From: an uncultured Chloroflexia bacterium | GTDB taxonomy: Bacteria > Chloroflexota > Limnocylindria > Limnocylindrales > CSP1-4 | Direction of reading: 5' to 3' | Assembly: GCA_963828165.1 (NCBI GenBank) | Contig: CAWHDR010000001.1 | Coordinates: 2,839,511 to 2,903,510, forward strand | Length of the DNA stretch: 64,000 nucleotides | Shown here: one piece after another, positions 1 to 64,000 of the stretch | How positions within the stretch are numbered: the first letter of the stretch is position 1 | Layout of the letters: every line of letters starts with the position of its first letter | Translations under genes and position numbers: made by a program | Notes under the pieces: model-generated | What the model saw: only the letters and a program-made list of their open reading frames with translations | The model's database searches: none | Told to the model about the DNA's origin: nothing

Positions 1-2119
1 CCGAGGCGCAGCGCCAGCTCTACGAGAACTTCAGCCTGTTCATCCGCAGCTTCCTGCCGCGCTACCCGCAGCCCGAGGCGGACGCCATCGAGAACCTGAG
101 CATGGCGGTCATCGTCGACCAGAAGCGGCTCGGCGGCGGATCGACCTCGACGGTCGGCACGATCACCGACATCTACACCGTGCTGCGGCTGCTCTTCTCC
201 CGGCTCGGCGAGCCCCACGTCGGCTACTCGAACGCGTTCTCGTTCAACGACCCGCAGGGCATGTGCCCCGAGTGCAACGGCCTGGGCAAGAAGATCGGCG
301 TCGTGTCCGACGACTTCCTGGACCTGTCCAAGTCACTCAACGAGGGCGCGGTCCAGGTCCCGGTCTGGGGCAGCTGGGAGATCGACGCCTACGCCGCGTC
401 CGGCTTCTTCGACAACGACAAGAAGCTCTCCGACTACACGCCCGAGGAGATGGACCTCCTCCTGTACGGCAAGGATCGCAAGTACAAGCTGCGCGATCGG
501 CGACAAGTCGATGAACGCCACCTACCTCGGCGTGATCGAGAAGTTCGAACAGGCCTATGTGCGGCGCGACCTCAAGACCCGCCCCGAGCGGACCCAGAAG
601 GCCGTCGAGCCGTACCTCCGGATGCGCACCTGCCCGCTGTGCAAGGGCGGCCGTCTGAGCCAGGCGGCGCTCGCTTCCAAGGTCAACGGACACGCGATCA
701 ACGAGCTCGCCGCGATGGAGGTGGGCCACGTGATCCCGATCATCCAGAGAGATCGAGGGTTCCGTCGCGGCGCCGATGATCGCGACGCTCGTGGAGCGGC
801 TCCAGGCCATGGTCGACATCGGGCTCGACTACCTGAGCCTGGACCGCGAGACGGACACGCTCTCGGGCGGCGAGTCGCAGCGCATCAAGATGGTCAAGCA
901 CCTCGGCAGCAGCCTCGTCGACGTCACGTACATCCTCGACGAGCCGAGCATCGGCCTCCACCCGCGCGACGTGCATCGCCTCAACGACCTGCTGCAGAAG
1001 CTGCGCGACAAGGGCAACACCGTGATCGTCGTCGAGCACGATCCGGACGTGATCAAGGTCGCCGACCACGTCGTCGACATGGGCCCGGGCGCGGGTGACG
1101 CCGGCGGTCGCATCGTGTTCGAGGGTACGTACGCGGACCTCAAGCGGGCCGACACGCTGACCGCCCGATTCCTGCAGCGCTCGCTGCCGATCAAGGAAGA
1201 CGTCCGCACGCCGAGCGGCTGGCTGCCGATCCGTGGTGCGGCCGTCAACAACCTCAAGGGCGTCGACGTCGACATCCCGACCGGGGTCCTGACGGTGATC
1301 ACGGGCGTCGCGGGCTCGGGCAAGAGCTCGCTCATCGACGGGGTGTTCCTGCCCGAGCATCCGGAGGCGATCGTGATCGACCAGTCCGCGATCGGGACGT
1401 CGACGCGCTCGAACCCGGCCACGTATACGGGTGTGATGGACGACATCCGCAAGGCGTTCGCGGCCGCGAACAAGGTCGATGCCGGTCTGTTCAGCTTCAA
1501 CTCGAAGGGAGCCTGCGAGACCTGCAACGGGGCCGGGGTGATCTACGCGGAGCTGTCGTTCCTGGGCGGCGTCAAGACGCCGTGCGAGACCTGCGAGGGG
1601 CGGCGCTTCAAGGACGAGGTCCTCGAGTACCGGCTCGACGGTCGCAACGTGAACGAGGTGCTGGGCCTCACGGTCGCCCACGCGCTCGAGGCATTCACGC
1701 ACAAGGAGATCCTCCGCAAGCTCCAGGCCATGAGCGACGTCGGTGTGGACTACCTGACCCTCGGGCAGCCACTGAGCACGCTCTCGGGCGGCGAATGCCA
1801 GCGCATCAAGCTCGCGAGCGAGCTGCACCGCAAGGGCAACATCTACGTCCTCGACGAGCCCACGACGGGGCTGCACATGTCCGACACGAGCCACCTGCTG
1901 GCGATGCTCGATCGGCTCGTGGATGCCGGCAACACCGTGATCGTCATCGAGCACAACCTCGATGTCGTCCGCAACGCGGACTGGATCATCGATCTCGGGC
2001 CGGAGGGTGGTACGCGCGGCGGCGAGATCGTGTTCACGGGCACGCCCACGGACTTGCTACGGGCCGAGCGATCGCTGACCGGCCAGTACCTGCGCAGGGA
2101 GGAACCGGCGGCCGCCTGA
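1..2119 (+). CDS. uvrA: UvrA-like (class II/DrrC-type) ABC ATPase, 5' end outside window, split by two frameshifts (~497, ~750)
   Basis: Joined ORFs 102-779, 511-1098 and 776-2119 give AEAQRQLYENFS..., FSFNDPQGMCPECNG, LSGGESQR, LDEPSIGLHPRD, GVAGSGKSS, LSGGECQR and LDEPTTGLH. These are two ABC cassettes with Zn fingers. Confidence 0.9.
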
Positions 2120-2163
2120 GCGACCGCCGGGCGGCCCGGTCCAACGCTTGACGAGGAGCATCG

Positions 2164-3015
2164 ATGCAGGTCGAGGTGAACGGGACCCGCCTCTGGTTCG
2201 ACGTCGACGGTCCCGCTCTCGTCCCGGTGGGCGCGGCGATGCGCGAACGGCCCACGATCGTGCTGCTGCACGGTGGGCCGGGTGGATACGACCACTCGTA
2301 TTTCAAGCCCGACTTCGCGCCCCTCACGCGCGTGTCCCAGGTCGTGTACCTGGACCTGCGTGATCACGGCCGGTCCGCGCGACACGACCCGGCCGATTGG
2401 ACCTTCGAGGCCTGCGCGGACGATGTTCGCGCGTTCTGCGACGCCCTGGGCATCGCCAGACCGATCGTGTTTGGCCACTCCCTGGGCGGCTTGACGGCAA
2501 TGCTGTATGGCGCCCGTCACCCCGGCCACGCCGGAGGCCTGGTCCTCCAATCGACGATGGCCCGGTTCGACCTGACGCGGCTCGCCGAGGGCTTCCGCCG
2601 CGTTGCCGGCGACGAGGTGGGCGAGCTGGCCAGGCGCGATTTCGGCGGCGAGCCGGTCACCGACGAGGACTCGGCCCGGGTCTTCACCGCCTTCGGTCCT
2701 CGGTTGCCGGACGGTCAGCAATTGGGTCGCAGGGTCGGGAACCCCGACATCGGGGAACCCGGGATGGAGCTGCTCCGCCGCTTCGACGTCGTCGACCAGC
2801 TCGGTCGTATCGAGTGCCCGACGCTCGTCTGCGTCGGCGACCTCGATCCGGTCACGCCCGTGGGGGCCGCCCAGGAGATATTCGAGGCACTGCCCGAGGG
2901 CATCCGGCGGCTGGAGCTGATGCGAGGCGCCGGTCACTTCCCGTGGAAGGACGTCCCCGATCGGTATTTCTCGGTCATCGCGGGCTTCGTCGAGGGCGCG
3001 GCCGGGCCGACCTAG
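2164..3015 (+). CDS. Alpha/beta hydrolase (proline iminopeptidase-like)
   Basis: LLHGGPGG oxyanion motif, GHSLGG nucleophile, GDLDP and AGHFP. An AGGAG RBS lies upstream. Confidence 0.88.
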   Translation: MQVEVNGTRLWFDVDGPALVPVGAAMRERPTIVLLHGGPGGYDHSYFKPDFAPLTRVSQVVYLDLRDHGRSARHDPADWTFEACADDVRAFCDALGIARPIVFGHSLGGLTAMLYGARHPGHAGGLVLQSTMARFDLTRLAEGFRRVAGDEVGELARRDFGGEPVTDEDSARVFTAFGPRLPDGQQLGRRVGNPDIGEPGMELLRRFDVVDQLGRIECPTLVCVGDLDPVTPVGAAQEIFEALPEGIRRLELMRGAGHFPWKDVPDRYFSVIAGFVEGAAGPT

Positions 3016-3065
3016 ACGCGGGACGTGACCGTGCAAGACTTGCCACACGCAAGGGGGTCACGGGC

Positions 3066-3563
3066 ATGGGTCTTGGGTTCCTCAGCCACGTCCGCCTGGC
3101 AATGGTGATCGGCCTGGCTTGCGTGTTGGCTGGCTGCGGGCCAGGTCAGACGCCCATCCCGGCCGGTGCCCAGCAGGTTCATGTGTCCATCGTCGGTTCC
3201 GAGGTCCGATTGGAACCCGCCACGGTCTCTGCAGGGGACGTCTACGTCGTGCTCGACACGCCGGGCTCCAGCGTCGGCTTCGCCCAACGGAAACGGACGG
3301 CGGCTGAGGCACCCGGTCCCTTGACGGATGCCGACCTGGACCGGCTCGCGCTCGGCGACACCCAGGGAACGGCCATCGGCGGGTTCGATGACACCGGGTG
3401 CTCGCCGGAACAGCGGGCCGAGTCCCGCGGCCGGATCGGTCCCTGCGGGAATGTCTTCCAGATCGTCCTGACGCCCGGCAGGTACGCGTTCTTCACCGGC
3501 AGCCTCGAGGGTGAGGCTGGCGCGGATCCCCAGTCGATCACCGTCCTCGAGGTCCTTCCGTGA
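3066..3563 (+). CDS. Putative lipoprotein, unknown function
   Basis: Hydrophobic signal ending in lipobox LAGC. This is the C-terminal part of ORF 2397-3563. Confidence 0.65.
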   Translation: MGLGFLSHVRLAMVIGLACVLAGCGPGQTPIPAGAQQVHVSIVGSEVRLEPATVSAGDVYVVLDTPGSSVGFAQRKRTAAEAPGPLTDADLDRLALGDTQGTAIGGFDDTGCSPEQRAESRGRIGPCGNVFQIVLTPGRYAFFTGSLEGEAGADPQSITVLEVLP

Positions 3564-3591
3564 GCGTGACCGGGCGGGCTACTCTTCGGAC

Positions 3592-4581
3592 GTGACGATC
3601 ACCCGCAGGACCGCGAAGGCGCCGAAGACCGCGCTGCCGACCTTCATCCCGCCGATGCTCGCGACGCTGGTGGCCGTCCCGTTCGACGATCCGGACTGGC
3701 AGTTCGAGATCAAGTGGGACGGCTTCCGGGTCGAGGCCATCGTCGAAGGCGGCACGGTCCGGCTCCTGACGCGCGGACAGCAGGACGCCGCAAGGTATTT
3801 CGGGCCGTTCCTGGAGCCGCCGACCTGGATCTCCGCGGGCCTGGCCGTCGTCGATGGCGAGGTCATCGCGATCGACGATCACGGCGAGCCCGATTTCGCG
3901 CTGCTCCAGGCCCGGATCAAGGGCGGCGGCAGGGGAGACGCGGCGACGCCGTTCATCTACGAGGTGTTCGATCTCCTCTTCCTCGATGGTCGGTCGTTGC
4001 TCGACGAGCCCCTGGAGAACCGCAGACGCATGCTGGGCGAGGTCCTGCGCCCCGACCCACGTGTCCGCCTGAGCGAGGACATCGCCGGGGACGGGATCGC
4101 GTTCTTCGAGGCAGCGAAGGTGCGTGGCCTCGAGGGCATCATGGCCAAGGACCGTCGCTCGACCTACCTGCCCGGGAAGCGGTCGATGGCCTGGCAGAAG
4201 ATCAAGATCCGGCCGGAGCAGGAGCTCGTGGTCGGTGGGTACACGCGCGGGACAGGGACAGCGGTGGATCTCGGCGCCCTGCTCGTCGGGGTCTACGAGG
4301 CTGGCGCGCTCCGATATGCCGGCAAGGTGGGCGCCGGCTTCACCGCCGACGTCCGAAAGGAGCTCCTGACCGCGATCGAACCGCTGGCAGCCGACGAGTC
4401 ACCGTTCGCGATCCGACCACCCCGGGCCGCGGCTCGGAACGCCATCTGGCTTCGCCCGGAGCTTGTCATCCGGGCCGAGTTCGCTGGCTGGACCGGCGAC
4501 GGACTCGTCCGCCAGGCGGCGTACAAGGGCTTCGATCTCGGCAAGGACCCCAAGGCCGTCGTTCGTGAGGCGCCCGGGTAA
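3592..4581 (+). CDS. ligD: ATP-dependent DNA ligase, LigD ligase domain (NHEJ)
   Basis: EIKWDGFR adenylation motif, VVDGEV, FDLL, LEGIMAK and C-terminal OB fold (YAGKVGAGF, WLRPEL). TACTCT-N6-GTG start. Confidence 0.9.
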   Translation: MTITRRTAKAPKTALPTFIPPMLATLVAVPFDDPDWQFEIKWDGFRVEAIVEGGTVRLLTRGQQDAARYFGPFLEPPTWISAGLAVVDGEVIAIDDHGEPDFALLQARIKGGGRGDAATPFIYEVFDLLFLDGRSLLDEPLENRRRMLGEVLRPDPRVRLSEDIAGDGIAFFEAAKVRGLEGIMAKDRRSTYLPGKRSMAWQKIKIRPEQELVVGGYTRGTGTAVDLGALLVGVYEAGALRYAGKVGAGFTADVRKELLTAIEPLAADESPFAIRPPRAAARNAIWLRPELVIRAEFAGWTGDGLVRQAAYKGFDLGKDPKAVVREAPG

Positions 4582-4636
4582 GGCTCTACCCATCCCGAAT
4601 CGACGCCCAATCCTGTCGATCGAGAGAAGGGGAGCG

Positions 4637-4855
4637 ATGCAAGCAGCCCTCCAGGAGCGCTACGGCCCGCCCGAAGTCGTCCGCGTCACGGACGTCGAGC
4701 GCCCAGTTCCCATGGACGACGAGGTGCTGATCCGCGTCCATGCCGCGTCCGTGAACCGTGCCGACCTCGACGCGCTCGGGCCACGGCCGGGCTTCGTCCG
4801 GCTGTTCCTCGGCATGCGCGCGCCAAGGAACCATCGCACGGGCATCGATGTCGCC
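4637..4855 (+). pseudogene. 5' stump of a Zn-type alcohol dehydrogenase / NADP quinone oxidoreductase
   Basis: MQAALQERYGPPEVVRV...EVLIRVHAASVNRAD...RTGIDVA matches the GroES-like N-terminus, then similarity stops after about 73 aa. Confidence 0.75.
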
Positions 4856-5117
4856 GATCTCGGCATGCAGTGGCTCGAGCGCCGAGAGGTCGCTTCCGCG
4901 CAGGCCGGCCCTGCGAAACGACGCCCGGTGGAGCCAGGCACCCGACAGGTCGACGTCGCGGAACGTCGCGCCTCCGGCGTTCGGCGGGGCCGGATCGTCC
5001 TGCGTCGTGACGATCCCGCTGCTCTTCCTGGCCGAGGGCTGGCGACCAACGACACGGTGGGTTTACGGTATGCGCGCGCAGCACGACTGCGTGGCTGGGA
5101 GCAGCGGGTACTGCACC

Positions 5118-7082
5118 ATGGTCGAGACACTCGAACTCGGTCGCGAAGCGATGAACCGCCACGCTTGGGCAGAGGCGGTGGACGTGTTCGTCGCAGTCGA
5201 CAACGACGGCGGCCTCGGAGCGGGTGACCTCGAACAGCTCGGCACTGCGGCCTGGTGGTCGGGGCAGCCTGACCAGGCCACGGAAGCGCTGGAACGGGCG
5301 TTCACCGCCTATGCCGACGCCGGCCAGTCGAGCGATGCCGCGCGGGTCGCCCTGGCCCTCGCGTACCAGGGTTTTCGTCGCCAGGCCGGTTCGGTCGGCG
5401 GTGGCTGGCTGGCCCGGGCGGCTCGTTTGCTCGAATCGGACCCTGAATCGCCGTCACACGCTCGGATCGCCGTCTTCCACACGCTCGGAGCGCTGATGGA
5501 GGGCCGACTGACGCAGGGCATCGAGCTGGCCGATCGAGCGATCGAGCTCGCGCAGAAACACCACGACCCCGATGCCAACTACCTGGCGATGAGCTTCAAA
5601 GGCATGGGCCTGGTGTTCGCGGGGGAGCTGGAGGCTGGTCTGGCCTTGATCGACGAGGCGGCCGCGGCGGCCGCCTCGGGACAGCTCGAGCTCCGGACCG
5701 CCAGCGACATCTACTGCAACACGATGGCCGCCTGTCGAAACGTCGGCGATCTCAAGCGCGCGAGCCAGTGGGCGGATGAAGGGGAGCGCTGGATGCGTCG
5801 CCAGGCGGTGGGCGGCTATCCCGGCATCTGTCGCGTGCATCGCGCCGAGCTCAAGCGACTCCACGGCCGATGGTCCGAGGCCGAGCAGGAGGCGCGCCAG
5901 GCCTGCGTGGAGCTCGAGCGCTTCGGGCTCCTCGATGCGGTTGGCTACGCGCAATACGAGGTGGGCGAGGTTCGCCTGCGGATGGGCGACCTGGACGCGG
6001 CCGGCGAAGCCTTCGACCGAGCGTACGAATACGGACACGACGCACAGCCAGGGATCGCACTCCTGCACCTGGCCCGCGGCGAGATCGACGAGGCCAAACG
6101 CTCGATCGAACGCGCGCTCGCGGCGACAACCAGCGGCGGGGGTGCCACCGACCGCGCGACCCGGGCGCGATTGCTCCCGGCCCAGATCGATATCGCCCTG
6201 GCGGCTGGCGACCTCGAGACCGCCGGCCCAGCCGTCGATGAGCTGGAAACGATCGCGACCGACTTCCACCGACCCGTGTTCGAAGCGGGCGCACTCACGG
6301 CCCGCGGAGAGCTCTTCCTCGGTGAGGATCGGCCCGCGGACGCATCGCCCCTCCTCGGACGGTCCTGGCGGATGTGGCAGGACACGGAACTGCCCTACGA
6401 GAGTGCCCGGGCGCGCCTGCGGTATGCCGAAGCCGAGGCGGCCGCGGGCGACCCAGAGGGTGCTCGCCGGGATCTGCGTGCTGCCCGCAGCGCGTTCGAG
6501 CGGCTCGGAGCGAGGCGCGACCTAGCACGCGTCGACGCGGTCCTGGGGGAGGGGTCCGAATCGTCGGCCCATGCCACCCGGCGGGTGACCAGGACGTTCA
6601 TGTTCACCGACATCGTCACGTCCACCGACCTCGTCGGGTTGATCGGCGATGACGCCTGGGGTGACCTGCTCAAATGGCACGACCGGGAGCTGCGATCCGC
6701 CTTTGCGAACCACCGCGGGGAGGAGGTCAAGCGCACCGGCGACGGCTTCTTCGTCGCGTTCGAGCGAGCCGCTGACGCCCTCGAGTGCGCGGTCGACATC
6801 CAACGCCGGCTGGCGCGGCACCGCCAGGATCACGGGTTTGCACCCACGGTCCGCATCGGTCTCCACACGGCGGAGGGATCGCGCGATGGCGGCGACTATC
6901 AGGGCCGAGGCGTGCACGTGGCCGCGCGCATCGGCGCGGCCGCGACGTCCGCTGAGATCCTCGTGTCGACCGGGACGCTTGGCGAGATGGGCTCGGTCCG
7001 TTTCGGGTTGTCCGAGACGCGCCAGCTCACCCTCAAGGGGGTCGAAGAGGCCGTGGAGGTCCGCAGCGTCGTCTGGCGGTAG
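5118..7082 (+). CDS. TPR-like helical sensor fused to class III adenylate/guanylate cyclase
   Basis: Ala-rich helical repeats followed by FMFTDIVTST, KRTGDGFF, RIGLHTAE and VHVAARIG. Confidence 0.85.
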   Translation: MVETLELGREAMNRHAWAEAVDVFVAVDNDGGLGAGDLEQLGTAAWWSGQPDQATEALERAFTAYADAGQSSDAARVALALAYQGFRRQAGSVGGGWLARAARLLESDPESPSHARIAVFHTLGALMEGRLTQGIELADRAIELAQKHHDPDANYLAMSFKGMGLVFAGELEAGLALIDEAAAAAASGQLELRTASDIYCNTMAACRNVGDLKRASQWADEGERWMRRQAVGGYPGICRVHRAELKRLHGRWSEAEQEARQACVELERFGLLDAVGYAQYEVGEVRLRMGDLDAAGEAFDRAYEYGHDAQPGIALLHLARGEIDEAKRSIERALAATTSGGGATDRATRARLLPAQIDIALAAGDLETAGPAVDELETIATDFHRPVFEAGALTARGELFLGEDRPADASPLLGRSWRMWQDTELPYESARARLRYAEAEAAAGDPEGARRDLRAARSAFERLGARRDLARVDAVLGEGSESSAHATRRVTRTFMFTDIVTSTDLVGLIGDDAWGDLLKWHDRELRSAFANHRGEEVKRTGDGFFVAFERAADALECAVDIQRRLARHRQDHGFAPTVRIGLHTAEGSRDGGDYQGRGVHVAARIGAAATSAEILVSTGTLGEMGSVRFGLSETRQLTLKGVEEAVEVRSVVWR

Positions 7083-7116
7083 CGGAGGCGCGAGCTGGGG
7101 CCCCGTCGTGGCCCCA

Positions 7117-8760
7117 TCAGTTGGGCGAGAGATCCTCCAGGCGCCACGCCTCCACGAGATCGCTCTTGCCCTTCACGCGCAGCGCGCCCAGTGGCTCGCC
7201 GGCCCGGCCGTCTCCGAGCGCCTCCCAGGTCGCCTTGCCGATGACCACCTGTCCCGGCTCGCCCGCCGCCATGAGGCGCGCTGCGGTATTGATCGAGTCA
7301 CCGATGGCCGAGAAGCTCCGCCGAGCGTCCGCACCTACGACCCCGACGACCGCAGGCCCGGTGTTGACACCGATGCGGAACACGGGCCAGCGGGGATGGG
7401 CCGCGGCGACCGGCTTTCCAGCAGCCACGATCGACAGGCCCGTGCGGGCAGCCCGCTCTGCATGATCGGGCTGGTCGCCGCCCGCATTGAAGATGGCCAT
7501 CACGCCGTCACCCGCGAAGTGCTCGATCACCCCGCCGCCGGCATCGATCGCCGGGACGACCGCCCCCCAGTACTCGTTCAGCATGCCGACGACCTCGGTC
7601 GGTGACCGGGTCTCGCTGAACGTCGTGAATCCGGCGAGATCGGCAAACACGACGCTCACCTCACGCTCCTTGCCCGGGGACGCGGCTACATCGGGCGTGA
7701 CGCCACGGATCCCCTGGGTCACGACCGACGGCAGATACGGCTGGAATGCAGCGTCCAGGCGCCGAACCTCGCGGGCCGTCTCCGTGAGCAGGGCCAGCTC
7801 ATCGTCCGACGCACCCTCGCGCCGCAGGTCCGACAGCACGCGTTCGGTCGACTCTCCCCGAACCTCCGCTGACGCGACCGACGTCACCGCCGACGCGAAC
7901 CAGCGATCGACGCTGGCGAGCGTCGCCTCGAGGTAGAGACCCCCGAACGTCGCGGACAGGGAACCGCCGCGACGGTACTCCTGGCGGGCACCAAGGGCGA
8001 TCGCCGCGAAGGCCGCGAGCATCAGCAGATGCCACTCCCACCAGCTGGCGTGCCAGTTCCGGCTCAGCGACACGGCGATCATCGCCTCGGCCAGCAGCAC
8101 GTACGCCACGCCCATGCTGAAGGTCACGGCACCACCGCGGTGGCGATAGAACAGGAACGAGCGCCACGCCGAATAGGCGTACAGCGCGACCGCGACGAAT
8201 GAAAGGAATCTGAGCGGACCGGCTCCCTCGAACGCCGTGGGCGGCCCGTTGAGGGGCGGTAGCCGCGCGATCGAGACGAACGCCCAGACGGCCATCAACG
8301 CCAGGAGACCACCGAGCAGGAGCGGTCGCAAACGGAGGACCGTCTGGGCCCGCGGCCCGGCCAGCGGGCTGGTGGACGCCGCCGCGAAGACCGACGCGAT
8401 GATGAGCCCGACCGGCGTGGCCGTGGCGAACCCGACGTTCGACTCGGCCAGCAGCACGCCCGGCGTCGCGAGGGCATGCAGGCCGAGGAACCCAGCACTC
8501 GACAGGAAGGCGAGCGAGATCAGCACGACCCGGGCGTCTCGGTAGCGTCCCGCCGCGATATTGGTCACGTACGCCAGGACGGCATTCACGGCCGCCGCCA
8601 CCAGGACGAGCCAGAAATGGCTCGGCTCGTGGTGCCATTCCATATCGAGTTCGGGCCGCGCCAGGAGCAGGCCCAGCCCGATGAGCGGCAGCGTCAACGT
8701 CAGCGCCGTGACCCACGGGATCCGCGCCGAGTCGCCCACCGGACGGACCTCGCTCGCCAT
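7117..8760 (-). CDS. Multi-pass membrane sensor fused to class III adenylate/guanylate cyclase
   Basis: About 8 TM helices followed by VVFADLAGFT, HFAGDGVMA, RIGVNTG and GDSINTAARL. TATCTT-N6-ATG start. Confidence 0.88.
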   Translation of the reverse strand: MASEVRPVGDSARIPWVTALTLTLPLIGLGLLLARPELDMEWHHEPSHFWLVLVAAAVNAVLAYVTNIAAGRYRDARVVLISLAFLSSAGFLGLHALATPGVLLAESNVGFATATPVGLIIASVFAAASTSPLAGPRAQTVLRLRPLLLGGLLALMAVWAFVSIARLPPLNGPPTAFEGAGPLRFLSFVAVALYAYSAWRSFLFYRHRGGAVTFSMGVAYVLLAEAMIAVSLSRNWHASWWEWHLLMLAAFAAIALGARQEYRRGGSLSATFGGLYLEATLASVDRWFASAVTSVASAEVRGESTERVLSDLRREGASDDELALLTETAREVRRLDAAFQPYLPSVVTQGIRGVTPDVAASPGKEREVSVVFADLAGFTTFSETRSPTEVVGMLNEYWGAVVPAIDAGGGVIEHFAGDGVMAIFNAGGDQPDHAERAARTGLSIVAAGKPVAAAHPRWPVFRIGVNTGPAVVGVVGADARRSFSAIGDSINTAARLMAAGEPGQVVIGKATWEALGDGRAGEPLGALRVKGKSDLVEAWRLEDLSPN

Positions 8761-8817
8761 CGCCAAAAGATACGCCCGGCCCGTCAGCGGCCGCGACGTC
8801 CCGGCGGCGGGTGACCC

Positions 8818-9204
8818 CTAGTTCAGCGCCACGACCAGGCTGGACACGAGGAGCACGACCGCGACCGGCACCCAGATCCGGCGCTCACGCGCGCTTCGAC
8901 TGATCGCGTTCAGGGCGACGGCGACCACCGACACCGCGACGGGGACCCAGACCAGCCACGGCAACCCCGTCGCGATCTCCGGCAGGGTGACGCCAGCGTC
9001 CGACAGGACCACGAGCGCCAGCAGCCCGATCACGACGCCCTGGATCATGGCCGCGACCCGCAGCGGGGGAGGGAACCGGCCGGGAAACGATCCGCCCATC
9101 GCGTAGACACCCCACGGCGCACCGAGGGCCAGCGCGAACTGGAACACGACGACCCCGATCGCCACGGCGGCGAACAGGAGGGCGGCGGCGGCCTGGATAT
9201 CCAC
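8818..9204 (-). CDS. Small 4-TM membrane protein
   Basis: FQFALALGAPWG..AMGG..PG motif with four hydrophobic segments. GTG start inferred. Confidence 0.7.
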   Translation of the reverse strand: MDIQAAAALLFAAVAIGVVVFQFALALGAPWGVYAMGGSFPGRFPPPLRVAAMIQGVVIGLLALVVLSDAGVTLPEIATGLPWLVWVPVAVSVVAVALNAISRSARERRIWVPVAVVLLVSSLVVALN

Positions 9205-9265
9205 CCAGGCATCTTCGCAGACCCGTTGCCGGGAACCTCGTCGTGCCTCCGGTCGTCCGGAGGCC

Positions 9266-9859
9266 GTGACCAACTCGACTGCGAGCTCCCCGCTCGCCCG
9301 CTTCGACGCGCTCTTCACGGAGCACCAACGGCCCGTGCTCGCCTACGCGACGCGCCGCACGCCGACGCTCGCGGATGCCGAGGACGTCACCGCGGAGACG
9401 TTCACGATCGCGTGGCGCAAGATCGACGCGGTTCCCGTCGTGGATCCCCTCCCGTGGCTCTACGCCGTCGCGCGGCGTGTCCTTGCCAACCACCGCCGGG
9501 GCAGCGGCCGTCGCGAACGACTCGCCGCGCTGCTCCGGGTCGAGGACGTCGCCACGCCCATGCGCGCCGGTGACGACCTCGACGGACCCGTGTTCCTCGC
9601 CCTGGCATCGTTGTCGCCGGCCGACCAGGAGCTCCTGCGCCTCGTCGCGTGGGAGGAGCTGGGAAACCAGCAGATCGCCGCGGTCCTCGACATCACGCCG
9701 AACGCGGTCGCCATCCGCCTCCATCGAGCGCGCGCGCGCTTCGCAGACGCCCTCGCCCGAGAATCCCGGGACGATGACCTGAAAGATCTGGATCCGAGCC
9801 GGACATCGGCAGATGTGAAGGGCACGAACGGTGCCGCATGGAACGGAGTGGCGAAATGA
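9266..9859 (+). CDS. ECF RNA polymerase sigma factor
   Basis: Region 2 (DAEDVTAETFTIAWR, WLYAVARR) and region 4 (EELGNQQIAAVLDITPNAVAIRLHRAR). Confidence 0.9.
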   Translation: MTNSTASSPLARFDALFTEHQRPVLAYATRRTPTLADAEDVTAETFTIAWRKIDAVPVVDPLPWLYAVARRVLANHRRGSGRRERLAALLRVEDVATPMRAGDDLDGPVFLALASLSPADQELLRLVAWEELGNQQIAAVLDITPNAVAIRLHRARARFADALARESRDDDLKDLDPSRTSADVKGTNGAAWNGVAK

Positions 9860-10479
9860 GCATGACGAACGGACCCGATCCGATCGACCGGCTCGGCGCT
9901 GCCAACCCGACCCGTGCGGACGAGGTGCCCGCCGCGAGTCTCGCCCGCGTGTCGGCGAGGATCCAGGAGCACATCGTGACCGACATCCAGAACACTCCCA
10001 CCACCGCCCCCCGGCGCCGCCCGTTCGCCCTGTTGGGCGGCCTGGCCCTCGCTGGCGCGTTCGCCCTCGCGATCGCCTTGGGGTCGAACCTCGGCGCTCC
10101 GGCGCCCGGCGGCGCGCCGATCGCCGCGAACCCGAGTCCATCCGAAAACCCCGCGGCCGGCGGCGGCGGCCTGGCATCGTGCCTCGTCTACGATCCGGCC
10201 AATCTGCCGACGTTCGACATCGTCTTCGATGGGACCGTCACCGCCGTCGATGGCGACCAGGTCACGTTCGATGTCAACGAGGACTGGAAGGGCGCCGGTG
10301 ACAGCATCACCCTGACCGCGCCCGACACGGACGTCGCGCTCCTGGGCGAGATGCCCGAATTCGAAGCCGGGGGCCGGTACCTCGTGACCGCGGCCGGCTC
10401 GAACATCAACGCGTGCGGCTACACGCTCGACTACTCCGCCGATGAGGCGGCCAAGTGGGCGGCGGCCTTCGCCGGCTGA
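9856..10479 (+). CDS. Putative single-pass anti-sigma factor
   Basis: ATGA overlap with the ECF gene. Cytoplasmic N-terminus, one TM helix and an extracellular Cys-containing domain. Confidence 0.65.
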   Translation: MSMTNGPDPIDRLGAANPTRADEVPAASLARVSARIQEHIVTDIQNTPTTAPRRRPFALLGGLALAGAFALAIALGSNLGAPAPGGAPIAANPSPSENPAAGGGGLASCLVYDPANLPTFDIVFDGTVTAVDGDQVTFDVNEDWKGAGDSITLTAPDTDVALLGEMPEFEAGGRYLVTAAGSNINACGYTLDYSADEAAKWAAAFAG

Positions 10480-10501
10480 CCCGATCTTCCACGGCAACCG
10501 C

Positions 10502-10525
10502 AGACCCCGCCCGATGGCGGGGTCT
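10502..10525. terminator. Hairpin between convergent genes
   Basis: AGACCCCGCC-CGAT-GGCGGGGTCT, a perfect 10-bp stem. Confidence 0.7.
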
Positions 10526-10539
10526 CGGCTTGTCCGGGC

Positions 10540-11139
10540 CTACGTGCCGGACGAGGTGTCGAGCGGCGCGGTGTCGTCCGGCCCGAACGCGAAGCCGGTT
10601 CGCCGCCAATCGGCGTACTCGGCCACGAGGCCGTCCTCGTCGACCGTCAGGTCGGCCTCGAACGTCCCGCTCGCGTAGCGGTACGTGTACTCGGCGAGTC
10701 GGGTGTAGGTCTGGGCGGCCTTGACCGCGGCGAGCTCCGGGAACCGGATCCACGCTGCCTGGATCGTCTGCGACTTCCCTATCGTGAGGCCCAGGCGTCG
10801 GATCGGCAGCGTGTTCGTGGACGGGCTGCACCCTAGATCGACGTCGGTGCAGCCTCGAAGGGCGCGCGCCGCCACCCCATCGACCGTCCAGCTCCCTTTG
10901 GCGTTGCGCTCGAGGCCGATCGTTCGTGTATCGAACCCGCGGAGGTCGCGGACGTGCACGGCGGTGGTCATCCCGGCACGATCGGTGAGGACGCGGTACT
11001 CGACTCGGACGGGCAGACCATCCTCAGAGCCAAGGACCGTGCCGATCAGCGACAGAGCGCCGTCGCGCAGCGTCAGCGTGCAGTGCTCGTCGGTTGCGAT
11101 CTCATCGGATCGCCGCCACGCCACGCGTCTCGTGGTCAT
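10540..11139 (-). CDS. Putative glycolipid-binding domain protein
   Basis: GCTDVDLGCSPSTNTLPIRRL, QTYTR and LTVDEDGLVAEY motifs. Confidence 0.8.
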   Translation of the reverse strand: MTTRRVAWRRSDEIATDEHCTLTLRDGALSLIGTVLGSEDGLPVRVEYRVLTDRAGMTTAVHVRDLRGFDTRTIGLERNAKGSWTVDGVAARALRGCTDVDLGCSPSTNTLPIRRLGLTIGKSQTIQAAWIRFPELAAVKAAQTYTRLAEYTYRYASGTFEADLTVDEDGLVAEYADWRRTGFAFGPDDTAPLDTSSGT

Positions 11140-11171
11140 ACCCGAATGCCTCCGTAAGGTTGCGTCGAACC

Positions 11172-12830
11172 TTACTGCTGGCCGCCGACCTCGGCAGCAA
11201 GGTCGGCATCGAGCCGGCGCGACGACTCCACCTCGGCTAGAGCTCGACTCCGCGATTGGCCGGTCAGGGCCTCGAGGAAGGCCCCGCGGTCGATCGCGAT
11301 CAATTCGGTCGGTGTCAGGGCGGTCACCGTCGCCGTCCGCGGGATCTCGCGCAGGAGCGCGATCTCCCCGAAACTGTCGCCGGTGATGAGCCGGCGCTGG
11401 ACACCACCTGGCGTCGAGACGTCGACTTCACCGGCCAGGATCACGTAGAAGCGATCGCCGATCTCGCCGGCGGCGACGATCGTCCGGCCCGTCTCGACCT
11501 CGACCATGGCCGAGCTCGTGGTGAGTCGTTCCAGGACCGTCGCCGAGAGCGGTCCGAACATCGGCACACGTCGCATCGCGCGCAGCTGGCGCGCGCGGCT
11601 CGGGACCAGGCGGTCCGCTCGGATCAGCGTCGGCGCGGCGATCGCCACCACGGCGCCAAACGCCAGGCCGCACACGACGATCGCCGCCATGGGTCCGAAC
11701 GCCACGATGAGCAACGGTACGGCCAACGCGCCTAGCGACTGCGAGGCCATCATGATCGACTCCATGACGCCGAAGACCCGGCTCATCACGTCGTCCCCGG
11801 CCAGTCGCTGGGCGAGCGTCAACGCCTCCACGTACACGAACGCCCAGCCGACCCCGGACACCACGACCAGCCCCAGGACCACGATCGGGGTCGGCTCCAA
11901 GCCGATCGCGGCGACGGACACGGCGAAGAGGGCGCCCGCGCCCACGTAGATCGCGGCAAGGCGTTCCCGGCCCATGAGCAAGCCCGTTACGCCGGCACCA
12001 ACGACCGAGCCAAGCCCGGCCACGGCGGCCAGGTACCCGATCGAGCTCTCATCGCCGCCGAGAAGCTCGATGGCGATGACGGTCATCAGGACATTGAACG
12101 CCCCCAGGAGGGCGATAGCGCCGCCAAGGATCGCGACGACAGCGAGGAGCCGTCGATCCCCCAGGATCGTGCGCAGGCCGGCGCCAAGCTCGGTGAACAG
12201 CCTCTCACGGGGTTGGACAGCCACGGGGACGACCCGTGGGCGAGCCGCTCTGGCGAGCGGAAGGACCACCAAGAACGACGCCAGGGTGAATAGCGCCAGC
12301 GCCGCATACACCGCGGCGGCACCGCCGATCCCCACGAGGAGCCCGGCGAGGAGCGGACCGATGAGGGCGCCGAGGCCCTCGACCGCCCCTGAGGCGGCGT
12401 TCGCAACGGCCAGCGACTCGGGTGCCTCCGCCACCTCCGGCAGGAGCGCCGCATGGGCCGGCCTGACGAGCGTGATGCTCGTCGCCGCGAGCATGGCCAT
12501 CACGTACGCGATGAATGATGGGGCGAACGCAAGAGCCACGGCGGCACCGCCCATGGCCAGCGCTACGATCGCGTAGGCGGCGGTGAGAACCTGGGCTCGT
12601 GGGCGTCGATCGCCGAACACGGACGCCGCCGGCGCTACCACGACCGACGGGAGAAACACCACGCCGGCGACGATCCCCGCTTCGACCGCGCCACCGCGCG
12701 AATAGGCGTACACGAGGAGACCGATCCACGAGGCCCACTCCGCGACGCTGAAGGCAAGGAACGCCGGGACGAGCCGCCGTAGCGCCGGCAGCCGAAGGAC
12801 CGCATGAACCGTTACCAGGGCGGCAGACAC
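11172..12830 (-). CDS. MFS transporter fused to cyclic-nucleotide-binding domain
   Basis: About 12 TM helices followed by GDRFYVILAGEV...GDSFGEIALL...PRTATV. Confidence 0.88.
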   Translation of the reverse strand: MSAALVTVHAVLRLPALRRLVPAFLAFSVAEWASWIGLLVYAYSRGGAVEAGIVAGVVFLPSVVVAPAASVFGDRRPRAQVLTAAYAIVALAMGGAAVALAFAPSFIAYVMAMLAATSITLVRPAHAALLPEVAEAPESLAVANAASGAVEGLGALIGPLLAGLLVGIGGAAAVYAALALFTLASFLVVLPLARAARPRVVPVAVQPRERLFTELGAGLRTILGDRRLLAVVAILGGAIALLGAFNVLMTVIAIELLGGDESSIGYLAAVAGLGSVVGAGVTGLLMGRERLAAIYVGAGALFAVSVAAIGLEPTPIVVLGLVVVSGVGWAFVYVEALTLAQRLAGDDVMSRVFGVMESIMMASQSLGALAVPLLIVAFGPMAAIVVCGLAFGAVVAIAAPTLIRADRLVPSRARQLRAMRRVPMFGPLSATVLERLTTSSAMVEVETGRTIVAAGEIGDRFYVILAGEVDVSTPGGVQRRLITGDSFGEIALLREIPRTATVTALTPTELIAIDRGAFLEALTGQSRSRALAEVESSRRLDADLAAEVGGQQ

Positions 12831-12843
12831 CTGTACCTGGCGC

Positions 12844-13794
12844 TCAAAGGGTGGCGAGGAAGTCGTTGATCTCCTTGGCCAGCCGCTCGGGTTCCGAGAA
12901 GTGGAGGCTGTGATCGCCACCCTGGAACACCACGAGCCTGCCGCGCGGTACCGACAACGCAAGCTCAGTCTGGGCGCGGTCCCAAAGCGCGTCCAACGCG
13001 GGGCCGGGCCAGTCGCGCGGCCACGGGGCATTCCCGCTATGCCATTTCGTCCCCGCGACGACAAGGGTGGGCACGTCGGGGATCCCCGCCGCTGCCACGA
13101 GGGGCTCGCTGGCGACTTCGTCCATCGGTGGCTCGATGGTCTGGAATGACTCGACCTCTTCGGCGCGTTGCTCTGGTGTGAGCAGCGCCAGCATTCCCCG
13201 GTGGAACTCTGGCGTCAGCGTTTCGACGAGGACGAGCCCCTGAACCTCCGACGGGTAGGCTGAAGCGAAGAGGCGGACGTTGTAGCCGCCGAAGGAGCGC
13301 CCGACCAGGACATACGGCGGCTCCAGGGCCGCTGCGAGAAGGAGCTTGTGCAAGTCTTCGGCCGCGGTCGCGCTGGTCCGGGGACCGGTTACGTGCCCAC
13401 TCTCGCCCAGGTTGGCTCGGTCGTAGGTGCACCGTCGATAGGTGTTGTCGATGAGGCCGATGAAGTCCTTGCGGCTGCGGTTCCAACTCGCCCCCGTGCT
13501 CCCCGAGCCCGCCTCGAACAGCACGACCGGACCATGCGATCCGCGACACTCCAGGTAGAGCGAGTACCCGCCGACGTCGTACATGCCGGCGAGGTCTGGC
13601 TTGCGGGGATCCGTTGTCGATGTCCCCGTGCTCGGGCTGTCCGGTGAACGTGCCGTTGGGCCAGGCGTCGCCGTTGGAACCGGACCGGTCGAACCACATG
13701 CGGCCGTGATCAGCGCGATCGCCACCAACGCCACCAGCCAGGCTACAGGGCTCAGGGCTGACCATCTGTCACGGATTCGACCGCGGATCTGCAC
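12844..13794 (-). CDS. Alpha/beta hydrolase lipoprotein
   Basis: Lipobox [19 protein letters not shown] nucleophile and GDHSLH. Confidence 0.82.
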
Positions 13795-13894
13795 GGATCG
13801 ACTCTACGCCCCGCAAGCCGAGCTGCTCGTAGAACCGTCTCGATGCCGCGAGATCCTTGACGGCGAGACTGACCGAAAATGCGCCGAGGTCCAT
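13769..13894 (-). pseudogene. 5' stump of VOC/glyoxalase gene
   Basis: Hand translation gives [27 protein letters not shown], then unrelated sequence and a stop at 41 aa. Confidence 0.7.
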
Positions 13895-14080
13895 CGGGGT
13901 TCTTCCCGGAAGCGGCCATTGCGGGCGGGGCCGCCGACCAAGTGTACCGACGCTTCATGCCTCCGGATGACGCCGAGCGATCCCTGCAACGGAGGTGCAA
14001 GCCGGGCTTGGGGGTCGCCGAGGACGGATTGACGGCATGGCGCCGAGACTGGACTCGACCCCCGGAGAATGGAGGCGGAT

Positions 14081-14836
14081 ATGTATGAGCGAGAGGCGGG
14101 TCGGGGCCAGCAGGATGCCGCGCGATCGAGCCAGCGCCCAGGCGACAGCCAGCGAGACGCATACGACCCTTCGGAACGAGGCGAGATGACGCGACGGGAC
14201 CCATCGTCGGCGGAGCGCCGCGAAGGGGCATGGGACCAGGGTGAGCAGGGCGGCTGGACGGGATATGTAGTCCCGTATCGCTATTACGGTCCCGGTTATC
14301 GCGGCGTCGGCTACTACTCCGTGATGTACCAGGGTTCCGACGGAGGCGACGATCAACCGCAGCAACAGGGCCGGTGGCAGCAGGCGCGGCCGGCCGACAG
14401 CCAGCAGTCCGGTGGCCGGTGGACCGGTGGGTTCGCGGGGCGTGGCCCGAAGGGCTACCAGCGCTCGGACGAGCGGATCCGTGAAGAGGTCAGCGACCGG
14501 CTGATGGCTGATGACAGGATCGACGCGTCTGAGATCGAGGTCATCGTCAAGGACGGCGAAGTCACCCTGCAGGGCACCGTTGACGACCGCTGGGCAAAGC
14601 GACGGGCTGAGGACATGGTCGAACAGGTCATGGGCGTCCGAGACGTCATGAATCAGATCCGCGTGGAACCGGGGGCGGGCGCGAGTTCGCAGAGGACGTC
14701 GAGCACGCAACGATCCCGGACGCCGACGTCGACAGGGAGTTCGGCAGGCTCGAGGGACCAGACGACATCCAGGTCTGGCGACGAGCAGGCGACTGGCACG
14801 AACGGCCGGCGACGGACGACGACGACGTCCCGCTGA
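14081..14836 (+). CDS. BON domain protein with low-complexity flanks
   Basis: GRGPKGYQRSDERIREEV...EVTLQGTVDDRWAKRRAEDMVEQVMGVRDVMNQIRV. GGAGG RBS. Confidence 0.88.
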   Translation: MYEREAGRGQQDAARSSQRPGDSQRDAYDPSERGEMTRRDPSSAERREGAWDQGEQGGWTGYVVPYRYYGPGYRGVGYYSVMYQGSDGGDDQPQQQGRWQQARPADSQQSGGRWTGGFAGRGPKGYQRSDERIREEVSDRLMADDRIDASEIEVIVKDGEVTLQGTVDDRWAKRRAEDMVEQVMGVRDVMNQIRVEPGAGASSQRTSSTQRSRTPTSTGSSAGSRDQTTSRSGDEQATGTNGRRRTTTTSR

Positions 14837-14855
14837 CACCGGTCGCGTAAACGAT

Positions 14856-14883
14856 GAGGCCCCGCCCGATCGGGCGGGGCCTC
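14856..14883. terminator. Perfect 28-bp palindrome, bidirectional terminator candidate
   Basis: GAGGCCCCGCCCGATCGGGCGGGGCCTC between convergent genes. Confidence 0.75.
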
Positions 14884-14891
14884 GGTGTGTC

Positions 14892-16079
14892 TCAGTCCGG
14901 GTGGCGGGCGATGGCGTCCAGGTAGACGGCTCGCGCCGCCAGCAACTCCCGGACGCCGTCGACATCACGGTCGAACTGCTCTGATCGATAGGTCGGGTCC
15001 GAGATCGCCAACCCGCTGAAGTACAAGCCCACGATCCCTCCCAGGACCGCGCTGACGACGAGCAGCTCGGCCGAGATGGTTCGCGGTTCGTTGGCCAATG
15101 AAAACTCGATGACGATGCGCGGCAGGGTCCCGATCCAGCCGGCCTGGACTTCTCCCGGGATGGCCAGCACGGCAAACACCACCAGGAAGGCCATCACGAT
15201 CAGCGCGACCGCGACGACCTGAAGGAGCTGCGGCACGACGACGAGCAAGGTCAGGTTGCTGCGGTGCAGCCACGAAAGCCGCGGCAGACCGACCAGCGCA
15301 GGGCTGGCGACGGCAGCGAGCGGTGCGACCGGTGTCGCCGCCGCGCTCTCGAGGATCGCTTCTCGATGGAGCTCGTCGCCGAGCCGCCTGAACTCCCGGT
15401 GGAAGGCCGTGACGACGAACAGCGACGCCATGAGGAGCAGGAAGATCAGGACCAGCGCGAGCTCAGGGGCGCTCATGGCATGGGCGACCTGCCAGATCTC
15501 GGCGCCGAACAGCAGGAACACGACGAGGATCACGAGCAGCGGCAACGTGCGCGCAACGAGCTCGACGAGGTGAACCAGCTGGAGCCAGAGTCGCTCGAAC
15601 GCCCAGATCCCGATCTCGATGAGGCCGAAGCCGATGACGATGTAGATCGCCCCGATGCCCGTCAGGGCGCCGAGCGTGGCCGTGATGGCTTCGGAAACGT
15701 TCTGATCGATCAGCGCCGCCGGCAGGGCGGGCAGGAGTCCGATCGTCGCGATATCGAGCATGTCGAAGGTCGAGGGCCGCAGAGCTGCCGGCCGATGACG
15801 CAGGCGGCTGACGATCGCCCAGGCGACCCCCATCCAGGCGATCGTCGCCGCGATGCCGAGGACGTTCCAGGCCAAGGGCCATTCCGGGCGGGTGCCCCAG
15901 TCCCTGATCGTGCCGACCACGAGCCACAGCGAGATCAACGGAGCCGCCCGCGAGTCCATGGCGCGCTCGGAACTGTAGCCCTCGATCAGCTGCGGAACCC
16001 CGCGCCGTGCGAACCAGCGCTCGATGTCGCGCCGAAGCTCCGGCGTGAGCGTGGTCGGGGGCGAGTCCGGCGTCGTCAC
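14892..16079 (-). CDS. Multi-pass membrane protein, unknown function
   Basis: About 8 hydrophobic segments. TAGTCT-N7-GTG start. Confidence 0.8.
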   Translation of the reverse strand: MTTPDSPPTTLTPELRRDIERWFARRGVPQLIEGYSSERAMDSRAAPLISLWLVVGTIRDWGTRPEWPLAWNVLGIAATIAWMGVAWAIVSRLRHRPAALRPSTFDMLDIATIGLLPALPAALIDQNVSEAITATLGALTGIGAIYIVIGFGLIEIGIWAFERLWLQLVHLVELVARTLPLLVILVVFLLFGAEIWQVAHAMSAPELALVLIFLLLMASLFVVTAFHREFRRLGDELHREAILESAAATPVAPLAAVASPALVGLPRLSWLHRSNLTLLVVVPQLLQVVAVALIVMAFLVVFAVLAIPGEVQAGWIGTLPRIVIEFSLANEPRTISAELLVVSAVLGGIVGLYFSGLAISDPTYRSEQFDRDVDGVRELLAARAVYLDAIARHPD

Positions 16080-16138
16080 GGCCCGCAGACTACTCGACCA
16101 GGTTTACCGGGGCGCGGATTTGGCGTACAACTGGCGCC

Positions 16139-16321
16139 ATGACCGACGAGGACCTGCCCGCCAGCGAGGCCGCCCGAGCTCGACGTCGCGATCGCGACAT
16201 GGAGGCCGAGCGGCGGGCATTGCTGCGCCCCGGAATGGCCAAAGTCTTCCGCCAGGTCACCGAGGCCGCGGCGAAGCCGCCGAAGCCCAAGCAGCGGAAG
16301 GCGAAGCGCTCGAAGACGTAG
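16139..16321 (+). CDS. Small basic hypothetical protein
   Basis: 60-aa ORF with typical codon usage, preceded by TACAAC-N7-ATG. Confidence 0.55.
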   Translation: MTDEDLPASEAARARRRDRDMEAERRALLRPGMAKVFRQVTEAAAKPPKPKQRKAKRSKT

Positions 16322-16364
16322 CACGTCGCGGCCGATCACCTGACCGATGTCGTACCGTCCGCGC

Positions 16365-17201
16365 ATGTCCTCGAGCATCGCGCTGATCGAGACCGGGAGG
16401 CTGCCCTCCGGACACCCGTACGCGCGGATCGGCTCGGGCTCGCGGGTCGTGCTGTCCATCCCCGGTCTGTCGTTTACCGCCGATGTGTCCAAGCCCGCCT
16501 CGATCCGCCGATCGTGGAAACGCTGGCTGGAGCCGATCGAGCGGCACGACCTGACCATCGTCGACGTCGGTCGCCGGGCCGACCTCCCACCCGGCAGCTC
16601 GTCGGTGGACATCGCCGACGACTACGCCGCGGTCATCCGCGAGCGATGGGGGAGCGCGGTCGGGGTCATGGGCATCTCCACCGGTGGCGGCTACGCGCAG
16701 TGGCTGGCGAGCCGGCATCCCGAGCTCGTCGACCGCCTCGTGCTGGCGTACACCGGCCATCGCGTTCCGCCCGACGCGCAGGCGCTCGAGCGCCGAGCAG
16801 CCGACCACTTCCTGGCCGGTCGCTGGCGTTCCGGCTTCGCCCTGATGGCACCGTGGGTCGTGCCGGAGCATGCGCGGCTCGCCGGAGCGGTCGGCTGGCT
16901 GCTGGGTCCGTACATCGCCGGCCGGCCAACGGACCTGCGGGTCCTCCGGCTCGATGCCGATGCCGACGACCGGCACGACGCGACGGACGCCCTGGGTGGG
17001 ATCCGCTGCCCGACGCTCGTGATCTCGGGCGGCCGGGACCTGTTCTATCCGCCCGACCTCACACGCGAGCTCGTCGCGGGCATACCGGATGCGCGGCACA
17101 TCGATTACCCCGATGCCGGTCACGGCCGGGGTGCCCGCTTCCCGGAGGATGCCTGCGCGTTCCTCGGCGCGAACGGCGGCGGTCCCACCGGAGGGTCGTG
17201 A
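16365..17201 (+). CDS. Alpha/beta hydrolase
   Basis: GISTGG nucleophile, GGRDLF and AGHG. TACCGT-N6-ATG start. Confidence 0.85.
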   Translation: MSSSIALIETGRLPSGHPYARIGSGSRVVLSIPGLSFTADVSKPASIRRSWKRWLEPIERHDLTIVDVGRRADLPPGSSSVDIADDYAAVIRERWGSAVGVMGISTGGGYAQWLASRHPELVDRLVLAYTGHRVPPDAQALERRAADHFLAGRWRSGFALMAPWVVPEHARLAGAVGWLLGPYIAGRPTDLRVLRLDADADDRHDATDALGGIRCPTLVISGGRDLFYPPDLTRELVAGIPDARHIDYPDAGHGRGARFPEDACAFLGANGGGPTGGS

Positions 17202-17313
17202 CGGTCCGGGGTGCTCGTAGCGTCAGGCCAGCGCGACCGTACGGGATGCATGTCAAGCCCCCGGCGACAGCACTGACGAGGCTCTCCGTCGCCGGATGAC
17301 CGAACATATCGTC

Positions 17314-18342
17314 ATGTCCGTGATCGATTGGTTGCTCGACTCCGACCCTTCCATCCGCTGGCAGGTCAGGCGCGACCTGACGCACGAGCCCCCCGACGTC
17401 ATCGCCGCCGAGCGGTCGCGCGTCGCGACGGAGGGCTGGGGCGCTCGGCTGCTCGCACTCCAGGCGCCGGACGGCATGTGGGGCGGCCGGCCCTGGTCAC
17501 AGGACTGGACCGACACGTTCCACGTCCTGGAGCTCCTGCGCCGGTTCGGGCTCGATCCAGACAGCGAGCAGGCCCGGAGGGCGGTCGCCCTCGTCAGCGA
17601 ACACGTCACGTGGCGGGTTCCTGAGTTCGAGACCCCGTGGTCCGACCACCGCTTCTTCGAGGGCGAGGTCGAGCCGTGCATCAACGGCAACGTCGTCGCC
17701 AACGGCGCGTACTTCGGCGTGGACATGTCGACGCTCGTCGACCGGCTCCTGGGCGAGCAGCTGCCGGACGGCGGCTGGAACTGCGAGGTCGAGAACGGTG
17801 CGACGGTGTCGTCGTTCGGGACGACGATCAACGTGCTCGAGGGCCTGCTCGAGCACGAGCGGGCAGTCGGTGGATCGGCCGAGGTGGCCGCGGCACGCCG
17901 ACGGGGCGAGGAATACCTGCTGGAGCGCCGGCTGTTCCGGCGCAAGTCGACGGGCGAGGTGATCGATCCCGGCTGGCTCGGGTTCTCGTTCCCCCACTGG
18001 TATTTCTACGACGTCCTCCGCGGTCTCGAGCACCTGCGCGCCGCCGGGGTGGAGCCCGACGAGCGCGTCGCCGAGGCCGTCACGGTCGTCGAGGGCAACC
18101 GGGACGCCGACGGCCGCTGGCCGCTCCAGAACGTCCACGAGGGCGATACGCACTTCGAGATGGAGGACGGGGAGGACCAGCCGAGCCGCTGGAACACGCT
18201 CCGTGCCCTGCGCGTGCTCGACTGGGCCGGCGCCGCCACCCATGCCGATCGGCGAGCACCCGCCGACGCGGCCGCGCTCCAGTCCGAGCCCGCTCGACCG
18301 CGACGCCTGGCTCGCGTCGTTGGCCAAGCGGGGCTAGGGTAG
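17314..18342 (+). CDS. Prenyltransferase/squalene-cyclase-repeat protein
   Basis: WLLDSDPSIRWQV, QAPDGMWGG, QLPDGGWNCE, RDADGRW and PSRWNTLRAL (QW-like repeats). Confidence 0.82.
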   Translation: MSVIDWLLDSDPSIRWQVRRDLTHEPPDVIAAERSRVATEGWGARLLALQAPDGMWGGRPWSQDWTDTFHVLELLRRFGLDPDSEQARRAVALVSEHVTWRVPEFETPWSDHRFFEGEVEPCINGNVVANGAYFGVDMSTLVDRLLGEQLPDGGWNCEVENGATVSSFGTTINVLEGLLEHERAVGGSAEVAAARRRGEEYLLERRLFRRKSTGEVIDPGWLGFSFPHWYFYDVLRGLEHLRAAGVEPDERVAEAVTVVEGNRDADGRWPLQNVHEGDTHFEMEDGEDQPSRWNTLRALRVLDWAGAATHADRRAPADAAALQSEPARPRRLARVVGQAGLG

Positions 18343-18381
18343 GCATCCGATCACAGGCCCGCGACGGGCCGGGAGGACCCC

Positions 18382-18939
18382 ATGACGACCGAACGCACAC
18401 CCGTCAATGAACGGCCTTTGATCGACGACCAGCCCGACACGACCCCGTGGGCACTCGCGCGAGAACGCCTCGCGAACCCCGCGCCAGGCCAGACGAGCTG
18501 GCTCGCCACCGTGCGACCCGATGGCAGCCCGCACCTGATGCCGATCATCGCCTTCTGGATCGACGACGCGTTCCACTTCGTCGTCAGCGAGGGGACCCGG
18601 AAGGGGCGCAACCTCGCCGCGGATGGACGCTGCGTGGTGGCGACCGGGAGCACGACGCTCCCGTCGCTGGACCTCATCGTGGAGGGGCACGCCAAGCCGA
18701 TCGACGACGAGGCAGCGGTCAAGCGGATCGCGGACATGCTCAACGGCAACAACTGGCCACTGGAGGCGCGCGGCGACCAGGTCTTCGGTCCCAACGCCCC
18801 GACGGCCGGGCCGCCGCCGTATTCGATCTACCGGTTGATTCCCTCGAAGGTGTTCGGCCTCCCAGGGATGCTCGGGATGGAGAAGTACGACCGAACCGAC
18901 CTTCCGAAGCCGACGCGCTGGGAGTTCGACGGCGCCTGA
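18382..18939 (+). CDS. Pyridoxamine 5'-phosphate oxidase family (flavin/F420 split barrel)
   Basis: WLATVRPDGSPH and TRKGRNL motifs. Confidence 0.85.
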   Translation: MTTERTPVNERPLIDDQPDTTPWALARERLANPAPGQTSWLATVRPDGSPHLMPIIAFWIDDAFHFVVSEGTRKGRNLAADGRCVVATGSTTLPSLDLIVEGHAKPIDDEAAVKRIADMLNGNNWPLEARGDQVFGPNAPTAGPPPYSIYRLIPSKVFGLPGMLGMEKYDRTDLPKPTRWEFDGA

Positions 18940-18940
18940 A

Positions 18941-19720
18941 TCATGGTGGCGCAAGCCCGCAGTCGGGCGTCGTGCACAGCTCCAGACCGAGCGCGTCCAG
19001 GCCCTCGGCCAAGGGCGTGAAACCGAGCAGCCCACCGAAGCTCCGACTGGTCACGCCGGCCGGCAGTCCGCGAACCAGCACGGCACCGCCTGAGTCACCT
19101 ACGCCGACCTCGATGTCCGCTGCCGCGACGATGCAGGGGAAATAGTCGCCGTCGGCGCTGGGGTCATGGAGATACTCGCCGGACTCCGCCACCGTGCCGA
19201 CGCGGTAGATGTCGCGCCCGTTGATCTCGACGGGGTCGCCGATCTCGATGTCCGCGCATGAAAGCGGCGGCGTCGTCGCGTCGATGACGCGCACCCCACC
19301 CTCGCCCATGTCGACAACGTTGAGGCGGCCCCACGGGATGCGATCGGGTGCCACGACGAGATAGTTCATGTCCGATGGCCGGCACGTATGCCCCTCGTGC
19401 GGGCACGGCGCGAGCACGGCGGCCGGCCCGAACACGCCCCGCACCGTGCGACCGTCGGGGTCCAGGGCCGTCATGCCCTCCGAGGCGCAATGAGCCGACG
19501 AGGTGAGGACGATCGTGTCGTCCTTGCTGGCGTAGAAGCCGGCGGCACAGGAGCCCCAGAGCTGGCGCCCGGCCAGGACCGGCGGTTCGCCCGCCGGCAC
19601 CGTGAGCGACGAGAATGGGTTCCTGACGAACAGGACCCCGACGACGATGATGACTGCAGCGGCCCCTGCGAGCAGGAACGGGCGGGCGCTCAGACGGGCT
19701 GGTCGGCTTCGAAGGGTCAG
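18941..19720 (-). CDS. Membrane-anchored trypsin-like (S1) serine protease; start uncertain (possible CTG)
   Basis: N-terminal TM helix, LTSSAHC (His), GDSGG (Ser). Confidence 0.75.
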   Translation of the reverse strand: MTLRSRPARLSARPFLLAGAAAVIIVVGVLFVRNPFSSLTVPAGEPPVLAGRQLWGSCAAGFYASKDDTIVLTSSAHCASEGMTALDPDGRTVRGVFGPAAVLAPCPHEGHTCRPSDMNYLVVAPDRIPWGRLNVVDMGEGGVRVIDATTPPLSCADIEIGDPVEINGRDIYRVGTVAESGEYLHDPSADGDYFPCIVAAADIEVGVGDSGGAVLVRGLPAGVTSRSFGGLLGFTPLAEGLDALGLELCTTPDCGLAPP

Positions 19721-20547
19721 GGCACGAACAGCGACGCCGGCAGCGACGGACCGTTGAATCGATCGAGATCGACGGCTCCGTTGATCCCCGGCACAGCGCC
19801 CATGCTCGAGTGCTGCCAGAACGACCAGCCATGGCCGGCCCAGCCGCCGGCCGGGACGGCCGGCTGACTCGCGGTCGTCCAGTGCGCGATCCACAGGACC
19901 GAATAGCCGTTCCGCGCGAACCAGTCGGTGTTCGCCATGGACGTGGACCAGAACGTCGGGTTCGTGTAGATGATCGGTCGCACACCAGTCGCGGCCGTGA
20001 CCTGCGACAGCCACGTCTGTGCCCACGTCGCCAGCGATACCGGGTCGAGGCCGTTGGCAGTCTCGAAGTCGAGCACCGGCAGGAGGTCGCCTGACGCGAT
20101 CGCGGCATTTCGAAGGAACCAAGCCGCCTCGTTGCCCGCGTCGTTGAACGCCATATCCGGGTTGGCAAAGTGGTACGACCCGACAGACATGCCCGCTGCC
20201 CGCGCCCCCGAACTGTTCGCCCAATAGGCCGTATCCGCCGTCAGCGTGCCTGCGGTCGCACGAACGAACGCGAAGCGCTTGCCGGCGGTCGCGACCTGCG
20301 GCCAGTTGATCGGCCCTTGGTGGTAGCTCACGTCGATGCCGTCGACGTAAGCGGGCGTCGGCGTCGGGACCGGTGTCGGTGTCGGAGTCGGAGTGGGTTG
20401 AACGGTCGGCGTCGGTGTTGGAGTGGGTTGAACGGTCGGTGTCGGCCTTCGCGTGGGCTTCGGCCCCTTGGCCTCTGCCACGGAGGGCGATGCCAGGAAG
20501 ACGACGGCGACGGACATGGCGAGAAGCCCCGCGAGGAGTCGGTGCAT
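19717..20547 (-). CDS. Secreted GH25 lysozyme/muramidase with Pro/Thr linker
   Basis: Signal peptide, (PT)n linker, GIDVSYHQG, GSYHFA, VLDFE, WQHSS and VDLDRF. Confidence 0.9.
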   Translation of the reverse strand: MHRLLAGLLAMSVAVVFLASPSVAEAKGPKPTRRPTPTVQPTPTPTPTVQPTPTPTPTPVPTPTPAYVDGIDVSYHQGPINWPQVATAGKRFAFVRATAGTLTADTAYWANSSGARAAGMSVGSYHFANPDMAFNDAGNEAAWFLRNAAIASGDLLPVLDFETANGLDPVSLATWAQTWLSQVTAATGVRPIIYTNPTFWSTSMANTDWFARNGYSVLWIAHWTTASQPAVPAGGWAGHGWSFWQHSSMGAVPGINGAVDLDRFNGPSLPASLFVP

Positions 20548-20646
20548 CGGGACATGCTCGCGGGGATGGGCAACCGCGTCAAACCCCCATGGCAGGATTT
20601 CCTGGCCCGACCATCGCCGCGGCCGACCCGGTGCGATGATGCACAC

Positions 20647-21528
20647 ATGCCTCGGCTGCAGCGCAAAGCCATCGCGACGCCGGGGCCCTCGAGCTCGTGG
20701 TCGCCGCGGCTGAAGCGGGAGCCGGGCGGCGGGGCGACTCCCGCCGCGGAGCTCTGGCAGACCTACAGCCACCACGCGGCCCGGATCTTCGGGTCCGGCC
20801 CCTCCCCGACGACGGTATTCGGCGAGCGCTCGTTCTTCGTCGCTTCAGGCGCTCCGCATGTCGATCTCAACCAGGCGGCCCTCTACGGCGACGCCGGGGC
20901 TGCCGACGCCATCGAGATCGGTCGCCTGGCGGTCAAGTCCGACGATCCCGTGCTCCTGGCACGCTCCGCTGAGGTGACCGCCGAGCTCGAGGAACCACTC
21001 GAACAGGCCGGCTTCACCCGGCTTCCGACCGCCGAACATCTCTTCTGCATGCCGGGCACGCCACCGCGGTCCGGTCTCGCGCCCTTCGACGTCAGGCGGA
21101 TGACGTCGCCCGCGGACGTGGCAGCGATGCAGGCGATGTTCGCCGACGTCCACGACTACGGGCCCGGATTGACCGGTGCGCTGTTCGGCACGCTCGACCC
21201 CGCAGACGACGGCCTGTCGTGCTGGATCGCCTGGGACGGCAACGAGGCCGTCAGTCTCGCCTTCGTCACGCACGAGCCGTCGACCCTGGGGCTGTGGGAG
21301 GTCATGACTCCCCAGCGTCACCGTCGTCGGGGTGCTGCGCGAACGGTCGTCGTCACCGCCCTGGACGAGGTGGCGCAACTCGTCGGAGGCGTCGAGCGAT
21401 CGCTGTTTTGGTCCTCGCCCGCCGGTCGACCGCTCTACGACTCCCTCGGGTTCGAGATCGCGGACACCGTGGAGGTCTGGGTCCGCGGAGCCAGCGAGGC
21501 TGACCTCGCCGCCGTCGGAGCCGGCTGA
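20647..21528 (+). CDS. GNAT-family acetyltransferase-like protein
   Basis: VMTPQRHRRRGAA acetyl-CoA loop and GRPLYDSLGF. Confidence 0.75.
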   Translation: MPRLQRKAIATPGPSSSWSPRLKREPGGGATPAAELWQTYSHHAARIFGSGPSPTTVFGERSFFVASGAPHVDLNQAALYGDAGAADAIEIGRLAVKSDDPVLLARSAEVTAELEEPLEQAGFTRLPTAEHLFCMPGTPPRSGLAPFDVRRMTSPADVAAMQAMFADVHDYGPGLTGALFGTLDPADDGLSCWIAWDGNEAVSLAFVTHEPSTLGLWEVMTPQRHRRRGAARTVVVTALDEVAQLVGGVERSLFWSSPAGRPLYDSLGFEIADTVEVWVRGASEADLAAVGAG

Positions 21529-21600
21529 GCAGTGCCGATGAGTTTCTGCATGGCCGATGGTCTAACCATCATGGAACCCGACCCGAAGGAGCGATGACTC

Positions 21601-22212
21601 ATGAAGCTGACCGCATCGATGATGCTGACCGTGGACGGCGTGTACCAGGGTCCCGGCGGCCCCGACGAGGACCGGCGCGACGGATTCGAGCGCGGCGGAT
21701 GGATCGCCGCACACGCCGACGAGGAGACCGGGAGTTTCCTGAAGGCGTGGTTCGAGCGCGCGGATGCGTTGCTGCTCGGGCGCCGGACCTGGGAGATCTT
21801 CGAACGGTATTGGCCGCACCACGACGGGGGCGAGGGCGATCCGGTCTCGCACGGCATCAACGTCTTGCCCAAGTACGTGCCGTCGACCACGCTCAAGGAT
21901 CCGGGCTGGAACACGCACGTGATCGATGGCGACGTCGAGGCGGCGATCCGCGAGCTCAAAGCGAAGCCCGGGCGCGACCTCCAGGTCCACGGCAGCGGCG
22001 AGCTGCTCCGTTGGCTGCTCGAGCGCGACCTCGTCGACGAGCTCAACCTGCGGATCAGCCCCGTGGTGGTGGGCGACGGCCGGCGGCTCTTCCCGGAGCG
22101 CGGCCCGACGCACGACCTGGAACTGGTCGAATCGCGGTCGACGCCGTCCGGTGTGATGCTCCAGACCTACCGACCGGCCGGCCGGGCGACCTTCGGCAAC
22201 GCCGACGAGTGA
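21601..22212 (+). CDS. Dihydrofolate reductase / RibD C-terminal family protein
   Basis: LTVDGVYQGPG, LLLGRRTW, HGSGEL and PVVVGDGRRLF. Confidence 0.9.
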   Translation: MKLTASMMLTVDGVYQGPGGPDEDRRDGFERGGWIAAHADEETGSFLKAWFERADALLLGRRTWEIFERYWPHHDGGEGDPVSHGINVLPKYVPSTTLKDPGWNTHVIDGDVEAAIRELKAKPGRDLQVHGSGELLRWLLERDLVDELNLRISPVVVGDGRRLFPERGPTHDLELVESRSTPSGVMLQTYRPAGRATFGNADE

Positions 22213-22312
22213 CCTCCTAGGGCTGCGTTGGTGCCGAACGGGCTCGGCACGTGCGCCACCAACGGTTCAGAATTCATGCCCCGGAACAAGTCGGAACCAG
22301 GAGGTACCACCG

Positions 22313-24019
22313 ATGCGATCCCAAGGCAGGCGCGCGCTCGCCGCGCTCACCGCGACTCTCATGCTAGCCATCCCGACAGCGTCTGTTGGCGCGGGAGACA
22401 CGGCCGACTATGTCGTCGTCGCCGAGCAGGGCGCGTCCAGCTCGGCCGTCAAAGCGGCGGTCAAAGCGGCCGGCGGCAAAGTGACCGGCCAGAACGCTGC
22501 GATCGACACATACTCGGTGACTGCACCGGCCGCCGGCTTCATCTTGGAAGTCAGCGCGTCCGGCGCGGTCGACTCGGCGGCTCATGCGAAGCCGATCGGT
22601 TCCGTTCCCGGCGCCGAACCCGTGAAGGAGCTCGTCCCGGACGCCGAAGCCATCGCGGCCACCAACGCCAGCGGCAAAGCGCAGGGCAAGAAGCCAGGCG
22701 GCGGAACCACGGCCGGCCTGGACCCGCTCGACGGCGATCAGTGGGGCCTCGAGATGGTCCGCTCCGACCTCGCCCGTGCGGTCAACGCGGGCGACCCCCG
22801 CGTCCTGGTCGGGATCCTCGATTCAGGGATCGACTTCAGCCATCCCGACCTCGCCAGCCAGATGGTGCTGAGCCTCTCGCGCAACTTCGCCCCGGACAAG
22901 CCGGACATCGACGGGCCGTGCGAGGTTGCGAGCTGCCTCGATCCGGTGGGCACCGACGACAACGGTCACGGCACCCACGTCGCCGGGATCGTGGCCGCGG
23001 CGGTGAACGGCCTCGGCATCTCGGGCGTCGCGCCCGGAGTCCGGCTGGTCCAGCTGAAGGGCGGCCAGGACAGCGGCTTCGTCTTCCTCGAGCCGGTGAC
23101 CAGCGCGCTGACCTACGCGGCCGACAACGGCATCGACGTCGTCAACATGTCCTTCTACGTCGACCCGTGGCTCTACAACTGCCAGAACAACCCGGCCGAC
23201 TCCCCGGAGGCGCAGGCGGAGCAGCGCGCCATCGTGACCGCGCTGTCGCGTGCGCTGGACTACGCCCACGGCAAGAACGTGACGCTCATCAACTCGCTGG
23301 GCAACAACCACGAGGACCTCGGCCACCCGAGGACCGACCTCAGCAGCCCGGACTACCCGGCGGGCGCGAACTACCCACGGACGATCGATAACAACACGTG
23401 CCTTAACCTCCCGGTCGAGGGGCCGCACGTCATCGGCGTGTCGGCGCTCGGGCCGTCGACGGCCAAAGCCGACTACTCGAACTACGGGATCGAGCAGATC
23501 TCGGTCTCGGCGCCGGGCGGCTGGTTCCGGGACCTCCTCGGGACGCCAGCACACCGGACGAACCCGAACCTGATCCTCTCGACCTGGTCTCGCGCTGCAG
23601 CTCTTGCCGCCAACTGGATCGACCCAGTGACGGGCGAGCTCACCCCGGCCGGGCAGGCCGCCGCCATGGTCAGGAGCTGCGTCGACGGTGTCTGCGGCTA
23701 CTACCGCTACATCCAGGGCACCTCGATGGCGGCGCCTCACGCCACCGGCGTGGCCGCGCTGATCGTCAGCCGCTTCGGGATCAAGGACAACAAGCTGGGC
23801 GGCCTCCGGCTGTTCCCGCACAAGACCGAGTTCGTCCTGCTCGAGACGGCAGCCGAGCACGCCTGTCCGACCCCACCGCTTCGGGACTACGGGCCCGAAG
23901 GCCGGCCGGATGAGTTCGATGCGCTCTGCGAGGGCGACCTGGAATTCAATGGCTTCTACGGTTACGGCATCGTCGATGCCTACGCCGCGGTGACGGAAAA
24001 GCTCGAGCTACCCGACTGA
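22313..24019 (+). CDS. Secreted S8 subtilase
   Basis: Signal peptide and catalytic triad motifs ILDSG, GHGTHVAG and GTSMAAPH. Confidence 0.93.
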   Translation: MRSQGRRALAALTATLMLAIPTASVGAGDTADYVVVAEQGASSSAVKAAVKAAGGKVTGQNAAIDTYSVTAPAAGFILEVSASGAVDSAAHAKPIGSVPGAEPVKELVPDAEAIAATNASGKAQGKKPGGGTTAGLDPLDGDQWGLEMVRSDLARAVNAGDPRVLVGILDSGIDFSHPDLASQMVLSLSRNFAPDKPDIDGPCEVASCLDPVGTDDNGHGTHVAGIVAAAVNGLGISGVAPGVRLVQLKGGQDSGFVFLEPVTSALTYAADNGIDVVNMSFYVDPWLYNCQNNPADSPEAQAEQRAIVTALSRALDYAHGKNVTLINSLGNNHEDLGHPRTDLSSPDYPAGANYPRTIDNNTCLNLPVEGPHVIGVSALGPSTAKADYSNYGIEQISVSAPGGWFRDLLGTPAHRTNPNLILSTWSRAAALAANWIDPVTGELTPAGQAAAMVRSCVDGVCGYYRYIQGTSMAAPHATGVAALIVSRFGIKDNKLGGLRLFPHKTEFVLLETAAEHACPTPPLRDYGPEGRPDEFDALCEGDLEFNGFYGYGIVDAYAAVTEKLELPD

Positions 24020-24037
24020 CCCTCAAGCCACTCGACA

Positions 24038-24069
24038 GCCGGCGGTCCCCTCGGGGCCCGCCGGCGTTT
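24038..24069 (+). terminator. Intrinsic terminator
   Basis: GCCGGCGG-T-CCCC-TC-GGGG-C-CCGCCGGC followed by GTTT. Confidence 0.65.
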
Positions 24070-24089
24070 CCGATTCCGGACCGCCTCGT

Positions 24090-24506
24090 TCAGCGGAGCG
24101 GCTTGAGTCGGGCGATCGGGATGACTCGGTCGGTCTTTGACGGGTACTCGGCGAACTGTGCATGTTCCGCCACGTGCCGGTTCCACAGGGCGTCGCGGTC
24201 GGCCCCTTCCGCGACCGTCGCGTTGGCTTGGAACTTCTGGCCCTCGGCCTCGATCGTCACGACCGGGTTTTCGACGAGGTTCCCGAACCACGCCGGATCC
24301 TCGGGCGCCCCGCTCTTCGATCCGACCACGACGTAGTCGTCACCATCGCGCGAGAAGGTCACGACGGCCTCTCTCGGTTCGCCGGTCTTCGCCCCGGTCG
24401 TCGTGAGGACCATCACGGCCTGCCCCTCCAAGTAGCCACTCGTGGGGCGGCCGTTGGCGCGGATGTCGGCGATCAGGGTCTTCGTCCAGTCGGCGTAGTC
24501 GGTCAA
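24090..24506 (-). CDS. Deazaflavin (F420)-dependent nitroreductase family protein
   Basis: LTTTGAKTGEPR, GSKSGAPEDPAWFGNL and TDRVIP. Confidence 0.88.
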   Translation of the reverse strand: MTDYADWTKTLIADIRANGRPTSGYLEGQAVMVLTTTGAKTGEPREAVVTFSRDGDDYVVVGSKSGAPEDPAWFGNLVENPVVTIEAEGQKFQANATVAEGADRDALWNRHVAEHAQFAEYPSKTDRVIPIARLKPLR

Positions 24507-24558
24507 GGGGGACCTCCGGCTCAGGCGGCGCTCGGTTGTCTACGCAACCATCCCACAC

Positions 24559-25026
24559 TCATCGCTGCGGGCGCTCGTAGCGGTCATTGGCTGCCAGTTC
24601 ATGCGCCTCGCGTTCAGCGGTCCTGCCGAACTTCTCGAGCTCGCCCCGGAAGCTGCCCTCGTAGGAGCCGCGCGAGAAGACCCACGACGAGATCGCAGAG
24701 ATCCGTCCGATCGTCTCGAACTCCTGGGTGACGCGCGTCCCGGCGCCGTCCGGCGCGAACGTCGCGCTCGACTTGCCACGCAGGACCCAACTGCCGAACC
24801 GAGTGGCGAAGCGGCGGGGCCACTCGACTTCGAGGACCTCGGTCGGGCTCTTGACCGGTCCGAAACGGACAACGTAGGTCGTGCCGACGCGATCCACTGG
24901 GCCGGAGATGTCCGTCACTCCGGTGACGCCACCGACCCATTCGCCCATGCGCCCGAGATTCGTCCACAAGGCGAACACCAACTCCGGCGGCGCGTCGACA
25001 TGGATGCTGAACACGTAGTGAGCCAC
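24559..25026 (-). CDS. SRPBCC family protein
   Basis: SIHVDAPPELVFALW N-terminus. TATGCT-N6-GTG start. Confidence 0.8.
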   Translation of the reverse strand: MAHYVFSIHVDAPPELVFALWTNLGRMGEWVGGVTGVTDISGPVDRVGTTYVVRFGPVKSPTEVLEVEWPRRFATRFGSWVLRGKSSATFAPDGAGTRVTQEFETIGRISAISSWVFSRGSYEGSFRGELEKFGRTAEREAHELAANDRYERPQR

Positions 25027-25141
25027 CCGCGGAGCATATCGACACGACTTGACCCCCGCGCGGACGGGCACTTCAGTACGCGCGCCGCCAAGCGGCGATA
25101 CTGGTACGTACACCGGATCTAGCGCTCAGGGGAGGCATGTC

Positions 25142-25591
25142 ATGGCCAATCTCGTCGTTCACTTCGAGATCCACGCGTCGGAGCCGCAAAAGGTCATCGA
25201 CTTCTACTCGAACCTCCTCGGCTGGACCTTCCAGGACTACGGCGGCGGCGAGCAGCCGTACTGGGTCATCGATACCGGCGAGGGCGCGATCGGCAACGCC
25301 GCCGGTCAACCCGGGCTCGGCATCAACGGCGGTCTGACCCAGCGCGGGGGTCCGCGTCCGGACGTCGGCGCCCCGGTCAACGGCTGCAACATCGTCATCG
25401 GCGTCGAGGACGTCGACGGGCTCATGCGCCGCGGCATCGAGCTCGGCGGGACCGAGGCGCTGCCGGCGACCGACTGGCCCGGCATCGGTCGCGGTGGCTA
25501 CCTGCTCGATCCCGACGGCAACGTCTTCGGCCTCCTCTCGCCCGTCCTCTCCGACGGCACAGTCGCCATGGGAGCCGGCGCAGAGGCATAG
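25142..25591 (+). CDS. VOC/glyoxalase family protein
   Basis: VVHFEIHASEP...FYSNLLGW...DPDGNVFGL. Confidence 0.88.
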   Translation: MANLVVHFEIHASEPQKVIDFYSNLLGWTFQDYGGGEQPYWVIDTGEGAIGNAAGQPGLGINGGLTQRGGPRPDVGAPVNGCNIVIGVEDVDGLMRRGIELGGTEALPATDWPGIGRGGYLLDPDGNVFGLLSPVLSDGTVAMGAGAEA

Positions 25592-25611
25592 CCAGGTCAG
25601 GCGATCCGGGG

Positions 25612-26203
25612 CTACTGGCTCGCGGTTTGAGCGGGGCGATCTGCTGTACGACTTCGACCGGCCTCCATGCGCTCGAGGAGCGCCAGCGTCGTCTGCCAAC
25701 TGCGGATGGTCATCGACTTGTAGGGGGGCGTCCCGACGATCTTGCCGAGCCGGCTTTTCGTCCGTTGCGGCGCTCAGCCGCTGCGAGTAGATCACGCCCG
25801 GGCCCGGCCACACCTCGTCAACGCCCGGCCGCGGGTCGAAGACCTTCATCGCCGTTCGCGCGTCGATTCCCATCAGGAAGACAGCGTCGCTGTGGTACGT
25901 CCCCGGATGGTCACCGAAACCCTTCGGCCGCTTCCGGACGACGGCGCGTAGCTGAGCACGCGTCAGGACCAGCACCGCGATCAGCTCGCTGTCGAGCTTG
26001 AAGGCCCTGGGAAGCGCTTGCTCGAGCTCTCGCTTGATCGCGGCAGCGGTCCGATCGGAGCTCAGGATCACGTTGCCGCTGGCGATGTAGGTGGAGACCT
26101 CGGTGTGTCCGAGCGACTCCAGCAGCTCGCGCAGCGCCGCCATCGGCACCTTGTTCCGGCCGCCGACGTTGATGCCGCGCAGGAGGACGGCGTATCGGGT
26201 CAT
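25612..26203 (-). CDS. DUF1697 family protein (one frameshift near 25770)
   Basis: MTRYAVLLRGINVGG...TYIASGNV, with the C-terminal MTIRSWQT in a shifted frame. Confidence 0.85.
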
Positions 26204-26216
26204 GTGGGCAGCCGTC

Positions 26217-26285
26217 TCACAGATGCGGCGCGACTCCCTCGCCGAGTTGCTGCATGACCACGACCTGGCGTCGTAGTGGAGCAGC
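26217..26285 (-). pseudogene. 3' stump of an LLM oxidoreductase
   Basis: Encodes LLHYDA/QVVVMQQLGEGVAPHL*, nearly the same as the end of the 35704-36720 gene (LLEYDAQVEVMEQLAEGVAPHL*). Confidence 0.75.
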
Positions 26286-26335
26286 GCCCGAAACCAGCGA
26301 GGTGCCAGTCGCGCCCCGCCGGCCGCAGCGGAACC

Positions 26336-26824
26336 TCAATCTTCACGCGTATACGTGCCGGCAACGCCACCGAGACGCTTCCGGATCCCGTGTAGTCCGC
26401 TGCGCATGACCGAGTGATGATTGAGCCGGAAGATGGCGTCGACGAAGGGCAGGGGAGCGAACAGGTTCATCCATCGCCGGGTGGTCCGGATCGCCCAGAC
26501 GTAGCGAACGACCGTCGTCGAGCCGTCCTCGTGCAGCGACCATTCGCCGACGCCCTGGAGCTCTCCGGTCGCGTCACCGACGATCGACGTGGGGACCTCC
26601 CGGCGCGCCACGCGCATGTCGAACTGCAACCGGTACGGCAGCTTCCCGACGAAGGTCATCCGATACAGGGCACCCGTGCCATCCGCATCGGCGTCCTCGA
26701 GTCGCTCCACGGCCTTGACCATCGGCCACCACTCCGGCCACGCCTCTGCCGCGTCGATCTCGGCGAAGACACGGTCGATGGGCGCCTCCAGGCGCCAGAC
26801 CGTCACGAACCGATACGCCGACAT
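26336..26824 (-). CDS. SRPBCC/polyketide cyclase family protein
   Basis: YRFVTVWRLEAPIDRVF...WPEWWP...NHHSVMRSG. Confidence 0.82.
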   Translation of the reverse strand: MSAYRFVTVWRLEAPIDRVFAEIDAAEAWPEWWPMVKAVERLEDADADGTGALYRMTFVGKLPYRLQFDMRVARREVPTSIVGDATGELQGVGEWSLHEDGSTTVVRYVWAIRTTRRWMNLFAPLPFVDAIFRLNHHSVMRSGLHGIRKRLGGVAGTYTRED

Positions 26825-26950
26825 CAGCTCTCCCTCTGATACGTAGGTCGGCATCGTATGACGGCGGGTGCCGTCACGCGGCGATCACCAGGCGCGGCCG
26901 GTCGGCCGATCCGGGCAATCGTTCAGATCGACCCGTATCCTTGCCCCGCA

Positions 26951-27785
26951 ATGAAGGATGTACTTGCACGTCACGCGGTACGGGTGAGTGGTGATCCCGA
27001 CCGCTCAGCCGATGCTTTTCGCCCATGGTTTCGGCTGCGACCAGACGCTCTGGCGGTTCGTTGCCCCCGCGTTCGCCGACGGCTTCCGTGTCATCACCTT
27101 CGACTACGTCGGCGCTGGTGGGTCGGACCGGAAGTCATACGACCAGGAGCGATACGCCAGCCTGGACGGCTACGCCGAGGACGTGCTGGAGATCTGCCGG
27201 GCGCTGGACCTCGAAGACGTGGTGCTGGTAGGGCACTCGGTCAGCGCGATGATCGCCGTCCTCGCATCCATCGCGGAGCCCGCTCGGTTCAGCGATCTCA
27301 TCCTCATCGCGCCGTCACCGCGGTACCTGGACGACCCACCCGCCTACCGGGGCGGATTCACCCGACCAGACATCGACGGACTCCTGCAGATGCTCGACGC
27401 CAACGCGACGGGCTGGGCGGCCTTCCTGGCGCCGATCGTGATGGCGAATCCGGAGCGACCAGAGCTCACGGCAGATCTCGAGGCCACGTTCTGCTCCATC
27501 GACCCCGTCATGGCGCGGCAGTTCGCGGAGGTCACGTTCCTGGCGGACAATCGGGTCGACTTGCCCAACGTGACGACGCCGTCGTTGATCGTCCAGTGCG
27601 CTCACGACGCGGTCGCCCCGATGGAGGTCGGCGCGTACATGGAGCGCCACCTGCCTGGAAGCACGTTGTCCGTCATCGACGCCACCGGTCACTGTCCCCA
27701 CGTCAGCCATCCCGAGGCAACGATCGCGGCGATGCGGGACTACCTTGACGCACGACAAGGTCACCGCGGGCTCGCCCATCCGTGA
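26951..27785 (+). CDS. rsbQ: RsbQ/KAI2-like alpha/beta hydrolase (frameshift near 27000)
   Basis: MKDVLARHAVRVSG + FAHGFGCDQ, GHSVSAMI, PSPRYL and GHCPHVSHP. Confidence 0.85.
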
Positions 27786-28963
27786 ACCTCGGATCGGATG
27801 CACTGCCAGCTGGCGTGATCCACCTGTCCAGCGACTTGCGCATCCTCGCCGCGAACCGCGAAATGGGCGCGTTGACCGCTCGGAACACGGGCGAACTCAT
27901 CGGGGAGCTACTCGACGTGCTGCTCTCCGCACCTTCGCGGATCCTCTTCCAGACCCACGTCTATCCCGCCCTGAAGGCCGACGGCCGCGTCGAGGAAGTG
28001 TTTCTCACCCTCGCATCGTCCACCGGTGATCACGTCCCGGTCCTGTTGAATGCCGTTCGTTCCTCGGGATCCGAGGAGCCCGCATATGTAGCCGTGCTGG
28101 TGCGGGTCCGCGCGAGGTCTCGGTGGGAGGCGGATCTCCTCGCTGCGACGCGAGCGCTCGAAGGCGAGCGGGCCGCCAGCCAGCGACTCGCCGAAGAACT
28201 GGCCGCGACGGCCGCGGATCTGCGCGTCCGACACGCCGAGGAGCAGCGGAACCGCGAGTTCCGCGATGCGTTCATCGGGGTCGTCAGCCATGAGCTTCGT
28301 ACGCCGATCACGACGATCTACGGGATGAGCCATCTCCTTCGCGAACGCCATGCGTCCATGACCCCCGAGGCCTTGGCCGACCAGCTCGGCGACATCGAAG
28401 CGGAGTCCGATCGGCTGCGCCGCCTGACGGAGGACCTGCTCGTCCTGAGCCGCGCCGAGGGTGGCCGGCTGGAGATGGCGGCGGAGCCGATCGTCATGCG
28501 CAACGTCGTGCAGGCCGCCGTCGAGAGCGAACGCGCCCGATCCACGACGCACCATTTCACCGTGGACGCACCCGCCGGACTGCCGATCGTCCTGGGCGAG
28601 GATGTGTACGTCGGGCAGGTCGTCACGAACTTCCTCAGCAACGCCGTGAAGTACAGCCCACCTGGTACGACGATCCGTGTCGCCCTGTCGAGCGAGGCGG
28701 GAGGGATCGCCGTGCGCGTGACCGATGCGGGTCGGGGGCTCCCGCCCCAGTCGCCGGAACGGCTGTTCGACCTGTTTTACCGAGCGCCGGATGTCGTCGG
28801 CCAGGCGCCCGGCGCCGGCATCGGGCTGTTCGTCTGTCGCGCGCTCATCCAGGCGATGGGCGGGCGCGTCTGGGCGGCGGCCGCCTCTCCGCCGGCCGAA
28901 AGCGGTGCCGAGTTCGGGTTCTGGCTTCCCGCGGCGGCGGAGGACGGTGCGGACGAAGATTGA
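27782..28963 (+). CDS. PAS-domain sensor histidine kinase
   Basis: RsbP-like PAS (RILFQTHVYPAL), SHELRTP, NFLSNAVKYS and GAGIGL. GTGA overlap with the rsbQ-like gene. Confidence 0.9.
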   Translation: MNLGSDALPAGVIHLSSDLRILAANREMGALTARNTGELIGELLDVLLSAPSRILFQTHVYPALKADGRVEEVFLTLASSTGDHVPVLLNAVRSSGSEEPAYVAVLVRVRARSRWEADLLAATRALEGERAASQRLAEELAATAADLRVRHAEEQRNREFRDAFIGVVSHELRTPITTIYGMSHLLRERHASMTPEALADQLGDIEAESDRLRRLTEDLLVLSRAEGGRLEMAAEPIVMRNVVQAAVESERARSTTHHFTVDAPAGLPIVLGEDVYVGQVVTNFLSNAVKYSPPGTTIRVALSSEAGGIAVRVTDAGRGLPPQSPERLFDLFYRAPDVVGQAPGAGIGLFVCRALIQAMGGRVWAAAASPPAESGAEFGFWLPAAAEDGADED

Positions 28964-29177
28964 CCACGACCACGCGTTCGAGGACCACGTCGGCGAGTCT
29001 CGGCGCATCGATCTCCAGCAGACGTTCTACGAGCCGGCGCACGACGGGACGATGCGCCTCGAGCCCGACCGACCGGCGGCTCCGTTCTCCACGAACGGCG
29101 TCGACGGCGCAGCCGCCGTCTCGGCCAGCGACCATACTGCGGTCCAACCCCGCCCCGAACATGCCCCGAGGGGAGCG

Positions 29178-30569
29178 ATGGCCGACACGCCTGCCTCACT
29201 TGCTCCACGCGACCTCGATCAGCTGCGCCGAGCGTGCGGCGAAGTCATCACGCCCGACCATGCGACGTACGACGACGCGCGCCGACTCTGGAACGCGATC
29301 CACGATCGTCGCCCCGCCGCCATCGTCCGGCCGACCTCAGCCACGAACGTCGCAGCGGCGGTCCACTTCGCTCGCGACCACGACCTCGAGATCGTGGTCC
29401 GATCGGGTGGTCATAGCGCCGCTGGACTCAAGGGTGCCGACGGCTGTCTCGTCGTGGACCTCTCGGAGATGCGCGGGGTCGAGGTCGACCCTCGGGCGCG
29501 CATCGCCAGGGTGAACGGCGGCGCACTCCTCGGCGAGCTCGACATCGCCGCCCAGGCCCATGGTCTCGTCTGCCCCACGGGCGTGGTGGGCCACACCGGC
29601 GTGGCCGGGCTCACCCTCGGGGGTGGAGTCGGCCGCCTCCAGCGGCACTTCGGCCTCACGATCGACAACGTGGCTGCCGTCGAGATCGTCACCGCCGACG
29701 GCCGGCTCGTCCGCGCGAGCGAGACGGACGAGCCCGAGCTCTTCTGGGGTCTGCGTGGCGCCGGTTGGAACTTCGGGATCGCGACCGCCTTCGAGTTCCG
29801 GCTCCAGCCGTTCGGACCCGACCTTCACCGGGGTGTACTCGCGTTCCCAGCGACCCACGTCCAGGACGTGTGGGCCGTCTTCCACGACTACGCGCTCGGT
29901 GCGCCGGATACGGTGTCGATGATCTTCGGGATCGATCGGGCGGGGCCGGACGCCGGCTACCCGGACGATCTGGTGGCCAAGCCGATCACCTACCTGGCCT
30001 GGAACCACAGCGGGTCGGCCGACGACGTCGACCGTGACACGGCAGGGCTTCGCGTGGGCCCGGCACCGGTCACCACCACGCTCGGGAGCGCGCCGTACCT
30101 GGAAGTCCAGACGGCGCACGACCTCGCGTTTGCGTGGGGCAGCCGGTCGTTCATCCGGAGCCACAACGCCCAGGACGTCCGTCACGAGGCCCTCGACGAG
30201 CTGGTGGAGCTCGTCGCGACGGCGCCGGGGGAGGGGACGTTCTCGGTAACCGCCCTGGGCGGAGCGATCGGCCGCGTCCCCGAGGACGCGACCGCCTATG
30301 CCGGTCGAGGGTCCGTCTTCGACCTCAGCGCGGACTCGAGCTGGACCGACCCGGCGCTCGACGAGGCCAACGCCGAGTGGTGCCGGCGGGCCATGGAGGT
30401 GGTCGAACCGGACCGAGCGCTCGGCGCCTACGCGAATGGCAACTCTGATGTCGGCCCAGACGAGTCGCGCAGGATCTACGGCGACGCGAAGCTCGCACGC
30501 CTTGCCGCGCTCAAGCGCGAGTGGGACCCCGACAACGCGTTCCACGTGAACACCAACGTGGCTCCGTAA
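29178..30569 (+). CDS. FAD-binding oxidoreductase (BBE/VAO family)
   Basis: RSGGHS covalent-FAD motif, GLTLGGG, FWGLRGAG and KREWDPDNAF. Confidence 0.9.
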   Translation: MADTPASLAPRDLDQLRRACGEVITPDHATYDDARRLWNAIHDRRPAAIVRPTSATNVAAAVHFARDHDLEIVVRSGGHSAAGLKGADGCLVVDLSEMRGVEVDPRARIARVNGGALLGELDIAAQAHGLVCPTGVVGHTGVAGLTLGGGVGRLQRHFGLTIDNVAAVEIVTADGRLVRASETDEPELFWGLRGAGWNFGIATAFEFRLQPFGPDLHRGVLAFPATHVQDVWAVFHDYALGAPDTVSMIFGIDRAGPDAGYPDDLVAKPITYLAWNHSGSADDVDRDTAGLRVGPAPVTTTLGSAPYLEVQTAHDLAFAWGSRSFIRSHNAQDVRHEALDELVELVATAPGEGTFSVTALGGAIGRVPEDATAYAGRGSVFDLSADSSWTDPALDEANAEWCRRAMEVVEPDRALGAYANGNSDVGPDESRRIYGDAKLARLAALKREWDPDNAFHVNTNVAP

Positions 30570-30706
30570 GACCGCCGATACCGGCTCCGCTCGCCCGATC
30601 GCTGCCTTGATGCCCGCGATCGGAGCGACGACGACGACCAGGTCCGGGGCATGATCCGCCCGGGACGCCATCCCTGAACATCGCGCGATGGCGGTACCAT
30701 CAAGTC

Positions 30707-31825
30707 GTGACCCAACGACTCCAGACGACCCTGTTTCCGCCTGCCCGACGACCTGCCGAATCCCCGGCATCGCGCCTCCTTGACGTCTCGACGATCTACC
30801 TCGAGCCCGGGGTACTGGAGCATGCGCGCGGCGTGGAGATCCTCGAGCGGTACCCGACGGCGAAGCGGATCGAGGTCGCATCCCACTGGCGCATCCCCGG
30901 CCTCTTCGGCAACGACGGCAACGTCGAGCGCTGGAACGAGATCAAGCGCACCGTCCTCGTCCTCGGCGTCAAGAAGAGCCTCCGGATCGAGCCGAACGGA
31001 CGCAGCACGGATTTCCTGGCGCCGTCCACCGCGAATGGCTGCGCGATGGCGTGCGCCTACTGTTACGTCCCTCGGAACAAGGGCTACGCCAATCCGATCA
31101 GTCTCTTCGTAAACATCGAGGAGATCGTCACCTCGATCCGTCGGCATGCCGGCAAGCAGGGGGTAAAGCCGGAGCCGAACCAGGTCGACCGGGATCTGTG
31201 GGCGTACGACATCGGGGTCAACAGCGACTGTTCCGTGGACGCAGACCTCTCGGACAACGTCCGCGACCTCGTCGACCTCTTCAAGACGCTGCCGAACGCC
31301 AAGGGGTCGTTCGCCACGAAATACGTCAATCCGGCACTGCTCGATTACGACCCTCAGCGAAAGACCCGGATCCGGTTCAGCCTCATGCCCGAGGGTGTCG
31401 GCCGCTTGCTGGACGTGCGAACGAGCCCTATGCCCGAACGGATCGCGGCCATGGCGTCGTTCCACGATGCCGGCTGGGAAGTCCAGATCAACTTCAGCCC
31501 CGTCATCATCACGGACGACTGGCTGGACCGCTACGACGAGCTGTTTCGCGAGATCGACGACACCGTCCCCGAACGGGTCAAGCGCGAGCTCGCGTGTGAG
31601 GTGATCTTCCTCACCCACAACGAGCGCCTCCACGAGGTCAACCTCGGCTGGCATCCGACCGCCGAGGACTACCTCTGGACACCCACGAACCAGGAGGCCA
31701 AGGTTTCGCAGGGTGGCGGTCACAACGTCCGGTACCGCACCGGCTACAAGGGCCGGATGGTTCGCTCGTTCCTCGAGCTGCTCGAGCGACGCATGCCGTA
31801 CTGCCGGGTCCGGTACGCCTTCTAG
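30707..31825 (+). CDS. Spore photoproduct lyase family radical SAM protein
   Basis: GCAMACAYCY (CxxxCxxC), YDIGVNSD, FATKYVN, RIRFSLMP and NFSPVI. Confidence 0.88.
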   Translation: MTQRLQTTLFPPARRPAESPASRLLDVSTIYLEPGVLEHARGVEILERYPTAKRIEVASHWRIPGLFGNDGNVERWNEIKRTVLVLGVKKSLRIEPNGRSTDFLAPSTANGCAMACAYCYVPRNKGYANPISLFVNIEEIVTSIRRHAGKQGVKPEPNQVDRDLWAYDIGVNSDCSVDADLSDNVRDLVDLFKTLPNAKGSFATKYVNPALLDYDPQRKTRIRFSLMPEGVGRLLDVRTSPMPERIAAMASFHDAGWEVQINFSPVIITDDWLDRYDELFREIDDTVPERVKRELACEVIFLTHNERLHEVNLGWHPTAEDYLWTPTNQEAKVSQGGGHNVRYRTGYKGRMVRSFLELLERRMPYCRVRYAF

Positions 31826-31975
31826 CGCCAGGCCCGGTCCCGGACGCGACCGTAGAAGTGTACGCGGGCTGCGGCTCTGTCGGCCACCTGTAAGGTGCCG
31901 CACGCGACTGCATGGGTTTAGACCGGGGCGCAGGATCGATGCTTGCCTCCCATCCCCAGCGAAAGGAATCGACCC

Positions 31976-32230
31976 ATGCTCCGTGTCCTCCGATCCATCG
32001 GCATCACACCCGACATGTTCTATCTCGCATCACTAGGTTCGATGTTGCTCTCGGTCATGCTGTGGTTCGTTCCGCGCGGCGGCGACGACGCGGACAAGGG
32101 ACGGCCTGAGCGTCTTGCGATCTTCGTGGGCCTCTGGCCTCCGACGCTCTTCCTGATGGGGCACGCCCTGCGGGCCGAGGCACCCACGCCGGAAGGTCCG
32201 GCGGCGCTCGACTCGGGCATGTCCATCTGA
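31976..32230 (+). CDS. Small 2-TM membrane protein
   Basis: AAAGGA RBS and ERLAIFVGLWPPT motif. Confidence 0.7.
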   Translation: MLRVLRSIGITPDMFYLASLGSMLLSVMLWFVPRGGDDADKGRPERLAIFVGLWPPTLFLMGHALRAEAPTPEGPAALDSGMSI

Positions 32231-32262
32231 CGACAGCCGGGCACGTCCGGAACCGTCGGCTC

Positions 32263-34959
32263 CTGACCGGGCCTCGCCTGCCTGACACCGAGCGCTCTGT
32301 TCGCCTGCTTCGGACCCGGGTCCTGCACGGGCCGAACCGTTGGTCTCGACTGCCGGTCGTCCACCTGCGGGTCGACCTCGGAGCCCTGGAGCACCTGCCC
32401 ACCAACCTGCTGGCCGGCTTCGGCGAACGGCTCATGGCGACCCTGCCGGGGCTGGGCCGCCACACCTGTTCGACCGGCCGGCCCGGCGGGTTCGCGGACC
32501 GGCTGGTGGAGGGCACGTGGATGGGCCACGTCGTAGAGCATGTCGCCCTGGAACTGCAGCGCGCAGCGGGTGGCAGCTCGACCCGCGGAAAGACCCGAGC
32601 AGCTGGCCCCGGCGGCGTCTACGACGTCATCTTCGGCTTCGAGGACGAGACGGTCGGACGAGCGGCCGGTGCGGCCGCGGTGGACCTGACCAACGACCTG
32701 ATCGATGCCCACGGCCCGGCCCCCGACGCCGCTGACCGCATGGTCGAATCGCTCAGGACATTGGCCGAACGCGCGCGATTGGGCCCGTCCACCCAGGCGA
32801 TCGTCGATGTTGCCCATCGCCGGCACATCCCCTGGACCCGGCTCAACGAGCGCAACCTGGTCCAGCTCGGCTGGGGCGTCCGTACGCGCCGGATCCGGGC
32901 CACCGTGACGTCCGAGACGAGCCTGATCGGGGCCGAGATGGCGCGCGACAAGGACGAGGCTGCCGCAACCCTGGAGCGAGCGGGCCTGCCGGTCCCCGGC
33001 TGGCGGCTCGCGACCTCCGTCGCGGACGCGCTCGCCCACGCTCGAGCCCTGGGCTATCCCGTCGTGATCAAGCCCGTGGACGGTCATCACGGACGAGGCG
33101 TGACGCTGGGCATCAGCGACGACGATGGCGCCGCTGCGGCGTTCGGTCGGGCGGTCGCCTCGAGCCGGCGCCGGCAGGCCATCGTCCAGCGCCAGGTCTC
33201 CGGTCGCGATCATCGCCTGCTCGTCATCGGCGGGCGGCTCGCGGCCTGCGCCGAGCGGGTGCCCGCGGGCGTCGTCGGCGACGGCACATCCACGATCGCG
33301 GCGCTCGTCGATCGCGAGAACGCGGACCCGCGACGCGGCGAGGGCCACGCCCTGGAACTGACCAGGATCCGGATCGACACGGCGGCCCAGGCGGTGCTCG
33401 CCGCGCAGGGGTTGACCCAGGACGACGTGCCGGCCGCGGGGCGGCTCGTCGAACTCGCGAGCGGCGCCAACCTGTCGACCGGCGGCACGAGCATCGACCG
33501 CACCGACGAGGTGCATCCGAGCGTCGCGTCGATGGCCGAGCTGGCGGCGCGCGTCGTCGGGCTGGATGTGGCCGGGATCGACCTGGTCACGACCGACATC
33601 GGCCGACCGTTGGCCGACACGGGTGGGGCGATCATCGAACTCAACGCAGGGCCCGGGTTCCGGATGCACACCCGACCGACCGTCGGGCGCGGCCGCAATG
33701 TCGGCGGGGCCGTCCTCGACCACCTCTTCGGACCAGGCGCTGACGGGCGGATCCCGATCGCCGCGGTGACCGGCTCGAACGGGAAGACCACGACCGTCCG
33801 GCTCCTGGCGCACATTCTCGAGACGTCGGGCCTGGCAACCGGGATGACGACGACGGAGAGCATCGTCGCGGCAGGGCTGGTGCTGAAGACCGGCGACATG
33901 GCGGGTCCGGCGTCAGCCCGTCTCCTGCTCGGCACGCCGACGATCGAGGCAGCGGTGCTCGAGGTCGCCCGCGGCGGCATCCTGCGCGACGGCCTCGGGT
34001 ACGACTACAACGACGTCGCCGTGGTCACGAACGTGACCGGCGACCATCTCGGCCTGGACGGGATCTCCACGCTCAAGCAGCTGGCCGACGTGAAGGCCGT
34101 GATCGTGGACGCGGTCCCGAGGACCGGGACTGCCGTCCTCAACGCCGACGATCCGCTCGTCCGGGCGATGGCGGCCCGCAGTCGTGGCGCCGTGGCACTG
34201 TTCACGACGGAGCGGGAGGGTGGACCAGGCCACCGCGCGGTTGCCCGACACCTCGCCGGCGGCGGGCTCGCCGGTCTCATCGAGGCGGAAGGAGGCACCG
34301 AGCACGCGGTGGTCCGACGGGGGACCGAGACGCTCTTCAGAATCGCCCTGGCCGACATCCCGATCACCTGGGGCGGGGCAGCCCGGATGCACGTGGCCAA
34401 CGCACTGGCCGCCGCCTGCGCCGCCGTCTGCCTGGGGGTCGCACCTGCCGACATCACACGAGGGCTGCGAACATTCGCGTCGTCGCCGGGTCGCGTCGAG
34501 CGCCACGTGGTCGATGGCCGCGAGATCGTCCTGGACTACGGCCACAACATCGCCGCCCTGCGATCGATCGGCGACCTCGTCGAGCGCATCGCGAACGGGC
34601 GACGGGTCATCGGCGTGGTGAGCATGCCGGGCGACCGGCGCGACGAGGACCGGGTGGCGTTCGGGGCGATGGCAGGAACGCTGTTCGACCGGCTGTACGT
34701 CGCCGAGCCGGCGATCCGCGGCCGGCCGGAAGGCGAGGCGGCCGGCCTCCTCATCGACGCCGCGGCCCAGGATCGGGATGGCCGGCCCGCACGCTGCGGG
34801 CGACCCGTGTTCATCGCCGATGAGGCGGCGGCTGCGCAGGCCGCGTTCGGAGGCTCCGATCCCGGCGACCTGCTCGTCTTCTGTGTCGCGAACGGGCCCC
34901 GGGCGATGGCGGCGCTGCGCGGGCCAGGCGAGTCCTTCGGGCCCGCGGGTCGCGGTTAG
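32263..34959 (+). CDS. cphA: Cyanophycin synthetase (start upstream of called ORF; exact codon uncertain)
   Basis: In-frame N-terminus RVLHGPNRWS...VDLG, GHVVEHVALELQ, ATP-grasp domain (KPVDGHHGRG, ELNAGPGFRMH) and Mur-ligase domain (VTGSNGKTTT, EVARGG, DYGHN). Confidence 0.92.
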   Translation: MTGPRLPDTERSVRLLRTRVLHGPNRWSRLPVVHLRVDLGALEHLPTNLLAGFGERLMATLPGLGRHTCSTGRPGGFADRLVEGTWMGHVVEHVALELQRAAGGSSTRGKTRAAGPGGVYDVIFGFEDETVGRAAGAAAVDLTNDLIDAHGPAPDAADRMVESLRTLAERARLGPSTQAIVDVAHRRHIPWTRLNERNLVQLGWGVRTRRIRATVTSETSLIGAEMARDKDEAAATLERAGLPVPGWRLATSVADALAHARALGYPVVIKPVDGHHGRGVTLGISDDDGAAAAFGRAVASSRRRQAIVQRQVSGRDHRLLVIGGRLAACAERVPAGVVGDGTSTIAALVDRENADPRRGEGHALELTRIRIDTAAQAVLAAQGLTQDDVPAAGRLVELASGANLSTGGTSIDRTDEVHPSVASMAELAARVVGLDVAGIDLVTTDIGRPLADTGGAIIELNAGPGFRMHTRPTVGRGRNVGGAVLDHLFGPGADGRIPIAAVTGSNGKTTTVRLLAHILETSGLATGMTTTESIVAAGLVLKTGDMAGPASARLLLGTPTIEAAVLEVARGGILRDGLGYDYNDVAVVTNVTGDHLGLDGISTLKQLADVKAVIVDAVPRTGTAVLNADDPLVRAMAARSRGAVALFTTEREGGPGHRAVARHLAGGGLAGLIEAEGGTEHAVVRRGTETLFRIALADIPITWGGAARMHVANALAAACAAVCLGVAPADITRGLRTFASSPGRVERHVVDGREIVLDYGHNIAALRSIGDLVERIANGRRVIGVVSMPGDRRDEDRVAFGAMAGTLFDRLYVAEPAIRGRPEGEAAGLLIDAAAQDRDGRPARCGRPVFIADEAAAAQAAFGGSDPGDLLVFCVANGPRAMAALRGPGESFGPAGRG

Positions 34960-35102
34960 CGGCAGCCAGCGGGCGTCCGTCGCGATGCGCTTGCCGTCTG
35001 ACAGCCGGCTGTAACCACACCGGACCGAACGGCATCCGTCGGCACCGGCCGCCCGATGGATGCTCTTCGCGTCCGATACGACGCCGCCAGAAAGGGCAAG
35101 CG

Positions 35103-35672
35103 ATGAGCACGTACAAAGTCGGCTATTTCGTGGGGAGCCTCTCCTCCACCTCCATCAACCGCGAACTGTCGGAGGCGCTGATCAAGCTCGCGCCGGACGA
35201 TCTCGAGTTCACCGAGATCCCGATCAGGGATCTGCCGCTCTACAGCCAGGACTACGACGCTGACTTCCCGCCCGAGGCCAGGGCCCTCAAGGAAGCGATT
35301 GCCGACTCGGACGCCGTCCTGTTCGTCACACCCGAGTACAACCGGTCGATCCCGGGCGCCCTCAAGAATGCGATCGACTGGGCGTCGCGGCCCTGGGGTG
35401 AGAATTCGTTCGACCAGATGGCCGCCGCCGTCATCGGGACGTCGGCCGGGCAGATCGGCACGGCGATGGCCCAGCAGAGCCTGCGCGGGGTACTCAGCTT
35501 CTGCAACGCGCGCCAGATGACCGCACCCGAGGCCTACATCCGGTATTCCCCGGAGACGTTCCCCGGCAACGGCGAAGTCGCGGACGAGTCGACGCGGGCA
35601 TTCCTCACCAAGTACATGGAAGAGTTCCGGACGTACATCGCGCGAGTCCTCACCGTCATCCCGCGAACCTGA
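35103..35672 (+). CDS. NADPH-dependent FMN reductase
   Basis: GSLSSTSIN and VTPEYNRSIPGALKNAIDW. Confidence 0.92.
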   Translation: MSTYKVGYFVGSLSSTSINRELSEALIKLAPDDLEFTEIPIRDLPLYSQDYDADFPPEARALKEAIADSDAVLFVTPEYNRSIPGALKNAIDWASRPWGENSFDQMAAAVIGTSAGQIGTAMAQQSLRGVLSFCNARQMTAPEAYIRYSPETFPGNGEVADESTRAFLTKYMEEFRTYIARVLTVIPRT

Positions 35673-35703
35673 GGGTTCGCTTCGCTCCAGGCGCCACGGG
35701 GGA

Positions 35704-36720
35704 TCAGAGGTGCGGTGCGACCCCCTCGGCGAGTTGCTCCATGACCTCGACCTGCGCGTCGTACTCGAGCAGCGGCAGATGGCTGCGCGCTACGAACTCG
35801 ACCGGCACGGGCACCTGGCGCCGGATCCCGAGTAGCGTGTCGACGAGCTCGTCGGGCGTGCCGGCGTACGCGGTCCGGCGCGAGAGGAGCCTTTCGTCAT
35901 CGCCATCGAACGGGGGAGGGGACGTGGCCGGGAGCGGTCGGGTCGCCGACGCCTCCATGTCCGAGTACTTCCAGTTCAGCCCCCAGACGGCGTCGCGGTA
36001 GCGGGCGAGCGCATCGGCCCGGGACGTGCCGGGCAGCAGGATCGAGTAGTGGATGAACCGGAAGGTGGACGGGTCGCGTCCGGCCTCCTCGAGCTCGTCG
36101 AGCACCCACCCGACTTGTTCGCGGAACTTGTCCGCCGGGGCGTTCGAAAAGATGCCGTCCGCGAGTCGGGCGGCCCGGCGGATGGCCGGCTCGGCGCCGC
36201 CGCCGACGAGGACCGGGATCCGGGTCGACGGTGTCGGGCGCACCGCGAGGGTAGGTAGCTGGTACACCGATCCCTCGTGGGTGAACGGCTCGCCGCTCCA
36301 TGCCTGCGGCAGGATCCGGAGGATCTCTTCCATCGCCACGCCGCGACGCCGCATGTCGGCTCCGAGTCCGGCGTACTCGACTTCCGACCAGCCGAGCCCG
36401 AGCCCGAGTGCGAGTCGACCGTGGCTCAGCAGCTGGACGGTCGCCGCATCTTCCGCGAGGCGCAGCGGGTGATGCATCGGCGCGAGGATGACGCCGGTGC
36501 CGATCTCGATCCGTGAGGTCGCCTGGGCGAGGGCCGCGCTGACGACGAGCAGCGAAGGCATGTAGCCGTCGTCGACGAAGTGGTGCTCCGTCGTCCAGAC
36601 CGAGCTGAAGCCGAGCCGTTCGGCCTCGACCGCCAAGCGGACCGTGTCGTCATACGCACGCGTCCAGTCGGTCTCGCCGGGTCGGAGCTGGGCGCTGAGG
36701 AGTCCGAATCCGAGGGTCAT
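35704..36720 (-). CDS. LLM-class flavin-dependent oxidoreductase
   Basis: AERLGFSSVWTTEHHF, HPLRLAED and GRLALGLGLGW. Confidence 0.9.
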   Translation of the reverse strand: MTLGFGLLSAQLRPGETDWTRAYDDTVRLAVEAERLGFSSVWTTEHHFVDDGYMPSLLVVSAALAQATSRIEIGTGVILAPMHHPLRLAEDAATVQLLSHGRLALGLGLGWSEVEYAGLGADMRRRGVAMEEILRILPQAWSGEPFTHEGSVYQLPTLAVRPTPSTRIPVLVGGGAEPAIRRAARLADGIFSNAPADKFREQVGWVLDELEEAGRDPSTFRFIHYSILLPGTSRADALARYRDAVWGLNWKYSDMEASATRPLPATSPPPFDGDDERLLSRRTAYAGTPDELVDTLLGIRRQVPVPVEFVARSHLPLLEYDAQVEVMEQLAEGVAPHL

Positions 36721-36851
36721 GCCGGAGAGGCTACTGCCCTGGAGCCCGAGGCGCAGGTCGGCCCGGTAAAATCAACCGGTCCCAGCGCCCGCCGAGGCAC
36801 ATCGCCACGTCATCGAGCGGCTTGCGCAAGCGTCGGAGCGGAGGATCGATC

Positions 36852-37223
36852 ATGGATTGGAAGCTCGAGCTCGTTTCGGTGCCAGTGTCGGACGTCGACC
36901 GGGCGATCGCGTTCTACACCGACAAGGTCGGCTTCCATCTCGACCAGGATCACAAGGTCAGCGATCAGCTCCGCTTCGTTCAGCTGACGCCCGTGGGGTC
37001 GGCCTGCTCGATCGCGATCGGGACGGGGATGACGGACAAGCCGCCGGGCTCAGTCGGTGGGCTCCAACTGGTCGTCAAGGACGCCGCCGCCGCACGAGCG
37101 GAGCTGCTCGAGCGTGGCGTCGAGGTGAGCGACCTCCAGGACATGCCGTGGGGCCGATTCGTGTTCTTCAGCGATCCGGACGGCAATGGCTGGGCGGTCC
37201 AGGAGCTCCCGGCTCGGCCTTGA
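36852..37223 (+). CDS. VOC/glyoxalase family protein
   Basis: VPVSDVDRAIAFY...FSDPDGNGWAVQE. Confidence 0.9.
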   Translation: MDWKLELVSVPVSDVDRAIAFYTDKVGFHLDQDHKVSDQLRFVQLTPVGSACSIAIGTGMTDKPPGSVGGLQLVVKDAAAARAELLERGVEVSDLQDMPWGRFVFFSDPDGNGWAVQELPARP

Positions 37224-37351
37224 TCCGCCCACGACGTCGGGCGGACCAGCAGCGACGCCCGAGACCGCTCGACGGACTGGTGACAAGACCCGCCCCTCCG
37301 TCGGAGAACCCCGGACCGTCCGGCCCTCGTCTTCCACCGTAGAATCCGTAC

Positions 37352-38374
37352 GTGAAGAAGATCGGATTCCTCTCGTTCGGACACTGGTCCGATTCGCCGT
37401 ACTCCCAGGTGCGCTCGGGTGCCGACGCGTTGATCCAGTCGATCGAGCTCGCGGAAGCCGTCGAGGATCTGGGGGCCGACGGCGCCTACTTCCGCGTCCA
37501 CCACTTCGCGCAGCAGCTCGCGTCGCCGTTCCCGCTCCTGGCGGCGATCGGGGCGCGGACGAAGCGGATCGAGATCGGCACGGCCGTGATCGACATGCGC
37601 TACGAGAACCCGCTGTACATGATCGAGGACGCCGGTGCGGCCGATCTGATCGCCGGTGGCCGGCTGCAGCTCGGGATCAGCCGCGGCTCGCCCGAGCAGG
37701 TCATCGACGGCTTCCGCTACTTCGGCTACGCGCCCGCGGAAGGCAAGACCGACGCGGACATGGCGCGCGACCACACGGAGGTGTTCCTGCAGGCCCTGTC
37801 CGGCGTCGGGTTCGCCCAGCCGAACCCCACGCCGATGTTCCCGAACCCGCCCGGACTGCTCCGCCCCGAGCCGCATTCGCCGGGCCTGCGGGACCGGATC
37901 TGGTGGGGCGCGGGATCTCGAGCGACCGCCCAGTGGACGGGCGAGCAGGGGATGAACCTGATGTCGTCGACCCTGCTGACCGAGGACGCCGGCGTGCCGT
38001 TCCACGAGCTCCAGGCCGAGCAGATCCGCCTGTTCCGCGAGGCATGGACCGCGGCGGGACACGAGCGCGAGCCGCGGGTGTCGGTGAGTCGCAGCATCTT
38101 CGCGCTGGTCGACGATCGGGATCGGGCGTACTTCGGTCGCGGCAACCAGGAGACGGACAAGGTCGGCTACATCGACGCGCAGACGAAGGCGATCTTCGGG
38201 CGCTCCTACGCCGCGGAGCCCGACGTCCTCGTCAAGGAGCTCGCCGGGGACACGGCGATCCAGGCCGCCGACACGCTGCTGCTGACCGTCCCCAACCAGC
38301 TCGGGGTCGAGTACAACGCCCACGCCATCGAGAGCATCCTCAAGTACGTGGCCCCCGATCTCGGCTGGCGCTGA
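37352..38374 (+). CDS. LLM-class flavin-dependent oxidoreductase
   Basis: IGFLSFGHW, FRVHHF and RLQLGISRGSPE. TAGAAT-N6-GTG start. Confidence 0.9.
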   Translation: MKKIGFLSFGHWSDSPYSQVRSGADALIQSIELAEAVEDLGADGAYFRVHHFAQQLASPFPLLAAIGARTKRIEIGTAVIDMRYENPLYMIEDAGAADLIAGGRLQLGISRGSPEQVIDGFRYFGYAPAEGKTDADMARDHTEVFLQALSGVGFAQPNPTPMFPNPPGLLRPEPHSPGLRDRIWWGAGSRATAQWTGEQGMNLMSSTLLTEDAGVPFHELQAEQIRLFREAWTAAGHEREPRVSVSRSIFALVDDRDRAYFGRGNQETDKVGYIDAQTKAIFGRSYAAEPDVLVKELAGDTAIQAADTLLLTVPNQLGVEYNAHAIESILKYVAPDLGWR

Positions 38375-38539
38375 TCAGGTCGAACGCGCCTGGCGTCCGC
38401 GCAGATCCGCAATGGATCCACCTGCCGCCGAGCGCCAAAGACTGAGGCATGACGGCGCCGAACGCGCCTCACGTAGACTCGGGTTCTCGGCCGCCGGGTC
38501 GCAATCGGGGAGTCGAATGGTGGACGCGCGGTCGACCGG

Positions 38540-38983
38540 ATGAACCCATCCATCGAATGCCCACGCTGCGGCGCCTCGACCGTCGAACGGACGAATTGTG
38601 ATTCCGGAGAACGCTTCCTCGGATGCAGTCGGTTTCCGGCGTGCCGTGGAACACGACCGCTGGTCGACGGCGCTAAAGCGAGCGCGCCGACACATCCCAC
38701 CCTTCCCACTCGTCCGGCGCGCCCAACCCGCCCAACCCGCTACAAGCTGAGCGCGGGCGGCCGGGCTCGCAATCTCCCAGATGTCGTCGAGCTACTGGTC
38801 GCCCGAGCGATCGGTAGAAACCTGACGCCGATCCAAGGCTGCATCGTCCAAGTCCTCGCTGTCGTGGTCTTCGCAGGCCTCGTGTACGCGTTCTTCGTTT
38901 CCGGCCTGTTCATGCGGGTCGTCGAGCCATTCGCTCAGTGGTACACAGACCAGGTGTTCCCCACGCCCACAACAGCGCCCTGA
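38540..38983 (+). CDS. Topoisomerase-type C4 zinc-ribbon protein with C-terminal TM helix
   Basis: CPRCG...RFLGCSRFPACRGT followed by a Pro-rich linker and a hydrophobic helix. Confidence 0.75.
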   Translation: MNPSIECPRCGASTVERTNCDSGERFLGCSRFPACRGTRPLVDGAKASAPTHPTLPTRPARPTRPTRYKLSAGGRARNLPDVVELLVARAIGRNLTPIQGCIVQVLAVVVFAGLVYAFFVSGLFMRVVEPFAQWYTDQVFPTPTTAP

Positions 38984-39022
38984 TCGGAACGCGCCGGATC
39001 GAGGAGTAAGGAGGTTACGCCC

Positions 39023-39406
39023 GTGGGATCAGTCGAGGAAGCAATCCGGGCGAGATTCAGGACGCCCACGACGCTTCATACCCTGGGGCAAAGAAAGCCT
39101 TTCGTCCTTCAGCGCATCGACCACAATGGGATCGTTCTCCTGCTCGGGAAACAGCGGAACTACACGCCGTTGGGCTGGGACTGTCTCGAGGGCATCGTCC
39201 CGTTCCTGCGTCGTTACTCCGGATGGGTACCCGCCGGCGGGACGTACGTGGTCGACGGCGAGCTCGGCACGCTCGATGAATACCTGAAGGACTGCATCTC
39301 ACGGCAGACCTCGCGTTGGGTCGCTGTGGTCCTGCAGGAAGCTGGCGTCGTCGGCGTGGATAAGGGTCCGCCCCTGCGAGTCCGGCTCACCGAACAGTTC
39401 AGGTAA
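39023..39406 (+). CDS. Hypothetical protein
   Basis: Strong AAGGAGG RBS and a globular-looking 127-aa ORF. Confidence 0.75.
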   Translation: MGSVEEAIRARFRTPTTLHTLGQRKPFVLQRIDHNGIVLLLGKQRNYTPLGWDCLEGIVPFLRRYSGWVPAGGTYVVDGELGTLDEYLKDCISRQTSRWVAVVLQEAGVVGVDKGPPLRVRLTEQFR

Positions 39407-39472
39407 CCGCTGCTCGACCGGAATCGGGCCTCTGACAGCCTAGGTGGCACACGCGATCGTCAGGATCGCGAC

Positions 39473-39874
39473 ATGAACGGTTTCGGTACCGCGCGACACC
39501 GTCAATTGCCCGTCGGGCTGCTCTCAGCCGGCTGGGCCGATGGCAATCGAGGCGAGAACCTCGTGGTCGAGGTCCTGGCCGCCGCTGGGGTCGCCCCTCG
39601 CTTCAACGTGGCCGGTAGCGTCCTCGACTGCCATCAGCAGTTCGCCGTCGGGCCGTACACGCTCGATTTCGCCTGGCCGAAGCTCAGGATCGGGCTCGAG
39701 GCGGACGGCGGGATCCACCAGAAGACCCGCTGCTACACGCGCGATCGCCGCCGCGACGCCTGGCTGCGGGAGCACGGCTGGCTGATGTTCCGCGTCGACA
39801 TCGAGAACCGCGCCCTGCTCCCGAGCCAGATCGGGCGGGTCCTCGACGTCGTCCGTGCGATGGCGCGCGCATGA
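39473..39874 (+). CDS. DUF559 / Vsr-like endonuclease domain protein
   Basis: QFAVGPYTLDFAW...LEADGGIH...DRRRDAWLREHGWLMFR. Confidence 0.85.
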   Translation: MNGFGTARHRQLPVGLLSAGWADGNRGENLVVEVLAAAGVAPRFNVAGSVLDCHQQFAVGPYTLDFAWPKLRIGLEADGGIHQKTRCYTRDRRRDAWLREHGWLMFRVDIENRALLPSQIGRVLDVVRAMARA

Positions 39875-39954
39875 GCGCCTCGAGGATGGCGACGGGCGCT
39901 GACTAGACTTTCGCTCGACCGAACCGGTTGGGGAACGAAAAAGAGGGAGCGTCG

Positions 39955-40482
39955 GTGACTGCAGGCACGCCGGACCGCGTCTATCGCGCGATCAGTCGAG
40001 TGAGTCATGACAACCGCCGCTACTGGCCGACCCTCGACGTCCCCGTCGCACCACAGCGCTGGAACCGAGAGGATCAGCCCACCATCTACGCGTCGCGCGA
40101 GCCGCAAGTCGCGGCAGCCGAGAAGCTTGGGCAACTGTCGAGATCACCGACGCTCCGCTCGGCGCGTGCATTCTGGAGCATCGCGCCGGCCACGGACGAG
40201 GTGTTCATCCTATCCTTCGACCCCAGCGTCTTTCGCGCCAACCTCGCCGATCTCACGGGTCTCCCGGACATCGGCGACTTCCTGACGCCGGACTACAAGG
40301 CCAGTCAGGAGCGCGCCGCCACCCTGCTCGCAAATGGGATGACGGCATTGCGCGCGCCGTCGGCGGTGTTCTGGCCAGACCTGCACCTCAACGAGGCGTA
40401 CTTCGTCACACTGCCTGGCCAGCCCCAACGGGAGCAGTTCCCGCAGGTGCACGAGTTCGGCAAGTTCAAGGGTGAGCCTTGA
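39955..40482 (+). CDS. RES domain protein (putative NAD-targeting toxin)
   Basis: VYR, QRWN...IYASREPQVAAAE, DYKASQ and LRAPSA, the R-E-S family pattern. Confidence 0.75.
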   Translation: MTAGTPDRVYRAISRVSHDNRRYWPTLDVPVAPQRWNREDQPTIYASREPQVAAAEKLGQLSRSPTLRSARAFWSIAPATDEVFILSFDPSVFRANLADLTGLPDIGDFLTPDYKASQERAATLLANGMTALRAPSAVFWPDLHLNEAYFVTLPGQPQREQFPQVHEFGKFKGEP

Positions 40483-40526
40483 CAGTGGGACCTAACTGGG
40501 ATATGGTCGGGACTCGAATGGGAGTC
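40479..40526 (+). promoter_or_regulatory. Sigma70-type promoter with phased GGGA repeats
   Basis: TTGACA (40479)-N17-TATGGT (40502). GGGA occurs at 40487, 40498, 40509 and 40520. Confidence 0.7.
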
Positions 40527-40531
40527 ATCGC

Positions 40532-40933
40532 ATGACCGCCGTCCTCGAATCGGTCAAAGCAACCCAGCAGGCGACCGACCAGAGTTCACTGCTCGCTATC
40601 GCCGCCTTCTTCGGGGTTCCTCCCACCGGCGAAGTGATGCAGCAACTCACCGGGAAGGGCAGCTCCGTGCTCGATCGGGTGAAGAACGGAGCCAAGCTCG
40701 GCTCGGCCGATGACCGCGCACACCTCGAGGTATTGGCGGCATTCGTCCGGGAGTTGCACGGGTACCTCACGCACGCGATGGGTTCACGCTCGCCCGACGC
40801 GCACGGCATGGAACGCTGGCTCGCTGCGGGCCAAGTCGAAGTCGGAGCCCGGACATACCGGCCGATCGAGGCGCTCGCCGATCGAGAACTCGCCATTGGC
40901 GCCCTGAACACGCTCCGCGCCACGCTGGACTGA
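40532..40933 (+). CDS. Putative Xre/MbcA/ParS-like antitoxin
   Basis: HTH-like N-half and C-terminal MERWL...GARTYRPIEAL resembling the DUF2384 W-L...P-I/L-E-L pattern. Adjacent to the RES gene. Confidence 0.55.
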   Translation: MTAVLESVKATQQATDQSSLLAIAAFFGVPPTGEVMQQLTGKGSSVLDRVKNGAKLGSADDRAHLEVLAAFVRELHGYLTHAMGSRSPDAHGMERWLAAGQVEVGARTYRPIEALADRELAIGALNTLRATLD

Positions 40934-41003
40934 CGCCAAACGCTCGTCGCATACACTCCGGCTGAGTCAACGCGAACCTGCGTCGATCGGGGGAGGGGAG
41001 AGG

Positions 41004-42943
41004 TTGCACCTCTACCAGGGCACGACCCAGCAGTTCATCGCCGACGCTACGCAGGCGCGCCTGGCGAACATGCTCTCCGACCGGTGGTTCGACGAGTTCC
41101 GCTACCGGCCGTCGCCGTCCGAGGTCACGTCCTGGCGAAACTCGCTCGAGCGCGATGGCGCACGTCCTCCAGGTCGCCGACCTGACCGACCAGGGGATCC
41201 TCGTCGAGCTCAAGATGCCGCTCACCTCGAAGCGGCTCGACGTCCTCATCACCGGCTCGAACCCCGACACGAAGCGCGACTCCGCCGTCATCGTCGAGCT
41301 CAAGCAGTGGACCGAGGTCGGCCGCTCGAACATCACCGACTGCGTCACCGTCGACTACGGCGGCAGGCCGCGCGACACCTCCACCCGTCGCGCCAGGTCG
41401 CGCAGTACCAGCGCTACCTGCTGGACACGCATCCGGCGTTCTCCGACGACCGCGCGATCGCGCTCGACGCCTGCGCCTACCTCCACTACGCCCAGCACGA
41501 CCCGACGTCGCCGCTCTACCACGCCGACTTCGCGACGCTGCTCGGCACGAACCCGTCGTTCGCCGGCGACCAGTCGGACGCGCTTCGCGACCTTCCTCGA
41601 CCAGCGCGTCGCCGGCCCGGACGAGGGCGAGATCCTCGAGCGCGTCGCCGCGACCGCCTTCAAGCCGCACAAGCGCCTGCTCGACCACGTCGCCCGCGTC
41701 ATCCGCAACGAGCCGACCTTCGTGCTCCTCGACGAGCAGCTCGTCGCCTACAACGCGATCCTCGACGCGGTCGGCCACGCCGGCACAGAACCAGCAGAAC
41801 GTCGTCTTCCTCATCGAGGGCGGCCCGGGCACCGGCAAGTCGGTCATCGCCCTCAACCTCGTCGCGGAGCTCGCCGAGCGCGGCCTCAGCACGCTCCACC
41901 TGACCGGCTCGAAGGCGTTCACCGAGAACCTGCGCAAGATCGTCGGCGGCCGGGCCGGCGCGCTGTTCAAGTACTTCCGCGACACCGCGACCGTCACCGA
42001 CAAGCTCGACGTCGCCATCCTCGACGAGGCCCACCGCATCCGGACGATCAGCACGAGCCGCTTCACGCCCGCGAAGGCGCGCACGGGCAAGTCCCAGATC
42101 GACGACATCCTCGACTCGAGCCGGGTCACCGTCTTCTTCATCGATGACCTGCAGGTCGTGCGCCCGGGCGAGGTCGGCAGCACGGACCTGATCCGCGAGG
42201 CGGCCGCCAAGCGCTGCGATCGAGGTCCGCGACTTCAAGCTCGAGGCGCAGTTCCGCTCGAACGGCTCCGATTCGTTCATCCAGTGGGTCGACAACACGC
42301 TCGAGCTCGACCGGACGCCGCAGGTCCTGTGGTCGATGGACGACGAGTTCGACTTCCAGATCGTCGGCTCGATCGGCCAGCTCGAGCAGAAGATCCGCGC
42401 CAAGGCCGGCGAGCCGGGACGACCGCCCGACTCGTCGCCGGCTTCTGCTGGCCCTGGTCCGACCCCGACGACGACGGCCAGCTCGTGCCGGACGTCAGGG
42501 TAGGGGAGTGGTCGATGCCCTGGAACGCCAGGGACGGCGTCGGCCGGCTCGGGCCCGGCATCCCGAAGTCGGACTTCTGGGCGAGCGCGAAGGAGGGGAT
42601 CGACCAGGTCGGCTGCGTCTACACCGCGCAGGGCTTCGAGTTCGACTACGTCGGCGTGATCGTCGGCCCCGACCTCGTCTACCGGCCGATGGACGGGGGA
42701 TGGGTCGGCCAGCGCGACCAGTCGCACGACCGCGTCGTCCGCCGCGGCGTCACCGAGGCCGAGTTCACCCGCTACGTCAAGAGCACCTACCGCGTCCTGC
42801 TGACCCGCGGCCTCCGCGGCTGCTACGTCTACTTCATGGACGCCCCGACGCGCGACTTCTTCCTGAGCCGGACCGAAAGCTCGCGCGGGGCTCTTCGTCA
42901 CACCGCGGAGACCAAAGCAACCTATGCACGCGATGGACAGTGA
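41004..42943 (+). CDS. DUF2075 (Schlafen group 3-type DNA/RNA helicase) with N-terminal nuclease-like domain; several frameshifts
   Basis: SEVTSWRNSL, KRLDVLI..IVELKQW, IEGGPGTGKS, ILDEAHR, ARLVAGFCWPW, GCVYTAQGFEFDYVG and YRVLLTRG. Confidence 0.88.
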
Positions 42944-44017
42944 TGCGTATCTCCGAAAGTCTCTCGAGCGACTTGATCGGAGCCGCCGGCCTGTTACTGC
43001 TTGGTCTGCTCGCCGCCGCATGGTTCCTCATCGGCCTTCCGGAGATGCCTTCCCTTGCAAGCCCAATCAACCTTGAAACCGGCCGCCCCTTGGAGGTCAC
43101 GCTCTCAGCGCAGTCCGCGCCACCTCCAGCCCAAGTCACCGTCCGAATCACTGTCGTGGACGCGAACACGAGTCAGGGAGACATTGCAGCGCTCGTGCAG
43201 GTTCGAATTGCGGACAAGCACCTACTCGCCCTTCGTGACGTAGCGACTCCTCCGATCTGCGCGGGGGCCAATCGACGGCGACGGGTACGGTTGTTGTCGT
43301 CAGGCGAAACGGACGGCTTGGACTCACCGACGATTGTTACGGGCAACTTGCGTTCGATCTGACCCTCCTACCCACCGAGGGTGGCGCCACGCACATATTG
43401 ATCGGCCTTGGGTCGGTCGTGGATCGGCCAACTGGCTTCACAGGAGCCAGCTTTGCCACAAACGTGGCGTCGCCCGCGTTCTCCACCCCGCGCGCCTTTC
43501 CTGATGACAAACAGTGGTACGCAGCGTTTCCATCGCTCTCCTACGATCGCCTCGTTGAGAGGACTGCGACAGGGTTTGCGTTCTACGCAGACGTGCGCTT
43601 TGAGATCGAGCGAGCCGGGCACTCGGAAGCCAGGATGTCAGCGTAGACACCGCGGCCGCCGATGGGAGTGCGCCAGTCTCATTCGTCGTTTCACGGGACG
43701 CCGTCACGCGATTGTGGGTGTATGGAGCAGCACTGCTTCCTACCGCCCTCTTCCTAGCGGTTAGTTTGAGTAGCAAGTCCAAAAACCGATCGGGCACTCA
43801 ACCGGACATCGACGTGCTGAACATCGGAATTTCGCTGCTGGCAATTCTGTCCTTATCGACGTCCTGGTCCCCGCCGAAGCGGAAACGCCAAATCGGGTCC
43901 AACGATTGTTGGTCGGCCAGATCGTGGCATTTGTTGTGTGGCCGAGCTGGCGGGATTGGCTCCGAAGATCGCATGTTGCGATGCGTTCGGCCCCTGACCC
44001 AGCATCACCCCGCGTAG
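42943..44017 (+). CDS. Putative membrane protein (N-terminal TM, soluble domain, C-terminal TMs); frameshifted, end approximate
   Basis: TGATG coupling to DUF2075. Hydrophobic segments lie in ORFs 42508-43362 and 43712-44017. Confidence 0.5.
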
Positions 44018-44063
44018 GGCAAGAACCACCGGCCGATCCGGGAACGATTGATCGGAGACCCAA

Positions 44064-46060
44064 ATGAAGTTGCTCCGGGCCAGGGTTCAGAACTATCGAA
44101 GCATCCTCGACAGCGGGTGGTTCGACGTTGAGGAACAGAAGACCATCTTGGTCGGGACGAACGAGTCGGGCAAGACCGCCCTCTTGCGCGCGCTCCAAAC
44201 ACTCAACCCTCCGGCAGGCGAAGGGGAACTGGAGGCCTTTCAAGACTTCCCGCGGTCAGACTATGGACGGATTTCGGGCGGGGCGACATCGCCCCCGAGG
44301 ATGTTGTCATCGTAGAAGGCGACTTCGCCGTCGATGAGGACCTCCGGGCCCGCCTCGCGGCTATCGACGCAACGATTCGGCATCGTTCAGACGGTCCGGA
44401 TTGCGCGCTACCTGGCTAACAATCGGCGAGTGTCGATGGACGGAGTAACGTCCAGTGTCCGCTGGCGCACGATGGCGCGTAAGTTTGGATCGGCTCCGCT
44501 CCAACGCCGAGAAGGCCGGGGGCCAGGAGGCGACACTCAGGGCATTTGACGTCTTATCGCGTGATTTGGACTCAGATGACTTCGTTCTTGGGGAGGTCGC
44601 CGAGAAGCTGTCTGAGTGGCTGCGCGAGTCCGCCCAGGTTTGAAGGCCTCAGATCAGGCCGCTGTTTTGACATCCCTGCTCGAGATTCGAACTGAGTTGC
44701 CCGGCCGACACGCTAGGGCTCGCGAAGCTGTGCTCGAAGCAGCTCCCCTCGCTCTTTGTCTATTACTCAAGCTTCACAACCGTGCGGCCCCGAATAACCT
44801 GTCCCTTCTAGCTACTCGAATACAGGCGAACGATGTGGACGCCGACCTGGACGCCGGCAATGTCGCTCTGTTCAAACTTCTTCGGCTCGACGCTGCCGAA
44901 GTCTCCGCCCAGGGCAAGGCATCGGTCAAATCGGTGACGTCGCAGGAAGACGCCGAGCAGGTACAGAACCAACTGGCCAAACGACAACATACCCTCGCTG
45001 AGGCTGGCGAAGGACCTCACTTCGGCCGTCCGAAAGGTATGCGGGGCGAGAAGCACAAACTGGAATTCCGCGCGGATGGCGATTGGGTGCGCGTAGTCGT
45101 CGTTGAGAATGATGTCGACATCGAACTGGATCAGCGCAGTGCCGGATTTCTTGTCTGGTTGGTCAGCTTTTATGTCGTCTTCAAGGCGGAAACGGCTGAC
45201 AACTTGGCAAATGCAATTCTTCCTTCTCGACGAACCAGGACTGAGTCTCTGATGCCCCGAAGCAACGACAATTTCGCGAAACTGTGTCGTCAATCGCGAC
45301 GGGCAATCAAACGCTATATACGACCCATTCACCTTTCATGGTGGGTCCAGATGAATTGCACCTGGTTCGCGTGGTCGAACTACGCTCCAGGAAGGGCACT
45401 CGGGTCCATCAAGGGGTCACCAGCGCTGATCCGGCCGCGCTATTTCCCCTCCAAGCGGCACTCGGGTACAGCATGGCGCAATCGCTGTTTGCGCAGCAGT
45501 CCGAACCTCGTTTGTGAAGGGCTCACCGATTTCTGGTACATCGAAGGCATGAGCAATCTGCTGGGCGAACGCAAGCGGCCTTCTCTTCGTGAAGACATAG
45601 CGATCGTGCCGGCTGGAGGAGCCAGCAAAGTGGCCTACTTTGCCGTTCTCCTTCGCGCCCAAAAGCTCCAGGTTGCAGCTCTGTTGGATTCCGACACCGA
45701 AGGCGAGCATGCGGCGGGCCTGAGCGAGTTCGTGTACGCCCTTGGTCGGGCGCAAATCCTTCGGACAGGCGACTTCACGGCGAAAGTCGGGACGCTCTAC
45801 CACGGAAGACCTCCGTATGACTCTTGTGCACGTTGCCAAGGCAGAACTTGGATGGGATGTACACAAAGCCGCGCTCTCGCAACCAGAGCGCCCAGTCCTC
45901 AAGATTTTCCAGACATCGCATTGGAAAGAACTTCTCCAAGTATCAGTTGGTGAAGGCCTTCGTCAGGTGGACTGGTGCTCATTCGCACAGGGATCTCGAC
46001 CCCGCTGAGGTATCGAATTGGACCCTTCTCTTCGGTCGAATTAACGAAATCCTGAAGTAG
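44064..46060 (+). CDS. OLD-family ATP-dependent nuclease (ABC ATPase + TOPRIM); many frameshifts
   Basis: VQNYRSI, VGTNESGKT (Walker A), RSAGF, LLDEPGLS (Walker B, shifted frame), YTTHSP, LVCEGLTD and LLDSDTEG. Confidence 0.88.
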
Positions 46061-46131
46061 AGGTTTGGAGACGGTCGGTGCTGTTGCGATGCGGCACGAG
46101 TACGGATCCGGACCTTCCTGGGAGACCCTAG

Positions 46132-47738
46132 GTGCGCCTAAGCCTTGAACTGGTCTCTGCATTGGACCTTGAATTCGCATCACACCAGGCGGCCGAGAGA
46201 GGCAGTGACTTCTTCCCGCTGACACTTGCGTTTCGCGCCGCGAACAATCCGGACTTCCTCCGTTGGCTTCGGTCGTCTTGGTCGAAGGGGTTTGTCGCCC
46301 GAGTCAACCCGAATTCGTTGTCGTGCCAAAGCTCGGCGCCGGTACCAGGCTGGCAGTGGACATGCCCGTCGAAGAACGACTGCTATTCGATGCGCTGTGC
46401 GCGCACTTATCGAACATTGCTCTTGGGCAGCTGGTGAATCGGTCAGTTGACTTCGAGGATCGCCCTGCCGCCGAAGACGTCCTCGCGCGAGGCGAAAACT
46501 CTCATGTCCTAATGACCGACATCGTCGCGTTCTACGACTACCTTGACCGGTCAAGACTTGCCATTGAGCTTGAGGACATCACTGGGGAAGGAGAGGCAAC
46601 TTCGGCCCTTTGTGAACTTCTTGACCATGCGATGGGAGATCGGGAAGGAATTCCCCGAAGGGTTGATGCCAACTGCTACGTTCTTGGGCGACGTATACCT
46701 GTCGATTGCAGATCGGGTGTTGGGCCGCGGGGGTACGCCAGTGGTCCGCTGGATCGACGACTATCGTTTCGCCGCGAGCAGTCTTAGGGACGCATTTCAC
46801 CTAAAGACCGAGCTGGAGCTCCAACTTAGGGATCTGGGACTTGTGATCAACTCGGCGAAGACTTGGATGCCAACGCGCGATGAGTACCGAGCGCTCATTG
46901 CGAGCCGAACGGGAGCGGAAGTCGACCGAGACCGCTCTCAAGAGCCGAATCGAAACGCGTATTCGAGATGAGTACGAAACCACTGACGCCGAGGACGATC
47001 GACCGAAATCGGTTCGAGCCAAGGGCGTCCGAATAGACCCCATCCTGGAGGGACGCAGCTCACAGAGGCTGCTGCGGACGACGCTGAATGGGGCGCGACA
47101 CCGCAGGGCTATGCGACGAGTCGTCGAATTGAACTCAGCCTGCGCGAACTCGGCCGGACGGGATCCTCGGCGCCGTTGGGAAGGCTAGGTGTGCTTCTGT
47201 TTCGGCACCCTCACCTGACGAAACAGGTTTCGTACTATCTGCGCACCAGGATCAACGGCGGTTGGGAAGCCGACACGGTTCGACTTGTGTCGGAGGCCTT
47301 GGCGGCCGATGCCTTTCCCTATCCCTGGCAGCGGGGTTGGCTCCTCCACGCACTAATCCCCGCCAAGAAGAAGCCATTGCCCCCAGCGGCTATTGATGTT
47401 CTCTGGCAGCGTTCCATGCTGACGATCTGAGTTTTGTTTCGCTGGTCGCGCGGCGATTGTCCTCGCAACCCAAGGACTTCTACCAGCTCGGTCCAGAGCT
47501 GGCGCACGCCTTCATCTGCGACGTGGCTAAATCCAACGGTGCGGATCTTGTGGGGGCTGCAAGCCTAATGCCCGAGACGACGGCGCGAGATCAAAACATA
47601 GAGTCGGTGCGTCGCGACCGCCTTCTTCTGTCGAGCAATTGCCGAGGCCAGCGCCGACACGAGCGCCATCTACTTGTGATGACATCGGCGGTAAAGAGTG
47701 AGTTCTGCACCTGGCTGGTCGCCGAACTTGAGCATTGA
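46132..47738 (+). CDS. Reverse transcriptase, UG/Abi-like, with helical C-terminal extension; frameshifted, end approximate
   Basis: Joined frames give VPKLGAGTR, TDIVAFYDYLD, GIPEG, FLGDVYL, RWIDD (46747-46761), LGLVINSAKT and later PYPWQRGWLL. Confidence 0.85.
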
Positions 47739-48305
47739 AGCCGAACGGGCAATTCGAAGACTTGAACCGCCTTCGAATAGTCATCGCCCGATCACAGGCC
47801 ACGATCCGTCTGATCCCGAGCCCAACGCGTCGAGCTCAACTCTCCGACTCGGCGGAACTGGGCGTCGTCCGGGCCTTCTCTGTGCTCGAATCTTATCTGA
47901 GCGAACGAGCAGACACCATCATTCGTGAGGACCTTCCGGTTCCTGCGTCCCCCACGTCGCTCACAAAATTCGCTCACCTCAACCTCCTAGGGGCTTTTCG
48001 CGGCAACTTCGAACGAGGGATGGTTGGCTTCTGGAAAAGGCCTCCAATGTCGATCTGCAGAAGCTTCCCGACGGGTGGAGTAGCGTCGACGAGTTTCGCG
48101 AGCTCCGAAATCTCCTTACTCACGGTTTGGGTTACATCCGGCCAGGCGGTGCTCAGCTCCCCAGAGTCTGGCCAAGCGCCTTCGAAAGGTCACGGCAGAT
48201 CCAGGAACCTTCACCGGAGGGGTCCCGGTGGAGAATGAGGATTTCGATGAAATGGCCCGACTGGTCCGATCGACCGTACTGTGGGTCGATCAGCAAGTCA
48301 CGTAA
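47735..48305 (+). CDS. HEPN-domain putative RNase; two frameshifts
   Basis: Helical N-terminus (VVRAFSVLESYL) and R-x4-H motif FRELRNLLTHG (RNLLTH at 48106-48123). Confidence 0.75.
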
Positions 48306-48331
48306 CGGACATAACTCACCTTCTCCCGGGA
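48304..48331 (-). other. Degenerate dif-like Xer recombination site
   Basis: Minus strand reads TCCCGGGAGAA-GGTGAG-TTATGTCCGTT. It shares 17 bp with the site at 49481. Confidence 0.75.
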
Positions 48332-48879
48332 CCCCTCGCCACCAGCTCATTTGCGGCCCCCAGACGCCCTAGGACGGCCGTGGCGCCGCTTTCCGCTCTT
48401 CGATGGCCGTCCGCCTGACTTCGGCGCTCCGGGCGGCGGGGGAGGGCTAGTTTCAGCCTCAGTCGGCGGCTGGCGATCGACGTCGGCGGCCGAGTCACCC
48501 GGCGCGACGTTCCGAGGACCGAGGGACTGCGGACCTGCGGTCCTTCCGTCCCCCGGTCAATCTCAGCGTGCGGGTCCTGAAATCGCGGGCCGTCAAGGGC
48601 GGCTCTGCCGAGCCGTCGCCTGCGGCGATCGCGGACCCTTGACCGCCCTCGTCCAGATCGATACGCCTGAGGCGGGCGCGAATGCAACCGGCGATGCTCT
48701 GGACACCGGAGCTCCGTCCGACCTGGTCGACGCGTCACGGACCAGCCGGCCGCGATCGCGGCCGCGATCGCCTCAGCCCGGGTCACGCCCTGCCGCGTCA
48801 GCGATGTCCAGCACCACCGGCCGTCGCGATCGGCGTAGTCGCAACCGAGGTTCCAGACCTGCAATCTCACCAGCGGCAT
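48316..48879 (-). CDS. Phage-like small Zn-binding protein (first ~65 aa; remainder doubtful)
   Basis: CDY...WC...AIAAGW...LRCPEH, preceded by TTGCAG-N17-TAGGAT-N6-ATG. Confidence 0.6.
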   Translation of the reverse strand: MPLVRLQVWNLGCDYADRDGRWCWTSLTRQGVTRAEAIAAAIAAGWSVTRRPGRTELRCPEHRRLHSRPPQAYRSGRGRSRVRDRRRRRLGRAALDGPRFQDPHAEIDRGTEGPQVRSPSVLGTSRRVTRPPTSIASRRLRLKLALPRRPERRSQADGHRRAESGATAVLGRLGAANELVARGPGRR

Positions 48880-48914
48880 AGCGACATCCTAAACACTCCC
48901 ACTGTTCACTGCAA
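48880..48914 (-). promoter_or_regulatory. Leaderless sigma70-type promoter
   Basis: -35 TTGCAG (48914-48909), 17-bp spacer, -10 TAGGAT (48891-48886), 6 nt to ATG. Confidence 0.65.
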
Positions 48915-49131
48915 GCCCTATTTGTCACGCATATGCAGTCCTGCACCTGTTGAGAGTGTCTATAGGTACGTTTGGTGTGTTGAGACATTGCCTCTGTGTC
49001 AAGGCCGCCAGACGCGCCGGAGCCCGAGTGCATCAACCAACACTCGGGCCCCGGGTCCTCACAGCGCGAGTGATCCACCGGTGTCGCCAACCACCGCACT
49101 CCGCGAGGCCGCTACATTTACGCCCAGATCG

Positions 49132-49395
49132 TCAGCTGTAGACGCGGGGCGGCGTGCCGTTCAGGGTGTCCCGATGCTCGTCCGTGAGCGCGAGTTGAGT
49201 TCGGATTGGCCAGAGCGCCAGGCGAAGATGCATGAAGCGCCCACAGACCGGGACCTGCCAGGGCGGACCCTCGCCGGCCCAGCCGTGCTCGTACATCATC
49301 GGCGACGGGAACTCAACCGACTCAACCGGCGACTCCCCGCAGACCACACAAATCCGCTCGCCGAACCGCCACCGGATCCACGGGTCCACGGGCAA
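49132..49395 (-). CDS. Small Cys/His-rich hypothetical protein
   Basis: CVVC...CGRFMH potential Zn ligands, inside the dif-flanked segment. Confidence 0.4.
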   Translation of the reverse strand: MPVDPWIRWRFGERICVVCGESPVESVEFPSPMMYEHGWAGEGPPWQVPVCGRFMHLRLALWPIRTQLALTDEHRDTLNGTPPRVYS

Positions 49396-49480
49396 TCGCG
49401 CCTCTCGAGAGACCGAACCCTCCGCGTCAGCGTTGCGGTCCGGCTGGGCCGCATTCTGGCCCTCAATGGGGTCAAAATCA

Positions 49481-49508
49481 ACCGGACATAACTCACCTTA
49501 TCGGAAGT
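49481..49508 (-). other. dif: dif site (XerC/XerD chromosome dimer resolution site)
   Basis: Minus strand reads ACTTCCGATAA-GGTGAG-TTATGTCCGGT, an 11-6-11 layout with the ATAA/TTAT dyad and TTATGT XerD-arm start. It is intergenic. Confidence 0.85.
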
Positions 49509-49544
49509 GGCATCGGGGACTTCGGAGGGCCCGGAAGTGGCCAT

Positions 49545-50309
49545 CTACCGCGCCGTCCAGCCGCCGTCGACCGTCAGGACGGTTCCTGTGACCATCCCGG
49601 CTGCCGGCGAGGCCAGATACAGCACCGCGGCGGCGACATCGGCCGTCGACGCGACGCGGCCGGCCGGGATCCGCTCCAGGACGGACGTGAGGAATACCGG
49701 ATCGTCCAGGCGCTCCGCCGTACCGGGCGTGTAGACCCATGTCGGGGCGACGCAGTTGACCGTGACGCCCTGTGGCGTCCACTCCAGCGCCAACACGCGC
49801 GTCAGGCCGATCACCGCCGCCTTGCTCGCCGAATAGGCCGCGTGGCGCGGGATGCCGACCAGACCGGCCTGAGACGCCATGTTGATGATCCGTCCGGAAC
49901 CCTGCGGCAGCATCACCCGGGCGGCGGACTGTGAGGCGAAGAAGAGCCCGCGGACGTTGACCGCGAACAGCTCGTCCCACTCGGCCTCGGTCGCGTCGAT
50001 CGCGTCGTGGTTCGTCCCGAGCCCGGCGTTGTTGACGAGGATGTCGAGTCGCCCGAACGCGTCGACGACCTGCGCGACCGCGCGTTCGATCGACACACGG
50101 TCGGTCAGATCGAGCTCGACAGGGGAGGCTTCGCCACCCGCGGCGCGGATGGCGCTGACGACCGAATTGACGCGCTCCCCTGCCCTCCCGGCAACCCCGA
50201 CCCGAGCGCCGGCCTCGGCGAACGCCATGGCCAGATCGGCGCCGATGCCCCCGGTCGCACCCGTCACGAGCACGACCTGACCCTCGACCGAGAACGAAAC
50301 GGCGGTCAC
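49545..50309 (-). CDS. SDR family oxidoreductase
   Basis: TGATGGIG, NNAG, YSASK and VDGGW. TAGGCT-N6-GTG start. Confidence 0.93.
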   Translation of the reverse strand: MTAVSFSVEGQVVLVTGATGGIGADLAMAFAEAGARVGVAGRAGERVNSVVSAIRAAGGEASPVELDLTDRVSIERAVAQVVDAFGRLDILVNNAGLGTNHDAIDATEAEWDELFAVNVRGLFFASQSAARVMLPQGSGRIINMASQAGLVGIPRHAAYSASKAAVIGLTRVLALEWTPQGVTVNCVAPTWVYTPGTAERLDDPVFLTSVLERIPAGRVASTADVAAAVLYLASPAAGMVTGTVLTVDGGWTAR

Positions 50310-50318
50310 CGTCGGAGC

Positions 50319-50735
50319 CTAGCGCAGCATCGAGTCGGTCGCCGCGTCGGTCGTGCCGCCGTAGAACCGCTCCAGGACCTCACCGAACGACGGTTCATCG
50401 GGTGCGGCGAGATGGAACAGCGTCATCGACGACCGAACCTTCATCGCGTCGAGGGATCCGAAGATCTGATCGGGGGTCGCTCCTGACGTAGCCAGGACGG
50501 CGCCGACGCATTCGCGCAGCCGAGGCCCCAGCACCGGATGGTCCAGGTAGGCCCGCGCCTCGTCCAATGACGCGATGCCGTAGAACCGGGACGTCTCGCT
50601 CCGTCCGAGGCCGGCGAGCTGCGGAAAGATGAACCAGATCCAGTGCCCGGTCTTGCGTCCCGCACGCAGCTCGCGCAGGACGCCCTCGTACACGCCCTCC
50701 TGGGCCTCGACGAAGCGCTCCAGATCGAACGGCAT
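50319..50735 (-). CDS. DUF1810 family protein
   Basis: FDLERFVEAQ...GRKTGHWIWFIFPQL...DAMKVRSSMTLF. Confidence 0.9.
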   Translation of the reverse strand: MPFDLERFVEAQEGVYEGVLRELRAGRKTGHWIWFIFPQLAGLGRSETSRFYGIASLDEARAYLDHPVLGPRLRECVGAVLATSGATPDQIFGSLDAMKVRSSMTLFHLAAPDEPSFGEVLERFYGGTTDAATDSMLR

Positions 50736-50796
50736 CGACCCATTGTGCGACGTTGACGCCCGCGATCGCGCACGGGAGGCATGCCACCATGCCCGG

Positions 50797-51366
50797 ATGG
50801 AGTCCCCTCCCCCGGCGCACCCCTGGCGCCCGACCCGCGCCGAGCTAGAAGCCGCCGACGGCAGAGCCATCCCCGACGTCATCGCCCCGGGACTCAAGGT
50901 CCTGTTCTGCGGCATCAACCCCGGTCGCTACTCGGGTGCCACCGGACGCCATTTTGCCCGCCCGGGCAACCGATTCTGGCCGACCCTCCATGCGGCGGGG
51001 TTCACCGAGACCCTCCTGACGCCCTGGGACGGCGACGCGATGCTCGCAGCGGGCTTCGGCATCACGAACCTGGTCAACCGGACGACGGCGACGGCCGCGG
51101 AGCTGGGTGCCGCCGAGCTGCGCGAAGGCGCCGTCCGCCTGCTCGCGACCGCGGAACGATACCGCCCGGCGTGCGTGGCCATCCTCGGCATCTCCGCCTA
51201 TCGGATCGCCTTCGATCGACCGAAGGCCACCCTGGGTCTTCAGTCCGAGCGACTCGGGCCCAGCAGCCTCTGGATCCTGCCCAATCCCAGCGGCCTGAAC
51301 GCCCACTACCAGCTGCCGGCCCTGGCCGGGGTCTTCCGTGAGCTGCGCGACGCGCTCGACCTCTGA
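50797..51366 (+). CDS. mug: G/U mismatch-specific DNA glycosylase
   Basis: FCGINPG, HFARPGNRFW, GITNLV and LPNPSGLN. Confidence 0.92.
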   Translation: MESPPPAHPWRPTRAELEAADGRAIPDVIAPGLKVLFCGINPGRYSGATGRHFARPGNRFWPTLHAAGFTETLLTPWDGDAMLAAGFGITNLVNRTTATAAELGAAELREGAVRLLATAERYRPACVAILGISAYRIAFDRPKATLGLQSERLGPSSLWILPNPSGLNAHYQLPALAGVFRELRDALDL

Positions 51367-51573
51367 CGGACGCCTCGTCGGGGGTCGGACCGTCTCCCGC
51401 AACAAACCGAAGCATGACGGTCGGCTCGAAGACGTCGGTCGCGACGAAGGGCGCGAGCCCAGCCTTCGAGGAGCCGTTCGAGTGCCTGACGTTCGAGGAG
51501 CCGGGGGGCCGTCTTCGAAGTGCCGGTCGCGCAACCTGGTACCGTCCATTAACCGACCCGGGCGGCCCGCGGC

Positions 51574-52395
51574 TCATGTCCCGCAGGCGAACGCGAAGTA
51601 GATCGGGATGTCGAGTCCGATATGGACCGCCATCGGGATCAGCAGCGATCGGGTCCGCACCGCGATGACCCCGGCAACGAGCCCGCCCACGCCCAGGGCG
51701 AGCATCAGGGGCAGCTGCAATCCGATGACATCCGCACCCGAGTGCGCCACGCCGAACACGATGGCCTGGCCCACGACCGCCGGCCCCAGCCCCATGACCT
51801 TGGCCGACCAGCCCAGCAGCGCGCCGCGATAGATCATCTCCTCCATGACCCCGTTCGCGGCCGCGAACACGAGCGCCGGCACGAGTGCTGCCGCCACGAG
51901 CTCGTAGCCCACGTCGCCAAAGAACGGCCGGGCGAGATACGGGCCGGCGAGCAGCGCGATCGGACCCGACACGAGGAAGCCGACGACAGCCCAGCGCACC
52001 CAGCGGCGGGCCGGCGAGCGCAGGGACAGCGACGCCGGGGTCGCCCGCAGGATGAGTACGAGCCCCGCGAGGCCGCCCAGGACGACCAGCGCCTCGAGCG
52101 CGCGCCACGTCGCCACGGGCGAGGTGGGGTTCGCGCAGTCGGACCCGTCGAGGGCGACCGTCGGAGCCGGCAGACCGCCCCAGAACAGGCTGAGGGCAAC
52201 GGGCACCGCGCCAGCCCAGGCCCAGCGAACTGGCGCGTCGCGCCAGATCGCGATCGCCGCGCCGGCGGCCAGCCCGACAAGGACGACAGCGCGCAGCCCC
52301 GGCAGCGCCGCGGCGAGCACCAGCAACCCGAGTGGCACGGCAGAGCGCGCGAAGTCAACGGGGTCGCTGGGGAGGTAGCGGCGCGCGGCTCCCAC
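51574..52395 (-). CDS. CPBP family intramembrane metalloprotease
   Basis: EEMIYRG, FGVAH and HIGLD motifs in a multi-pass membrane protein. Confidence 0.85.
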   Translation of the reverse strand: MGAARRYLPSDPVDFARSAVPLGLLVLAAALPGLRAVVLVGLAAGAAIAIWRDAPVRWAWAGAVPVALSLFWGGLPAPTVALDGSDCANPTSPVATWRALEALVVLGGLAGLVLILRATPASLSLRSPARRWVRWAVVGFLVSGPIALLAGPYLARPFFGDVGYELVAAALVPALVFAAANGVMEEMIYRGALLGWSAKVMGLGPAVVGQAIVFGVAHSGADVIGLQLPLMLALGVGGLVAGVIAVRTRSLLIPMAVHIGLDIPIYFAFACGT

Positions 52396-52420
52396 GACTA
52401 GCCCTCCCCCGCCGGCACGC

Positions 52421-53395
52421 TCAGGCGTTGCTGCCGGTGACGATGACGAGGGCCGGCCCGACCGGCCGTTGGCCTGCCAGCAGCCCGGCCCACGAGGCCG
52501 CAGCGGCTCCCTCCACGGTGATCCCGAGCTCGTCGGTCAACTCGGCCTGGGCGCTCCGGAGGGCGTCCTCGGAGACCGTGACCATGTCGTCGACCCGGCC
52601 GCGCATGAGCTCGACCGCACGCGGGATCGCGACGCGCGATGCGATGCCGTCGGCGTACGTGGCCGCGCTGTCCGTGTCGATCGCTCGACCCGCCCGCCAC
52701 GAGAGCGTCATCGCTGCCGCGGCCTCGGCCTGGACGCCCAGCACCCGGCAACCGGGCGCGGCATGGCGCAACCACGAGCCCACGCCGTTGATCAGGGCGC
52801 CATTGCCGACCGGCACGGCAGCGACCGCCGGCATGGGCAGGAGGCCGGCGTCTACGGCGTCGGTGACCTCGAGCGCGAGTGTCCCGGCGCCCGTCGCGAT
52901 GCGGGCATCGTCCCCATCGACGAGGAGCGAGGCATCGTGCTCGGCCGCATAGGTCTCTGAGACGACGCGGGCGTCGTCGAAATCTTCGCCAGCCTCGATC
53001 ACCGTGGCGCCGAGCGCCCGCATCCGGGCGACCTTCGCGCGATTCGCCCGGGTGGAGCAGAAGACCACCGCGGGCACGCCCAGGGCGCGTGCGGCGTAGG
53101 CGACGCCCTGGCCGAAGTTGCCCGCGGACACGCACACGATGGCACGGTCCTGGCCGATGCTCCCCTCCCCCGCCAGCGCCGCCATGGCGACCCACGTGCC
53201 GCGGCCCTTGAACGAGCGGATCGGGTTGACGGTCTCGACCTTGACCACGACCGGGACGCCCAGGCGCGCGGACAGGCCCTCATGGAGGTACTGGGGCGTG
53301 CCGGTGAAGACGGGATCGATCCGATCGTGGGCGGCGCGGATGGCCGCCGGCTCCAGGTCCGGGTGTGCGATCACGGCGCGAGCTGCCCGGGACAT
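52421..53395 (-). CDS. PLP-dependent threonine/serine dehydratase family protein
   Basis: SFKGRG PLP lysine, SAGNFG, PVGNGAL and TGSN. Confidence 0.88.
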   Translation of the reverse strand: MSRAARAVIAHPDLEPAAIRAAHDRIDPVFTGTPQYLHEGLSARLGVPVVVKVETVNPIRSFKGRGTWVAMAALAGEGSIGQDRAIVCVSAGNFGQGVAYAARALGVPAVVFCSTRANRAKVARMRALGATVIEAGEDFDDARVVSETYAAEHDASLLVDGDDARIATGAGTLALEVTDAVDAGLLPMPAVAAVPVGNGALINGVGSWLRHAAPGCRVLGVQAEAAAAMTLSWRAGRAIDTDSAATYADGIASRVAIPRAVELMRGRVDDMVTVSEDALRSAQAELTDELGITVEGAAAASWAGLLAGQRPVGPALVIVTGSNA

Positions 53396-53397
53396 GA

Positions 53398-53589
53398 AAA
53401 CGCCCGAAGGAACGGCCGGTCCGTAGTTGTCAATACCGATGTAAACACCGGTACCGCCACTTGCGGTCTGGCGCCCCTTCGAGCAAGACGAACTGTATCC
53501 GGCGAGGCCGGGGCCTGGGAAGGGGGTTTATCCACGAGTTTGCGAATTGGGTGCGGTGCGGGCTCGCACCGTCCACAGCCCATCCACAG
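53398..53589 (-). repeat. Copy 1 of a ~190-bp structured non-coding unit (stem-loop module + 3 DnaA-box-like sites)
   Basis: Blocks AAACGCCCGAAGGAAC, ATGTAAACAC, GCCCCTTC, GCAAGAC, CCTGGGA, TTATCCACGAGTTT and TCCACAG x2 recur in the same order about 260 bp downstream. Confidence 0.85.
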
Positions 53590-53847
53590 AACCGCACCTC
53601 GTCGCCGCCCGCACTCGTGCCACGCGTCTGCCGCACCGCCGTCCTCCGGCGGACAAAAAGAAACGCCCGAAGGAACTCGATCACTAGATGCCCCGATCCA
53701 TGTAAACACAGATCAGATCACTAGATGTTCGTGCCCCTTCAGGCAAGACCTACCTTACCCGCGCGAGACCCCTGGGACAATCGTGTTATCCACGAGTTTC
53801 CTTGCCGGAGCCTTGCATTTCGAGGGCCTGTCCACAGGCTGTCCACA
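53528..53847 (+). promoter_or_regulatory. Cluster of six co-oriented DnaA-box-like 9-mers
   Basis: TTATCCACG (53528, 53786), CCGTCCACA (53569), CCATCCACA (53580) and CTGTCCACA (53828, 53839), versus consensus TT(A/G)TCCACA. Confidence 0.65.
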
Positions 53848-53848
53848 G
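53661..53848 (-). repeat. Copy 2 of the structured non-coding unit
   Basis: Same conserved blocks with different intervening sequence. A U-tract (TTTCTTTTT) follows the closing stem on the minus strand. Confidence 0.85.
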
Positions 53849-53865
53849 CCGGGGGACGCGAGACC

Positions 53866-55320
53866 TCAGCGGCGGCGCAACAGGAACAGGACCCGGACGC
53901 TGTCCTCGATCGGCGCCTCCCGCACGACCTCGAAGCGTTCCGACGCGGCGGCCCGGAAGCCGTCGAGGGTGTAGTCGGGGAACACGTCACGACGCGTGGC
54001 CAGCAGCCGCCGGACCATGCGGTCCTCCTTGGGGACGAACTCGACGATCGCCCACGGAGCGAGATCCGCGAAGAACCCGAGCACCATCGGCAGCGGCACG
54101 TTGCGCGAGATCGCCAGGTGGTGGACGAGGGCCAGAGCCAGCGCGATGTCCGGATCCGCGCGGTCGAGGAGCGAGCGGCGCTCACGACCCGCCCAGCCGA
54201 TACCCGGGCTCGGGTTCGCGACATCGAGGATGAGCGGCAGGATGTCGGTCCTGCCCTCGGCGCGTAGCTGGCGGTAGTTCCGCTCCGCCGCCGCCGGGTC
54301 GATGTCGAATGCCAGGACGCGCTTGCCGGCGTCGGCCGCGATCCGGCTGTACCGGCCGGTGTTGGCGCCAAGATCCCAGAGCCGCGTGCCCGTGGCCTCG
54401 CCGACGAACGCCTCCACGAGTCGCGCCTTGTCCGCGGTCGCGGCATCGCCGTAGCTCGTGTGGTCGGCGTAGTCGGACCACTCGGTGCCGGCCGGCTCCC
54501 AGCGCAGCCGCTCGACGGTGCCACGCAGGTTCCGGATGAGGCCCTCGAGCCGCTGCCGGCTGATCCGCGCCCCCCGCGCCGCGTCGACGTCGCCCTCATC
54601 TTCGCTGCCGGCATATCGCCGCTGGGCTCGGGCATGGAGGTGAACATGCGACAGCAAGCCGAAATTTAGGCGCGTCCGCCACGGAAGAAGGTTGCTGGCG
54701 AGATCCAGCGGCACGCCGTCGGGGTCGGCGCGGAGCAAGCTCGCGAGTCGGACGTCGCGTCGGGCGATCAATGCCAGCGGCGCCAGGAAGTGCTCACAGA
54801 ACTGGCGGTACGCCACCCACGGCGCGCCCTCTTCGAGCGGCTCGAACGAGAGTGAATCGATCAGGATGGGCCGGGCATCACGGAACTGGACGTTGTACGC
54901 CGAGGCATCCTTGAGCTGCCAGCCTTCGGCCATGGCGTCGAGCTGCGCGTCGAGCGTCAGGAGCGCGGCATCGCGCAGCTCACCGAAGGTCCACTCGAAC
55001 GGATAGCTGATGAACTCGATCTTCTCGGGGCGGATGACCGCGTGGGCGTCGGAGCCCTGCGCGCGTTCGATCGAGATGGGCTCGTACGGGATGAGCCGGT
55101 CACCCTCGATGAGCCGCTGCTTGAGCGGGCTCGCCTCGAACGCGTCCCACTCCGCCGCGAAACTGCGCTGGATCTGGCGGTAGGGCTGGCCGTCCTGCCA
55201 GAAGATGAAACCGCTCGGATCGCGGAACGAGCCGCCGTCCCGCTCGACGGCGCCGGCCGGGGTGGCCGTGTCGGTGCCTGGCACCGCGTTGGCCGGGTCA
55301 GCGACCCCGGGTGCCGTCAT
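53866..55320 (-). CDS. NoeA-like protein: kinase-like N-domain + class I SAM methyltransferase
   Basis: SFRDPSG, LKDASAYNVQF...ILIDSLSF, then LWDLGANTG and LALVHHL. Confidence 0.82.
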   Translation of the reverse strand: MTAPGVADPANAVPGTDTATPAGAVERDGGSFRDPSGFIFWQDGQPYRQIQRSFAAEWDAFEASPLKQRLIEGDRLIPYEPISIERAQGSDAHAVIRPEKIEFISYPFEWTFGELRDAALLTLDAQLDAMAEGWQLKDASAYNVQFRDARPILIDSLSFEPLEEGAPWVAYRQFCEHFLAPLALIARRDVRLASLLRADPDGVPLDLASNLLPWRTRLNFGLLSHVHLHARAQRRYAGSEDEGDVDAARGARISRQRLEGLIRNLRGTVERLRWEPAGTEWSDYADHTSYGDAATADKARLVEAFVGEATGTRLWDLGANTGRYSRIAADAGKRVLAFDIDPAAAERNYRQLRAEGRTDILPLILDVANPSPGIGWAGRERRSLLDRADPDIALALALVHHLAISRNVPLPMVLGFFADLAPWAIVEFVPKEDRMVRRLLATRRDVFPDYTLDGFRAAASERFEVVREAPIEDSVRVLFLLRRR

Positions 55321-55483
55321 GCACAGGCGCAGCGGGCTTGTCCTCGCCGCCGCGACGGCGCACCACGTTCAGGAACCGGCCGATCTGGTGCCGGAAGAAC
55401 AGTGGTATCGCGACTGCGGCCGCGATCGCGGTCTGGATGATGAGGCTGCCGGTGCCCGGATCGATGTACGCGAGTTCAAGCAT
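55298..55483 (-). CDS. Small single-TM protein with AYIDPGTGS motif
   Basis: 61 aa with one hydrophobic helix and a basic tail. It overlaps the methyltransferase start. Confidence 0.75.
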   Translation of the reverse strand: MLELAYIDPGTGSLIIQTAIAAAVAIPLFFRHQIGRFLNVVRRRGGEDKPAAPVHDGTRGR

Positions 55484-55529
55484 GTTCGCGGGTCGCTCCG
55501 ATCTTGGTTAACCGCCCGATAATCCCCTG

Positions 55530-57122
55530 ATGACCAACGATAGCACGGCCTCCCGAGCCACGGCTCAGGCGGGAGGCCGGCTTCGCACGCCCTGGCGCGG
55601 CCGGCCGCTCCCCGTGCATCCCCTGCTGCTGGCTGCCTACCCGGTCCTGTTCCTGTACGGGCAGAACCTGGGCGAACTGGCCCCGAGCGATCTCGTCGGA
55701 CCCCTCGCCGCGATCGTCCTCGTCGCGCTGGCGGCGTTGATCGTCGGTGCGTACGTCGTCCGTGACGGCCGGCGGGCGGCCCTGGTCGTTTCCGCCCTGG
55801 CTGCCGCGCTCCTCCTGTACGGCCACGTCGCGGGCCTCCTGGGTCCCCTTGGAGTCCGAGCCGTCGTTCTCCAGGTTGGCTGGATGGCCCTCATCGGGCT
55901 CACGGCGGTGTTCGCGATCAAGGCTGGCTCGGATCGACTGGCCCTGGTGACCCGCGGGATGAACCTCGTGACCGCGCTCCTGGTGATCGTCACCCTCGTG
56001 TCGATCGTGCCCGCCGAATTCGCTCGCGCGAACCGGAGCGCGGCGTCGGCGACGCCCATCGGAGGCACCGCGGGCCCAGGGCGCGACATCTGGTACCTGG
56101 TGTTCGACCGCTACGGGTCCGCCCGATCGCTCGACCTGCTCTACGGGATCGACGACCGGCCCTTTCTCGATCGGCTGAGCGCCCGAGGCTTCGATGTCGT
56201 GACCGACAGCCATGCGAACTACGTCAAGACCGCGCTGTCGCTGGCGGCGACGCTCAATCTCGACTATCTCGACGACATCGTCGCCGCGCAGGACCCCGCC
56301 TCGGAGGATCACGGGGCCATCTACCGGCACCTTGCCGACCACGCGGTCGGCCACTTCCTGCACGATCGAGGCTACCGCTATGTCCACGTCGGCTCGACCT
56401 ACGACCCGACCGAGACGAGTCCGCTGGCGGATGTCAACCCACGGATCGATGGCCCGTCCGACTTCGTCGACGCGCTGTTCGACGTGTCGGCACTGCCGGC
56501 CATCGCGCGACGGCTGCGGATCCGCACGAACACGCCCGCACGAGAGCGGCACCACCAGGTCGGCCGCTTCCAGCTGGACACGCTGGACGACCTCGTGACC
56601 GAACCCGGCCCGAAGCTCGTCTTCGCGCATGTCCTGCTGCCGCATCCCCCCTACACCTTCGCGAGCGACGGCAGGTTCCTGACCGACGAGGAGGACGCGG
56701 CGCTGACCAACGCGGAGGGGTACGCCCAGCAGCTGGTCTATCTGCAGGCGAGACTCGAGGCCCTGGTCGACCGTCTCCTCGCGCTGCCGGACGCCGAGCG
56801 GCCGATCATCGTCCTCCAGGCGGATGAGGGTCCCTACCCGGTCGACTACGCACGGGATACCGTCGGCTACGACTGGGCCACGGCGGCGACCGAGGACCTC
56901 GAGATCAAGTTCGGGATCTTCAACGCCATGTACCTGCCCGGGGGCGAGGCGCCCGCGGTGCCCACCACCCTCAGCTCCGTGAACACCTTCCGGTTGATCT
57001 TCAACGCGTACTTCGACGCCGACCTGCCGCTGCTCCCCGACCGGACGTTCACCTCCGCGGGCAAATACCGGCCGTACGACCTCACCGAGATCACGGATCG
57101 CCTGCCGAGCGCCGGATCCTAG
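55530..57122 (+). CDS. Membrane-anchored alkaline-phosphatase/sulfatase-superfamily protein (LtaS/EptA-like topology)
   Basis: 5 TM helices followed by YLVFDRY, NYVKTALSL, PHPPY and QADEG. GATAAT-N6-ATG start. Confidence 0.8.
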   Translation: MTNDSTASRATAQAGGRLRTPWRGRPLPVHPLLLAAYPVLFLYGQNLGELAPSDLVGPLAAIVLVALAALIVGAYVVRDGRRAALVVSALAAALLLYGHVAGLLGPLGVRAVVLQVGWMALIGLTAVFAIKAGSDRLALVTRGMNLVTALLVIVTLVSIVPAEFARANRSAASATPIGGTAGPGRDIWYLVFDRYGSARSLDLLYGIDDRPFLDRLSARGFDVVTDSHANYVKTALSLAATLNLDYLDDIVAAQDPASEDHGAIYRHLADHAVGHFLHDRGYRYVHVGSTYDPTETSPLADVNPRIDGPSDFVDALFDVSALPAIARRLRIRTNTPARERHHQVGRFQLDTLDDLVTEPGPKLVFAHVLLPHPPYTFASDGRFLTDEEDAALTNAEGYAQQLVYLQARLEALVDRLLALPDAERPIIVLQADEGPYPVDYARDTVGYDWATAATEDLEIKFGIFNAMYLPGGEAPAVPTTLSSVNTFRLIFNAYFDADLPLLPDRTFTSAGKYRPYDLTEITDRLPSAGS

Positions 57123-57223
57123 CCGGTCGCGATGGCCGGCGGCCGGTCCGCGGGTCGCCGGTGCGCGGGCGGCCGGTTCGCGAGCGGACCGCGCGTGATG
57201 GTTGACGGCCCGATAATCCCCTC

Positions 57224-58846
57224 GTGACGACCGAAGCACCGACCCTGCCGGGCACCGCCGATGGCGCGACGGCTCGGCTCCCGGGGCGGATCCGCTCGGC
57301 GTGGCGTGGCCGACCTTTGCCCCTGCATCCCTTGCTGCTGGCGGCGTACCCGGTCCTGTTCCTGTACGGGCAGAACCTGGGCGAGCTCGAGCCGTCAGAC
57401 CTGGTCGCACCGCTCGTCGTCATCGTCGCGGCCGCGCTCGCGCTGCTGCTGATCGGGGCACCCATCCTGGGCGACGCGCGTCGGGCGGCTCTCGGCGTCT
57501 CCGCCCTGGCGGCCGCGTTGCTCCTGTACGGCCACCTCGCCGGGGTGCTGGCTCCGCTCGGCGTCAAAGCGGGCTTCCAGCAGATCGGCTGGGCGGTGTT
57601 CCTGGTCGTCGTCGCCATCGCCGCGGTCCGTTTGCGCGATGCGCGTCTGGCGGGCATGACGCGCGCGCTCAACATCGTGACGGCGCTCCTGGTCGTGTTC
57701 GCCCTCGTCACGATCGTCCCTGCCGAGATCGCCCGCTTCGGGCGCGGCACGACCGCGCAGGCAGCGATCGGCGGGAGCGCCGGCCCGGGCCGTGACATCT
57801 GGTACCTCGTGTTCGATCGATACGGCTCGGCGAGCTCCCTCCAGCTGCAGTACGAGATCGACGATCGCCCCTTCCTCGATCGGCTTCGCGCTCGCGGGTT
57901 CCAGATCGTGACCGACAGCCACGCGAACTACGTCAAGACGTCGCTGTCGCTGGCGGCGACGCTGAATCTGGACTACCTCGACGACCTCGTGGCCGCACAG
58001 GACCCCGCGTCCGACGACCACGGTCCCGTGTTCGAACGGCTGTCGGACCACGCCGTCGGCCGGTTCCTGCGCGAGCGGGGCTACCAGTACGTCCACGTTG
58101 GATCGTTCTACGGCCCGACCAAGACGAGCGTGATCGCCGACCGCAACCTGCCGCCCGGCGGACCGTCCGATTTCGTCGCCTCGCTGTACGACACCTCGGC
58201 GCTGCCAGCGGCGGCGCACCGCCTCGGCATCAGCCTGGCGGCACCGGCCCGCGAACGACATTACGAGGTCGGGCGGTTCCAGCTCGATACCCTCGACGAC
58301 GTCGCGGACGACCCAGGTCCGGCATTCGTCTTTGCGCACGTGATGATCCCGCACCCCCCGTACACGTTCGCGAGCGACGGGTCGTTCGTGACCGACGAAG
58401 CGGACCGCGGTCGGCGGCAGGCACTGGCGTACGGCGAACAGCTGACCTACCTGCAGACGCGGATCGAGGCCCTCGTGGACCGGCTGCTGGCCCGTCCCGA
58501 GGCGGAGCGGCCGATCATCATCCTCCAGGCGGACGAAGGCCCCTACCCCCGCGAGTACGCCCGCAACACGATCGGGTACGACTGGGCGACCGCCTCGACG
58601 GACGAGCTGGAGATCAAGTTCGGGATCCTGAACGCGATGTACCTGCCCGGCGATGGCGCGCTGACGCCGTCGACGACCCTCAGCTCGGTCAATACCTTCC
58701 GCCTGCTGTTCGACCGCTATTTCGACGCCGACCTGCCGTTGCTCCCCGATCGCTCGTTCACGTCGGCCGGCAAGCTGCGGCCGTACGACATGACGGAGAT
58801 CACGGATCGGCTGCCACCCCCGCGATCGAGCGCAGTCGATCCATGA
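57224..58846 (+). CDS. Tandem paralog of the preceding sulfatase-superfamily protein
   Basis: Collinear high similarity with the same motifs. GATAAT-N6-GTG start. Confidence 0.8.
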   Translation: MTTEAPTLPGTADGATARLPGRIRSAWRGRPLPLHPLLLAAYPVLFLYGQNLGELEPSDLVAPLVVIVAAALALLLIGAPILGDARRAALGVSALAAALLLYGHLAGVLAPLGVKAGFQQIGWAVFLVVVAIAAVRLRDARLAGMTRALNIVTALLVVFALVTIVPAEIARFGRGTTAQAAIGGSAGPGRDIWYLVFDRYGSASSLQLQYEIDDRPFLDRLRARGFQIVTDSHANYVKTSLSLAATLNLDYLDDLVAAQDPASDDHGPVFERLSDHAVGRFLRERGYQYVHVGSFYGPTKTSVIADRNLPPGGPSDFVASLYDTSALPAAAHRLGISLAAPARERHYEVGRFQLDTLDDVADDPGPAFVFAHVMIPHPPYTFASDGSFVTDEADRGRRQALAYGEQLTYLQTRIEALVDRLLARPEAERPIIILQADEGPYPREYARNTIGYDWATASTDELEIKFGILNAMYLPGDGALTPSTTLSSVNTFRLLFDRYFDADLPLLPDRSFTSAGKLRPYDMTEITDRLPPPRSSAVDP

Positions 58847-60937
58847 GGGCTTCGGTCGCTGCGGTCGTGGGTTCGGCCTGGACCTGCGGGACGAGGCGGC
58901 CGGCCAGCTCCGTGGCCTGTTCGCGTTCGACGAAGGCCACGATGCGCTCGAGTGCTTCGGGCGCGACGTGGATCCGGGCGTCGTCGAGGGCGAGCTCCTC
59001 GAGGTCCAGTCGGAAGACGTATGACTCGATCGGAGCGCCGCGCGGTCGTTCGAAGGTCCAGTGCGCGACCTCCTCGAAACCCGGCGCGCCCTCGATCGCC
59101 GGGATGATCGTGGGGGCCGCGGTCGACGTACCCGTCGTGTAGACCCAGTAGCTCGCGTCGCTCTCACGCAATTGCCCGATGAGCTTGCCCGCCGAGAACG
59201 CCTGGAATTCGTTGACGTTCTTTGGCGCGATGTCGATCGATACCCAATCGTCGCTCGCCGGCTGATCGAACACCGTGACGCCATCCGGGGCTTCGGCATC
59301 GACCACGACGGTCACGTGGCGGACCTGACGCAGCCTGAAGTCGTCCCGTAGCGGCAGGCCCATCTCGAAGCTGAGGTAGGACCCGAACGCGATCGTGGAC
59401 CCCGGCTCGGCGTTGTCCCGACCCACGCCACGACGGTGTCGACGGCCTCCTCCCTGGTGGCGACGGTCCGGCGGAAGTCGATAGGTCACGAGAACGGCGC
59501 TGGCGCTCACCAGGCCGACGGTCAGCAGGCCCGACCGCGCGTTCGCGCATGGCCGGGTACGTCCGCGGATCGGCGACCGGCGCGGAGCGCAGCGGCGCCG
59601 CACCGCCGCGATCACGCCGACGGCCAGCCCACCGATCAGGCCGATCCGGATCCGACCCCGAAGACGTCGGCGACGGCGGCCCCGAGGATCGGGCCGAAGA
59701 GCGCACCGACGGCCAGGATCGTCGGCGAGGGCCAGCGGCGGAGGGCCGGCTCGAAGAGCCACAGCCAGCCGGCCGCGGCGATACCCGCTCCGATCGAGAG
59801 CTGGGCGAGGTAGTTGCGCGGCGGCTCCCCGACGCCGATGACCAGGATCACGAGCGGGAGGCCACAGATCGTGGCCAGCCACAGGTCTTCCAGGGCTTCG
59901 CGCCCGCCCAACGCCGCGTCCCGGCACGCCACGATCGACAGCAGCAGGCCGACCGCGCCGATCCCGCTCGTCACGAGGATCGGATACCACTGGCGGACGT
60001 ACCCGGCGATCTGTGGCAGATCGATCAGCGCGGTGCCGCGCCCCGCAGCGTGCCCGTGAAGACCAGCGTCAGGCCGGTCACCCACACGATCGTGAGGGCG
60101 ATCACCAGCCAGGTGCGACGGGACCCTCGAGCCGGCCGCCGAGTCGCTCCCCCGCCTCGGCAGGTCGAGCCGGCTCCCGAGCACCGCGGCCAGCCCGAAC
60201 ACCAGCAACGCGAGGCCGATGGGCGCCAGCGTCCACCCCGGGGTCCCCAGGCGGTAGACCCGTCGGTCACCTGTGCCACGAAGATGAACCACGGTGCCAC
60301 CACGGCCGTCGCACCCAGGATCAGCCAGCCGGCAGCACGGAGGATCGGCCGCCACGGTTGCCGATGGAGGACCGCCATAAGGACCGGCACCGGTGCGAGC
60401 GGCAGGTTGATCTCCTTCACCAGGAACCCGAGCCCAAACACCAGCCCGGCCGCGATGGCAACGAGGCGGAGCCCCGGCGGACCGCAACCAGGCCCAGCGC
60501 CAGGTAGGCGACGGCAAGGGTGGCGGACGGGACGTCGAGCCGAGACGTCCTCGTCAGCTCGTGGAGGTAGGTCGTCGCGAGGAGGGCGATCGCCGAAGCC
60601 CGCCGCAGCGGTCGGATCCGCCATGCCAGCGCGGCGCTCACCAGGAGCAGGCCACGCCGCAACGCGTTGAGGAACCGCCCCACGACGAGGGGGTCGATGC
60701 CGAGCGCGACCGCCGGAGCCACGACGACGGTCGACCACACCGGCGCGTGCGAGAGGAAATAGCCACCGAACACGTTCTGTGGCCCCTGCCCCTCGACCAT
60801 GCTGTAGCCGATGCCGAGGTAGTTGGCCTCGTCGAAGGTCACCCCGAACGGGGGGGCGAGCACAGGGCGACGGCGAAGAAGATCGCTGACGACGCGACAA
60901 GGACGATCGACAGCCGCGGTCGGGGCCGGATCGACAT
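58800..60937 (-). CDS. GT-C fold (ArnT/PMT, GT39/83-like) glycosyltransferase; multiple frameshifts
   Basis: TFDEANY, HAPVW, SRLDV and GFLVKE motifs, many TM helices and a soluble C-terminal domain. Confidence 0.75.
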
Positions 60938-61022
60938 GACTCGGGATGGTACCGGGCGCCATCCGTCTGGACTCCCCCCTCCCGGCAGACGCCGAGCCCG
61001 GGCGTGCCCGGCCACGGCCCCC

Positions 61023-62354
61023 CTAGCCTGCTGCGGCGGCGGCCCCGTCCCGTTGGTCGCATCGGTCGCGGCCTGGGCCCACCGTTCCGACGCCGCCTCG
61101 AGCTCGCTGGCGAGCGCCGGCGCCACCCGCCCCACGATGCGGACGTCACGCTCGCCGTACTCGAGCTCGACGGTCCCGCGCTCGCGACCCGCGCGAGCAG
61201 CTCACCCGCGGCGTAGGGCAGCGATGCATCGATGTCGACCCACAGTGTCCGAGCAGCGCCGCGATCTCCGCTCGGAGCGTGTCCATCCCGAAGCCGGTCA
61301 GCGCGGAGACCAGCACGGAACCCGCGACGGCCGGGGCCACCGCGCTGCCGTCAAGGGCGGCTCGTTCCACGAGATCGGCCTTGTTGAACGCCACGAGCCG
61401 CGGCTTCTCCCCGCCCCGAGCTCGTCGAGGACGGTCTGGACCGTCGCCCGGTGCTCCGCGACGTGCGGATCGGACGCGTCGACGACCTCGACCAGCACGT
61501 CCGCGCGGTTGACCTCCTCGAGGGTGGCCCGGAACGCGTCGACCAGCTGGTGCGGCAGCTTGTGGATGAACCCGACGGTGTCGGTGACGATCGCGGTCTG
61601 GCCGTCGCCGAGCTTCACCTGGCGGCTCGTCGGGTCGAGCGTGGCGAAGAGCTTGTCCTCGGCCCGCGCCACCTCGGAACCGACGAGCGCGTTCAGCAGC
61701 GTCGACTTGCCGGCGTTCGTGTAGCCGACGATGCCGACGGTCGGCCACAGGCGCCGGTCCGGCCGCGCGCGGCGGTCGAGCGCTGCTGGCGGACCTGCTC
61801 GACGCGCTCCTTCATCTTCGTGATCCGGTCCGGATGAGCCGGCGGTCGGTCTCGAGCTGGCTCTCGCCGGGACCTCGCGAGCCGATGCCGCCCTGGGTGC
61901 GCGAGAGGTGGGTCCACAGCTTGGTCAGCCGCGGGAGCTGGTATTCGAGCTGCGCGAGCTCGACCTGGAGGCGGCCCTCGTGGGTCTGCGCGTGCAGGGC
62001 GAAGATGTCGAGGATCAGCCGGCTGCGGTCGATGACCTTCACCTTCAGCAGGCCCTCGAGGGCTTTCTGCTGGGCCGGCGACAGCTCGTCGTCGGCGATC
62101 GAGCAGATCGAAGCCGGTCTCGCTCTTGGCCGGCGCGAGCTCCTCCGCCTTGCCCTTGCCGATGTACCAGTTGGGGTCGACGTGGCGGCGGTTCTGCCAC
62201 TCCGCGCCCACGACCTCGGCGCCGGCGGTGGTCGCCAGGTTCGCGAGCTCCGACAGGATTCCTGGGCGGTCCAGCCGTCCTCGTCGCCGGTGTCGACGGC
62301 GACGAGGAAGGCCTTCTCGACCGGCACTTCGAGATCGATGAGGCGGGAGGTCAT
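61023..62354 (-). CDS. hflX: GTPase HflX; multiple frameshifts, 3' end approximate
   Basis: [65 protein letters not shown] and NKAD. Confidence 0.92.
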
Positions 62355-62438
62355 GCGCGTGCAGGATAGCGCGGTCGCGTGATGACGCCCGTGCAACGCC
62401 CTGGCGGTCACGCTCGGGGCTCCCCAGGAGGTGCCCGC

Positions 62439-63046
62439 ATGTCCGACGACCGTGGTGAAACGCGAGGTCCGCTCGATCCCGACGACGTCGCCCTCATCGA
62501 AGAGATCCAGAGCCTTCAGGGCGAGGAGATGCCCGTCGACCAGGACGCGGTGCTGGAGCCCGATGAGATCGAGAGCCGGCGGACACCGACTCGCTGACCG
62601 AGCTCCGACCGGGGTGAGCCTTCGCCGGACCCAGAGGTAGAAGACGGAGATGCCGAGAGCCTCGACGGGCTGGCGCTCGACGACTTGCGCGAGGGCGAGA
62701 CCGATGACCCGGACGTTGCGACGGAGGAAGGACTCGCCTACGTCGCGCCTTCTGACCCGCCCTTCCGGGTCGACGCCGAGGACCCCGAAGGCATCGAGGT
62801 GGCCGGCGCGATCGACGACTCGGGTGAGCTGGATCTGACCGCGCGCATCCGCGACGCCCTCGAGGCCGACAACGCCGCGACGAGCGGGCGACGCGGATCC
62901 GACTCGTCATCGGGACACGCGGCTCAACGGCCGTCGTACGTGGGATCGTCGACGACGTTGACGACAGCGACACGATCGCCTCGGTCATCGAGGCCGTGGA
63001 TGGCGTGGACGAAGTCATCGACGAGACGACGCTCGCCGACGGCTGA
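62439..63046 (+). CDS. Acidic protein with C-terminal BON domain; frameshifted
   Basis: [27 protein letters not shown] and LTARIRDAL...VRGIVDD...VDGVDEV. Confidence 0.65.
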
Positions 63047-63061
63047 CCATCGGCGGCGGAC

Positions 63062-63993
63062 CTAGCCGGTCGCCGTCCGGGCAACGGCGAGCGCCCGGTC
63101 GAACGGGTCTGTCAGCGTCGCCTCCAGCCACTGGACGTCGGGCTCGCTCCGGAACCACGTCCGTTGGCGCTTCGCGAACGCGACATTGCGCTGGGCGTCG
63201 GTCGTCACGGCCTCGTCGAGGGTGCGGCGGCCGTCGGCGACGTCCCAGGCCTCGTGGTACCCGATCGCCGAGAAGGCCGGCAGGTCCGGGTCGTAGCGCT
63301 CGCGAAGGGCCACGGCCTCATCGATGAGCCCGTCGTCGAACTGCGCCCGGGCACGGGCCGCGATCCGACGCTCGTGCTCGGCGCGGTCAACCGTCAGCCC
63401 GATCCAGGCGAAACGGCCCGTCGTAGCCGAGCGGGGCGGGCCGCGGTCCGTCACCGCGTAGCTCGGCGATCTCCAACGCCCGGAGGACACGGCGCGGATT
63501 GGCCGTGTCGGTCTGCGCGGCCAGGGTGGGTGCGAGGACCGTCAGCCGGTCCACGAGCGCAGGCAGCCCGTCGGCGGCGAGCTCCCCTTCGAGTCGCTGC
63601 CGCAGCGCGGGGTCGTCCGGCAGCGCTTCGAGGTCCAGGCCGCGCGCGACGGCCCGCAGGTAGAGCCCCGTGCCGCCGACGAGCAGTGCGACGCCGTCGC
63701 GCTCGGCCACCCCGGTCAGCACCGCTCGGGCGTGCGCGACGAAGTCGGCCAGCGCGAACCGCTCCGGCGGATCGACGAGATCCAGTTCCTCGTGCGGAAC
63801 GCGCGCCCGGTCCGCGGCACGCACCTTGGCCGGGCTCGATGTCCAGGCCGCGGTAGACCTGCCGGGACTGGGCCGAGATGACCGTTGCTGGCCGGCCTTC
63901 CGCGATGAACGCCTCTGCCAGCCGGATCCCGATTTGGGTCTTGCCGGTCGCCGTCGCACCCGCGACCACGACGAGCGGTGGGGCGTCGGCCAT
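63062..63993 (-). CDS. miaA: tRNA dimethylallyltransferase; frameshifted
   Basis: GATATGKT, SRQVYRGLDI, VGGTGLY, NPRRVLRALE, AIGYHE and FAKRQRTWFR. Lies upstream of hflX. Confidence 0.93.
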
Positions 63994-64000
63994 CTGGCCA

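Follow-up and report, generated by a model that had tools for sequence, protein, structure and literature searches.

A hypervariable locus at the chromosomal dif site of an uncultured Chloroflexota bacterium and its relatives holds mostly anti-phage cargo

We analyzed a 64,000-nucleotide stretch (the window) from the genome of an uncultured Chloroflexota bacterium, G000, and compared it with the corresponding loci of related genomes. The DNA at 42.9-49.5 kb of the window represents one version of a hypervariable locus anchored at dif, the site of chromosome dimer resolution. The DNA between a DUF2075 helicase gene and dif differs in each species compared, is low in GC, reads towards dif and encodes mostly anti-phage systems. 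That nearly every species has its own anti-phage system there suggests that the cell's own dif recombinases aid the capture of immune genes, and we give an even chance to the reading in which the cargo of this dif-anchored locus enters by XerC/XerD recombination at dif.

The dif site (49481-49508, plus strand) consists of the XerD arm ACCGGACATAA, the central region CTCACC and the XerC arm TTATCGGAAGT, and is the single full copy in the genome. It lies 1.651 Mb from dnaA in a genome of 3.311 Mb, that is, at a distance of 49.9% of the genome, and is kept and syntenic among relatives. In all eight relatives first compared it was found between the same anchors, at distances that vary on both sides. 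The left anchor is a luciferase-like monooxygenase gene (35704-36720, minus strand; Pfam Bac_luciferase, 2.7e-64), which is present on the same side of dif in seven relatives with 86-91% nucleotide identity, and the right anchor is an Rce1-like CAAX protease gene (51574-52395, minus strand; Pfam, 4.8e-15), assigned by synteny in relatives. Closer to the site, a short-chain dehydrogenase (SDR) gene (49545-50309, minus strand; Pfam adh_short_C2, 8.2e-65) converges on the XerC arm; it adjoins dif in G086 and is also present in G115 (89-91% nucleotide identity). The genome possesses XerC-like and XerD-like recombinases (NF001399, 279.7 and 321.7 bits; cut-off 279); two of the three genome-wide PF00589 matches score as Xer-type. 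The window itself contains neither a PF00589 match nor a tRNA gene, as the initial annotation had stated for this region.

The left border of the hotspot is formed by a DUF2075 / Schlafen-group-3-type helicase gene (41004-42943, plus strand; Pfam SLFN-g3/DUF2075, 3e-37 at 42158-42943), whose C-terminus resembles the PADLOC family PDC-S41 (8.8e-8). Judging by sequence comparison, this gene is a vertically inherited, conserved resident beside dif. It is 95.4% identical at the nucleotide level to its counterpart in G115 and 93.5% to that in G086, and was found in 34 of the 131 genomes of the genus. At each of the 20 loci examined in the genus it points to dif from the XerD side across a spacer of 61-6556 bp, and the same linkage recurs in no fewer than four further genera of the family (g9, g29, g27 and g7). 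In the alignment of G000 with G086, homology ends near 42884 and restarts at 49485, inside the XerD arm.

The initial annotation had treated ten genes as one co-oriented island abutting a dif-like site. All ten ORFs or ORF chains are indeed on the plus strand, and this common orientation, together with the absence of an integrase and tRNA, would suit the acquisition of all ten genes as one unit against dif. We consider such an origin very improbable: the DUF2075 gene in the middle of the block is inherited vertically, and its linkage to dif extends over 20 genomes within the genus and into other genera; GC is about 0.64-0.70 before 42.9 kb and 0.57-0.61 after it, and the abutted site is a pseudo-dif, with 1.15 kb more of inserted DNA preceding the real dif. 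The drop in GC described there was reproduced (0.68-0.70 at 41-43 kb, 0.57-0.61 at 43-48.5 kb and again 0.68-0.70 past 49 kb), and the low-GC cassette is confined to about 42.9-48.3 kb. As to the identity of the genes, Pfam and PADLOC support the Zn-ribbon, DUF559, RES, DUF2075, OLD and RT assignments, the proposed HEPN and antitoxin genes have no profile match, and four of the ten (DUF2075, OLD, RT and HEPN) are frame-broken in the assembly rather than open.

The cassette starts with a 139-aa hydrophobic protein (42943-43362, plus strand), whose open frame, overlapping the DUF2075 stop codon, is its only support, as it has no family match in Pfam or PADLOC. It is followed by a low-GC stretch (43363-44063) in which the ORF list, Pfam and PADLOC gave only short ORF fragments and no assigned gene. 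The next gene (44064-45953, plus strand) encodes an OLD-family nuclease with the architecture of this family, an N-terminal ABC-type ATPase (AAA_15, 2.2e-8 at 44064-44315) and a C-terminal TOPRIM domain (OLD-like_TOPRIM, 1.4e-5 within 44616-45953). Its N-terminus matches AriA, GajA and Old in PADLOC at about 1e-9, and positions 316-361 of the Old profile match at 45284-45517 in another frame; the gene carries an in-frame stop in addition to frame changes. Downstream lies a class 1 UG/Abi reverse transcriptase (RT) of group UG22 (46263-47738, plus strand), distributed over at least three frame segments. PADLOC RT_UG22 is the best DRT profile for all three ORF pieces at 46263-47430 (4.1e-21, 1.3e-18 and 2.4e-8), and in a genome scan the profile is covered from 49 to 393 (49-169 at 46275-46655 and 177-393 at 46681-47373).

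The last gene of the cassette is a candidate HEPN-like partner of the RT (47735-48305, plus strand), which passes from frame 2 to frame 1 at about 48040 and to frame 0 at about 48150. It has no profile match in Pfam, PADLOC or NCBIfam; its three-frame translation contains the R-x4-H motif EFRELRNLLTHG, and it resembles the gene downstream of an intact UG22 RT in G043 (45% identity over 33 aa, E 7e-6). The stop codon of its last frame, TAA at 48303-48305, runs two bases into the 28-mer at 48304-48331, so the overlap with a XerD arm described in the initial annotation is real; the site in question is the pseudo-dif, which matches dif at 21 of 28 positions. Passages of Mestre et al. 2022 (PMC9226505) already report the association of UG22 RTs with HEPN genes and judge the prediction that UG22 acts in defence to be inconclusive. 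The pair described here resembles theirs in the best-scoring UG22 profile and the small downstream R-x4-H gene, and differs in that the genes are broken and, unlike in G043, are immediately preceded by an OLD nuclease gene.

The genes between 41 and 48.3 kb are rich in frameshifts, with about 15 frame breaks across some 6 kb of cargo. The DUF2075 gene shows about six net frameshifts against the intact 640-aa orthologue of G016 (six tblastn pieces in three frames), and its three-frame pattern is repeated against a DUF2075 protein of a Hymenobacter plasmid. Each of the OLD, RT and HEPN-like genes switches frame at least twice (at least three times in the RT and at least two in its HEPN-like partner), and the assembly lacks intact reading frames for the UG22 RT and its partner. 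These frameshifts are probably errors in the consensus of a metagenome assembled into few contigs rather than real decay. Illumina-type public contigs, 97-99% identical to the DUF2075 gene and derived from other samples, lack the G000 indels at 41785, 42216 and 42413/4, and one 329-nt contig differs by five substitutions and two indels, an indel share far above that of usual natural divergence. Of 14 few-contig assemblies, 8 have the DUF2075 gene in multiple frames, compared with none of six many-contig ones, Avs2 is similarly split in another few-contig-type bin, and the DUF2075 substitutions cluster at third codon positions (48/29/133 by codon position), which points to purifying selection. 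The alternative, that the DUF2075, OLD, RT and HEPN genes are true pseudogenes decaying after selection was lost and that the locus confers no immunity here, is possible though rather doubtful. It draws on the rapid turnover of defence genes, on in-frame stops besides the frame changes in the cargo, and on the absence of any break in 17 kb of flanking core sequence (28.7-38.4 and 49.5-57.1 kb, ORFs with coding-type GC3), given which an error-prone consensus would have to be local.

Across the 20 loci compared in the genus, the same flanks enclose differing, defence-rich content, as in a defence hotspot. All 20 DUF2075-to-dif spacers differ (GC 0.58-0.70), so the content next to dif is far from invariant; invariant content is what the initial annotation had named as fatal to its hotspot proposal. 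Cross-comparison of the spacers gave one weak match, 716 nt long at 68%, and none of the cassettes recurred. Nineteen spacers are occupied; 13 of them contain known or candidate defence genes by PADLOC and profile searches, several of these calls being weak matches to PADLOC candidate (PDC) families, and in all 13 the defence-hit genes read towards dif. The cargo includes a CBASS cyclase (2.4e-87) with E1-E2 (3.8e-104), JAB and SAVED effector genes in G415, Mrr (1.9e-84) in G470, a HamB-like (Hachiman-like) gene in G496 (4.5e-46), RT_UG32 in G438 (1.6e-71), TGT, QueC, TIR and SLATT genes in G475, TIR PDC-S35 in G490, a Ppl-like gene in G464, PDC-S06 in G491, PDC families in G086, G115 and G016, HEPN in G437, and OLD with UG22 in G000. 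The searches gave no defence match in the six other occupied spacers (G441, G478, G486, G197, G456 and G005). In addition, Avs2 (9.9e-193) adjoins a dif copy in G481. The proposal of a terminus hotspot gathering defence cargo withstands this comparison, and its second half, accumulation through host XerC/XerD, is argued from the anatomy of the sites.

Between genomes, divergence begins exactly where the XerD arm ends on its outer side. In 6 of the 11 domain-supported cases (G464, G496, G438, G118, G490 and the pseudo-dif of G000), the terminal gene has its stop codon inside this arm or 0-3 nt away; in the remaining five the distance is 50-104 nt. On the XerC side, 11 convergent ORFs (five with a Pfam match) end 16-46 nt away, and in many genomes the flank also diverges right past the arm, with about 25 bp shared there.

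The pseudo-dif (48304-48331, plus strand) retains the XerD arm, the central region and the adjacent TT, has a degenerate XerC arm, and lies 1.15 kb upstream of the full dif. The 15-mer GACATAACTCACCTT, which spans the XerD arm, the center and TT, occurs twice in G000 (reversed control, 0), and the exact 15-mer is doubled in 5 of the 74 genomes possessing it (reversed control, 0). In two of these genomes the copies are in tandem, 1177 bp apart in G000 and 822 bp apart in G011, the XerC arm of the upstream copy being degenerate in both. Such pseudo-dif/dif pairs, in direct orientation around inserts of about 1 kb (48332-49480 in G000 and 0.8 kb in G011), are the mark of Xer-type integration, and we read the pseudo-dif as the probable left junction of such an insertion. 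The additional dif copies of G421, G456 and G481 are on other contigs and may merely belong to co-binned strains; the two G456 versions are 95.7-98.5% identical on the XerC side.

The 1.15-kb insert (48332-49480) is unique in the genome (its only blastn match is itself). It encodes an 87-aa ORF (49132-49395, minus strand; GC3 0.84) with one metagenomic homologue (90 aa, 71% identical) and no Pfam match, and possibly the start of a 70-aa ORF (48670-48879, minus strand). The insert ends at the sole full dif, and the OLD-RT-HEPN cassette ends at the older copy at 48304; the pseudo-dif is what was left behind when a further 1.15-kb element entered at dif, presumably by Xer recombination. A scan for further degenerate sites, suggested in the initial annotation, returned the 48304 site itself and, at up to 8 mismatches in 26 positions, no other second dif-like site among the 20 loci, so that 19 of them have one dif. 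The OLD-RT-HEPN block and the cassettes at the 19 other loci have no dif/dif-like bracket, none of the large cassettes having a left-hand dif-like junction. For these cassettes without a left junction, Xer capture is something that we infer.

The sequence of events may be envisaged as follows. Incoming DNA would recombine with dif through XerC/XerD, rebuilding a working dif on the right, flush with the last cargo gene, and leaving on the left a crippled dif copy that would be unusable for excision by FtsK-driven Xer recombination. The pair at 48304 and 49481 would be the fresh trace of one such event, and the OLD-RT-HEPN block, which ends in a stop codon reaching the XerD arm of the older copy, would have entered before the 1.15-kb insert. 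Older left junctions may have been lost later, or whole cassettes may have been swapped among relatives via homologous recombination in the conserved flanks.

Homologous recombination could also account for the locus by itself. It would then be an ordinary defence hotspot, whose cassettes are exchanged among relatives by double crossover after DNA uptake between conserved flanks, namely DUF2075 at one end and dif together with PIN/HTH_17 or SDR genes at the opposite end; dif would be a landmark kept by selection rather than the site of exchange, with hyper-recombination at the terminus possibly helping. The clean replacement of the whole interval among G000, G115 and G086, with flanks 89-95% identical at the nucleotide level and sharp borders at the end of the DUF2075 frame and at the arm, is equally expected from plain homologous recombination, and so is the single dif-like site at 19 of 20 loci. 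Core-gene-flanked defence hotspots are, moreover, reportedly known from Pseudomonas aeruginosa and E. coli. Further observations weigh against Xer capture: the intact UG22-HEPN module of G043 sits 630 kb from the dif of that genome with no dif-like site beside it, G000 has no match to a XafT/DUF3653-type activator, and our comparisons of genomes and public sequences revealed no circular form, attP on a free element or second copy of a cassette. However, double crossover leaves unexplained why unrelated terminal genes stop at or inside the XerD arm in 6 of 11 cases when convergent genes on the XerC side keep their distance, and it does not account for the pseudo-dif/dif pairs found in tandem in G000 and G011. 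The XerC-side sequence shared by many genomes is also only about 25 bp, and none of the cassettes is repeated among the 20 loci. On balance, we regard exchange by homologous recombination as an unlikely sole explanation. A bolder form of the XerC/XerD reading, which we advance tentatively, is that dif doubles family-wide as an integrase-free platform for immune-system capture, a "Xer integron", in which defence operons circulate as cassettes, XerC/XerD insert these between DUF2075 and the PIN/HTH_17 pair, the last stop of the cassette is fused to the XerD arm and the crippled XerC arm locks the cassette in. In that case the machinery may include the DUF2075 helicase linked to dif, or the HTH_17 protein of excisionase type, instead of having them as bystanders.

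Among known systems, Xer-exploiting integrative mobile elements (IMEXs: CTXphi, VGJphi and TLCphi of Vibrio, the gonococcal genetic island, and dif-integrated filamentous or tailless Vibrio prophages) likewise integrate at the chromosomal dif with no integrase of their own; as with the inserts of about 1 kb here, they lie between dif and a degenerate dif-like copy. Defence systems are described as cargo of dif-integrated Vibrio prophages in passages of PMC11630473. In contrast to IMEXs, the locus described here carries no phage, replication or transfer genes, its cargo consisting of defence operons alone, 1-6 kb in size; the arm that has degenerated is the XerC arm instead of the XerD arm; and both junctions accompany only the inserts of about 1 kb in G000 and G011, the large cassettes having one site. 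TLCphi-type elements encode XafT/DUF3653, whereas a search for this XerD activator (PF12375) gave no match in G000 (87.7% complete). In the portions of the literature consulted, IMEX hosts are proteobacteria, chiefly gamma- and beta-proteobacteria, whereas the present host belongs to a soil family of another phylum, for which our literature search returned no Xer-exploiting element of this kind. Hotspots between core genes (the P. aeruginosa cDHS, the E. coli pan-genome and P2/P4) share the fixed address, the conserved flanks and an immune system that changes from one strain or species to the next; here, one border is a 28-bp recombination site to which the cargo genes are butt-joined. Integrons and the pdif modules of Acinetobacter resemble the locus in the promoter-distal, co-oriented cassettes flush with a tyrosine-recombinase site and in a toxin-antitoxin pair, a candidate one here, beside the platform. 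They differ in having one site per cassette, compared with one per locus here (19 of 20), and in their sites, attI/attC or alternating plasmid site pairs, compared with the essential chromosomal dif and no dedicated integrase. The Acinetobacter hotspot paper (PMC11723918) makes no mention of XerC, XerD, a dif site, pdif or the terminus, and in the literature searched we found no published description of a dif-anchored defence hotspot.

If dif is the entry point, a housekeeping recombinase pair would supply anti-phage systems without the machinery of mobile elements. The DUF2075-dif interval, with its precise borders, also lends itself to the search for new defence genes in uncultured soil bacteria: known families are lacking in 6 of the 19 occupied intervals and for many ORFs of the remainder. 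It carries a warning as well, as few-contig metagenome assemblies are least reliable exactly at such hotspots.

The genes at 38.5-40.9 kb form a separate variable stretch beyond DUF2075. The first encodes a protein that has a Zn-ribbon (Top1-type C4) and ends in a hydrophobic C-terminus (38540-38983, plus strand; Pfam Zn_ribbon_Top1, 3.6e-8), which has no PADLOC match and no tblastn homologue in the dif loci of relatives examined. The second is a 127-aa ORF with no assigned family (39023-39406, plus strand), for which Pfam up to E=1 and PADLOC gave no match and an Atlas lead of 0.94 points to clusters with DUF6855 in 12-16% of members. The initial annotation had nominated this ORF and the one at 42943 as new defence genes; Pfam and PADLOC returned nothing in favor of either. 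A small endonuclease-fold protein of the DUF559 / REase_MTES_1575-like type follows (39473-39874, plus strand; Pfam DUF559, 2.3e-8; MTES_1575, 1e-6, under its own cut-off). The remaining two genes encode a RES-domain toxin (39928-40482, plus strand; Pfam RES, 9.9e-13) and a candidate Xre/MbcA/ParS-type antitoxin (40532-40933, plus strand), which has no Pfam or NCBIfam match and an Atlas lead to PF09722 clusters (0.88-0.89, 183 shared features). The toxin gene comes first and the candidate antitoxin second in this pair, whereas RES-Xre pairs have the antitoxin first.

The window is the terminal 64 kb of a 2.9-Mb contig from a genome of 3.31 Mb (G000; 6 contigs, 70% GC). As the initial annotation described, every candidate gene between 38.5 and 48.3 kb lies on the plus strand in our ORF listing, and GC content is lower from about 43 kb. 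It falls there to 0.57-0.61 and rises again after 49 kb. The window contains neither a tRNA nor a tyrosine recombinase. Profile searches identified plus-strand genes for Zn_ribbon_Top1 (38540-38983), DUF559 (39473-39874), RES (39928-40482), an SLFN-g3/DUF2075 helicase (41004-42943) and an OLD-type ATPase plus TOPRIM (44064-45953), while a reverse transcriptase (RT) of group UG22 (46263-47430, plus strand) was matched by three separate ORF pieces. No family match was obtained in these searches for the ORFs at 39023, 40532 and 42943, relaxed thresholds included. The ORF at 39023 has an Atlas lead to clusters labelled in part DUF6855, and the ORF at 40532 has one to Xre/MbcA/ParS antitoxin clusters (score 0.89); the antitoxin proposed at 40532 thus stands as a candidate from the Atlas lead and is not backed by a family profile. 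Between the hydrophobic ORF at 42943 and the start of OLD, roughly 700 bp of low-GC sequence (43363-44063) carries only short ORF fragments and gives no match; a broken gene is one possible reading, a regulatory or non-coding portion of the cassette another.

A whole-genome scan for the dif core found one full dif, the 28-bp chromosome-dimer resolution site (XerD arm, 6-bp centre, XerC arm), at 49481-49508. Its distance from dnaA is 1.651 Mb in the 3.311-Mb genome, as expected of a terminus site; GC skew is weak and asymmetric, hence uninformative as a terminus marker, and the dnaA distance was used in its place. The site at 48304-48331, previously put forward as the dif-like site, shares 21 of 28 bases with the full dif and is a degenerate copy (pseudo-dif), in which the XerD arm, the 6-bp centre and the two bases after it are retained, the remainder of the XerC arm being unrelated. 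The 1149 bp that separate them occur nowhere else in the genome. Their minus strand carries an 87-aa ORF whose GC3 is of the coding type and which has a single metagenomic homologue at 71%; two metagenome scans for this ORF returned only false 14-residue matches in 44%-GC DNA. The same arrangement of pseudo-dif and dif flanks an 822-bp insert in the related genome G011, and the two inserts are similar neither to each other nor to anything else in the genome. Integration of a circle at dif, with strand exchange in the centre, would be expected to leave this structure: upstream a good XerD arm and centre running into a foreign XerC arm, and downstream an intact dif. The exact 15-mer formed by the XerD arm, the centre and TT is present in 74 of the 131 genus genomes, twice in 5 of them, and its reversed control in none. 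A plasmid search with positions 43000-49480 gave three trivial matches, each covering at most 2% of the query.

In eight relatives, the same pair of anchors encloses dif: to its left lies a luciferase-like monooxygenase, to its right an Rce1-like protease region, at widely variable distances on both sides. DUF2075 was detected in 34 of 131 genus genomes, and in all 20 loci examined it sits on the XerD side, oriented towards dif, with a spacer of 61 bp (G501) to 6556 bp (G000). The G000 gene shares 95.4% nucleotide identity with that of G115 and 93.5% with that of G086. Linkage of DUF2075 to dif also occurs in the genera g9 (G118, G134, G342), g29, g27 and g7; our tallies on other genera and on the G043 module discussed below take in G136, G180 and G512, which are flagged as unpublished, and no specific claim depends on those three. 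Conserved and dif-linked across loci, DUF2075 is therefore resident beside dif, and between the two lies the low-GC cargo, which in G000 includes the OLD-RT-HEPN block. The ten genes do not form the one island that had been suggested: the genes at 38.5-40.9 kb (Zn-ribbon, unknown, DUF559, RES and possible antitoxin) are on the far side of DUF2075, and they have no counterpart in the relatives' dif loci compared for them. The glyoxalase-family gene adjoining the left anchor (36822-37223) has two paralogues elsewhere on contig C1 (50-53% amino acid identity), and glyoxalase genes are recurrent in the dif neighbourhoods of relatives. In two genera, the DUF2075 helicase is followed directly by a 502-aa UG32 RT whose stop touches dif (L046:2330-3838 in G438 and L039:9679-13130 in G118). 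These RTs are 41% identical, the DUF2075 and RT genes overlap by one base in G118, and the pair may constitute a two-gene system.

The content of the DUF2075-to-dif interval differs from locus to locus: among 20 intervals, with GC of 0.58-0.70, the sole common sequence is one 68% match over 716 nt. The Pfam search covered 150 of the 181 ORFs of at least 70 aa from 17 genomes, taken in order of decreasing length (G016 and G005 were scanned separately), and PADLOC was run on 49 selected ORFs. Together, these searches found defence or candidate-defence content in 13 of the 19 occupied intervals, G000 included. The others are a complete type II CBASS (G415), Mrr (G470), a Hachiman-type helicase (G496), RT_UG32 (G438), TGT/QueC/OGG with SLATT and two TIR proteins (G475), a CAP12-type TIR (G490), a Ppl-like ATPase (G464), PDC-S06 (G491), PDC candidate families (G086, G115, G016) and HEPN (G437). 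Six intervals gave no defence match (G441, G478, G486, G197, G456, G005) and one is empty (G501). The matched genes point towards dif in all 13 defence-carrying intervals. These data show a defence hotspot between DUF2075 and dif, in agreement with the accumulation of defence genes next to dif proposed at the outset. The wider dif neighbourhood of the first eight relatives holds ordinary accessory genes too. The single inter-spacer similarity joins L058:2154-3278 (G464) and L055:7513-8304 (G475) at the DUF2075-proximal end, where the ORFs of both match PDC-S48, and the dif-proximal parts differ; this would fit older cargo lying farther from dif. On contig C11 of G481, a genome with a second dif on another contig, an Avs2-type STAND NTPase (L060:5454-9575; PADLOC 9.9e-193) is split into three ORFs and precedes a dif copy by about 100 nt.

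Whether the cargo entered at dif through Xer recombination is, in our estimate, about evenly balanced. The tandem pseudo-dif/dif pairs of G000 and G011 count for Xer, as does the observation that similarity between genomes begins or ends at the outer edge of the XerD arm; the genome also has genes of the XerC and XerD type. Also for Xer, 6 of 11 terminal genes with a domain match (G464, G496, G438, G118, G490 and, at the G000 pseudo-dif, the HEPN gene) have their stop codon 0-3 nt from the conserved arm or use its TAA as the stop; in the other five the distance is 50-104 nt. Where a frame ended in the TAA of the arm itself (the '-9' class), it was counted only with a domain match (G464); G437, G197, G475, G017 and the G000 frame 48682-49491 were excluded because they may be open by chance in GC-rich DNA. 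On the XerC side, 11 convergent ORFs (5 with a Pfam match) lie 16-46 nt from dif. Against Xer, half-site and degenerate scans of the window, G118 and 20 loci gave no left junction of large cassettes, our searches yielded no circle, free attP or repeated cassette, and XafT/DUF3653 is absent from the genome. Replacement of cargo between two conserved flanks is just as much the outcome of homologous recombination. Homologous exchange of whole cassettes is the main rival to Xer entry and probably also contributes. The two dif contigs of G456 were considered as proof of very recent exchange, a case weakened by a shared side that is only 95.7-98.5% identical, and they may represent two co-binned populations. 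The contigs of many-contig assemblies often begin 1-100 nt short of the XerD arm (G182 2, G308 4, G419 4, G526 12, G035 50, G265 94 and G514 97), and assembly graphs thus seem to branch exactly at the arm. Such branching is usual where strains diverge, and the short-read contigs that begin closest to the arm (G182, G308, G419 and G526) count for Xer as well.

The reading frames of this region are broken. Relative to the intact G016 orthologue, the G000 DUF2075 requires about six net frame corrections, its substitutions being nevertheless distributed over codon positions as 48/29/133, and OLD, RT and HEPN each show repeated frame changes, the flanking core genes being unbroken. Real decay of the cargo is a possible cause. 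We hold a locally poor consensus in a strain-variable region to be the likelier one: the G000 DUF2075 indels are absent from short-read public contigs 97-99% identical to it, and among the 20 loci DUF2075 is multi-frame in 8 of 14 few-contig versus none of 6 many-contig assemblies. The public runs (best share of sampled words 0.09) cover little but DUF2075, and missing cover elsewhere was taken as no result.

The last cargo gene, translated through two frame changes, contains EFRELRNLLTHG. This segment aligns with the gene 3' of an intact UG22 RT in the related genome G043 (45% over 33 aa, E 7e-6), and profile searches gave no HEPN match; the gene is a candidate for the HEPN label of the initial annotation. 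The pairing of UG22 RTs with a HEPN-like neighbour is reported in PMC9226505, where the UG22 defence prediction is graded inconclusive. No dif-like site lies beside the G043 module, and relatives of the window's RT were found neither among 550 candidates of a word-based protein search nor in a scan of genome contigs. The OLD gene (44064-45953) is placed 3.5 kb from dif; the P2 OLD system is reportedly triggered by DNA ends from replication termination (2026 preprint, 10.64898/2026.09.30.755081).

Several components of this picture have precedents. Elements that integrate at dif without an integrase of their own (IMEXs), as well as islands lying between dif and a degenerate dif-like copy, are reported in PMC6744903, Vibrio prophages integrated at dif carry defence loci according to PMC11630473, and defence hotspots between core genes have been reported. 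Our full-text literature searches and the Acinetobacter hotspot paper yielded no dif-bounded chromosomal defence hotspot in which bare cassettes are butt-joined to the XerD arm, conserved throughout one actinobacterial family, with a dif-linked DUF2075 helicase.

The usual XerC-side neighbour of dif, in 9 genus genomes, is a PIN toxin paired with an HTH_17 protein (excisionase/MerR-type), the two converging on the XerC arm in the dif loci L012, L015, L018, L043, L047, L048, L050, L057 and L058. Single genes are occasionally inserted there (SDR in G000, G086 and G115; HEPN in G437; MazF in G415), and G000 has SDR, DUF1810 and UDG in place of the pair. One possibility is that the PIN/HTH_17 pair acts as a stabilising toxin-antitoxin module; another is that the HTH_17 protein serves as a Xer accessory factor. 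Positions 52885-53000 match the end of the same genome's contig C6 (C6:23990-24105, minus strand) at 99% identity, which may reflect a repeat or a contig overlap left unresolved.

What the first reader, a model, noticed from the sequence alone, without database searches (positions are those of the whole stretch)
44064..48305. Candidate new defence system: OLD ATPase-TOPRIM + UG/Abi-like reverse transcriptase + stand-alone HEPN
Seen: three consecutive same-strand genes of similar lower GC, with a 71-bp gap between OLD and RT and RT abutting HEPN. Known: OLD nucleases partner retron RTs (e.g. Eco8) and Gabija helicases, and AbiA fuses RT to HEPN. This RT does not look like a retron RT: it has a long helical tail, and no msr/msd is evident. 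I do not recognise this three-gene combination as a named system. Inference: RT-made DNA may gate a DNase and/or an RNase effector.
Basis: partly seen in the sequence, partly recalled or inferred. Interest (0 to 1): 0.85.

Follow-up and report, generated by a model that had tools for sequence, protein, structure and literature searches.

The report
Known UG22 RT–HEPN pair beside OLD
The reverse transcriptase and HEPN genes are a member of an already described but untested two-gene phage-defence module (UG22), the OLD nuclease next to them looks like an independent neighbour, and the many frameshifts are most likely assembly errors.

Summary
The three same-strand genes exist as described: OLD ATPase-TOPRIM 44064-46060, RT 46132-47679 (71-nt gap), HEPN 47698-48305, in a low-GC tract. 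The RT is UG22, a Class 1 UG/Abi reverse transcriptase (three pieces best-hit PADLOC RT_UG22). The HEPN is its known partner: Mestre 2022 already describes UG22 plus a HEPN neighbour.

In 53 distinct UG22 loci from public genomes and metagenomes, the HEPN gene follows the RT in 43 of the 45 with room for it. All 43 carry R-[NH]-x3-H. None has an OLD ATPase-TOPRIM. Three intact relatives of this OLD sit beside no RT, and in genome G190 OLD and UG22-HEPN lie on different contigs. So this is two adjacent modules, not a new three-gene system.

The locus carries 20-25 frameshifts and no in-frame stop. An equally dense patch at the end of the same contig breaks hflX and miaA, which are intact on a duplicate contig. 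A neighbouring helicase gene, 85% identical to an intact orthologue, has six frameshifts. The frameshifts are therefore probably consensus errors. Reads could not be obtained. The gene context of the RT's closest clade is unknown.

The parts
44064..46060 (+). OLD-family ABC ATPase + TOPRIM nuclease, P2-Old-like (Class 1-like). As assembled it is broken by 11-13 frameshifts.
   Evidence: Pfam AAA_15 2.2e-8 and OLD-like_TOPRIM 1.4e-5. Read through, it is 52% identical (337/649) to the intact 658-aa G190 homologue, with 0 in-frame stops. The three intact homologues best-hit PADLOC 'Old' at 1e-21 to 2e-24. Nearest solved sequence is 6p74, an OLD-family endonuclease, at 2.9e-7; I recall, not from a call, that this entry is the Thermus scotoductus Class 1 OLD. 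Walker A (GTNESGKT), Walker B (LLDEPG) and TOPRIM (CEG, DSD) motifs are readable.
46061..46131 (.). 71-nt spacer between OLD and RT
   Evidence: Coordinates. No promoter or terminator signal above chance in 43000-49600. No Rfam match.
46132..47679 (+). UG22 reverse transcriptase (Class 1 UG/Abi: RT domain plus C-terminal helical domain). As assembled it is broken by 6-9 frameshifts.
   Evidence: PADLOC RT_UG22 on three pieces covering profile positions 54-169, 177-258 and 334-394 of 476. Read through, it is 46-51% identical to the closest representatives P0001 and P0003, which are themselves RT_UG22. Motifs TDIVAFYDY and RWIDDYRF are present. One shift falls in the codon of the invariant Gln of the PQG motif.
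47698..48305 (+). UG22-associated HEPN protein (RTasHEPN family) with motif RNLLTH. As assembled it is broken by 3 frameshifts.
   Evidence: The pieces align colinearly with 25 HEPN partners and with the family HMM at positions 18-115, 115-150 and 155-200 in three frames. PADLOC RTasHEPN 2.9e-4. It is 47.5% identical to the L056 partner over 80 residues. The fold of the L040 partner resembles HEPN proteins.
41100..48200 (.). Stretch of dense single-base indels, probably a low-quality consensus patch of the assembly. It covers the DUF2075/SLFN-type helicase gene and the whole finding.
   Evidence: 26-31 frameshifts and 0 in-frame stops. A matching patch at 59421-63836 is shown to be an artefact by comparison with contig C6.

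Best explanation
The stretch holds two separate anti-phage modules that lie side by side on a horizontally acquired low-GC islet inside a small defence island. The island also contains a RES-Xre toxin-antitoxin pair, a DUF559-type endonuclease and a DUF2075/SLFN-type helicase.

Module 1 is a stand-alone P2-Old-like OLD nuclease. By analogy with characterised Class 1 OLD proteins, I infer an ATPase-regulated TOPRIM nuclease that nicks or degrades DNA.

Module 2 is the described two-gene UG22 system: a Class 1 UG/Abi reverse transcriptase followed by a roughly 200-aa HEPN protein. By analogy with the solved Class 1 enzymes AbiK, Abi-P2, AbiA and DRT4, I infer that the RT makes protein-primed, untemplated single-stranded DNA. 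I further infer that a phage factor sensed through this product or through the helical domain releases the HEPN partner, whose R-[NH]-x3-H site is invariant, to cut RNA and stop the infected cell. A structural role for HEPN, as in AbiA, is the alternative.

Shown here: the family assignments, the RT-HEPN linkage, the lack of OLD linkage, and error patches elsewhere in the assembly. Inferred: the enzymology, the trigger, and that the frameshifts in this locus are consensus errors, so that the genes are intact in the organism.
For: Family assignment:
- Three RT pieces best-hit RT_UG22.
- All 44 RT ORFs tested from related loci, and the 4 closest representatives, best-hit RT_UG22.
- Mestre 2022 states that UG22 is associated with a HEPN-like neighbour cluster (passages read).

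RT-HEPN linkage:
- The HEPN family HMM hits directly downstream on the same strand in 43 of 53 distinct loci. Of the other 10, 8 have too little sequence left after the RT, and 2 (L034, L084) truly lack the gene.
- R-[NH]-x3-H is present in 43 of 43 partners.
- PADLOC RTasHEPN hits 4 of the 6 partners tested (1.6e-33 to 6e-9). L033 and L071 gave no hit.
- The L040 RT model (pLDDT 89.4) best matches DRT4/UG15, DRT6, Abi-P2, AbiK and AbiA over its full length.
- The L040 HEPN model (pLDDT 91.4) has HEPN proteins as top VIA matches: 5yep_B Z 8.5, rmsd 4.2, 131 aligned; 2hsb_A Z 8.0, rmsd 3.7, 115 aligned.
- The predicted RT-HEPN complex gave weak support. Score 0.59, best of 3 controls 0.00. In calibration the mark was reached by 58 of 80 solved complexes and 2 of 110 mismatched pairs, but at 0.60 or under by only 7 of those 80 and by both mismatches that passed. 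The runs agree in at least 91% of contacts, and partner pLDDT is at least 76. Fused RT-HEPN AbiA is solved, so the pass may be from memory.

OLD independence:
- Pfam on 120 + 76 neighbour ORFs gave OLD-like_TOPRIM 0 times and AAA_15 once, in L049, which has no TOPRIM hit.
- A six-frame HMM of this OLD clade over 584 kb of UG22 loci hit only L049 (1.5e-8) and L073 (2.8e-5).
- The OLD relatives in G190, G331 and G173 sit beside type I R-M plus AbiE, type II R-M plus GmrSD, and purD respectively. None sits beside an RT.
- In G190, OLD is on contig C8 and UG22-HEPN on C10.

Frameshifts as artefact:
- 20-25 frameshifts and 0 in-frame stops in the locus.
- The DUF2075 gene is 85% identical (536/629) to an intact orthologue yet has 6 frameshifts and 0 stops.
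- Contig C6 duplicates window 52885-64000. It is nearly identical over 54-59 kb (13 mismatches, 0 gaps). It differs by 44 gaps over 59421-63836, where C1 breaks hflX, miaA and a large gene that are all open on C6.

Mechanism by analogy: abstracts of PMC11077055 (AbiA) and bioRxiv 10.64898/2026.10.21.760695 (DRT4).
Against: - OLD, RT and HEPN share strand, low GC and short spacers (71 and 18 nt). That fits one co-transferred unit and possibly one transcript.
- The window RT's immediate clade (P0001, P0003-P0006) consists of proteins whose gene context I could not fetch, so a clade-specific OLD linkage is not excluded.
- The two nearest loci with context (L056, L033) do carry a third small HEPN-like gene upstream of the RT, so the position occupied here by OLD can hold an accessory gene.
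- No reads could be laid on the locus, so the artefact reading rests on analogy with other patches and on the absence of stops.
- The direct PADLOC hit of the window HEPN piece is weak (2.9e-4).
- The structural matches of the HEPN model (Z 7-8.5) are in the range that helical bundles reach by chance.
- No UG22 system has been tested experimentally. Mestre 2022 rated its defence association inconclusive.
- In AbiA the HEPN domain is enzymatically inactive.
Confidence: 0.7

Rival explanations
1. One reading: a coupled three-gene system. In this lineage OLD has been recruited as a second (DNase) effector of the UG22 RT, as OLD is in Retron-Eco8, with RT-made DNA gating both OLD and HEPN.
For: Same strand, 71-nt and 18-nt spacers, and shared low GC. 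OLD upstream of an RT mimics the Class 3A retron layout described in PMC10568477 (passages read). The slot upstream of the RT holds an accessory HEPN-like gene in L056 and L033. L049 has an AAA_15/AAA_21 ATPase 0.6 kb downstream of its UG22-HEPN pair. The context of the closest RT clade is unknown.
Against: 0 of 53 UG22 loci have an OLD ATPase-TOPRIM. 0 of 3 OLD relatives have an RT neighbour, and they share no common neighbour. The two modules are unlinked in G190. The intact OLD relatives score better against PADLOC 'Old' (1e-21) than against the retron ATPase-Toprim_I-B model (3.6e-11).
Confidence: 0.08
2. The frameshifts are real: the islet is a decayed remnant in which all three genes, and the neighbouring helicase gene, are dead pseudogenes.
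For: The assembly as given has 26-31 frameshifts in 41.1-48.2 kb. No independent copy or read set of this stretch was available. The locus DNA was not found in 40 relatives, including 24 of the same genus, so the islet is dispensable.
Against: There are 0 in-frame stop codons among about 1,340 aligned codons despite 20-25 indels. Neutral decay normally adds far more substitutions than indels (general knowledge, not computed here). The helicase gene keeps 85% identity to an orthologue in another genus yet has 6 indels. The same contig has a patch of equal indel density in hflX and miaA that an alternative contig of the same assembly shows to be intact. The genome scores 87.7% complete with only 6 contigs, which fits broken marker genes.
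Confidence: 0.15
3. The HEPN partner is not an RNase effector but a structural cofactor of the polymerase, as in AbiA. Defence would then come from the DNA product itself.
For: [quoted passage not shown] The predicted RT-HEPN contact has weak support: 0.59 against a best control of 0.00, with the calibration counts given under the best explanation.
Against: R-[NH]-x3-H is kept in 43 of 43 partners and in the window copy, which argues for a working active site. DRT4, the best structural match of the RT, activates an effector RNase.
Confidence: 0.2

Closest known systems
UG22 + HEPN neighbour (Class 1 UG/Abi RT system; Mestre et al. 2022, PMC9226505; PADLOC RT_UG22 / RTasHEPN)
   Same: Best profile match. 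RT plus C-terminal helical domain. A separate ~200-aa HEPN gene lies directly downstream with R-[NH]-x3-H.
   Different: The window copy is about 50% identical to its closest known relatives. It sits behind an OLD gene and, as assembled, is frameshifted.
AbiA (Lactococcus; RT-helical-HEPN fusion; PDB 8oz7)
   Same: Class 1 UG/Abi RT combined with a HEPN domain. The RT model matches 8oz7_B (E 2.3e-7, TMq 0.45).
   Different: HEPN is fused in AbiA and a separate gene here. The AbiA HEPN is reported inactive, whereas this family keeps the catalytic motif.
DRT4 / UG15 (PDB 9vdo, 9l9s)
   Same: Best full-length structural match of the UG22 RT model (E 2.6e-11). It makes untemplated ssDNA and activates an RNase (abstract).
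   Different: DRT4 is a single-gene system with its own C-terminal effector region. UG22 has a separate HEPN gene. It is a different UG group by profile.
Class 1 OLD nucleases (P2 Old; Thermus scotoductus OLD)
   Same: ABC ATPase plus TOPRIM. Best PADLOC model for the intact relatives is 'Old'. Nearest solved sequence is 6p74, an OLD-family endonuclease; that 6p74 is the Thermus scotoductus Class 1 OLD is recalled, not from a call. The three relatives share no conserved partner gene.
   Different: The review says Class 1 OLD genes are not found near other defence genes. Here, and in G190 and G331, the gene sits among defence genes.
Retron-Eco8 / type I-B retrons (Class 3 OLD)
   Same: An OLD gene next to a reverse transcriptase. 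OLD upstream of the RT is the Class 3A layout.
   Different: The RT is UG22, not a retron RT. No ncRNA family matched. The linkage does not recur.

Membership tests
UG22 (Class 1 UG/Abi reverse transcriptase) | Best match to the UG22 profile rather than to other UG/DRT/retron profiles | tested here: met
   RT_UG22 is the top hit for 3 of 5 RT pieces (4.1e-21, 1.3e-18, 2.4e-8); the other 2 pieces gave no hit. The closest relatives P0001-P0004 are RT_UG22 at 1e-68 to 3e-84.
UG22 (Class 1 UG/Abi reverse transcriptase) | RT catalytic motifs (motif A Asp, motif C xDD, PQG) | tested here: met
   TDIVAFYDY and RWIDDYRF are readable and fall on invariant columns of A1 and A3. The PQG glutamine codon is interrupted by a frameshift.
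UG22 (Class 1 UG/Abi reverse transcriptase) | C-terminal alpha-helical repeat domain | tested here: met
   The window pieces align to the C-terminal half of P0003 and to profile positions 334-394. The model of relative L040 is all-helical from residue 291 and matches DRT4, DRT6, Abi-P2, AbiK and AbiA over its full length. The window protein itself was not folded because it is broken.
UG22 (Class 1 UG/Abi reverse transcriptase) | HEPN-like gene as conserved neighbour | tested here: met
   Found in 43 of the 45 loci with room for it. The window HEPN pieces are colinear with the family.
UG22 (Class 1 UG/Abi reverse transcriptase) | Intact reading frame / functional gene | tested here: inconclusive
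   6-9 frameshifts as assembled. These are probably consensus errors. No reads were obtainable.
HEPN superfamily (RTasHEPN) | R-x4-H motif and helical HEPN fold | tested here: met
   RNLLTH in the window. R-[NH]-x3-H in 43 of 43 partners. PADLOC RTasHEPN 2.9e-4 for the window piece, and 1.6e-33 to 6e-9 for 4 of 6 partners tested. The fold match is moderate only: 5yep_B Z 8.5, rmsd 4.2, 131 aligned. Foldseek found nothing at E<=0.001.
OLD family nuclease | N-terminal ABC-type ATPase plus C-terminal TOPRIM in one protein | tested here: met
   AAA_15 2.2e-8 and OLD-like_TOPRIM 1.4e-5. Colinear over the full length with 658-688-aa relatives.
Class 2 OLD (Gabija GajA) | Adjacent UvrD/PcrA-like helicase (GajB) | tested here: not met
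   No UvrD-type hit among the window ORFs around the gene. The gene downstream is the RT. The helicase 1.1 kb upstream is DUF2075/SLFN-type.
Class 3 OLD / retron type I-B | Retron RT and msr-msd ncRNA next to OLD | tested here: not met
   The RT is UG22. There was no Rfam match at E<=0.1 in 38000-50000, but few retron ncRNAs are modelled, so the ncRNA part alone is weak.
AbiA | HEPN fused to the C-terminus of the RT | tested here: not met
   There is a stop at 47677-47679 and a new start at 47698. In the 27 related loci where ORFs were called, the HEPN partner is a separate ORF after the RT.

The most novel reading that the evidence does not exclude
In the window's own, so far context-less UG22 clade (P0001, P0003-P0006), the slot upstream of the RT has been filled by an OLD ATPase-TOPRIM nuclease. 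In the neighbouring clades (L056, L033) that slot holds a small HEPN-like gene. This would create a non-retron RT system that drives both a DNase and an RNase effector, a UG/Abi counterpart of Retron-Eco8.
Probability: 0.07. Interest if true: 0.6.

Novelty: new member of a known kind. Interest (0 to 1): 0.22.

Why it matters
This finding should not be carried forward as a new three-gene defence system.

What remains useful is modest. UG22-HEPN is still experimentally untested, and in 2022 its defence association was rated inconclusive. The survey here shows three things:
- The RT-HEPN pairing is near-obligate (43 of 45).
- The HEPN catalytic motif is invariant (43 of 43).
- The pair travels with integrases, relaxases, IS elements and other defence genes such as Shedu, Mrr, Z1, R-M and OLD.

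This strengthens the case for testing UG22-HEPN as an abortive-infection system. Named intact copies are available for that in cultured Actinomycetota (Dactylosporangium, Actinoplanes, Plantactinospora, Glaciihabitans, Lentzea, Amycolatopsis, Saccharothrix).

The work also flags that this assembly contains kilobase-scale patches of dense indel errors. Other 'pseudogene' calls from the same genome need the same caution.

Tried and rejected
- The word-based protein search with the RT ORF (longer lengths) scored nothing.
- The look-up of sequencing runs listed no run for 44000-48400, so no reads could be laid.
- No relative of the RT was confirmed in viral contigs.
- Foldseek of the HEPN model against PDB gave nothing at E<=0.001. 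The VIA wide search was used instead.
- The promoter/terminator scan of 43000-49600 gave no more sites than shuffles.
- Rfam gave no match in 38000-50000.
- A homologue-free 'long-ORF cover' metric for error patches was not informative. It missed the proven patch at 59-64 kb, and the low-GC islet fails its GC3 filter anyway.
- Of the six phylum hits to the UG22 profile that covered most of its length, four turned out to be other groups: UG20, UG21 (genome G078, unpublished; only this labelling rests on it), UG19 and Drt8. They were dropped.
- Before counting loci, three were dropped as the same sequence as another (L062 = L039; L080 and L086 = L079).
- My first reading, that two TGA nonsense codons lie in the RT, was rejected. 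The true path leaves and re-enters that frame.
- The treekit run gave no answer. The tree was redone with MAFFT and FastTree, without support testing.
- The supplementary tables of Mestre 2022, which list the neighbour clusters of UG22, were not available. They could name further associated clusters.
Full report
**Anatomy**

The window is the last 64 kb of contig C1 of a 3.31-Mb, 6-contig genome with about 70% GC. Between about 43,000 and 48,500 the GC content falls to 0.56-0.63, against 0.65-0.71 on either side.

Three + strand genes lie in this tract, but none is open in a single frame. I aligned intact relatives to the DNA with a frameshift-aware dynamic programme. That gave these paths:
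- OLD runs from 44064 to 46057 plus its stop. It has 11-13 frameshifts and is 52% identical (337/649) to a 658-aa relative.
- The RT runs from 46132 to 47676 plus its stop. It has 6-9 frameshifts and is 46-51% identical to the two closest known proteins.
- HEPN runs from 47698 to 48302 plus its stop, with 3 frameshifts.

The RT-HEPN spacer is 18 nt. No aligned codon is a stop.

**What the genes are**

- *OLD.* Pfam finds AAA_15 at the start of the first gene and OLD-like_TOPRIM further on.
- *RT.* No RT piece hits Pfam. PADLOC, however, puts three pieces on RT_UG22 at colinear profile positions (54-169, 177-258, 334-394 of 476), and no other UG, DRT or retron model scores better. A full HMMER pass over 1.84 billion representative proteins with the first RT piece found only 45 proteins at E<=0.001, the best at 49% identity. 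The four closest are RT_UG22 at 1e-68 to 3e-84.
- *Literature.* Mestre et al. 2022 (passages read) place UG22 in Class 1 of the UG/Abi RTs, which carry a C-terminal alpha-repeat domain. They state that UG22 is associated with a neighbour protein cluster remotely similar to HEPN, and they rate its defence association as inconclusive. The word OLD does not occur in their main text. Their supplements were not available to me. A full-text search for 'UG22' with 'reverse transcriptase' found 4 papers and listed 3. Mestre 2022 was the only relevant one.

**Does RT-HEPN recur?**

I aligned the closest representatives (A1) and used the alignment to fetch related loci:
- 17 loci from species-representative genomes, all Actinomycetota by record title.
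- 37 loci from metagenome contigs.
- 2 loci from a 400-genome scan of the phylum.

After dropping three loci that were the same sequence as another, 53 remain. All 44 RT ORFs that I tested are RT_UG22.

A roughly 190-210-aa ORF follows the RT on the same strand in locus after locus. These ORFs align with each other and, colinearly, with the three window pieces. An HMM built from that alignment, searched over six-frame translations with no composition filter, finds the gene directly downstream in 43 of the 53 loci. Eight of the other ten have too little sequence left after the RT. Two (L034, L084) really lack the gene.

Further support for the HEPN assignment:
- All 43 partners carry R-[NH]-x3-H. 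The window has RNLLTH.
- Four of the six partners tested hit PADLOC RTasHEPN (1.6e-33 to 6e-9). Two (L033, L071) did not.
- An AlphaFold model of the L040 partner (pLDDT 91.4) gave no Foldseek match.
- In the all-against-representatives VIA search its top rows are mostly HEPN proteins: 5yep_B Z 8.5, 1jog_A 8.2, 2hsb_A 8.0, 7ae2_A 7.4, the sacsin HEPN and Csm6. These Z values are in the range where helical bundles can match by chance.

The model of the L040 RT (pLDDT 89.4) matches DRT4/UG15, DRT6, Abi-P2, AbiK and AbiA over its whole length. This confirms the Class 1 architecture.

A predicted RT-HEPN complex gave only weak support:
- Score 0.59, against a best of 3 controls of 0.00.
- In calibration the mark was reached by 58 of 80 solved complexes and 2 of 110 mismatched pairs. 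At 0.60 or under it was reached by only 7 of those 80 and by both mismatches that passed.
- The runs agree in at least 91% of contacts, and partner pLDDT is at least 76.
- Because AbiA is a solved RT-HEPN fusion, the pass may reflect likeness to that structure.

**Does OLD recur with it?** No.

From the RT side:
- Pfam on 120 neighbour ORFs of 19 loci, and on 76 ORFs of the remaining loci, gave no OLD-like_TOPRIM hit.
- It gave one AAA_15/AAA_21 ATPase without TOPRIM, in L049, downstream of the pair.
- One ordinary ABC-transporter ATPase beside an FtsX permease, in L084, also touched AAA_21.
- My ORF picking used a GC3 filter that could miss foreign genes. I therefore repeated the test with an HMM of three intact OLD relatives over all six frames of 584 kb. 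Only L049 (1.5e-8) and a weak L073 segment (2.8e-5) scored, while the window pieces scored 1e-9 to 7e-67.

From the OLD side:
- A 202-aa OLD piece found relatives in 4 of 400 other genomes of the phylum.
- The three full-length relatives (658-688 aa) best-hit PADLOC 'Old'.
- Their nearest solved sequence is 6p74, an OLD-family endonuclease. I recall, not from a call, that this is the Thermus scotoductus Class 1 OLD.
- They sit beside a type I R-M system and AbiE, beside a type II R-M system and GmrSD, and beside purD. No RT is near any of them and they share no common neighbour.
- G190, a genome of the same family as the window's, has both modules, on contigs C8 and C10.

By the published scheme (review passages), this OLD is Class 1-like. 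It is not Class 2, because no UvrD-type neighbour was found. It is not Class 3, because the RT is not a retron RT.

**What keeps the three-gene idea alive**

- The three genes look like one co-transferred block.
- In a FastTree of UG22 RTs (midpoint-rooted, no support test), the window RT groups with five metagenome proteins whose context I could not obtain.
- The next clades include L056 and L033. There a small gene with an R-x-R-N-x-L-A-H motif, 39% identical between the two loci, precedes the RT. An accessory gene in that slot therefore has precedent.

I put this reading at about 7-8%.

**Are the frameshifts real?**

Several results argue that they are assembly errors.
- The genome scores only 87.7% complete despite having 6 contigs.
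- Within the window, the housekeeping genes miaA and hflX are each split across two frames.
- Contig C6 (24.1 kb) duplicates window 52885-64000 and the start of C5.
- C1 and C6 are practically identical over 54,000-58,999 (13 mismatches, 0 gaps). They differ in two patches: 53013-53860 (15 gaps) and 59421-63836 (44 gaps, mostly single bases).
- In the second patch C6 has long open frames, including hflX (491 aa) and miaA (336 aa). C1 needs about 24 frameshifts to follow them.
- In the first patch the PALP gene on C1 is full-length by Pfam, and no comparable ORF was listed on C6. C6 looks like the poorer copy there, though I did not test this further.
- So this assembly carries kilobase-scale patches with about one indel per 100-200 bases.
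- The finding has the same density, one per 170-210 bases, and no stop codons.
- The patch extends left into the DUF2075/SLFN-type helicase gene (41001-42973). That gene is 85% identical to an intact orthologue in another genus yet has six frameshifts and no stop.
- One RT shift falls inside the codon of the invariant glutamine of the PQG motif.

I rate consensus error at about 85% and real decay at about 15%. No sequencing run was listed for the stretch, so this was not tested directly.

**Context**

Upstream of the finding lie a DUF559/MTES_1575-type endonuclease ORF, a RES toxin with an adjacent small gene, and the DUF2075 helicase. Downstream the housekeeping genes resume with an SDR gene at 49548. 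The locus DNA was not found in 40 relatives, 24 of them of the same genus. No tRNA gene is in the window. Other UG22 loci lie next to integrases, serine recombinases, relaxases, IS elements, Shedu, Mrr, Z1, CHAT and R-M genes. This fits a mobile defence module.

**Mechanism (inferred)**

Solved Class 1 enzymes make protein-primed, untemplated ssDNA. This is stated in the AbiA abstract and the DRT4 abstract. The Abi-P2 and AbiK structures are among the best fold matches. DRT4 couples this synthesis to an RNase that is licensed by a phage SSB.

For UG22 I propose the same logic with the RNase on a separate HEPN subunit. The alternative is that HEPN is a structural cofactor, as in AbiA. OLD would act alone on DNA.

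**Verdict**

This is a new, divergent member of a described but uncharacterised two-gene system, lying next to an unrelated stand-alone OLD gene, in a stretch of poor consensus. It is not a new kind of system.

Noticed in passing
window 52885-64000 (and contigs C5, C6 of G000): Contig C6 (24.1 kb) duplicates the end of C1 (96.6% over 11.15 kb) and the start of C5 (95.3% over 9.3 kb). Differences between C1 and C6 are confined to patches at 53013-53860 and 59421-63836. In the second patch C1 breaks hflX, miaA and a large gene that are all open on C6.
   Followed up: yes
window 41001-42973: A DUF2075 / Schlafen-group-3-type helicase gene is 85% identical to an intact 635-aa orthologue in another genus of the family, yet carries 6 frameshifts and no stop. 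It marks the left part of the error-dense patch.
   Followed up: yes
window 39407-40933: Directly upstream of the helicase gene lie a DUF559/MTES_1575-type endonuclease-like ORF (39407-39871), then a RES-domain toxin (39928-40482) and a small 133-aa gene (40532-40933, no Pfam hit). Together with the finding they form a small defence island.
   Followed up: partly
window 48306-48325 and 49483-49502: A 20-nt direct repeat (19 of 20 identical) occurs only at these two places in the genome. The first copy starts at the base after the HEPN stop codon. The second lies just before the SDR gene. It may be an att-like scar bounding a 1.2-kb segment with no recognisable gene.
   Followed up: partly
L056:7383-7880 and L033:7075-7686: In the two context-bearing loci nearest the window's RT, a small gene (about 150-200 aa) with an R-x-R-N-x-L-A-H motif lies directly upstream of the UG22 RT. 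The two copies are 39% identical. It has no Pfam or PADLOC hit and may be a third component in this subclade. No homologue is in the window.
   Followed up: partly
L049:9953-11389: In a Dactylosporangium genome an AAA_15/AAA_21 ATPase (479 aa, no TOPRIM hit; PADLOC AriA/HEC-01A-like) lies about 0.6 kb downstream of the RT ORF end and about 80 nt after the UG22-HEPN pair. It is the only such case among 53 loci.
   Followed up: partly
L034 and L084: Two UG22 RTs have ample downstream sequence but no HEPN partner. L034 sits among glycosyltransferase genes.
   Followed up: no
L098:5697-7517: A 607-aa protein with no Pfam or PADLOC hit lies directly downstream of the G190 OLD homologue, between it and an AbiE pair. 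It has no counterpart next to the other two OLD relatives or in the window.
   Followed up: partly
L039:7383-7880: The 'ORF' upstream of this UG22 locus reads like a translated tRNA gene. A tyrosine integrase lies 3 kb downstream, which suggests a tRNA-integrated island.
   Followed up: no

Follow-up and report, generated by a model that had tools for sequence, protein, structure and literature searches.

A foreign insert between the chromosomal dif and a degenerate dif-like site in a Limnocylindrales bacterium: a probable footprint of Xer-mediated integration

Our analysis revealed a locus that is probably the footprint of a Xer-mediated integration, in which a small circular DNA would have entered the chromosomal dif site in the manner of an IMEX. 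The window, i.e. the whole 64-kb stretch of DNA that was analysed, contains two directly repeated sites enclosing a short insert (Table 1). The first-pass annotation of this DNA had proposed an integrated Xer-exploiting element, and the arrangement shows the anatomy of one: a dif at the terminus, a direct dif-like copy, foreign DNA lacking a recombinase between the two, and XerC-like and XerD-like genes in the host.

Table 1. Features of the dif locus and its surroundings (positions within the window).
Feature	Position	Strand	Remarks
Decaying defence-type island	41186..48303	+	XerD-arm side; G+C 61.7%, 58.6% for 44000-48303
Schlafen-like helicase	41186-42943		in island
Protein with OLD/GajA-like TOPRIM	44616-45953		in island
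UG22-type reverse transcriptase	46209-47430		in island; split over three frames
Degenerate dif-like site (hybrid junction)	48304..48331	-	TCCCGGGAGAA GGTGAG TTATGTCCGTT; XerC arm non-canonical, overlap and XerD arm kept
ORF187, doubtful gene	48316..48879	-	first ~60 residues protein-like; rest an Arg-rich tail typical of a G+C-rich open frame
Insert, 1,149 bp	48332..49480	.	67.1% G+C; flanking core DNA 69-70.5%
Spacer between ORF187 and ORF87	48880..49131	.	58.7% G+C; putative internal promoter region
ORF87, small zinc-finger protein, 87 aa	49132..49395	-	Cys16, Cys19, Cys51, His56
Chromosomal dif	49481..49508	-	ACTTCCGATAA (XerC arm) GGTGAG (overlap) TTATGTCCGGT (XerD arm), 11-6-11
Short-chain dehydrogenase (SDR) gene	49545..50309	-	core flank on XerC-arm side of dif; Pfam adh_short_C2 8.5e-65

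The right site had been read at first pass as a full dif of 11-6-11 layout, and this reading held. Its inner palindrome is ATAA/TTAT, its XerD arm is of the TTATGT type, and ATAA-N6-TTAT occurs in the 3.31-Mb assembly at this site only. A weight matrix built from 28 distinct full dif sites of related genomes of the genus (consensus ACTTCCGATAAGGTGAGTTATGTCTG) was run across the whole 3.31-Mb assembly on both strands, and the right site scored 50.0 bits. XerC and XerD arms were assigned by likeness to the proteobacterial dif sites published in the tables of PMC2731167, the host lineage here being Limnocylindrales. The criteria listed in that source describe dif as non-coding, near the terminus, palindromic, low in G+C and conserved in its XerD arm. 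The right site is a 28-bp palindromic, non-coding site, present as a single copy at the terminus and conserved among relatives; it lies between the insert and the SDR gene, 36 bp from the stop of the latter. The dif core was kept in 80/120 and 99/130 other genus genomes (two half-patterns), nearly always once per genome, and its flanks vary among these genomes while the core stays conserved. The right site is, by these features, the chromosomal dif, and a working role in dimer resolution is predicted from its sequence.

Its position agrees with a location opposite dnaA. The distance from dif to dnaA is 1,650,927 bp versus 1,660,286 bp for the remaining assembly, which is about half and approximate in that the assembly comprises six unordered contigs (87.7% marker completeness, 2.1% contamination; it looks metagenome-assembled). 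GC skew had been suggested at first pass as a check for a terminus. Its cumulative curve is lowest in the bin that begins at 2,880,000, roughly 9 kb off the site; the signal is weak, however, with 14.5 kb of contig left past the site. Because the skew is weak here, the terminus call rests instead on the dnaA distance and on gene-strand bias: there is a coding excess on the plus strand from ~1.3 to 2.9 Mb, and the orientation of the window ORFs converges, with 14 plus and 5 minus before 41 kb and 4 plus and 8 minus after dif. A better dif elsewhere, named beforehand as part of what would count against the idea, does not occur in the assembly.

The left site lies 1.2 kb away in direct orientation to dif. 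Scanned with the dif matrix over the 3.31 Mb, it is the runner-up of the genome with 14.1 bits, ahead of all others, which reach 5.6 bits at most; with the right site at 50.0 bits, the pair is therefore far beyond chance. As described at first pass, the window holds exactly two copies of the 17-mer CGGACATAACTCACCTT, both on one strand (48306-48322 and 49483-49499; 1177 bp from start to start), and a search allowing up to 3 mismatches found no further match in the window. Two or more matches were obtained in 0/100 dinucleotide-preserving shuffles (mean 0.04). The earlier description of the left site also proved accurate: it keeps 6/6 positions of the overlap and 10/11 of the XerD arm, and its XerC arm agrees with the right site at 4/11 (7 mismatches over 28 positions). 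Past the 17-mer, the two sites agree at only 3/9 of the next bases. Since its XerC arm is so poor, binding of XerC at the left site is doubtful.

The DNA between the sites is foreign. Comparison with relatives, which had been recommended at first pass, found it at E <= 1e-6 in 0/130 other genus genomes, and there is no second copy in its own genome; the genus comparison also showed no close relative with the same left flank. None of the six open frames of the insert region matched Pfam at E <= 0.01, and no recombinase, integrase, transposase or replication gene was found, in line with the earlier remark that no rep gene is visible. Searches for rep, phage and transfer families were likewise negative (Pfam and PADLOC; PHROGs for ORF87 only), no PADLOC or Rfam family was detected, and terminal inverted repeats were not found (score 9 versus a null of 7.5 +/- 1.3, reached by 96/500 shuffles). 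Rfam flg-Rhizobiales was rejected as a candidate, its 20.3 bits being at chance level against a cut-off of 55, and nothing reached gathering level. A simple promoter and terminator scan, the spacer 48880..49131 included, returned 0 sigma-70-like or terminator-like sites. ORF187 had no Pfam match, and its first 70 residues had no homologue among proteins of 38-123 aa.

ORF87 is the single credible gene of the insert, with a codon composition of GC3 0.79 and GC2 0.51; the database gene call begins two codons later and gives 85 aa. Its family is rare: among 1.84 billion representatives there were 19 homologues at E <= 1e-3 and 8 at E <= 1e-10, and the closest was one homologue with 71% identity. 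Across the relatives the three cysteine ligands of the putative zinc site are invariant and the histidine is near-invariant. These relatives are mostly found on contigs of 1-4.5 kb, with one on a 602-kb contig, and one of them is fused to an excisionase-type HTH (phrog_66), its source name being 'excisionase family DNA binding protein'. Pfam, PHROGs and PADLOC gave no family for ORF87, and in the Atlas it fell into unnamed clusters only, with recognition below the mark. Its AF2 model has a mean pLDDT of 87.4; Foldseek found no PDB match at E <= 0.001, and the best Z in a wide VIA-align search was 2.7. A profile search found the protein in none of 400 other genomes of the order. A single-protein search of the genus gave four weak matches (E 3.6e-4 to 7.8e-3), and the best of these proved to be a junk frame, rich in Arg and Pro and interrupted by a stop. 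Candidate matches from other sources were rejected: two metagenome loci that encode a glycosyltransferase with a chance 14-residue motif; one weak match in genome contigs, from an unrelated MAG with 29 residues aligned; and three in viral contigs, where the matching frames run antisense to a phage gene.

An XerC-like and an XerD-like recombinase are encoded on contig C5 of the host. The XerD-like gene scored 321.7 bits (NF001399, cut-off 279) and the XerC-like gene 279.7 bits, and both recombinases score under the XerC and XerD equivalog cut-offs. Homologues of the host XerD with 81-82% identity are named Candidatus Limnocylindrales, phylum Chloroflexota, which bears out the suggestion that the element belongs to a lineage other than Proteobacteria. 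On the XerC-arm side of dif the SDR gene is core DNA, with DNA identities of 81% and 76% in two genus genomes; the XerD-arm side is occupied by the defence-type island. We looked for a tandem array or a third dif-like site that would bracket this low-G+C island on the left, and the matrix gave none above 5.6 bits in the whole assembly.

From this anatomy we infer a recombination event between an ancestral dif, reconstructed as ACTTCCGATAA-GGTGAG-TTATGTCCGTT, and an attP that mimicked dif and was carried by a small circular DNA; this attP, reconstructed as TCCCGGGAGAA-GGTGAG-TTATGTCCGGT, would have combined a perfect overlap and a good XerD arm with a non-canonical XerC arm. The XerC-like and XerD-like recombinases of the host would catalyse the integration, which would place 1.15 kb on the XerD-arm side. 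Exchange inside the identical overlap would yield an intact dif beside the core genome, made of the host XerC arm and the XerD arm of the element, and would leave a hybrid site with a poor XerC arm at the far side of the insert. As the exchange would rebuild an intact dif next to the core, inserted DNA would therefore always lie on the XerD-arm side of that dif. With its poor XerC arm, the hybrid site would restrict re-excision and hold chromosome-dimer resolution at the intact site. The locus shares with IMEX the position at dif with a direct dif-like partner, the lack of an own recombinase in a host that has Xer genes, and the absence from relatives; functions for autonomous replication, packaging or transfer were not found. 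By its gene content the insert would be at most a non-autonomous element or a relic, which could not replicate or recombine alone. With a degenerate-looking ORF187 and one credible gene, a relic fits as well as a live element, and we consider a non-autonomous element with ORF87 as its own accessory factor about as probable as the trimmed remainder of a larger element.

The same pattern occurs elsewhere in the genus. In genome G011, the site CGATCCTATAA-GGTGAG-TTATGTCTGGA lies at a distance of 822 bp from the full dif; order and orientation are those seen here, and the arrangement is inside an 874-kb contig. Its insert (794 bp, 62% G+C) is unrelated to that in the window, is unique among 131 genus genomes, and showed no terminal inverted repeats and no Rfam match. 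In this dif-like site the similarity runs on into the XerC arm with scattered mismatches (7/11). Judged by its arrangement, G011 is a second, independent case. The flanks of dif across the genus show the asymmetry that the integration model predicts: in 40 genus dif loci cut at +/-1.5 kb, 13 had a contig end at no more than 1.4 kb on the XerD side and 2 had one on the XerC side, and the XerD side was lower in G+C in 24/29 loci with both flanks (mean difference 3.1 points), a test that overstates the effect because related genomes are not independent.

Viral sequences provide a lead to dif mimics of the same polarity, which would be the counterpart of the putative attP and were recognised by short exact matches. 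An exact search of IMG/VR with GGTGAG+TTATGTCYG gave 62 loci, of which 11, from 10 distinct viral contigs, have a local G+C of at least 60%. The XerC arms of these 11 match the consensus at 2, 6, 8, 6, 6, 4, 7, 7, 6, 5 and 2 of 11 positions; they include ACTACCGGCAA, ACTGCCGTGAT and ACTACCGTGAT, and several keep ACTNCCG. Two of the viral records are tailed phages, and in one that is ~90% complete the site directly follows a small ORF read as Cro-like. Terminase and portal DNA with 66-71% identity is present on contigs of two genus genomes. The eight viral records tested showed no match to tyrosine or serine recombinases; seven of them are only 11-38% complete, so that absence means little in those. 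tblastx of the viral contigs against the dif flanks of G097, G126, G142, G011 and the window returned short low-complexity matches only, and the viral records G461-G463 contained no relative of ORF87.

Other origins of the locus have to be weighed against integration by Xer. The identity of the two sites is exactly 17 bp long and stops abruptly, which is also how a 17-bp target duplication would look; a non-autonomous IS derivative with target duplications of 16-17 bp might have landed in dif; the 17-mer would then be the target copied on insertion, and the staggered cut would have produced the intact right site as a side effect. The account of the IS1202 family in bioRxiv 10.1101/2022.12.17.520857 lists 67 members with 16-17-bp direct repeats and another subgroup that targets Xer sites. 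We nevertheless regard transposition as improbable. The insert encodes no transposase or Pfam family, neither it nor the G011 insert has terminal inverted repeats, and no further copy exists in its own genome or in 130 genus genomes. According to the same account, members of the subgroup that targets Xer sites insert 5-6 bp to the side of them and not within them. The scattered mismatches in the XerC arm of G011 resemble a diverged site and not a clean duplication, and the viral dif mimics have the identical polarity.

It is also conceivable that Xer acted on DNA that was no dedicated element, i.e. that a random circular fragment with a pseudo-dif (an XerD half-site plus GGTGAG) was captured by one illegitimate integration with no adaptation involved. 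The tiny insert with its single credible gene, the lack of any mobility-linked function and the random-looking XerC arm would suit this explanation, which we still hold to be unlikely: a random 1.2-kb circle of 67% G+C would be very unlikely to contain a 15-nt exact match (the overlap together with 9 nt of the XerD arm), the same polarity is found again in G011 and in several viral contigs that retain ACTNCCG in their XerC arms, and the ORF87 family is conserved, with one member fused to an excisionase-type HTH. That the second site and the insert derive from a co-assembled strain variant or from a mis-join at the terminus seems very improbable. The 2.9-Mb contig carries the two sites in its interior, at 14.5 kb from the end, and its sequence is continuous across both junctions; a mis-join would not make a differing XerC arm, and G011 has the same arrangement within its 874-kb contig. 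Points in favour of such an artefact are the metagenome-like nature of the genome (87.7% complete, 2.1% contamination), the frequent breaks of contigs at dif in related assemblies, and the relative G097, in which the XerC-side flank is present twice with 98% identity on two contigs.

Integration by Xer being the preferred reading, the locus can be compared with known systems. The first-pass annotation had likened one intact and one XerC-degenerate site to the appearance of TLC and of the gonococcal island, and this likeness does not hold: as their sites are presented in PMC5357621 and PMC6744903, it is the XerD arm that diverges in both, the XerC arm and the centre being kept, which is the reverse of the polarity found here. 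The characterised XerCD-dependent IMEXs whose sites are described in the relevant sections of these two sources keep the XerC arm. What the locus shares with TLC, as portrayed in PMC6744903, is a small integrase-less element at dif, an intact dif together with a site degenerate in one arm and with an identical or nearly identical overlap, and a small accessory protein; that of TLC is XafT, whose members mostly lack an HTH, though some have one. The degenerate arm is that of XerD in TLC and that of XerC here; XafT is a DUF3653 protein that binds XerD, whereas ORF87 has no Pfam match and is predicted to adopt an unrelated zinc-binding fold; and TLC is a replicating satellite phage, in contrast to a 1.15-kb insert with no rep gene in a host of another phylum. 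The TLC satellite phage has a size of about 5 kb.

The gonococcal island (GGI) of Neisseria is similar in that it sits stably at the host dif, bounded on its other side by a degenerate dif-like site thought to block excision, according to the descriptions in PMC5357621 and PMC6744903. It differs by its 57 kb, its type IV secretion system and its degenerate XerD arm, and its stability is explained by FtsK stripping XerCD off the degenerate site, which need not hold for a defect in the XerC arm. LME-1 of Legionella pneumophila is comparable since its attachment site revealed the host dif, and the wild-type and modified dif that flank it recombine poorly according to PMC9765430; it is a large phage-like element in a host with the single recombinase XerL, and its modified site has three substitutions, while here there are two recombinases and a whole arm is replaced. 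The filamentous phages CTX and VGJ use host XerCD at dif with no integrase, as outlined in PMC5357621. They differ as filamentous ssDNA phages, and the attP of CTX is a folded hairpin, its integration requiring no more than the XerC exchange; likeness to filamentous phages was not found in the insert (Pfam; PHROGs for ORF87). In the pdif modules of Acinetobacter the flanking sites are inverted (XerC/D and XerD/C) and both complete. Such pdif (xrs) modules resemble the locus in having one or few genes between Xer sites and are thought to be moved by host XerCD in the accounts of PMC7399989 and 10.1101/2022.12.17.520857; they are plasmid-borne, in contrast to direct repeats at a chromosomal terminus with one arm lost. 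The IS1202 family has in common the 17-bp direct repeat and a link to Xer sites, its direct repeats being given as 5-6, 16-17 or 27-28 bp (10.1101/2022.12.17.520857). The insert has neither a DDE transposase nor inverted terminal repeats, and in the ISAba32 subgroup, as characterised in that preprint, insertion occurs beside a Xer site with 5-6-bp repeats. The arm polarity of TLC and GGI, an XafT-like DUF3653 protein, the transposase and inverted repeats of IS1202, and a pdif module were all not found at this locus.

The Xer-exploiting elements covered in PMC5357621, PMC7399989, PMC9765430 and PMC6744903 come from Proteobacteria, namely Vibrio, Neisseria, Xanthomonas, Enterobacter and Legionella. 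A full-text literature search gave no relevant report of such elements in Actinobacteria and, among the matches listed, no report of Xer/dif integrative elements in Chloroflexi. We put forward, as a possibility that we consider doubtful, that Limnocylindria-type Chloroflexota host an unseen class of Xer-exploiting elements whose attP retains the XerD arm together with the overlap, the XerC arm being replaced. This class would range from non-autonomous inserts of 1 kb to integrase-less temperate tailed phages, ORF87 would be an analogue of XafT that brings XerC to the poor arm or activates it there, and inserted DNA would pile up on the XerD side of dif. If the Xer-mediated reading of the locus is right, it would extend the phenomenon to an uncultured phylum of soil and freshwater; it would show that the arm polarity can be turned round, raising the questions of how XerC reaches a site for which it should have no affinity and of the order of the two strand exchanges; and foreign DNA together with contig breaks on the XerD side of dif would serve as a search rule for metagenomes. 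If the insert is only a relic, the significance would be modest, as a further scar in a place already known as a hot spot. In addition, the locus fixes dif and the terminus for a lineage that lacks cultured genetics.

A three-chain fold of the XerC-like protein, the XerD-like protein and ORF87 lends weak support to a predicted association of ORF87 with the Xer recombinases. Its ipSAE was 0.57 (runs 0.57, 0.64 and 0.49). The pass mark is reached by 116/157 solved complexes and 2/215 mismatched pairs, in a calibration that differs from the present case of three chains and custom alignments; values of 0.60 or lower were found among those passing for 18/157 solved complexes and for both mismatches that passed. 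The best of three controls gave 0.00, a value that was also obtained for the control in which the XerC-like chain was replaced. The three-chain runs agreed in at least 80% of contacts, and the partner pLDDT was at least 80.

The right one of the two paired sites is the chromosomal dif. Throughout the assembly (3.31 Mb in 6 contigs, 70% G+C, with the window forming the final 64 kb of the 2.90-Mb contig) the pattern ATAA-N6-TTAT occurs a single time, namely at this site, and a dif matrix derived from 28 distinct sites of related genomes gave the right site 50.0 bits and the left one 14.1, with nothing else above 5.6. In the comparison with relatives that the first-pass annotation had proposed, half-site patterns matched in 80 of 120 and 99 of 130 further genomes from the genus, nearly always once per genome; the DNA between the two sites was found in none of the 130. 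The genus 28-mers align to ACTTCCGATAA GGTGAG TTATGTCYG plus two variable bases, with flanks that vary. The distance from the right site to dnaA is 1,650,927 bp and the remaining assembly sums to 1,660,286 bp. Between about 1.3 and 2.9 Mb the plus strand holds the coding excess, and of the high-GC3 ORFs in the window 14 are plus and 5 minus up to 41 kb, against 4 plus and 8 minus beyond the right site. GC skew, named in the same annotation as a check for a terminus, gave a weak signal: the cumulative minimum lies in bin 2,880,000, with the contig end 14.5 kb beyond the right site, and the skew declines along the presumed leading strand, which is an unusual sign. Between 1.24 and 2.89 Mb of this contig (C1) cumulative G-C skew drops on the strand that encodes most genes downstream from dnaA, giving an excess of C over G on the presumed leading strand; on the other replichore it is flat. 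Both sign and asymmetry are unusual.

Coordinates of the paired sites, the insert and the loci compared with them (window positions unless a contig or locus is named)
Feature	Location	Strand	Remarks
Right site	49481-49508	minus	ACTTCCGATAA GGTGAG TTATGTCCGGT
Left site	48304-48331	minus	TCCCGGGAGAA GGTGAG TTATGTCCGTT
ORF87	49395-49132	minus	base composition coding-like
Low-G+C spacer in insert	48880-49131		58.7% G+C
ORF187	48879-48316	minus	Arg-rich tail
Whole defence-type island	39907-47430		beside terminus
RES-domain ORF	39907-40482		in the island beside terminus
Schlafen-like helicase	41186-42943		weak AbiO/Nhi likeness
Protein with OLD/GajA-like TOPRIM	44616-45953
UG22-class reverse transcriptase	46209-47430		split over three frames
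dnaA	C1:1,237,837-1,238,319
Mini insert locus of G011	L050 (G011:C6) 6247-7096		degenerate site and full dif 822 bp apart
Duplicate dif flanks of G097	C1:~18.6-24.3 kb, C3:~13.9-21 kb		L057, L058
Viral record loci	G461 L080/L143; G462 L081/L149; G463 L084/L159; G464 L163
Viral record loci	G465 L164; G466 L178/L202; G467 L183/L203; G468 L147

The 17-mer CGGACATAACTCACCTT occurs in the 64-kb window only at 48306-48322 and 49483-49499, even with up to 3 mismatches allowed, and none of 100 shuffled windows held two matches. Minus-strand reading bears out what the first-pass annotation had described: the right site is a complete 11-6-11 site, and the left one shares its overlap and XerD arm but has a degenerate XerC arm. 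Arm names were assigned from likeness to the published dif sites in the tables of PMC2731167. An imperfect 23-nt inverted repeat (48217-48239 and 48315-48337, 78% complementary, 75 nt apart) flanks the XerD arm of the left site, with one of its arms spanning the overlap and the degenerate XerC arm; this may be chance.

From this anatomy we infer that both sites arose by recombination of an element with an ancestral dif. A small circle with attP TCCCGGGAGAA-GGTGAG-TTATGTCCGGT would have met an ancestral dif ACTTCCGATAA-GGTGAG-TTATGTCCGTT, and a crossover within the identical overlap would yield precisely the observed pair: an intact dif that combines the XerC arm of the host with the XerD arm of the element and adjoins a core SDR gene, and a hybrid site with a poor XerC arm on the far side of the insert. 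The analogy to TLC phage and the gonococcal island drawn in the first-pass annotation fails on polarity, since these elements, as described in the relevant sections of PMC5357621 and PMC6744903, retain the XerC arm and the overlap and are degenerate in the XerD arm, whereas here the XerC arm is degenerate. With polarity reversed, inserted DNA is expected to lie beyond the XerD arm of the intact dif. Full-text literature searches turned up nothing relevant on Xer-exploiting elements from Actinobacteria or Chloroflexi; non-proteobacterial cases may be listed in the DUF3653 survey tables of PMC6744903.

A second case was found in the genome of another species of the genus, G011, where CGATCCTATAA-GGTGAG-TTATGTCTGGA lies 822 bp from a full dif, with order and orientation as in the window. 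Its insert (794 bp, 62% G+C) is unrelated to that of the window, unique among 131 genus genomes, and has no obvious gene or ORF and no Rfam match. A weaker third dif-like stretch is present at 6463-6490 of this locus. Of 40 dif loci from the genus (L020-L059, L071-L073 and the window, each cut at +/-1.5 kb), 13 have a contig end on the XerD side and 2 on the XerC side, and in 24 of 29 the XerD side has the lower G+C; these counts come from related genomes that are not independent. The XerD side looks like the variable side of dif genus-wide; in the window, a defence-type island of decaying genes with 58-62% G+C lies there.

The window insert (1,149 bp, 67.1% G+C) matched no Pfam, PADLOC or Rfam family, and a search for terminal inverted repeats found none. 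Its two open frames are both directed from dif towards the left site. ORF187 looks degenerate from its sequence, and its first 70 residues had no homologue among proteins of 38-123 aa. The ORF87 family is rare, with one homologue at 71% identity and, among 1.84 billion representatives, 19 matches at E <= 1e-3 and 8 at E <= 1e-10; Cys16, Cys19 and Cys51 are invariant and His56 nearly so. The predicted model is confident (pLDDT 87.4) and matched none of the solved folds. One relative has an N-terminal excisionase-type HTH. The ORF87 profile matched none of the 400 other genomes of the order searched, and searches for the genomic context of relatives returned spurious matches only. The relatives (P0003-P0012) are mostly on contigs of 1.0-4.5 kb, with one on a 602-kb contig; short contigs are the metagenome norm, though small elements, or assembly breaks where sites are repeated, would give the same picture.

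Contig C5 encodes one XerD-like and one XerC-like protein, both above the generic tyrosine-recombinase subfamily cut-off and under the XerC/XerD equivalog cut-offs, and a third tyrosine recombinase matched weakly at C1:454 kb. XerD homologues with 81-82% identity carry the name Candidatus Limnocylindrales (phylum Chloroflexota). A three-chain complex of the XerC-like protein, the XerD-like protein and ORF87, predicted with an alignment for each, scored 0.57 (runs 0.57, 0.64 and 0.49), with at least 80% of contacts in agreement between runs and partner pLDDT of at least 80; controls, including replacement of the XerC-like chain, reached 0.00 as best of 3. Of 157 solved complexes 116 pass the score mark, as do 2 of 215 mismatches; passing scores of at most 0.60 comprise 18 of the 157 and both mismatches. 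The verdict was weak support; the job was unlike the calibration set, and the prediction is a lead towards ORF87 as a possible XerC-directed helper rather than evidence that it binds.

Exact matching of the overlap and XerD arm (GGTGAG plus TTATGTCYG) against IMG/VR gave 62 loci, most on A+T-rich contigs and expected to be chance matches. At 11 loci with local G+C of at least 60%, on 10 distinct viral contigs, the XerC arms agree with the genus arm at 2 to 8 of 11 positions, and several retain ACTNCCG with the inner ATAA altered. None of eight viral records tested (G461-G468), of which only G463 is about 90% complete, matched a tyrosine or serine recombinase. Two of them, G463 and G466, are tailed phages; in G463 the site directly follows a small ORF, read as Cro-like. 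Each of the two carries another TTATGTCTG half-site 76-88 nt downstream, and in G466 ACTGCCGATAA is present too, about 60 nt upstream. Terminase and portal DNA like that of G463 (66-71% identity) lies on contigs of two genus genomes, G075 and G023. Judged by sequence, these viral contigs are candidate integrase-less temperate tailed phages that may use host Xer.

Other origins of the pair were weighed. An IS1202-type element that duplicates a 17-bp target would fit the repeat length, but we consider this origin improbable, as transposase, inverted repeats and further copies are missing and the G011 and viral sites would be left unexplained. One-off illegitimate capture is conceivable, but the recurrence of this polarity speaks against it. 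An assembly artefact is unlikely given that the sites sit within long contigs. If the insert did enter by Xer recombination, the chances of a live element and of a relic are about equal.

Three genus assemblies (G097, G126 on C78/C344, G142 on C11/C21) have two full dif sites on separate contigs. In G097 about 5.7 kb of XerC-side flank is duplicated at 98% identity through dif and then diverges, which could reflect either a mixture of strains or an element of ~38 kb bounded by two dif sites. In eight genomes (G082, G114, G055, G127, G070, G087, G095 and G023) the dif overlap is TGTAAG instead of GGTGAG with the XerC arm unchanged; with such hosts, elements with a GGTGAG attP would be confined to a subset of the genus. 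In G129 the overlap is TGTTAG.
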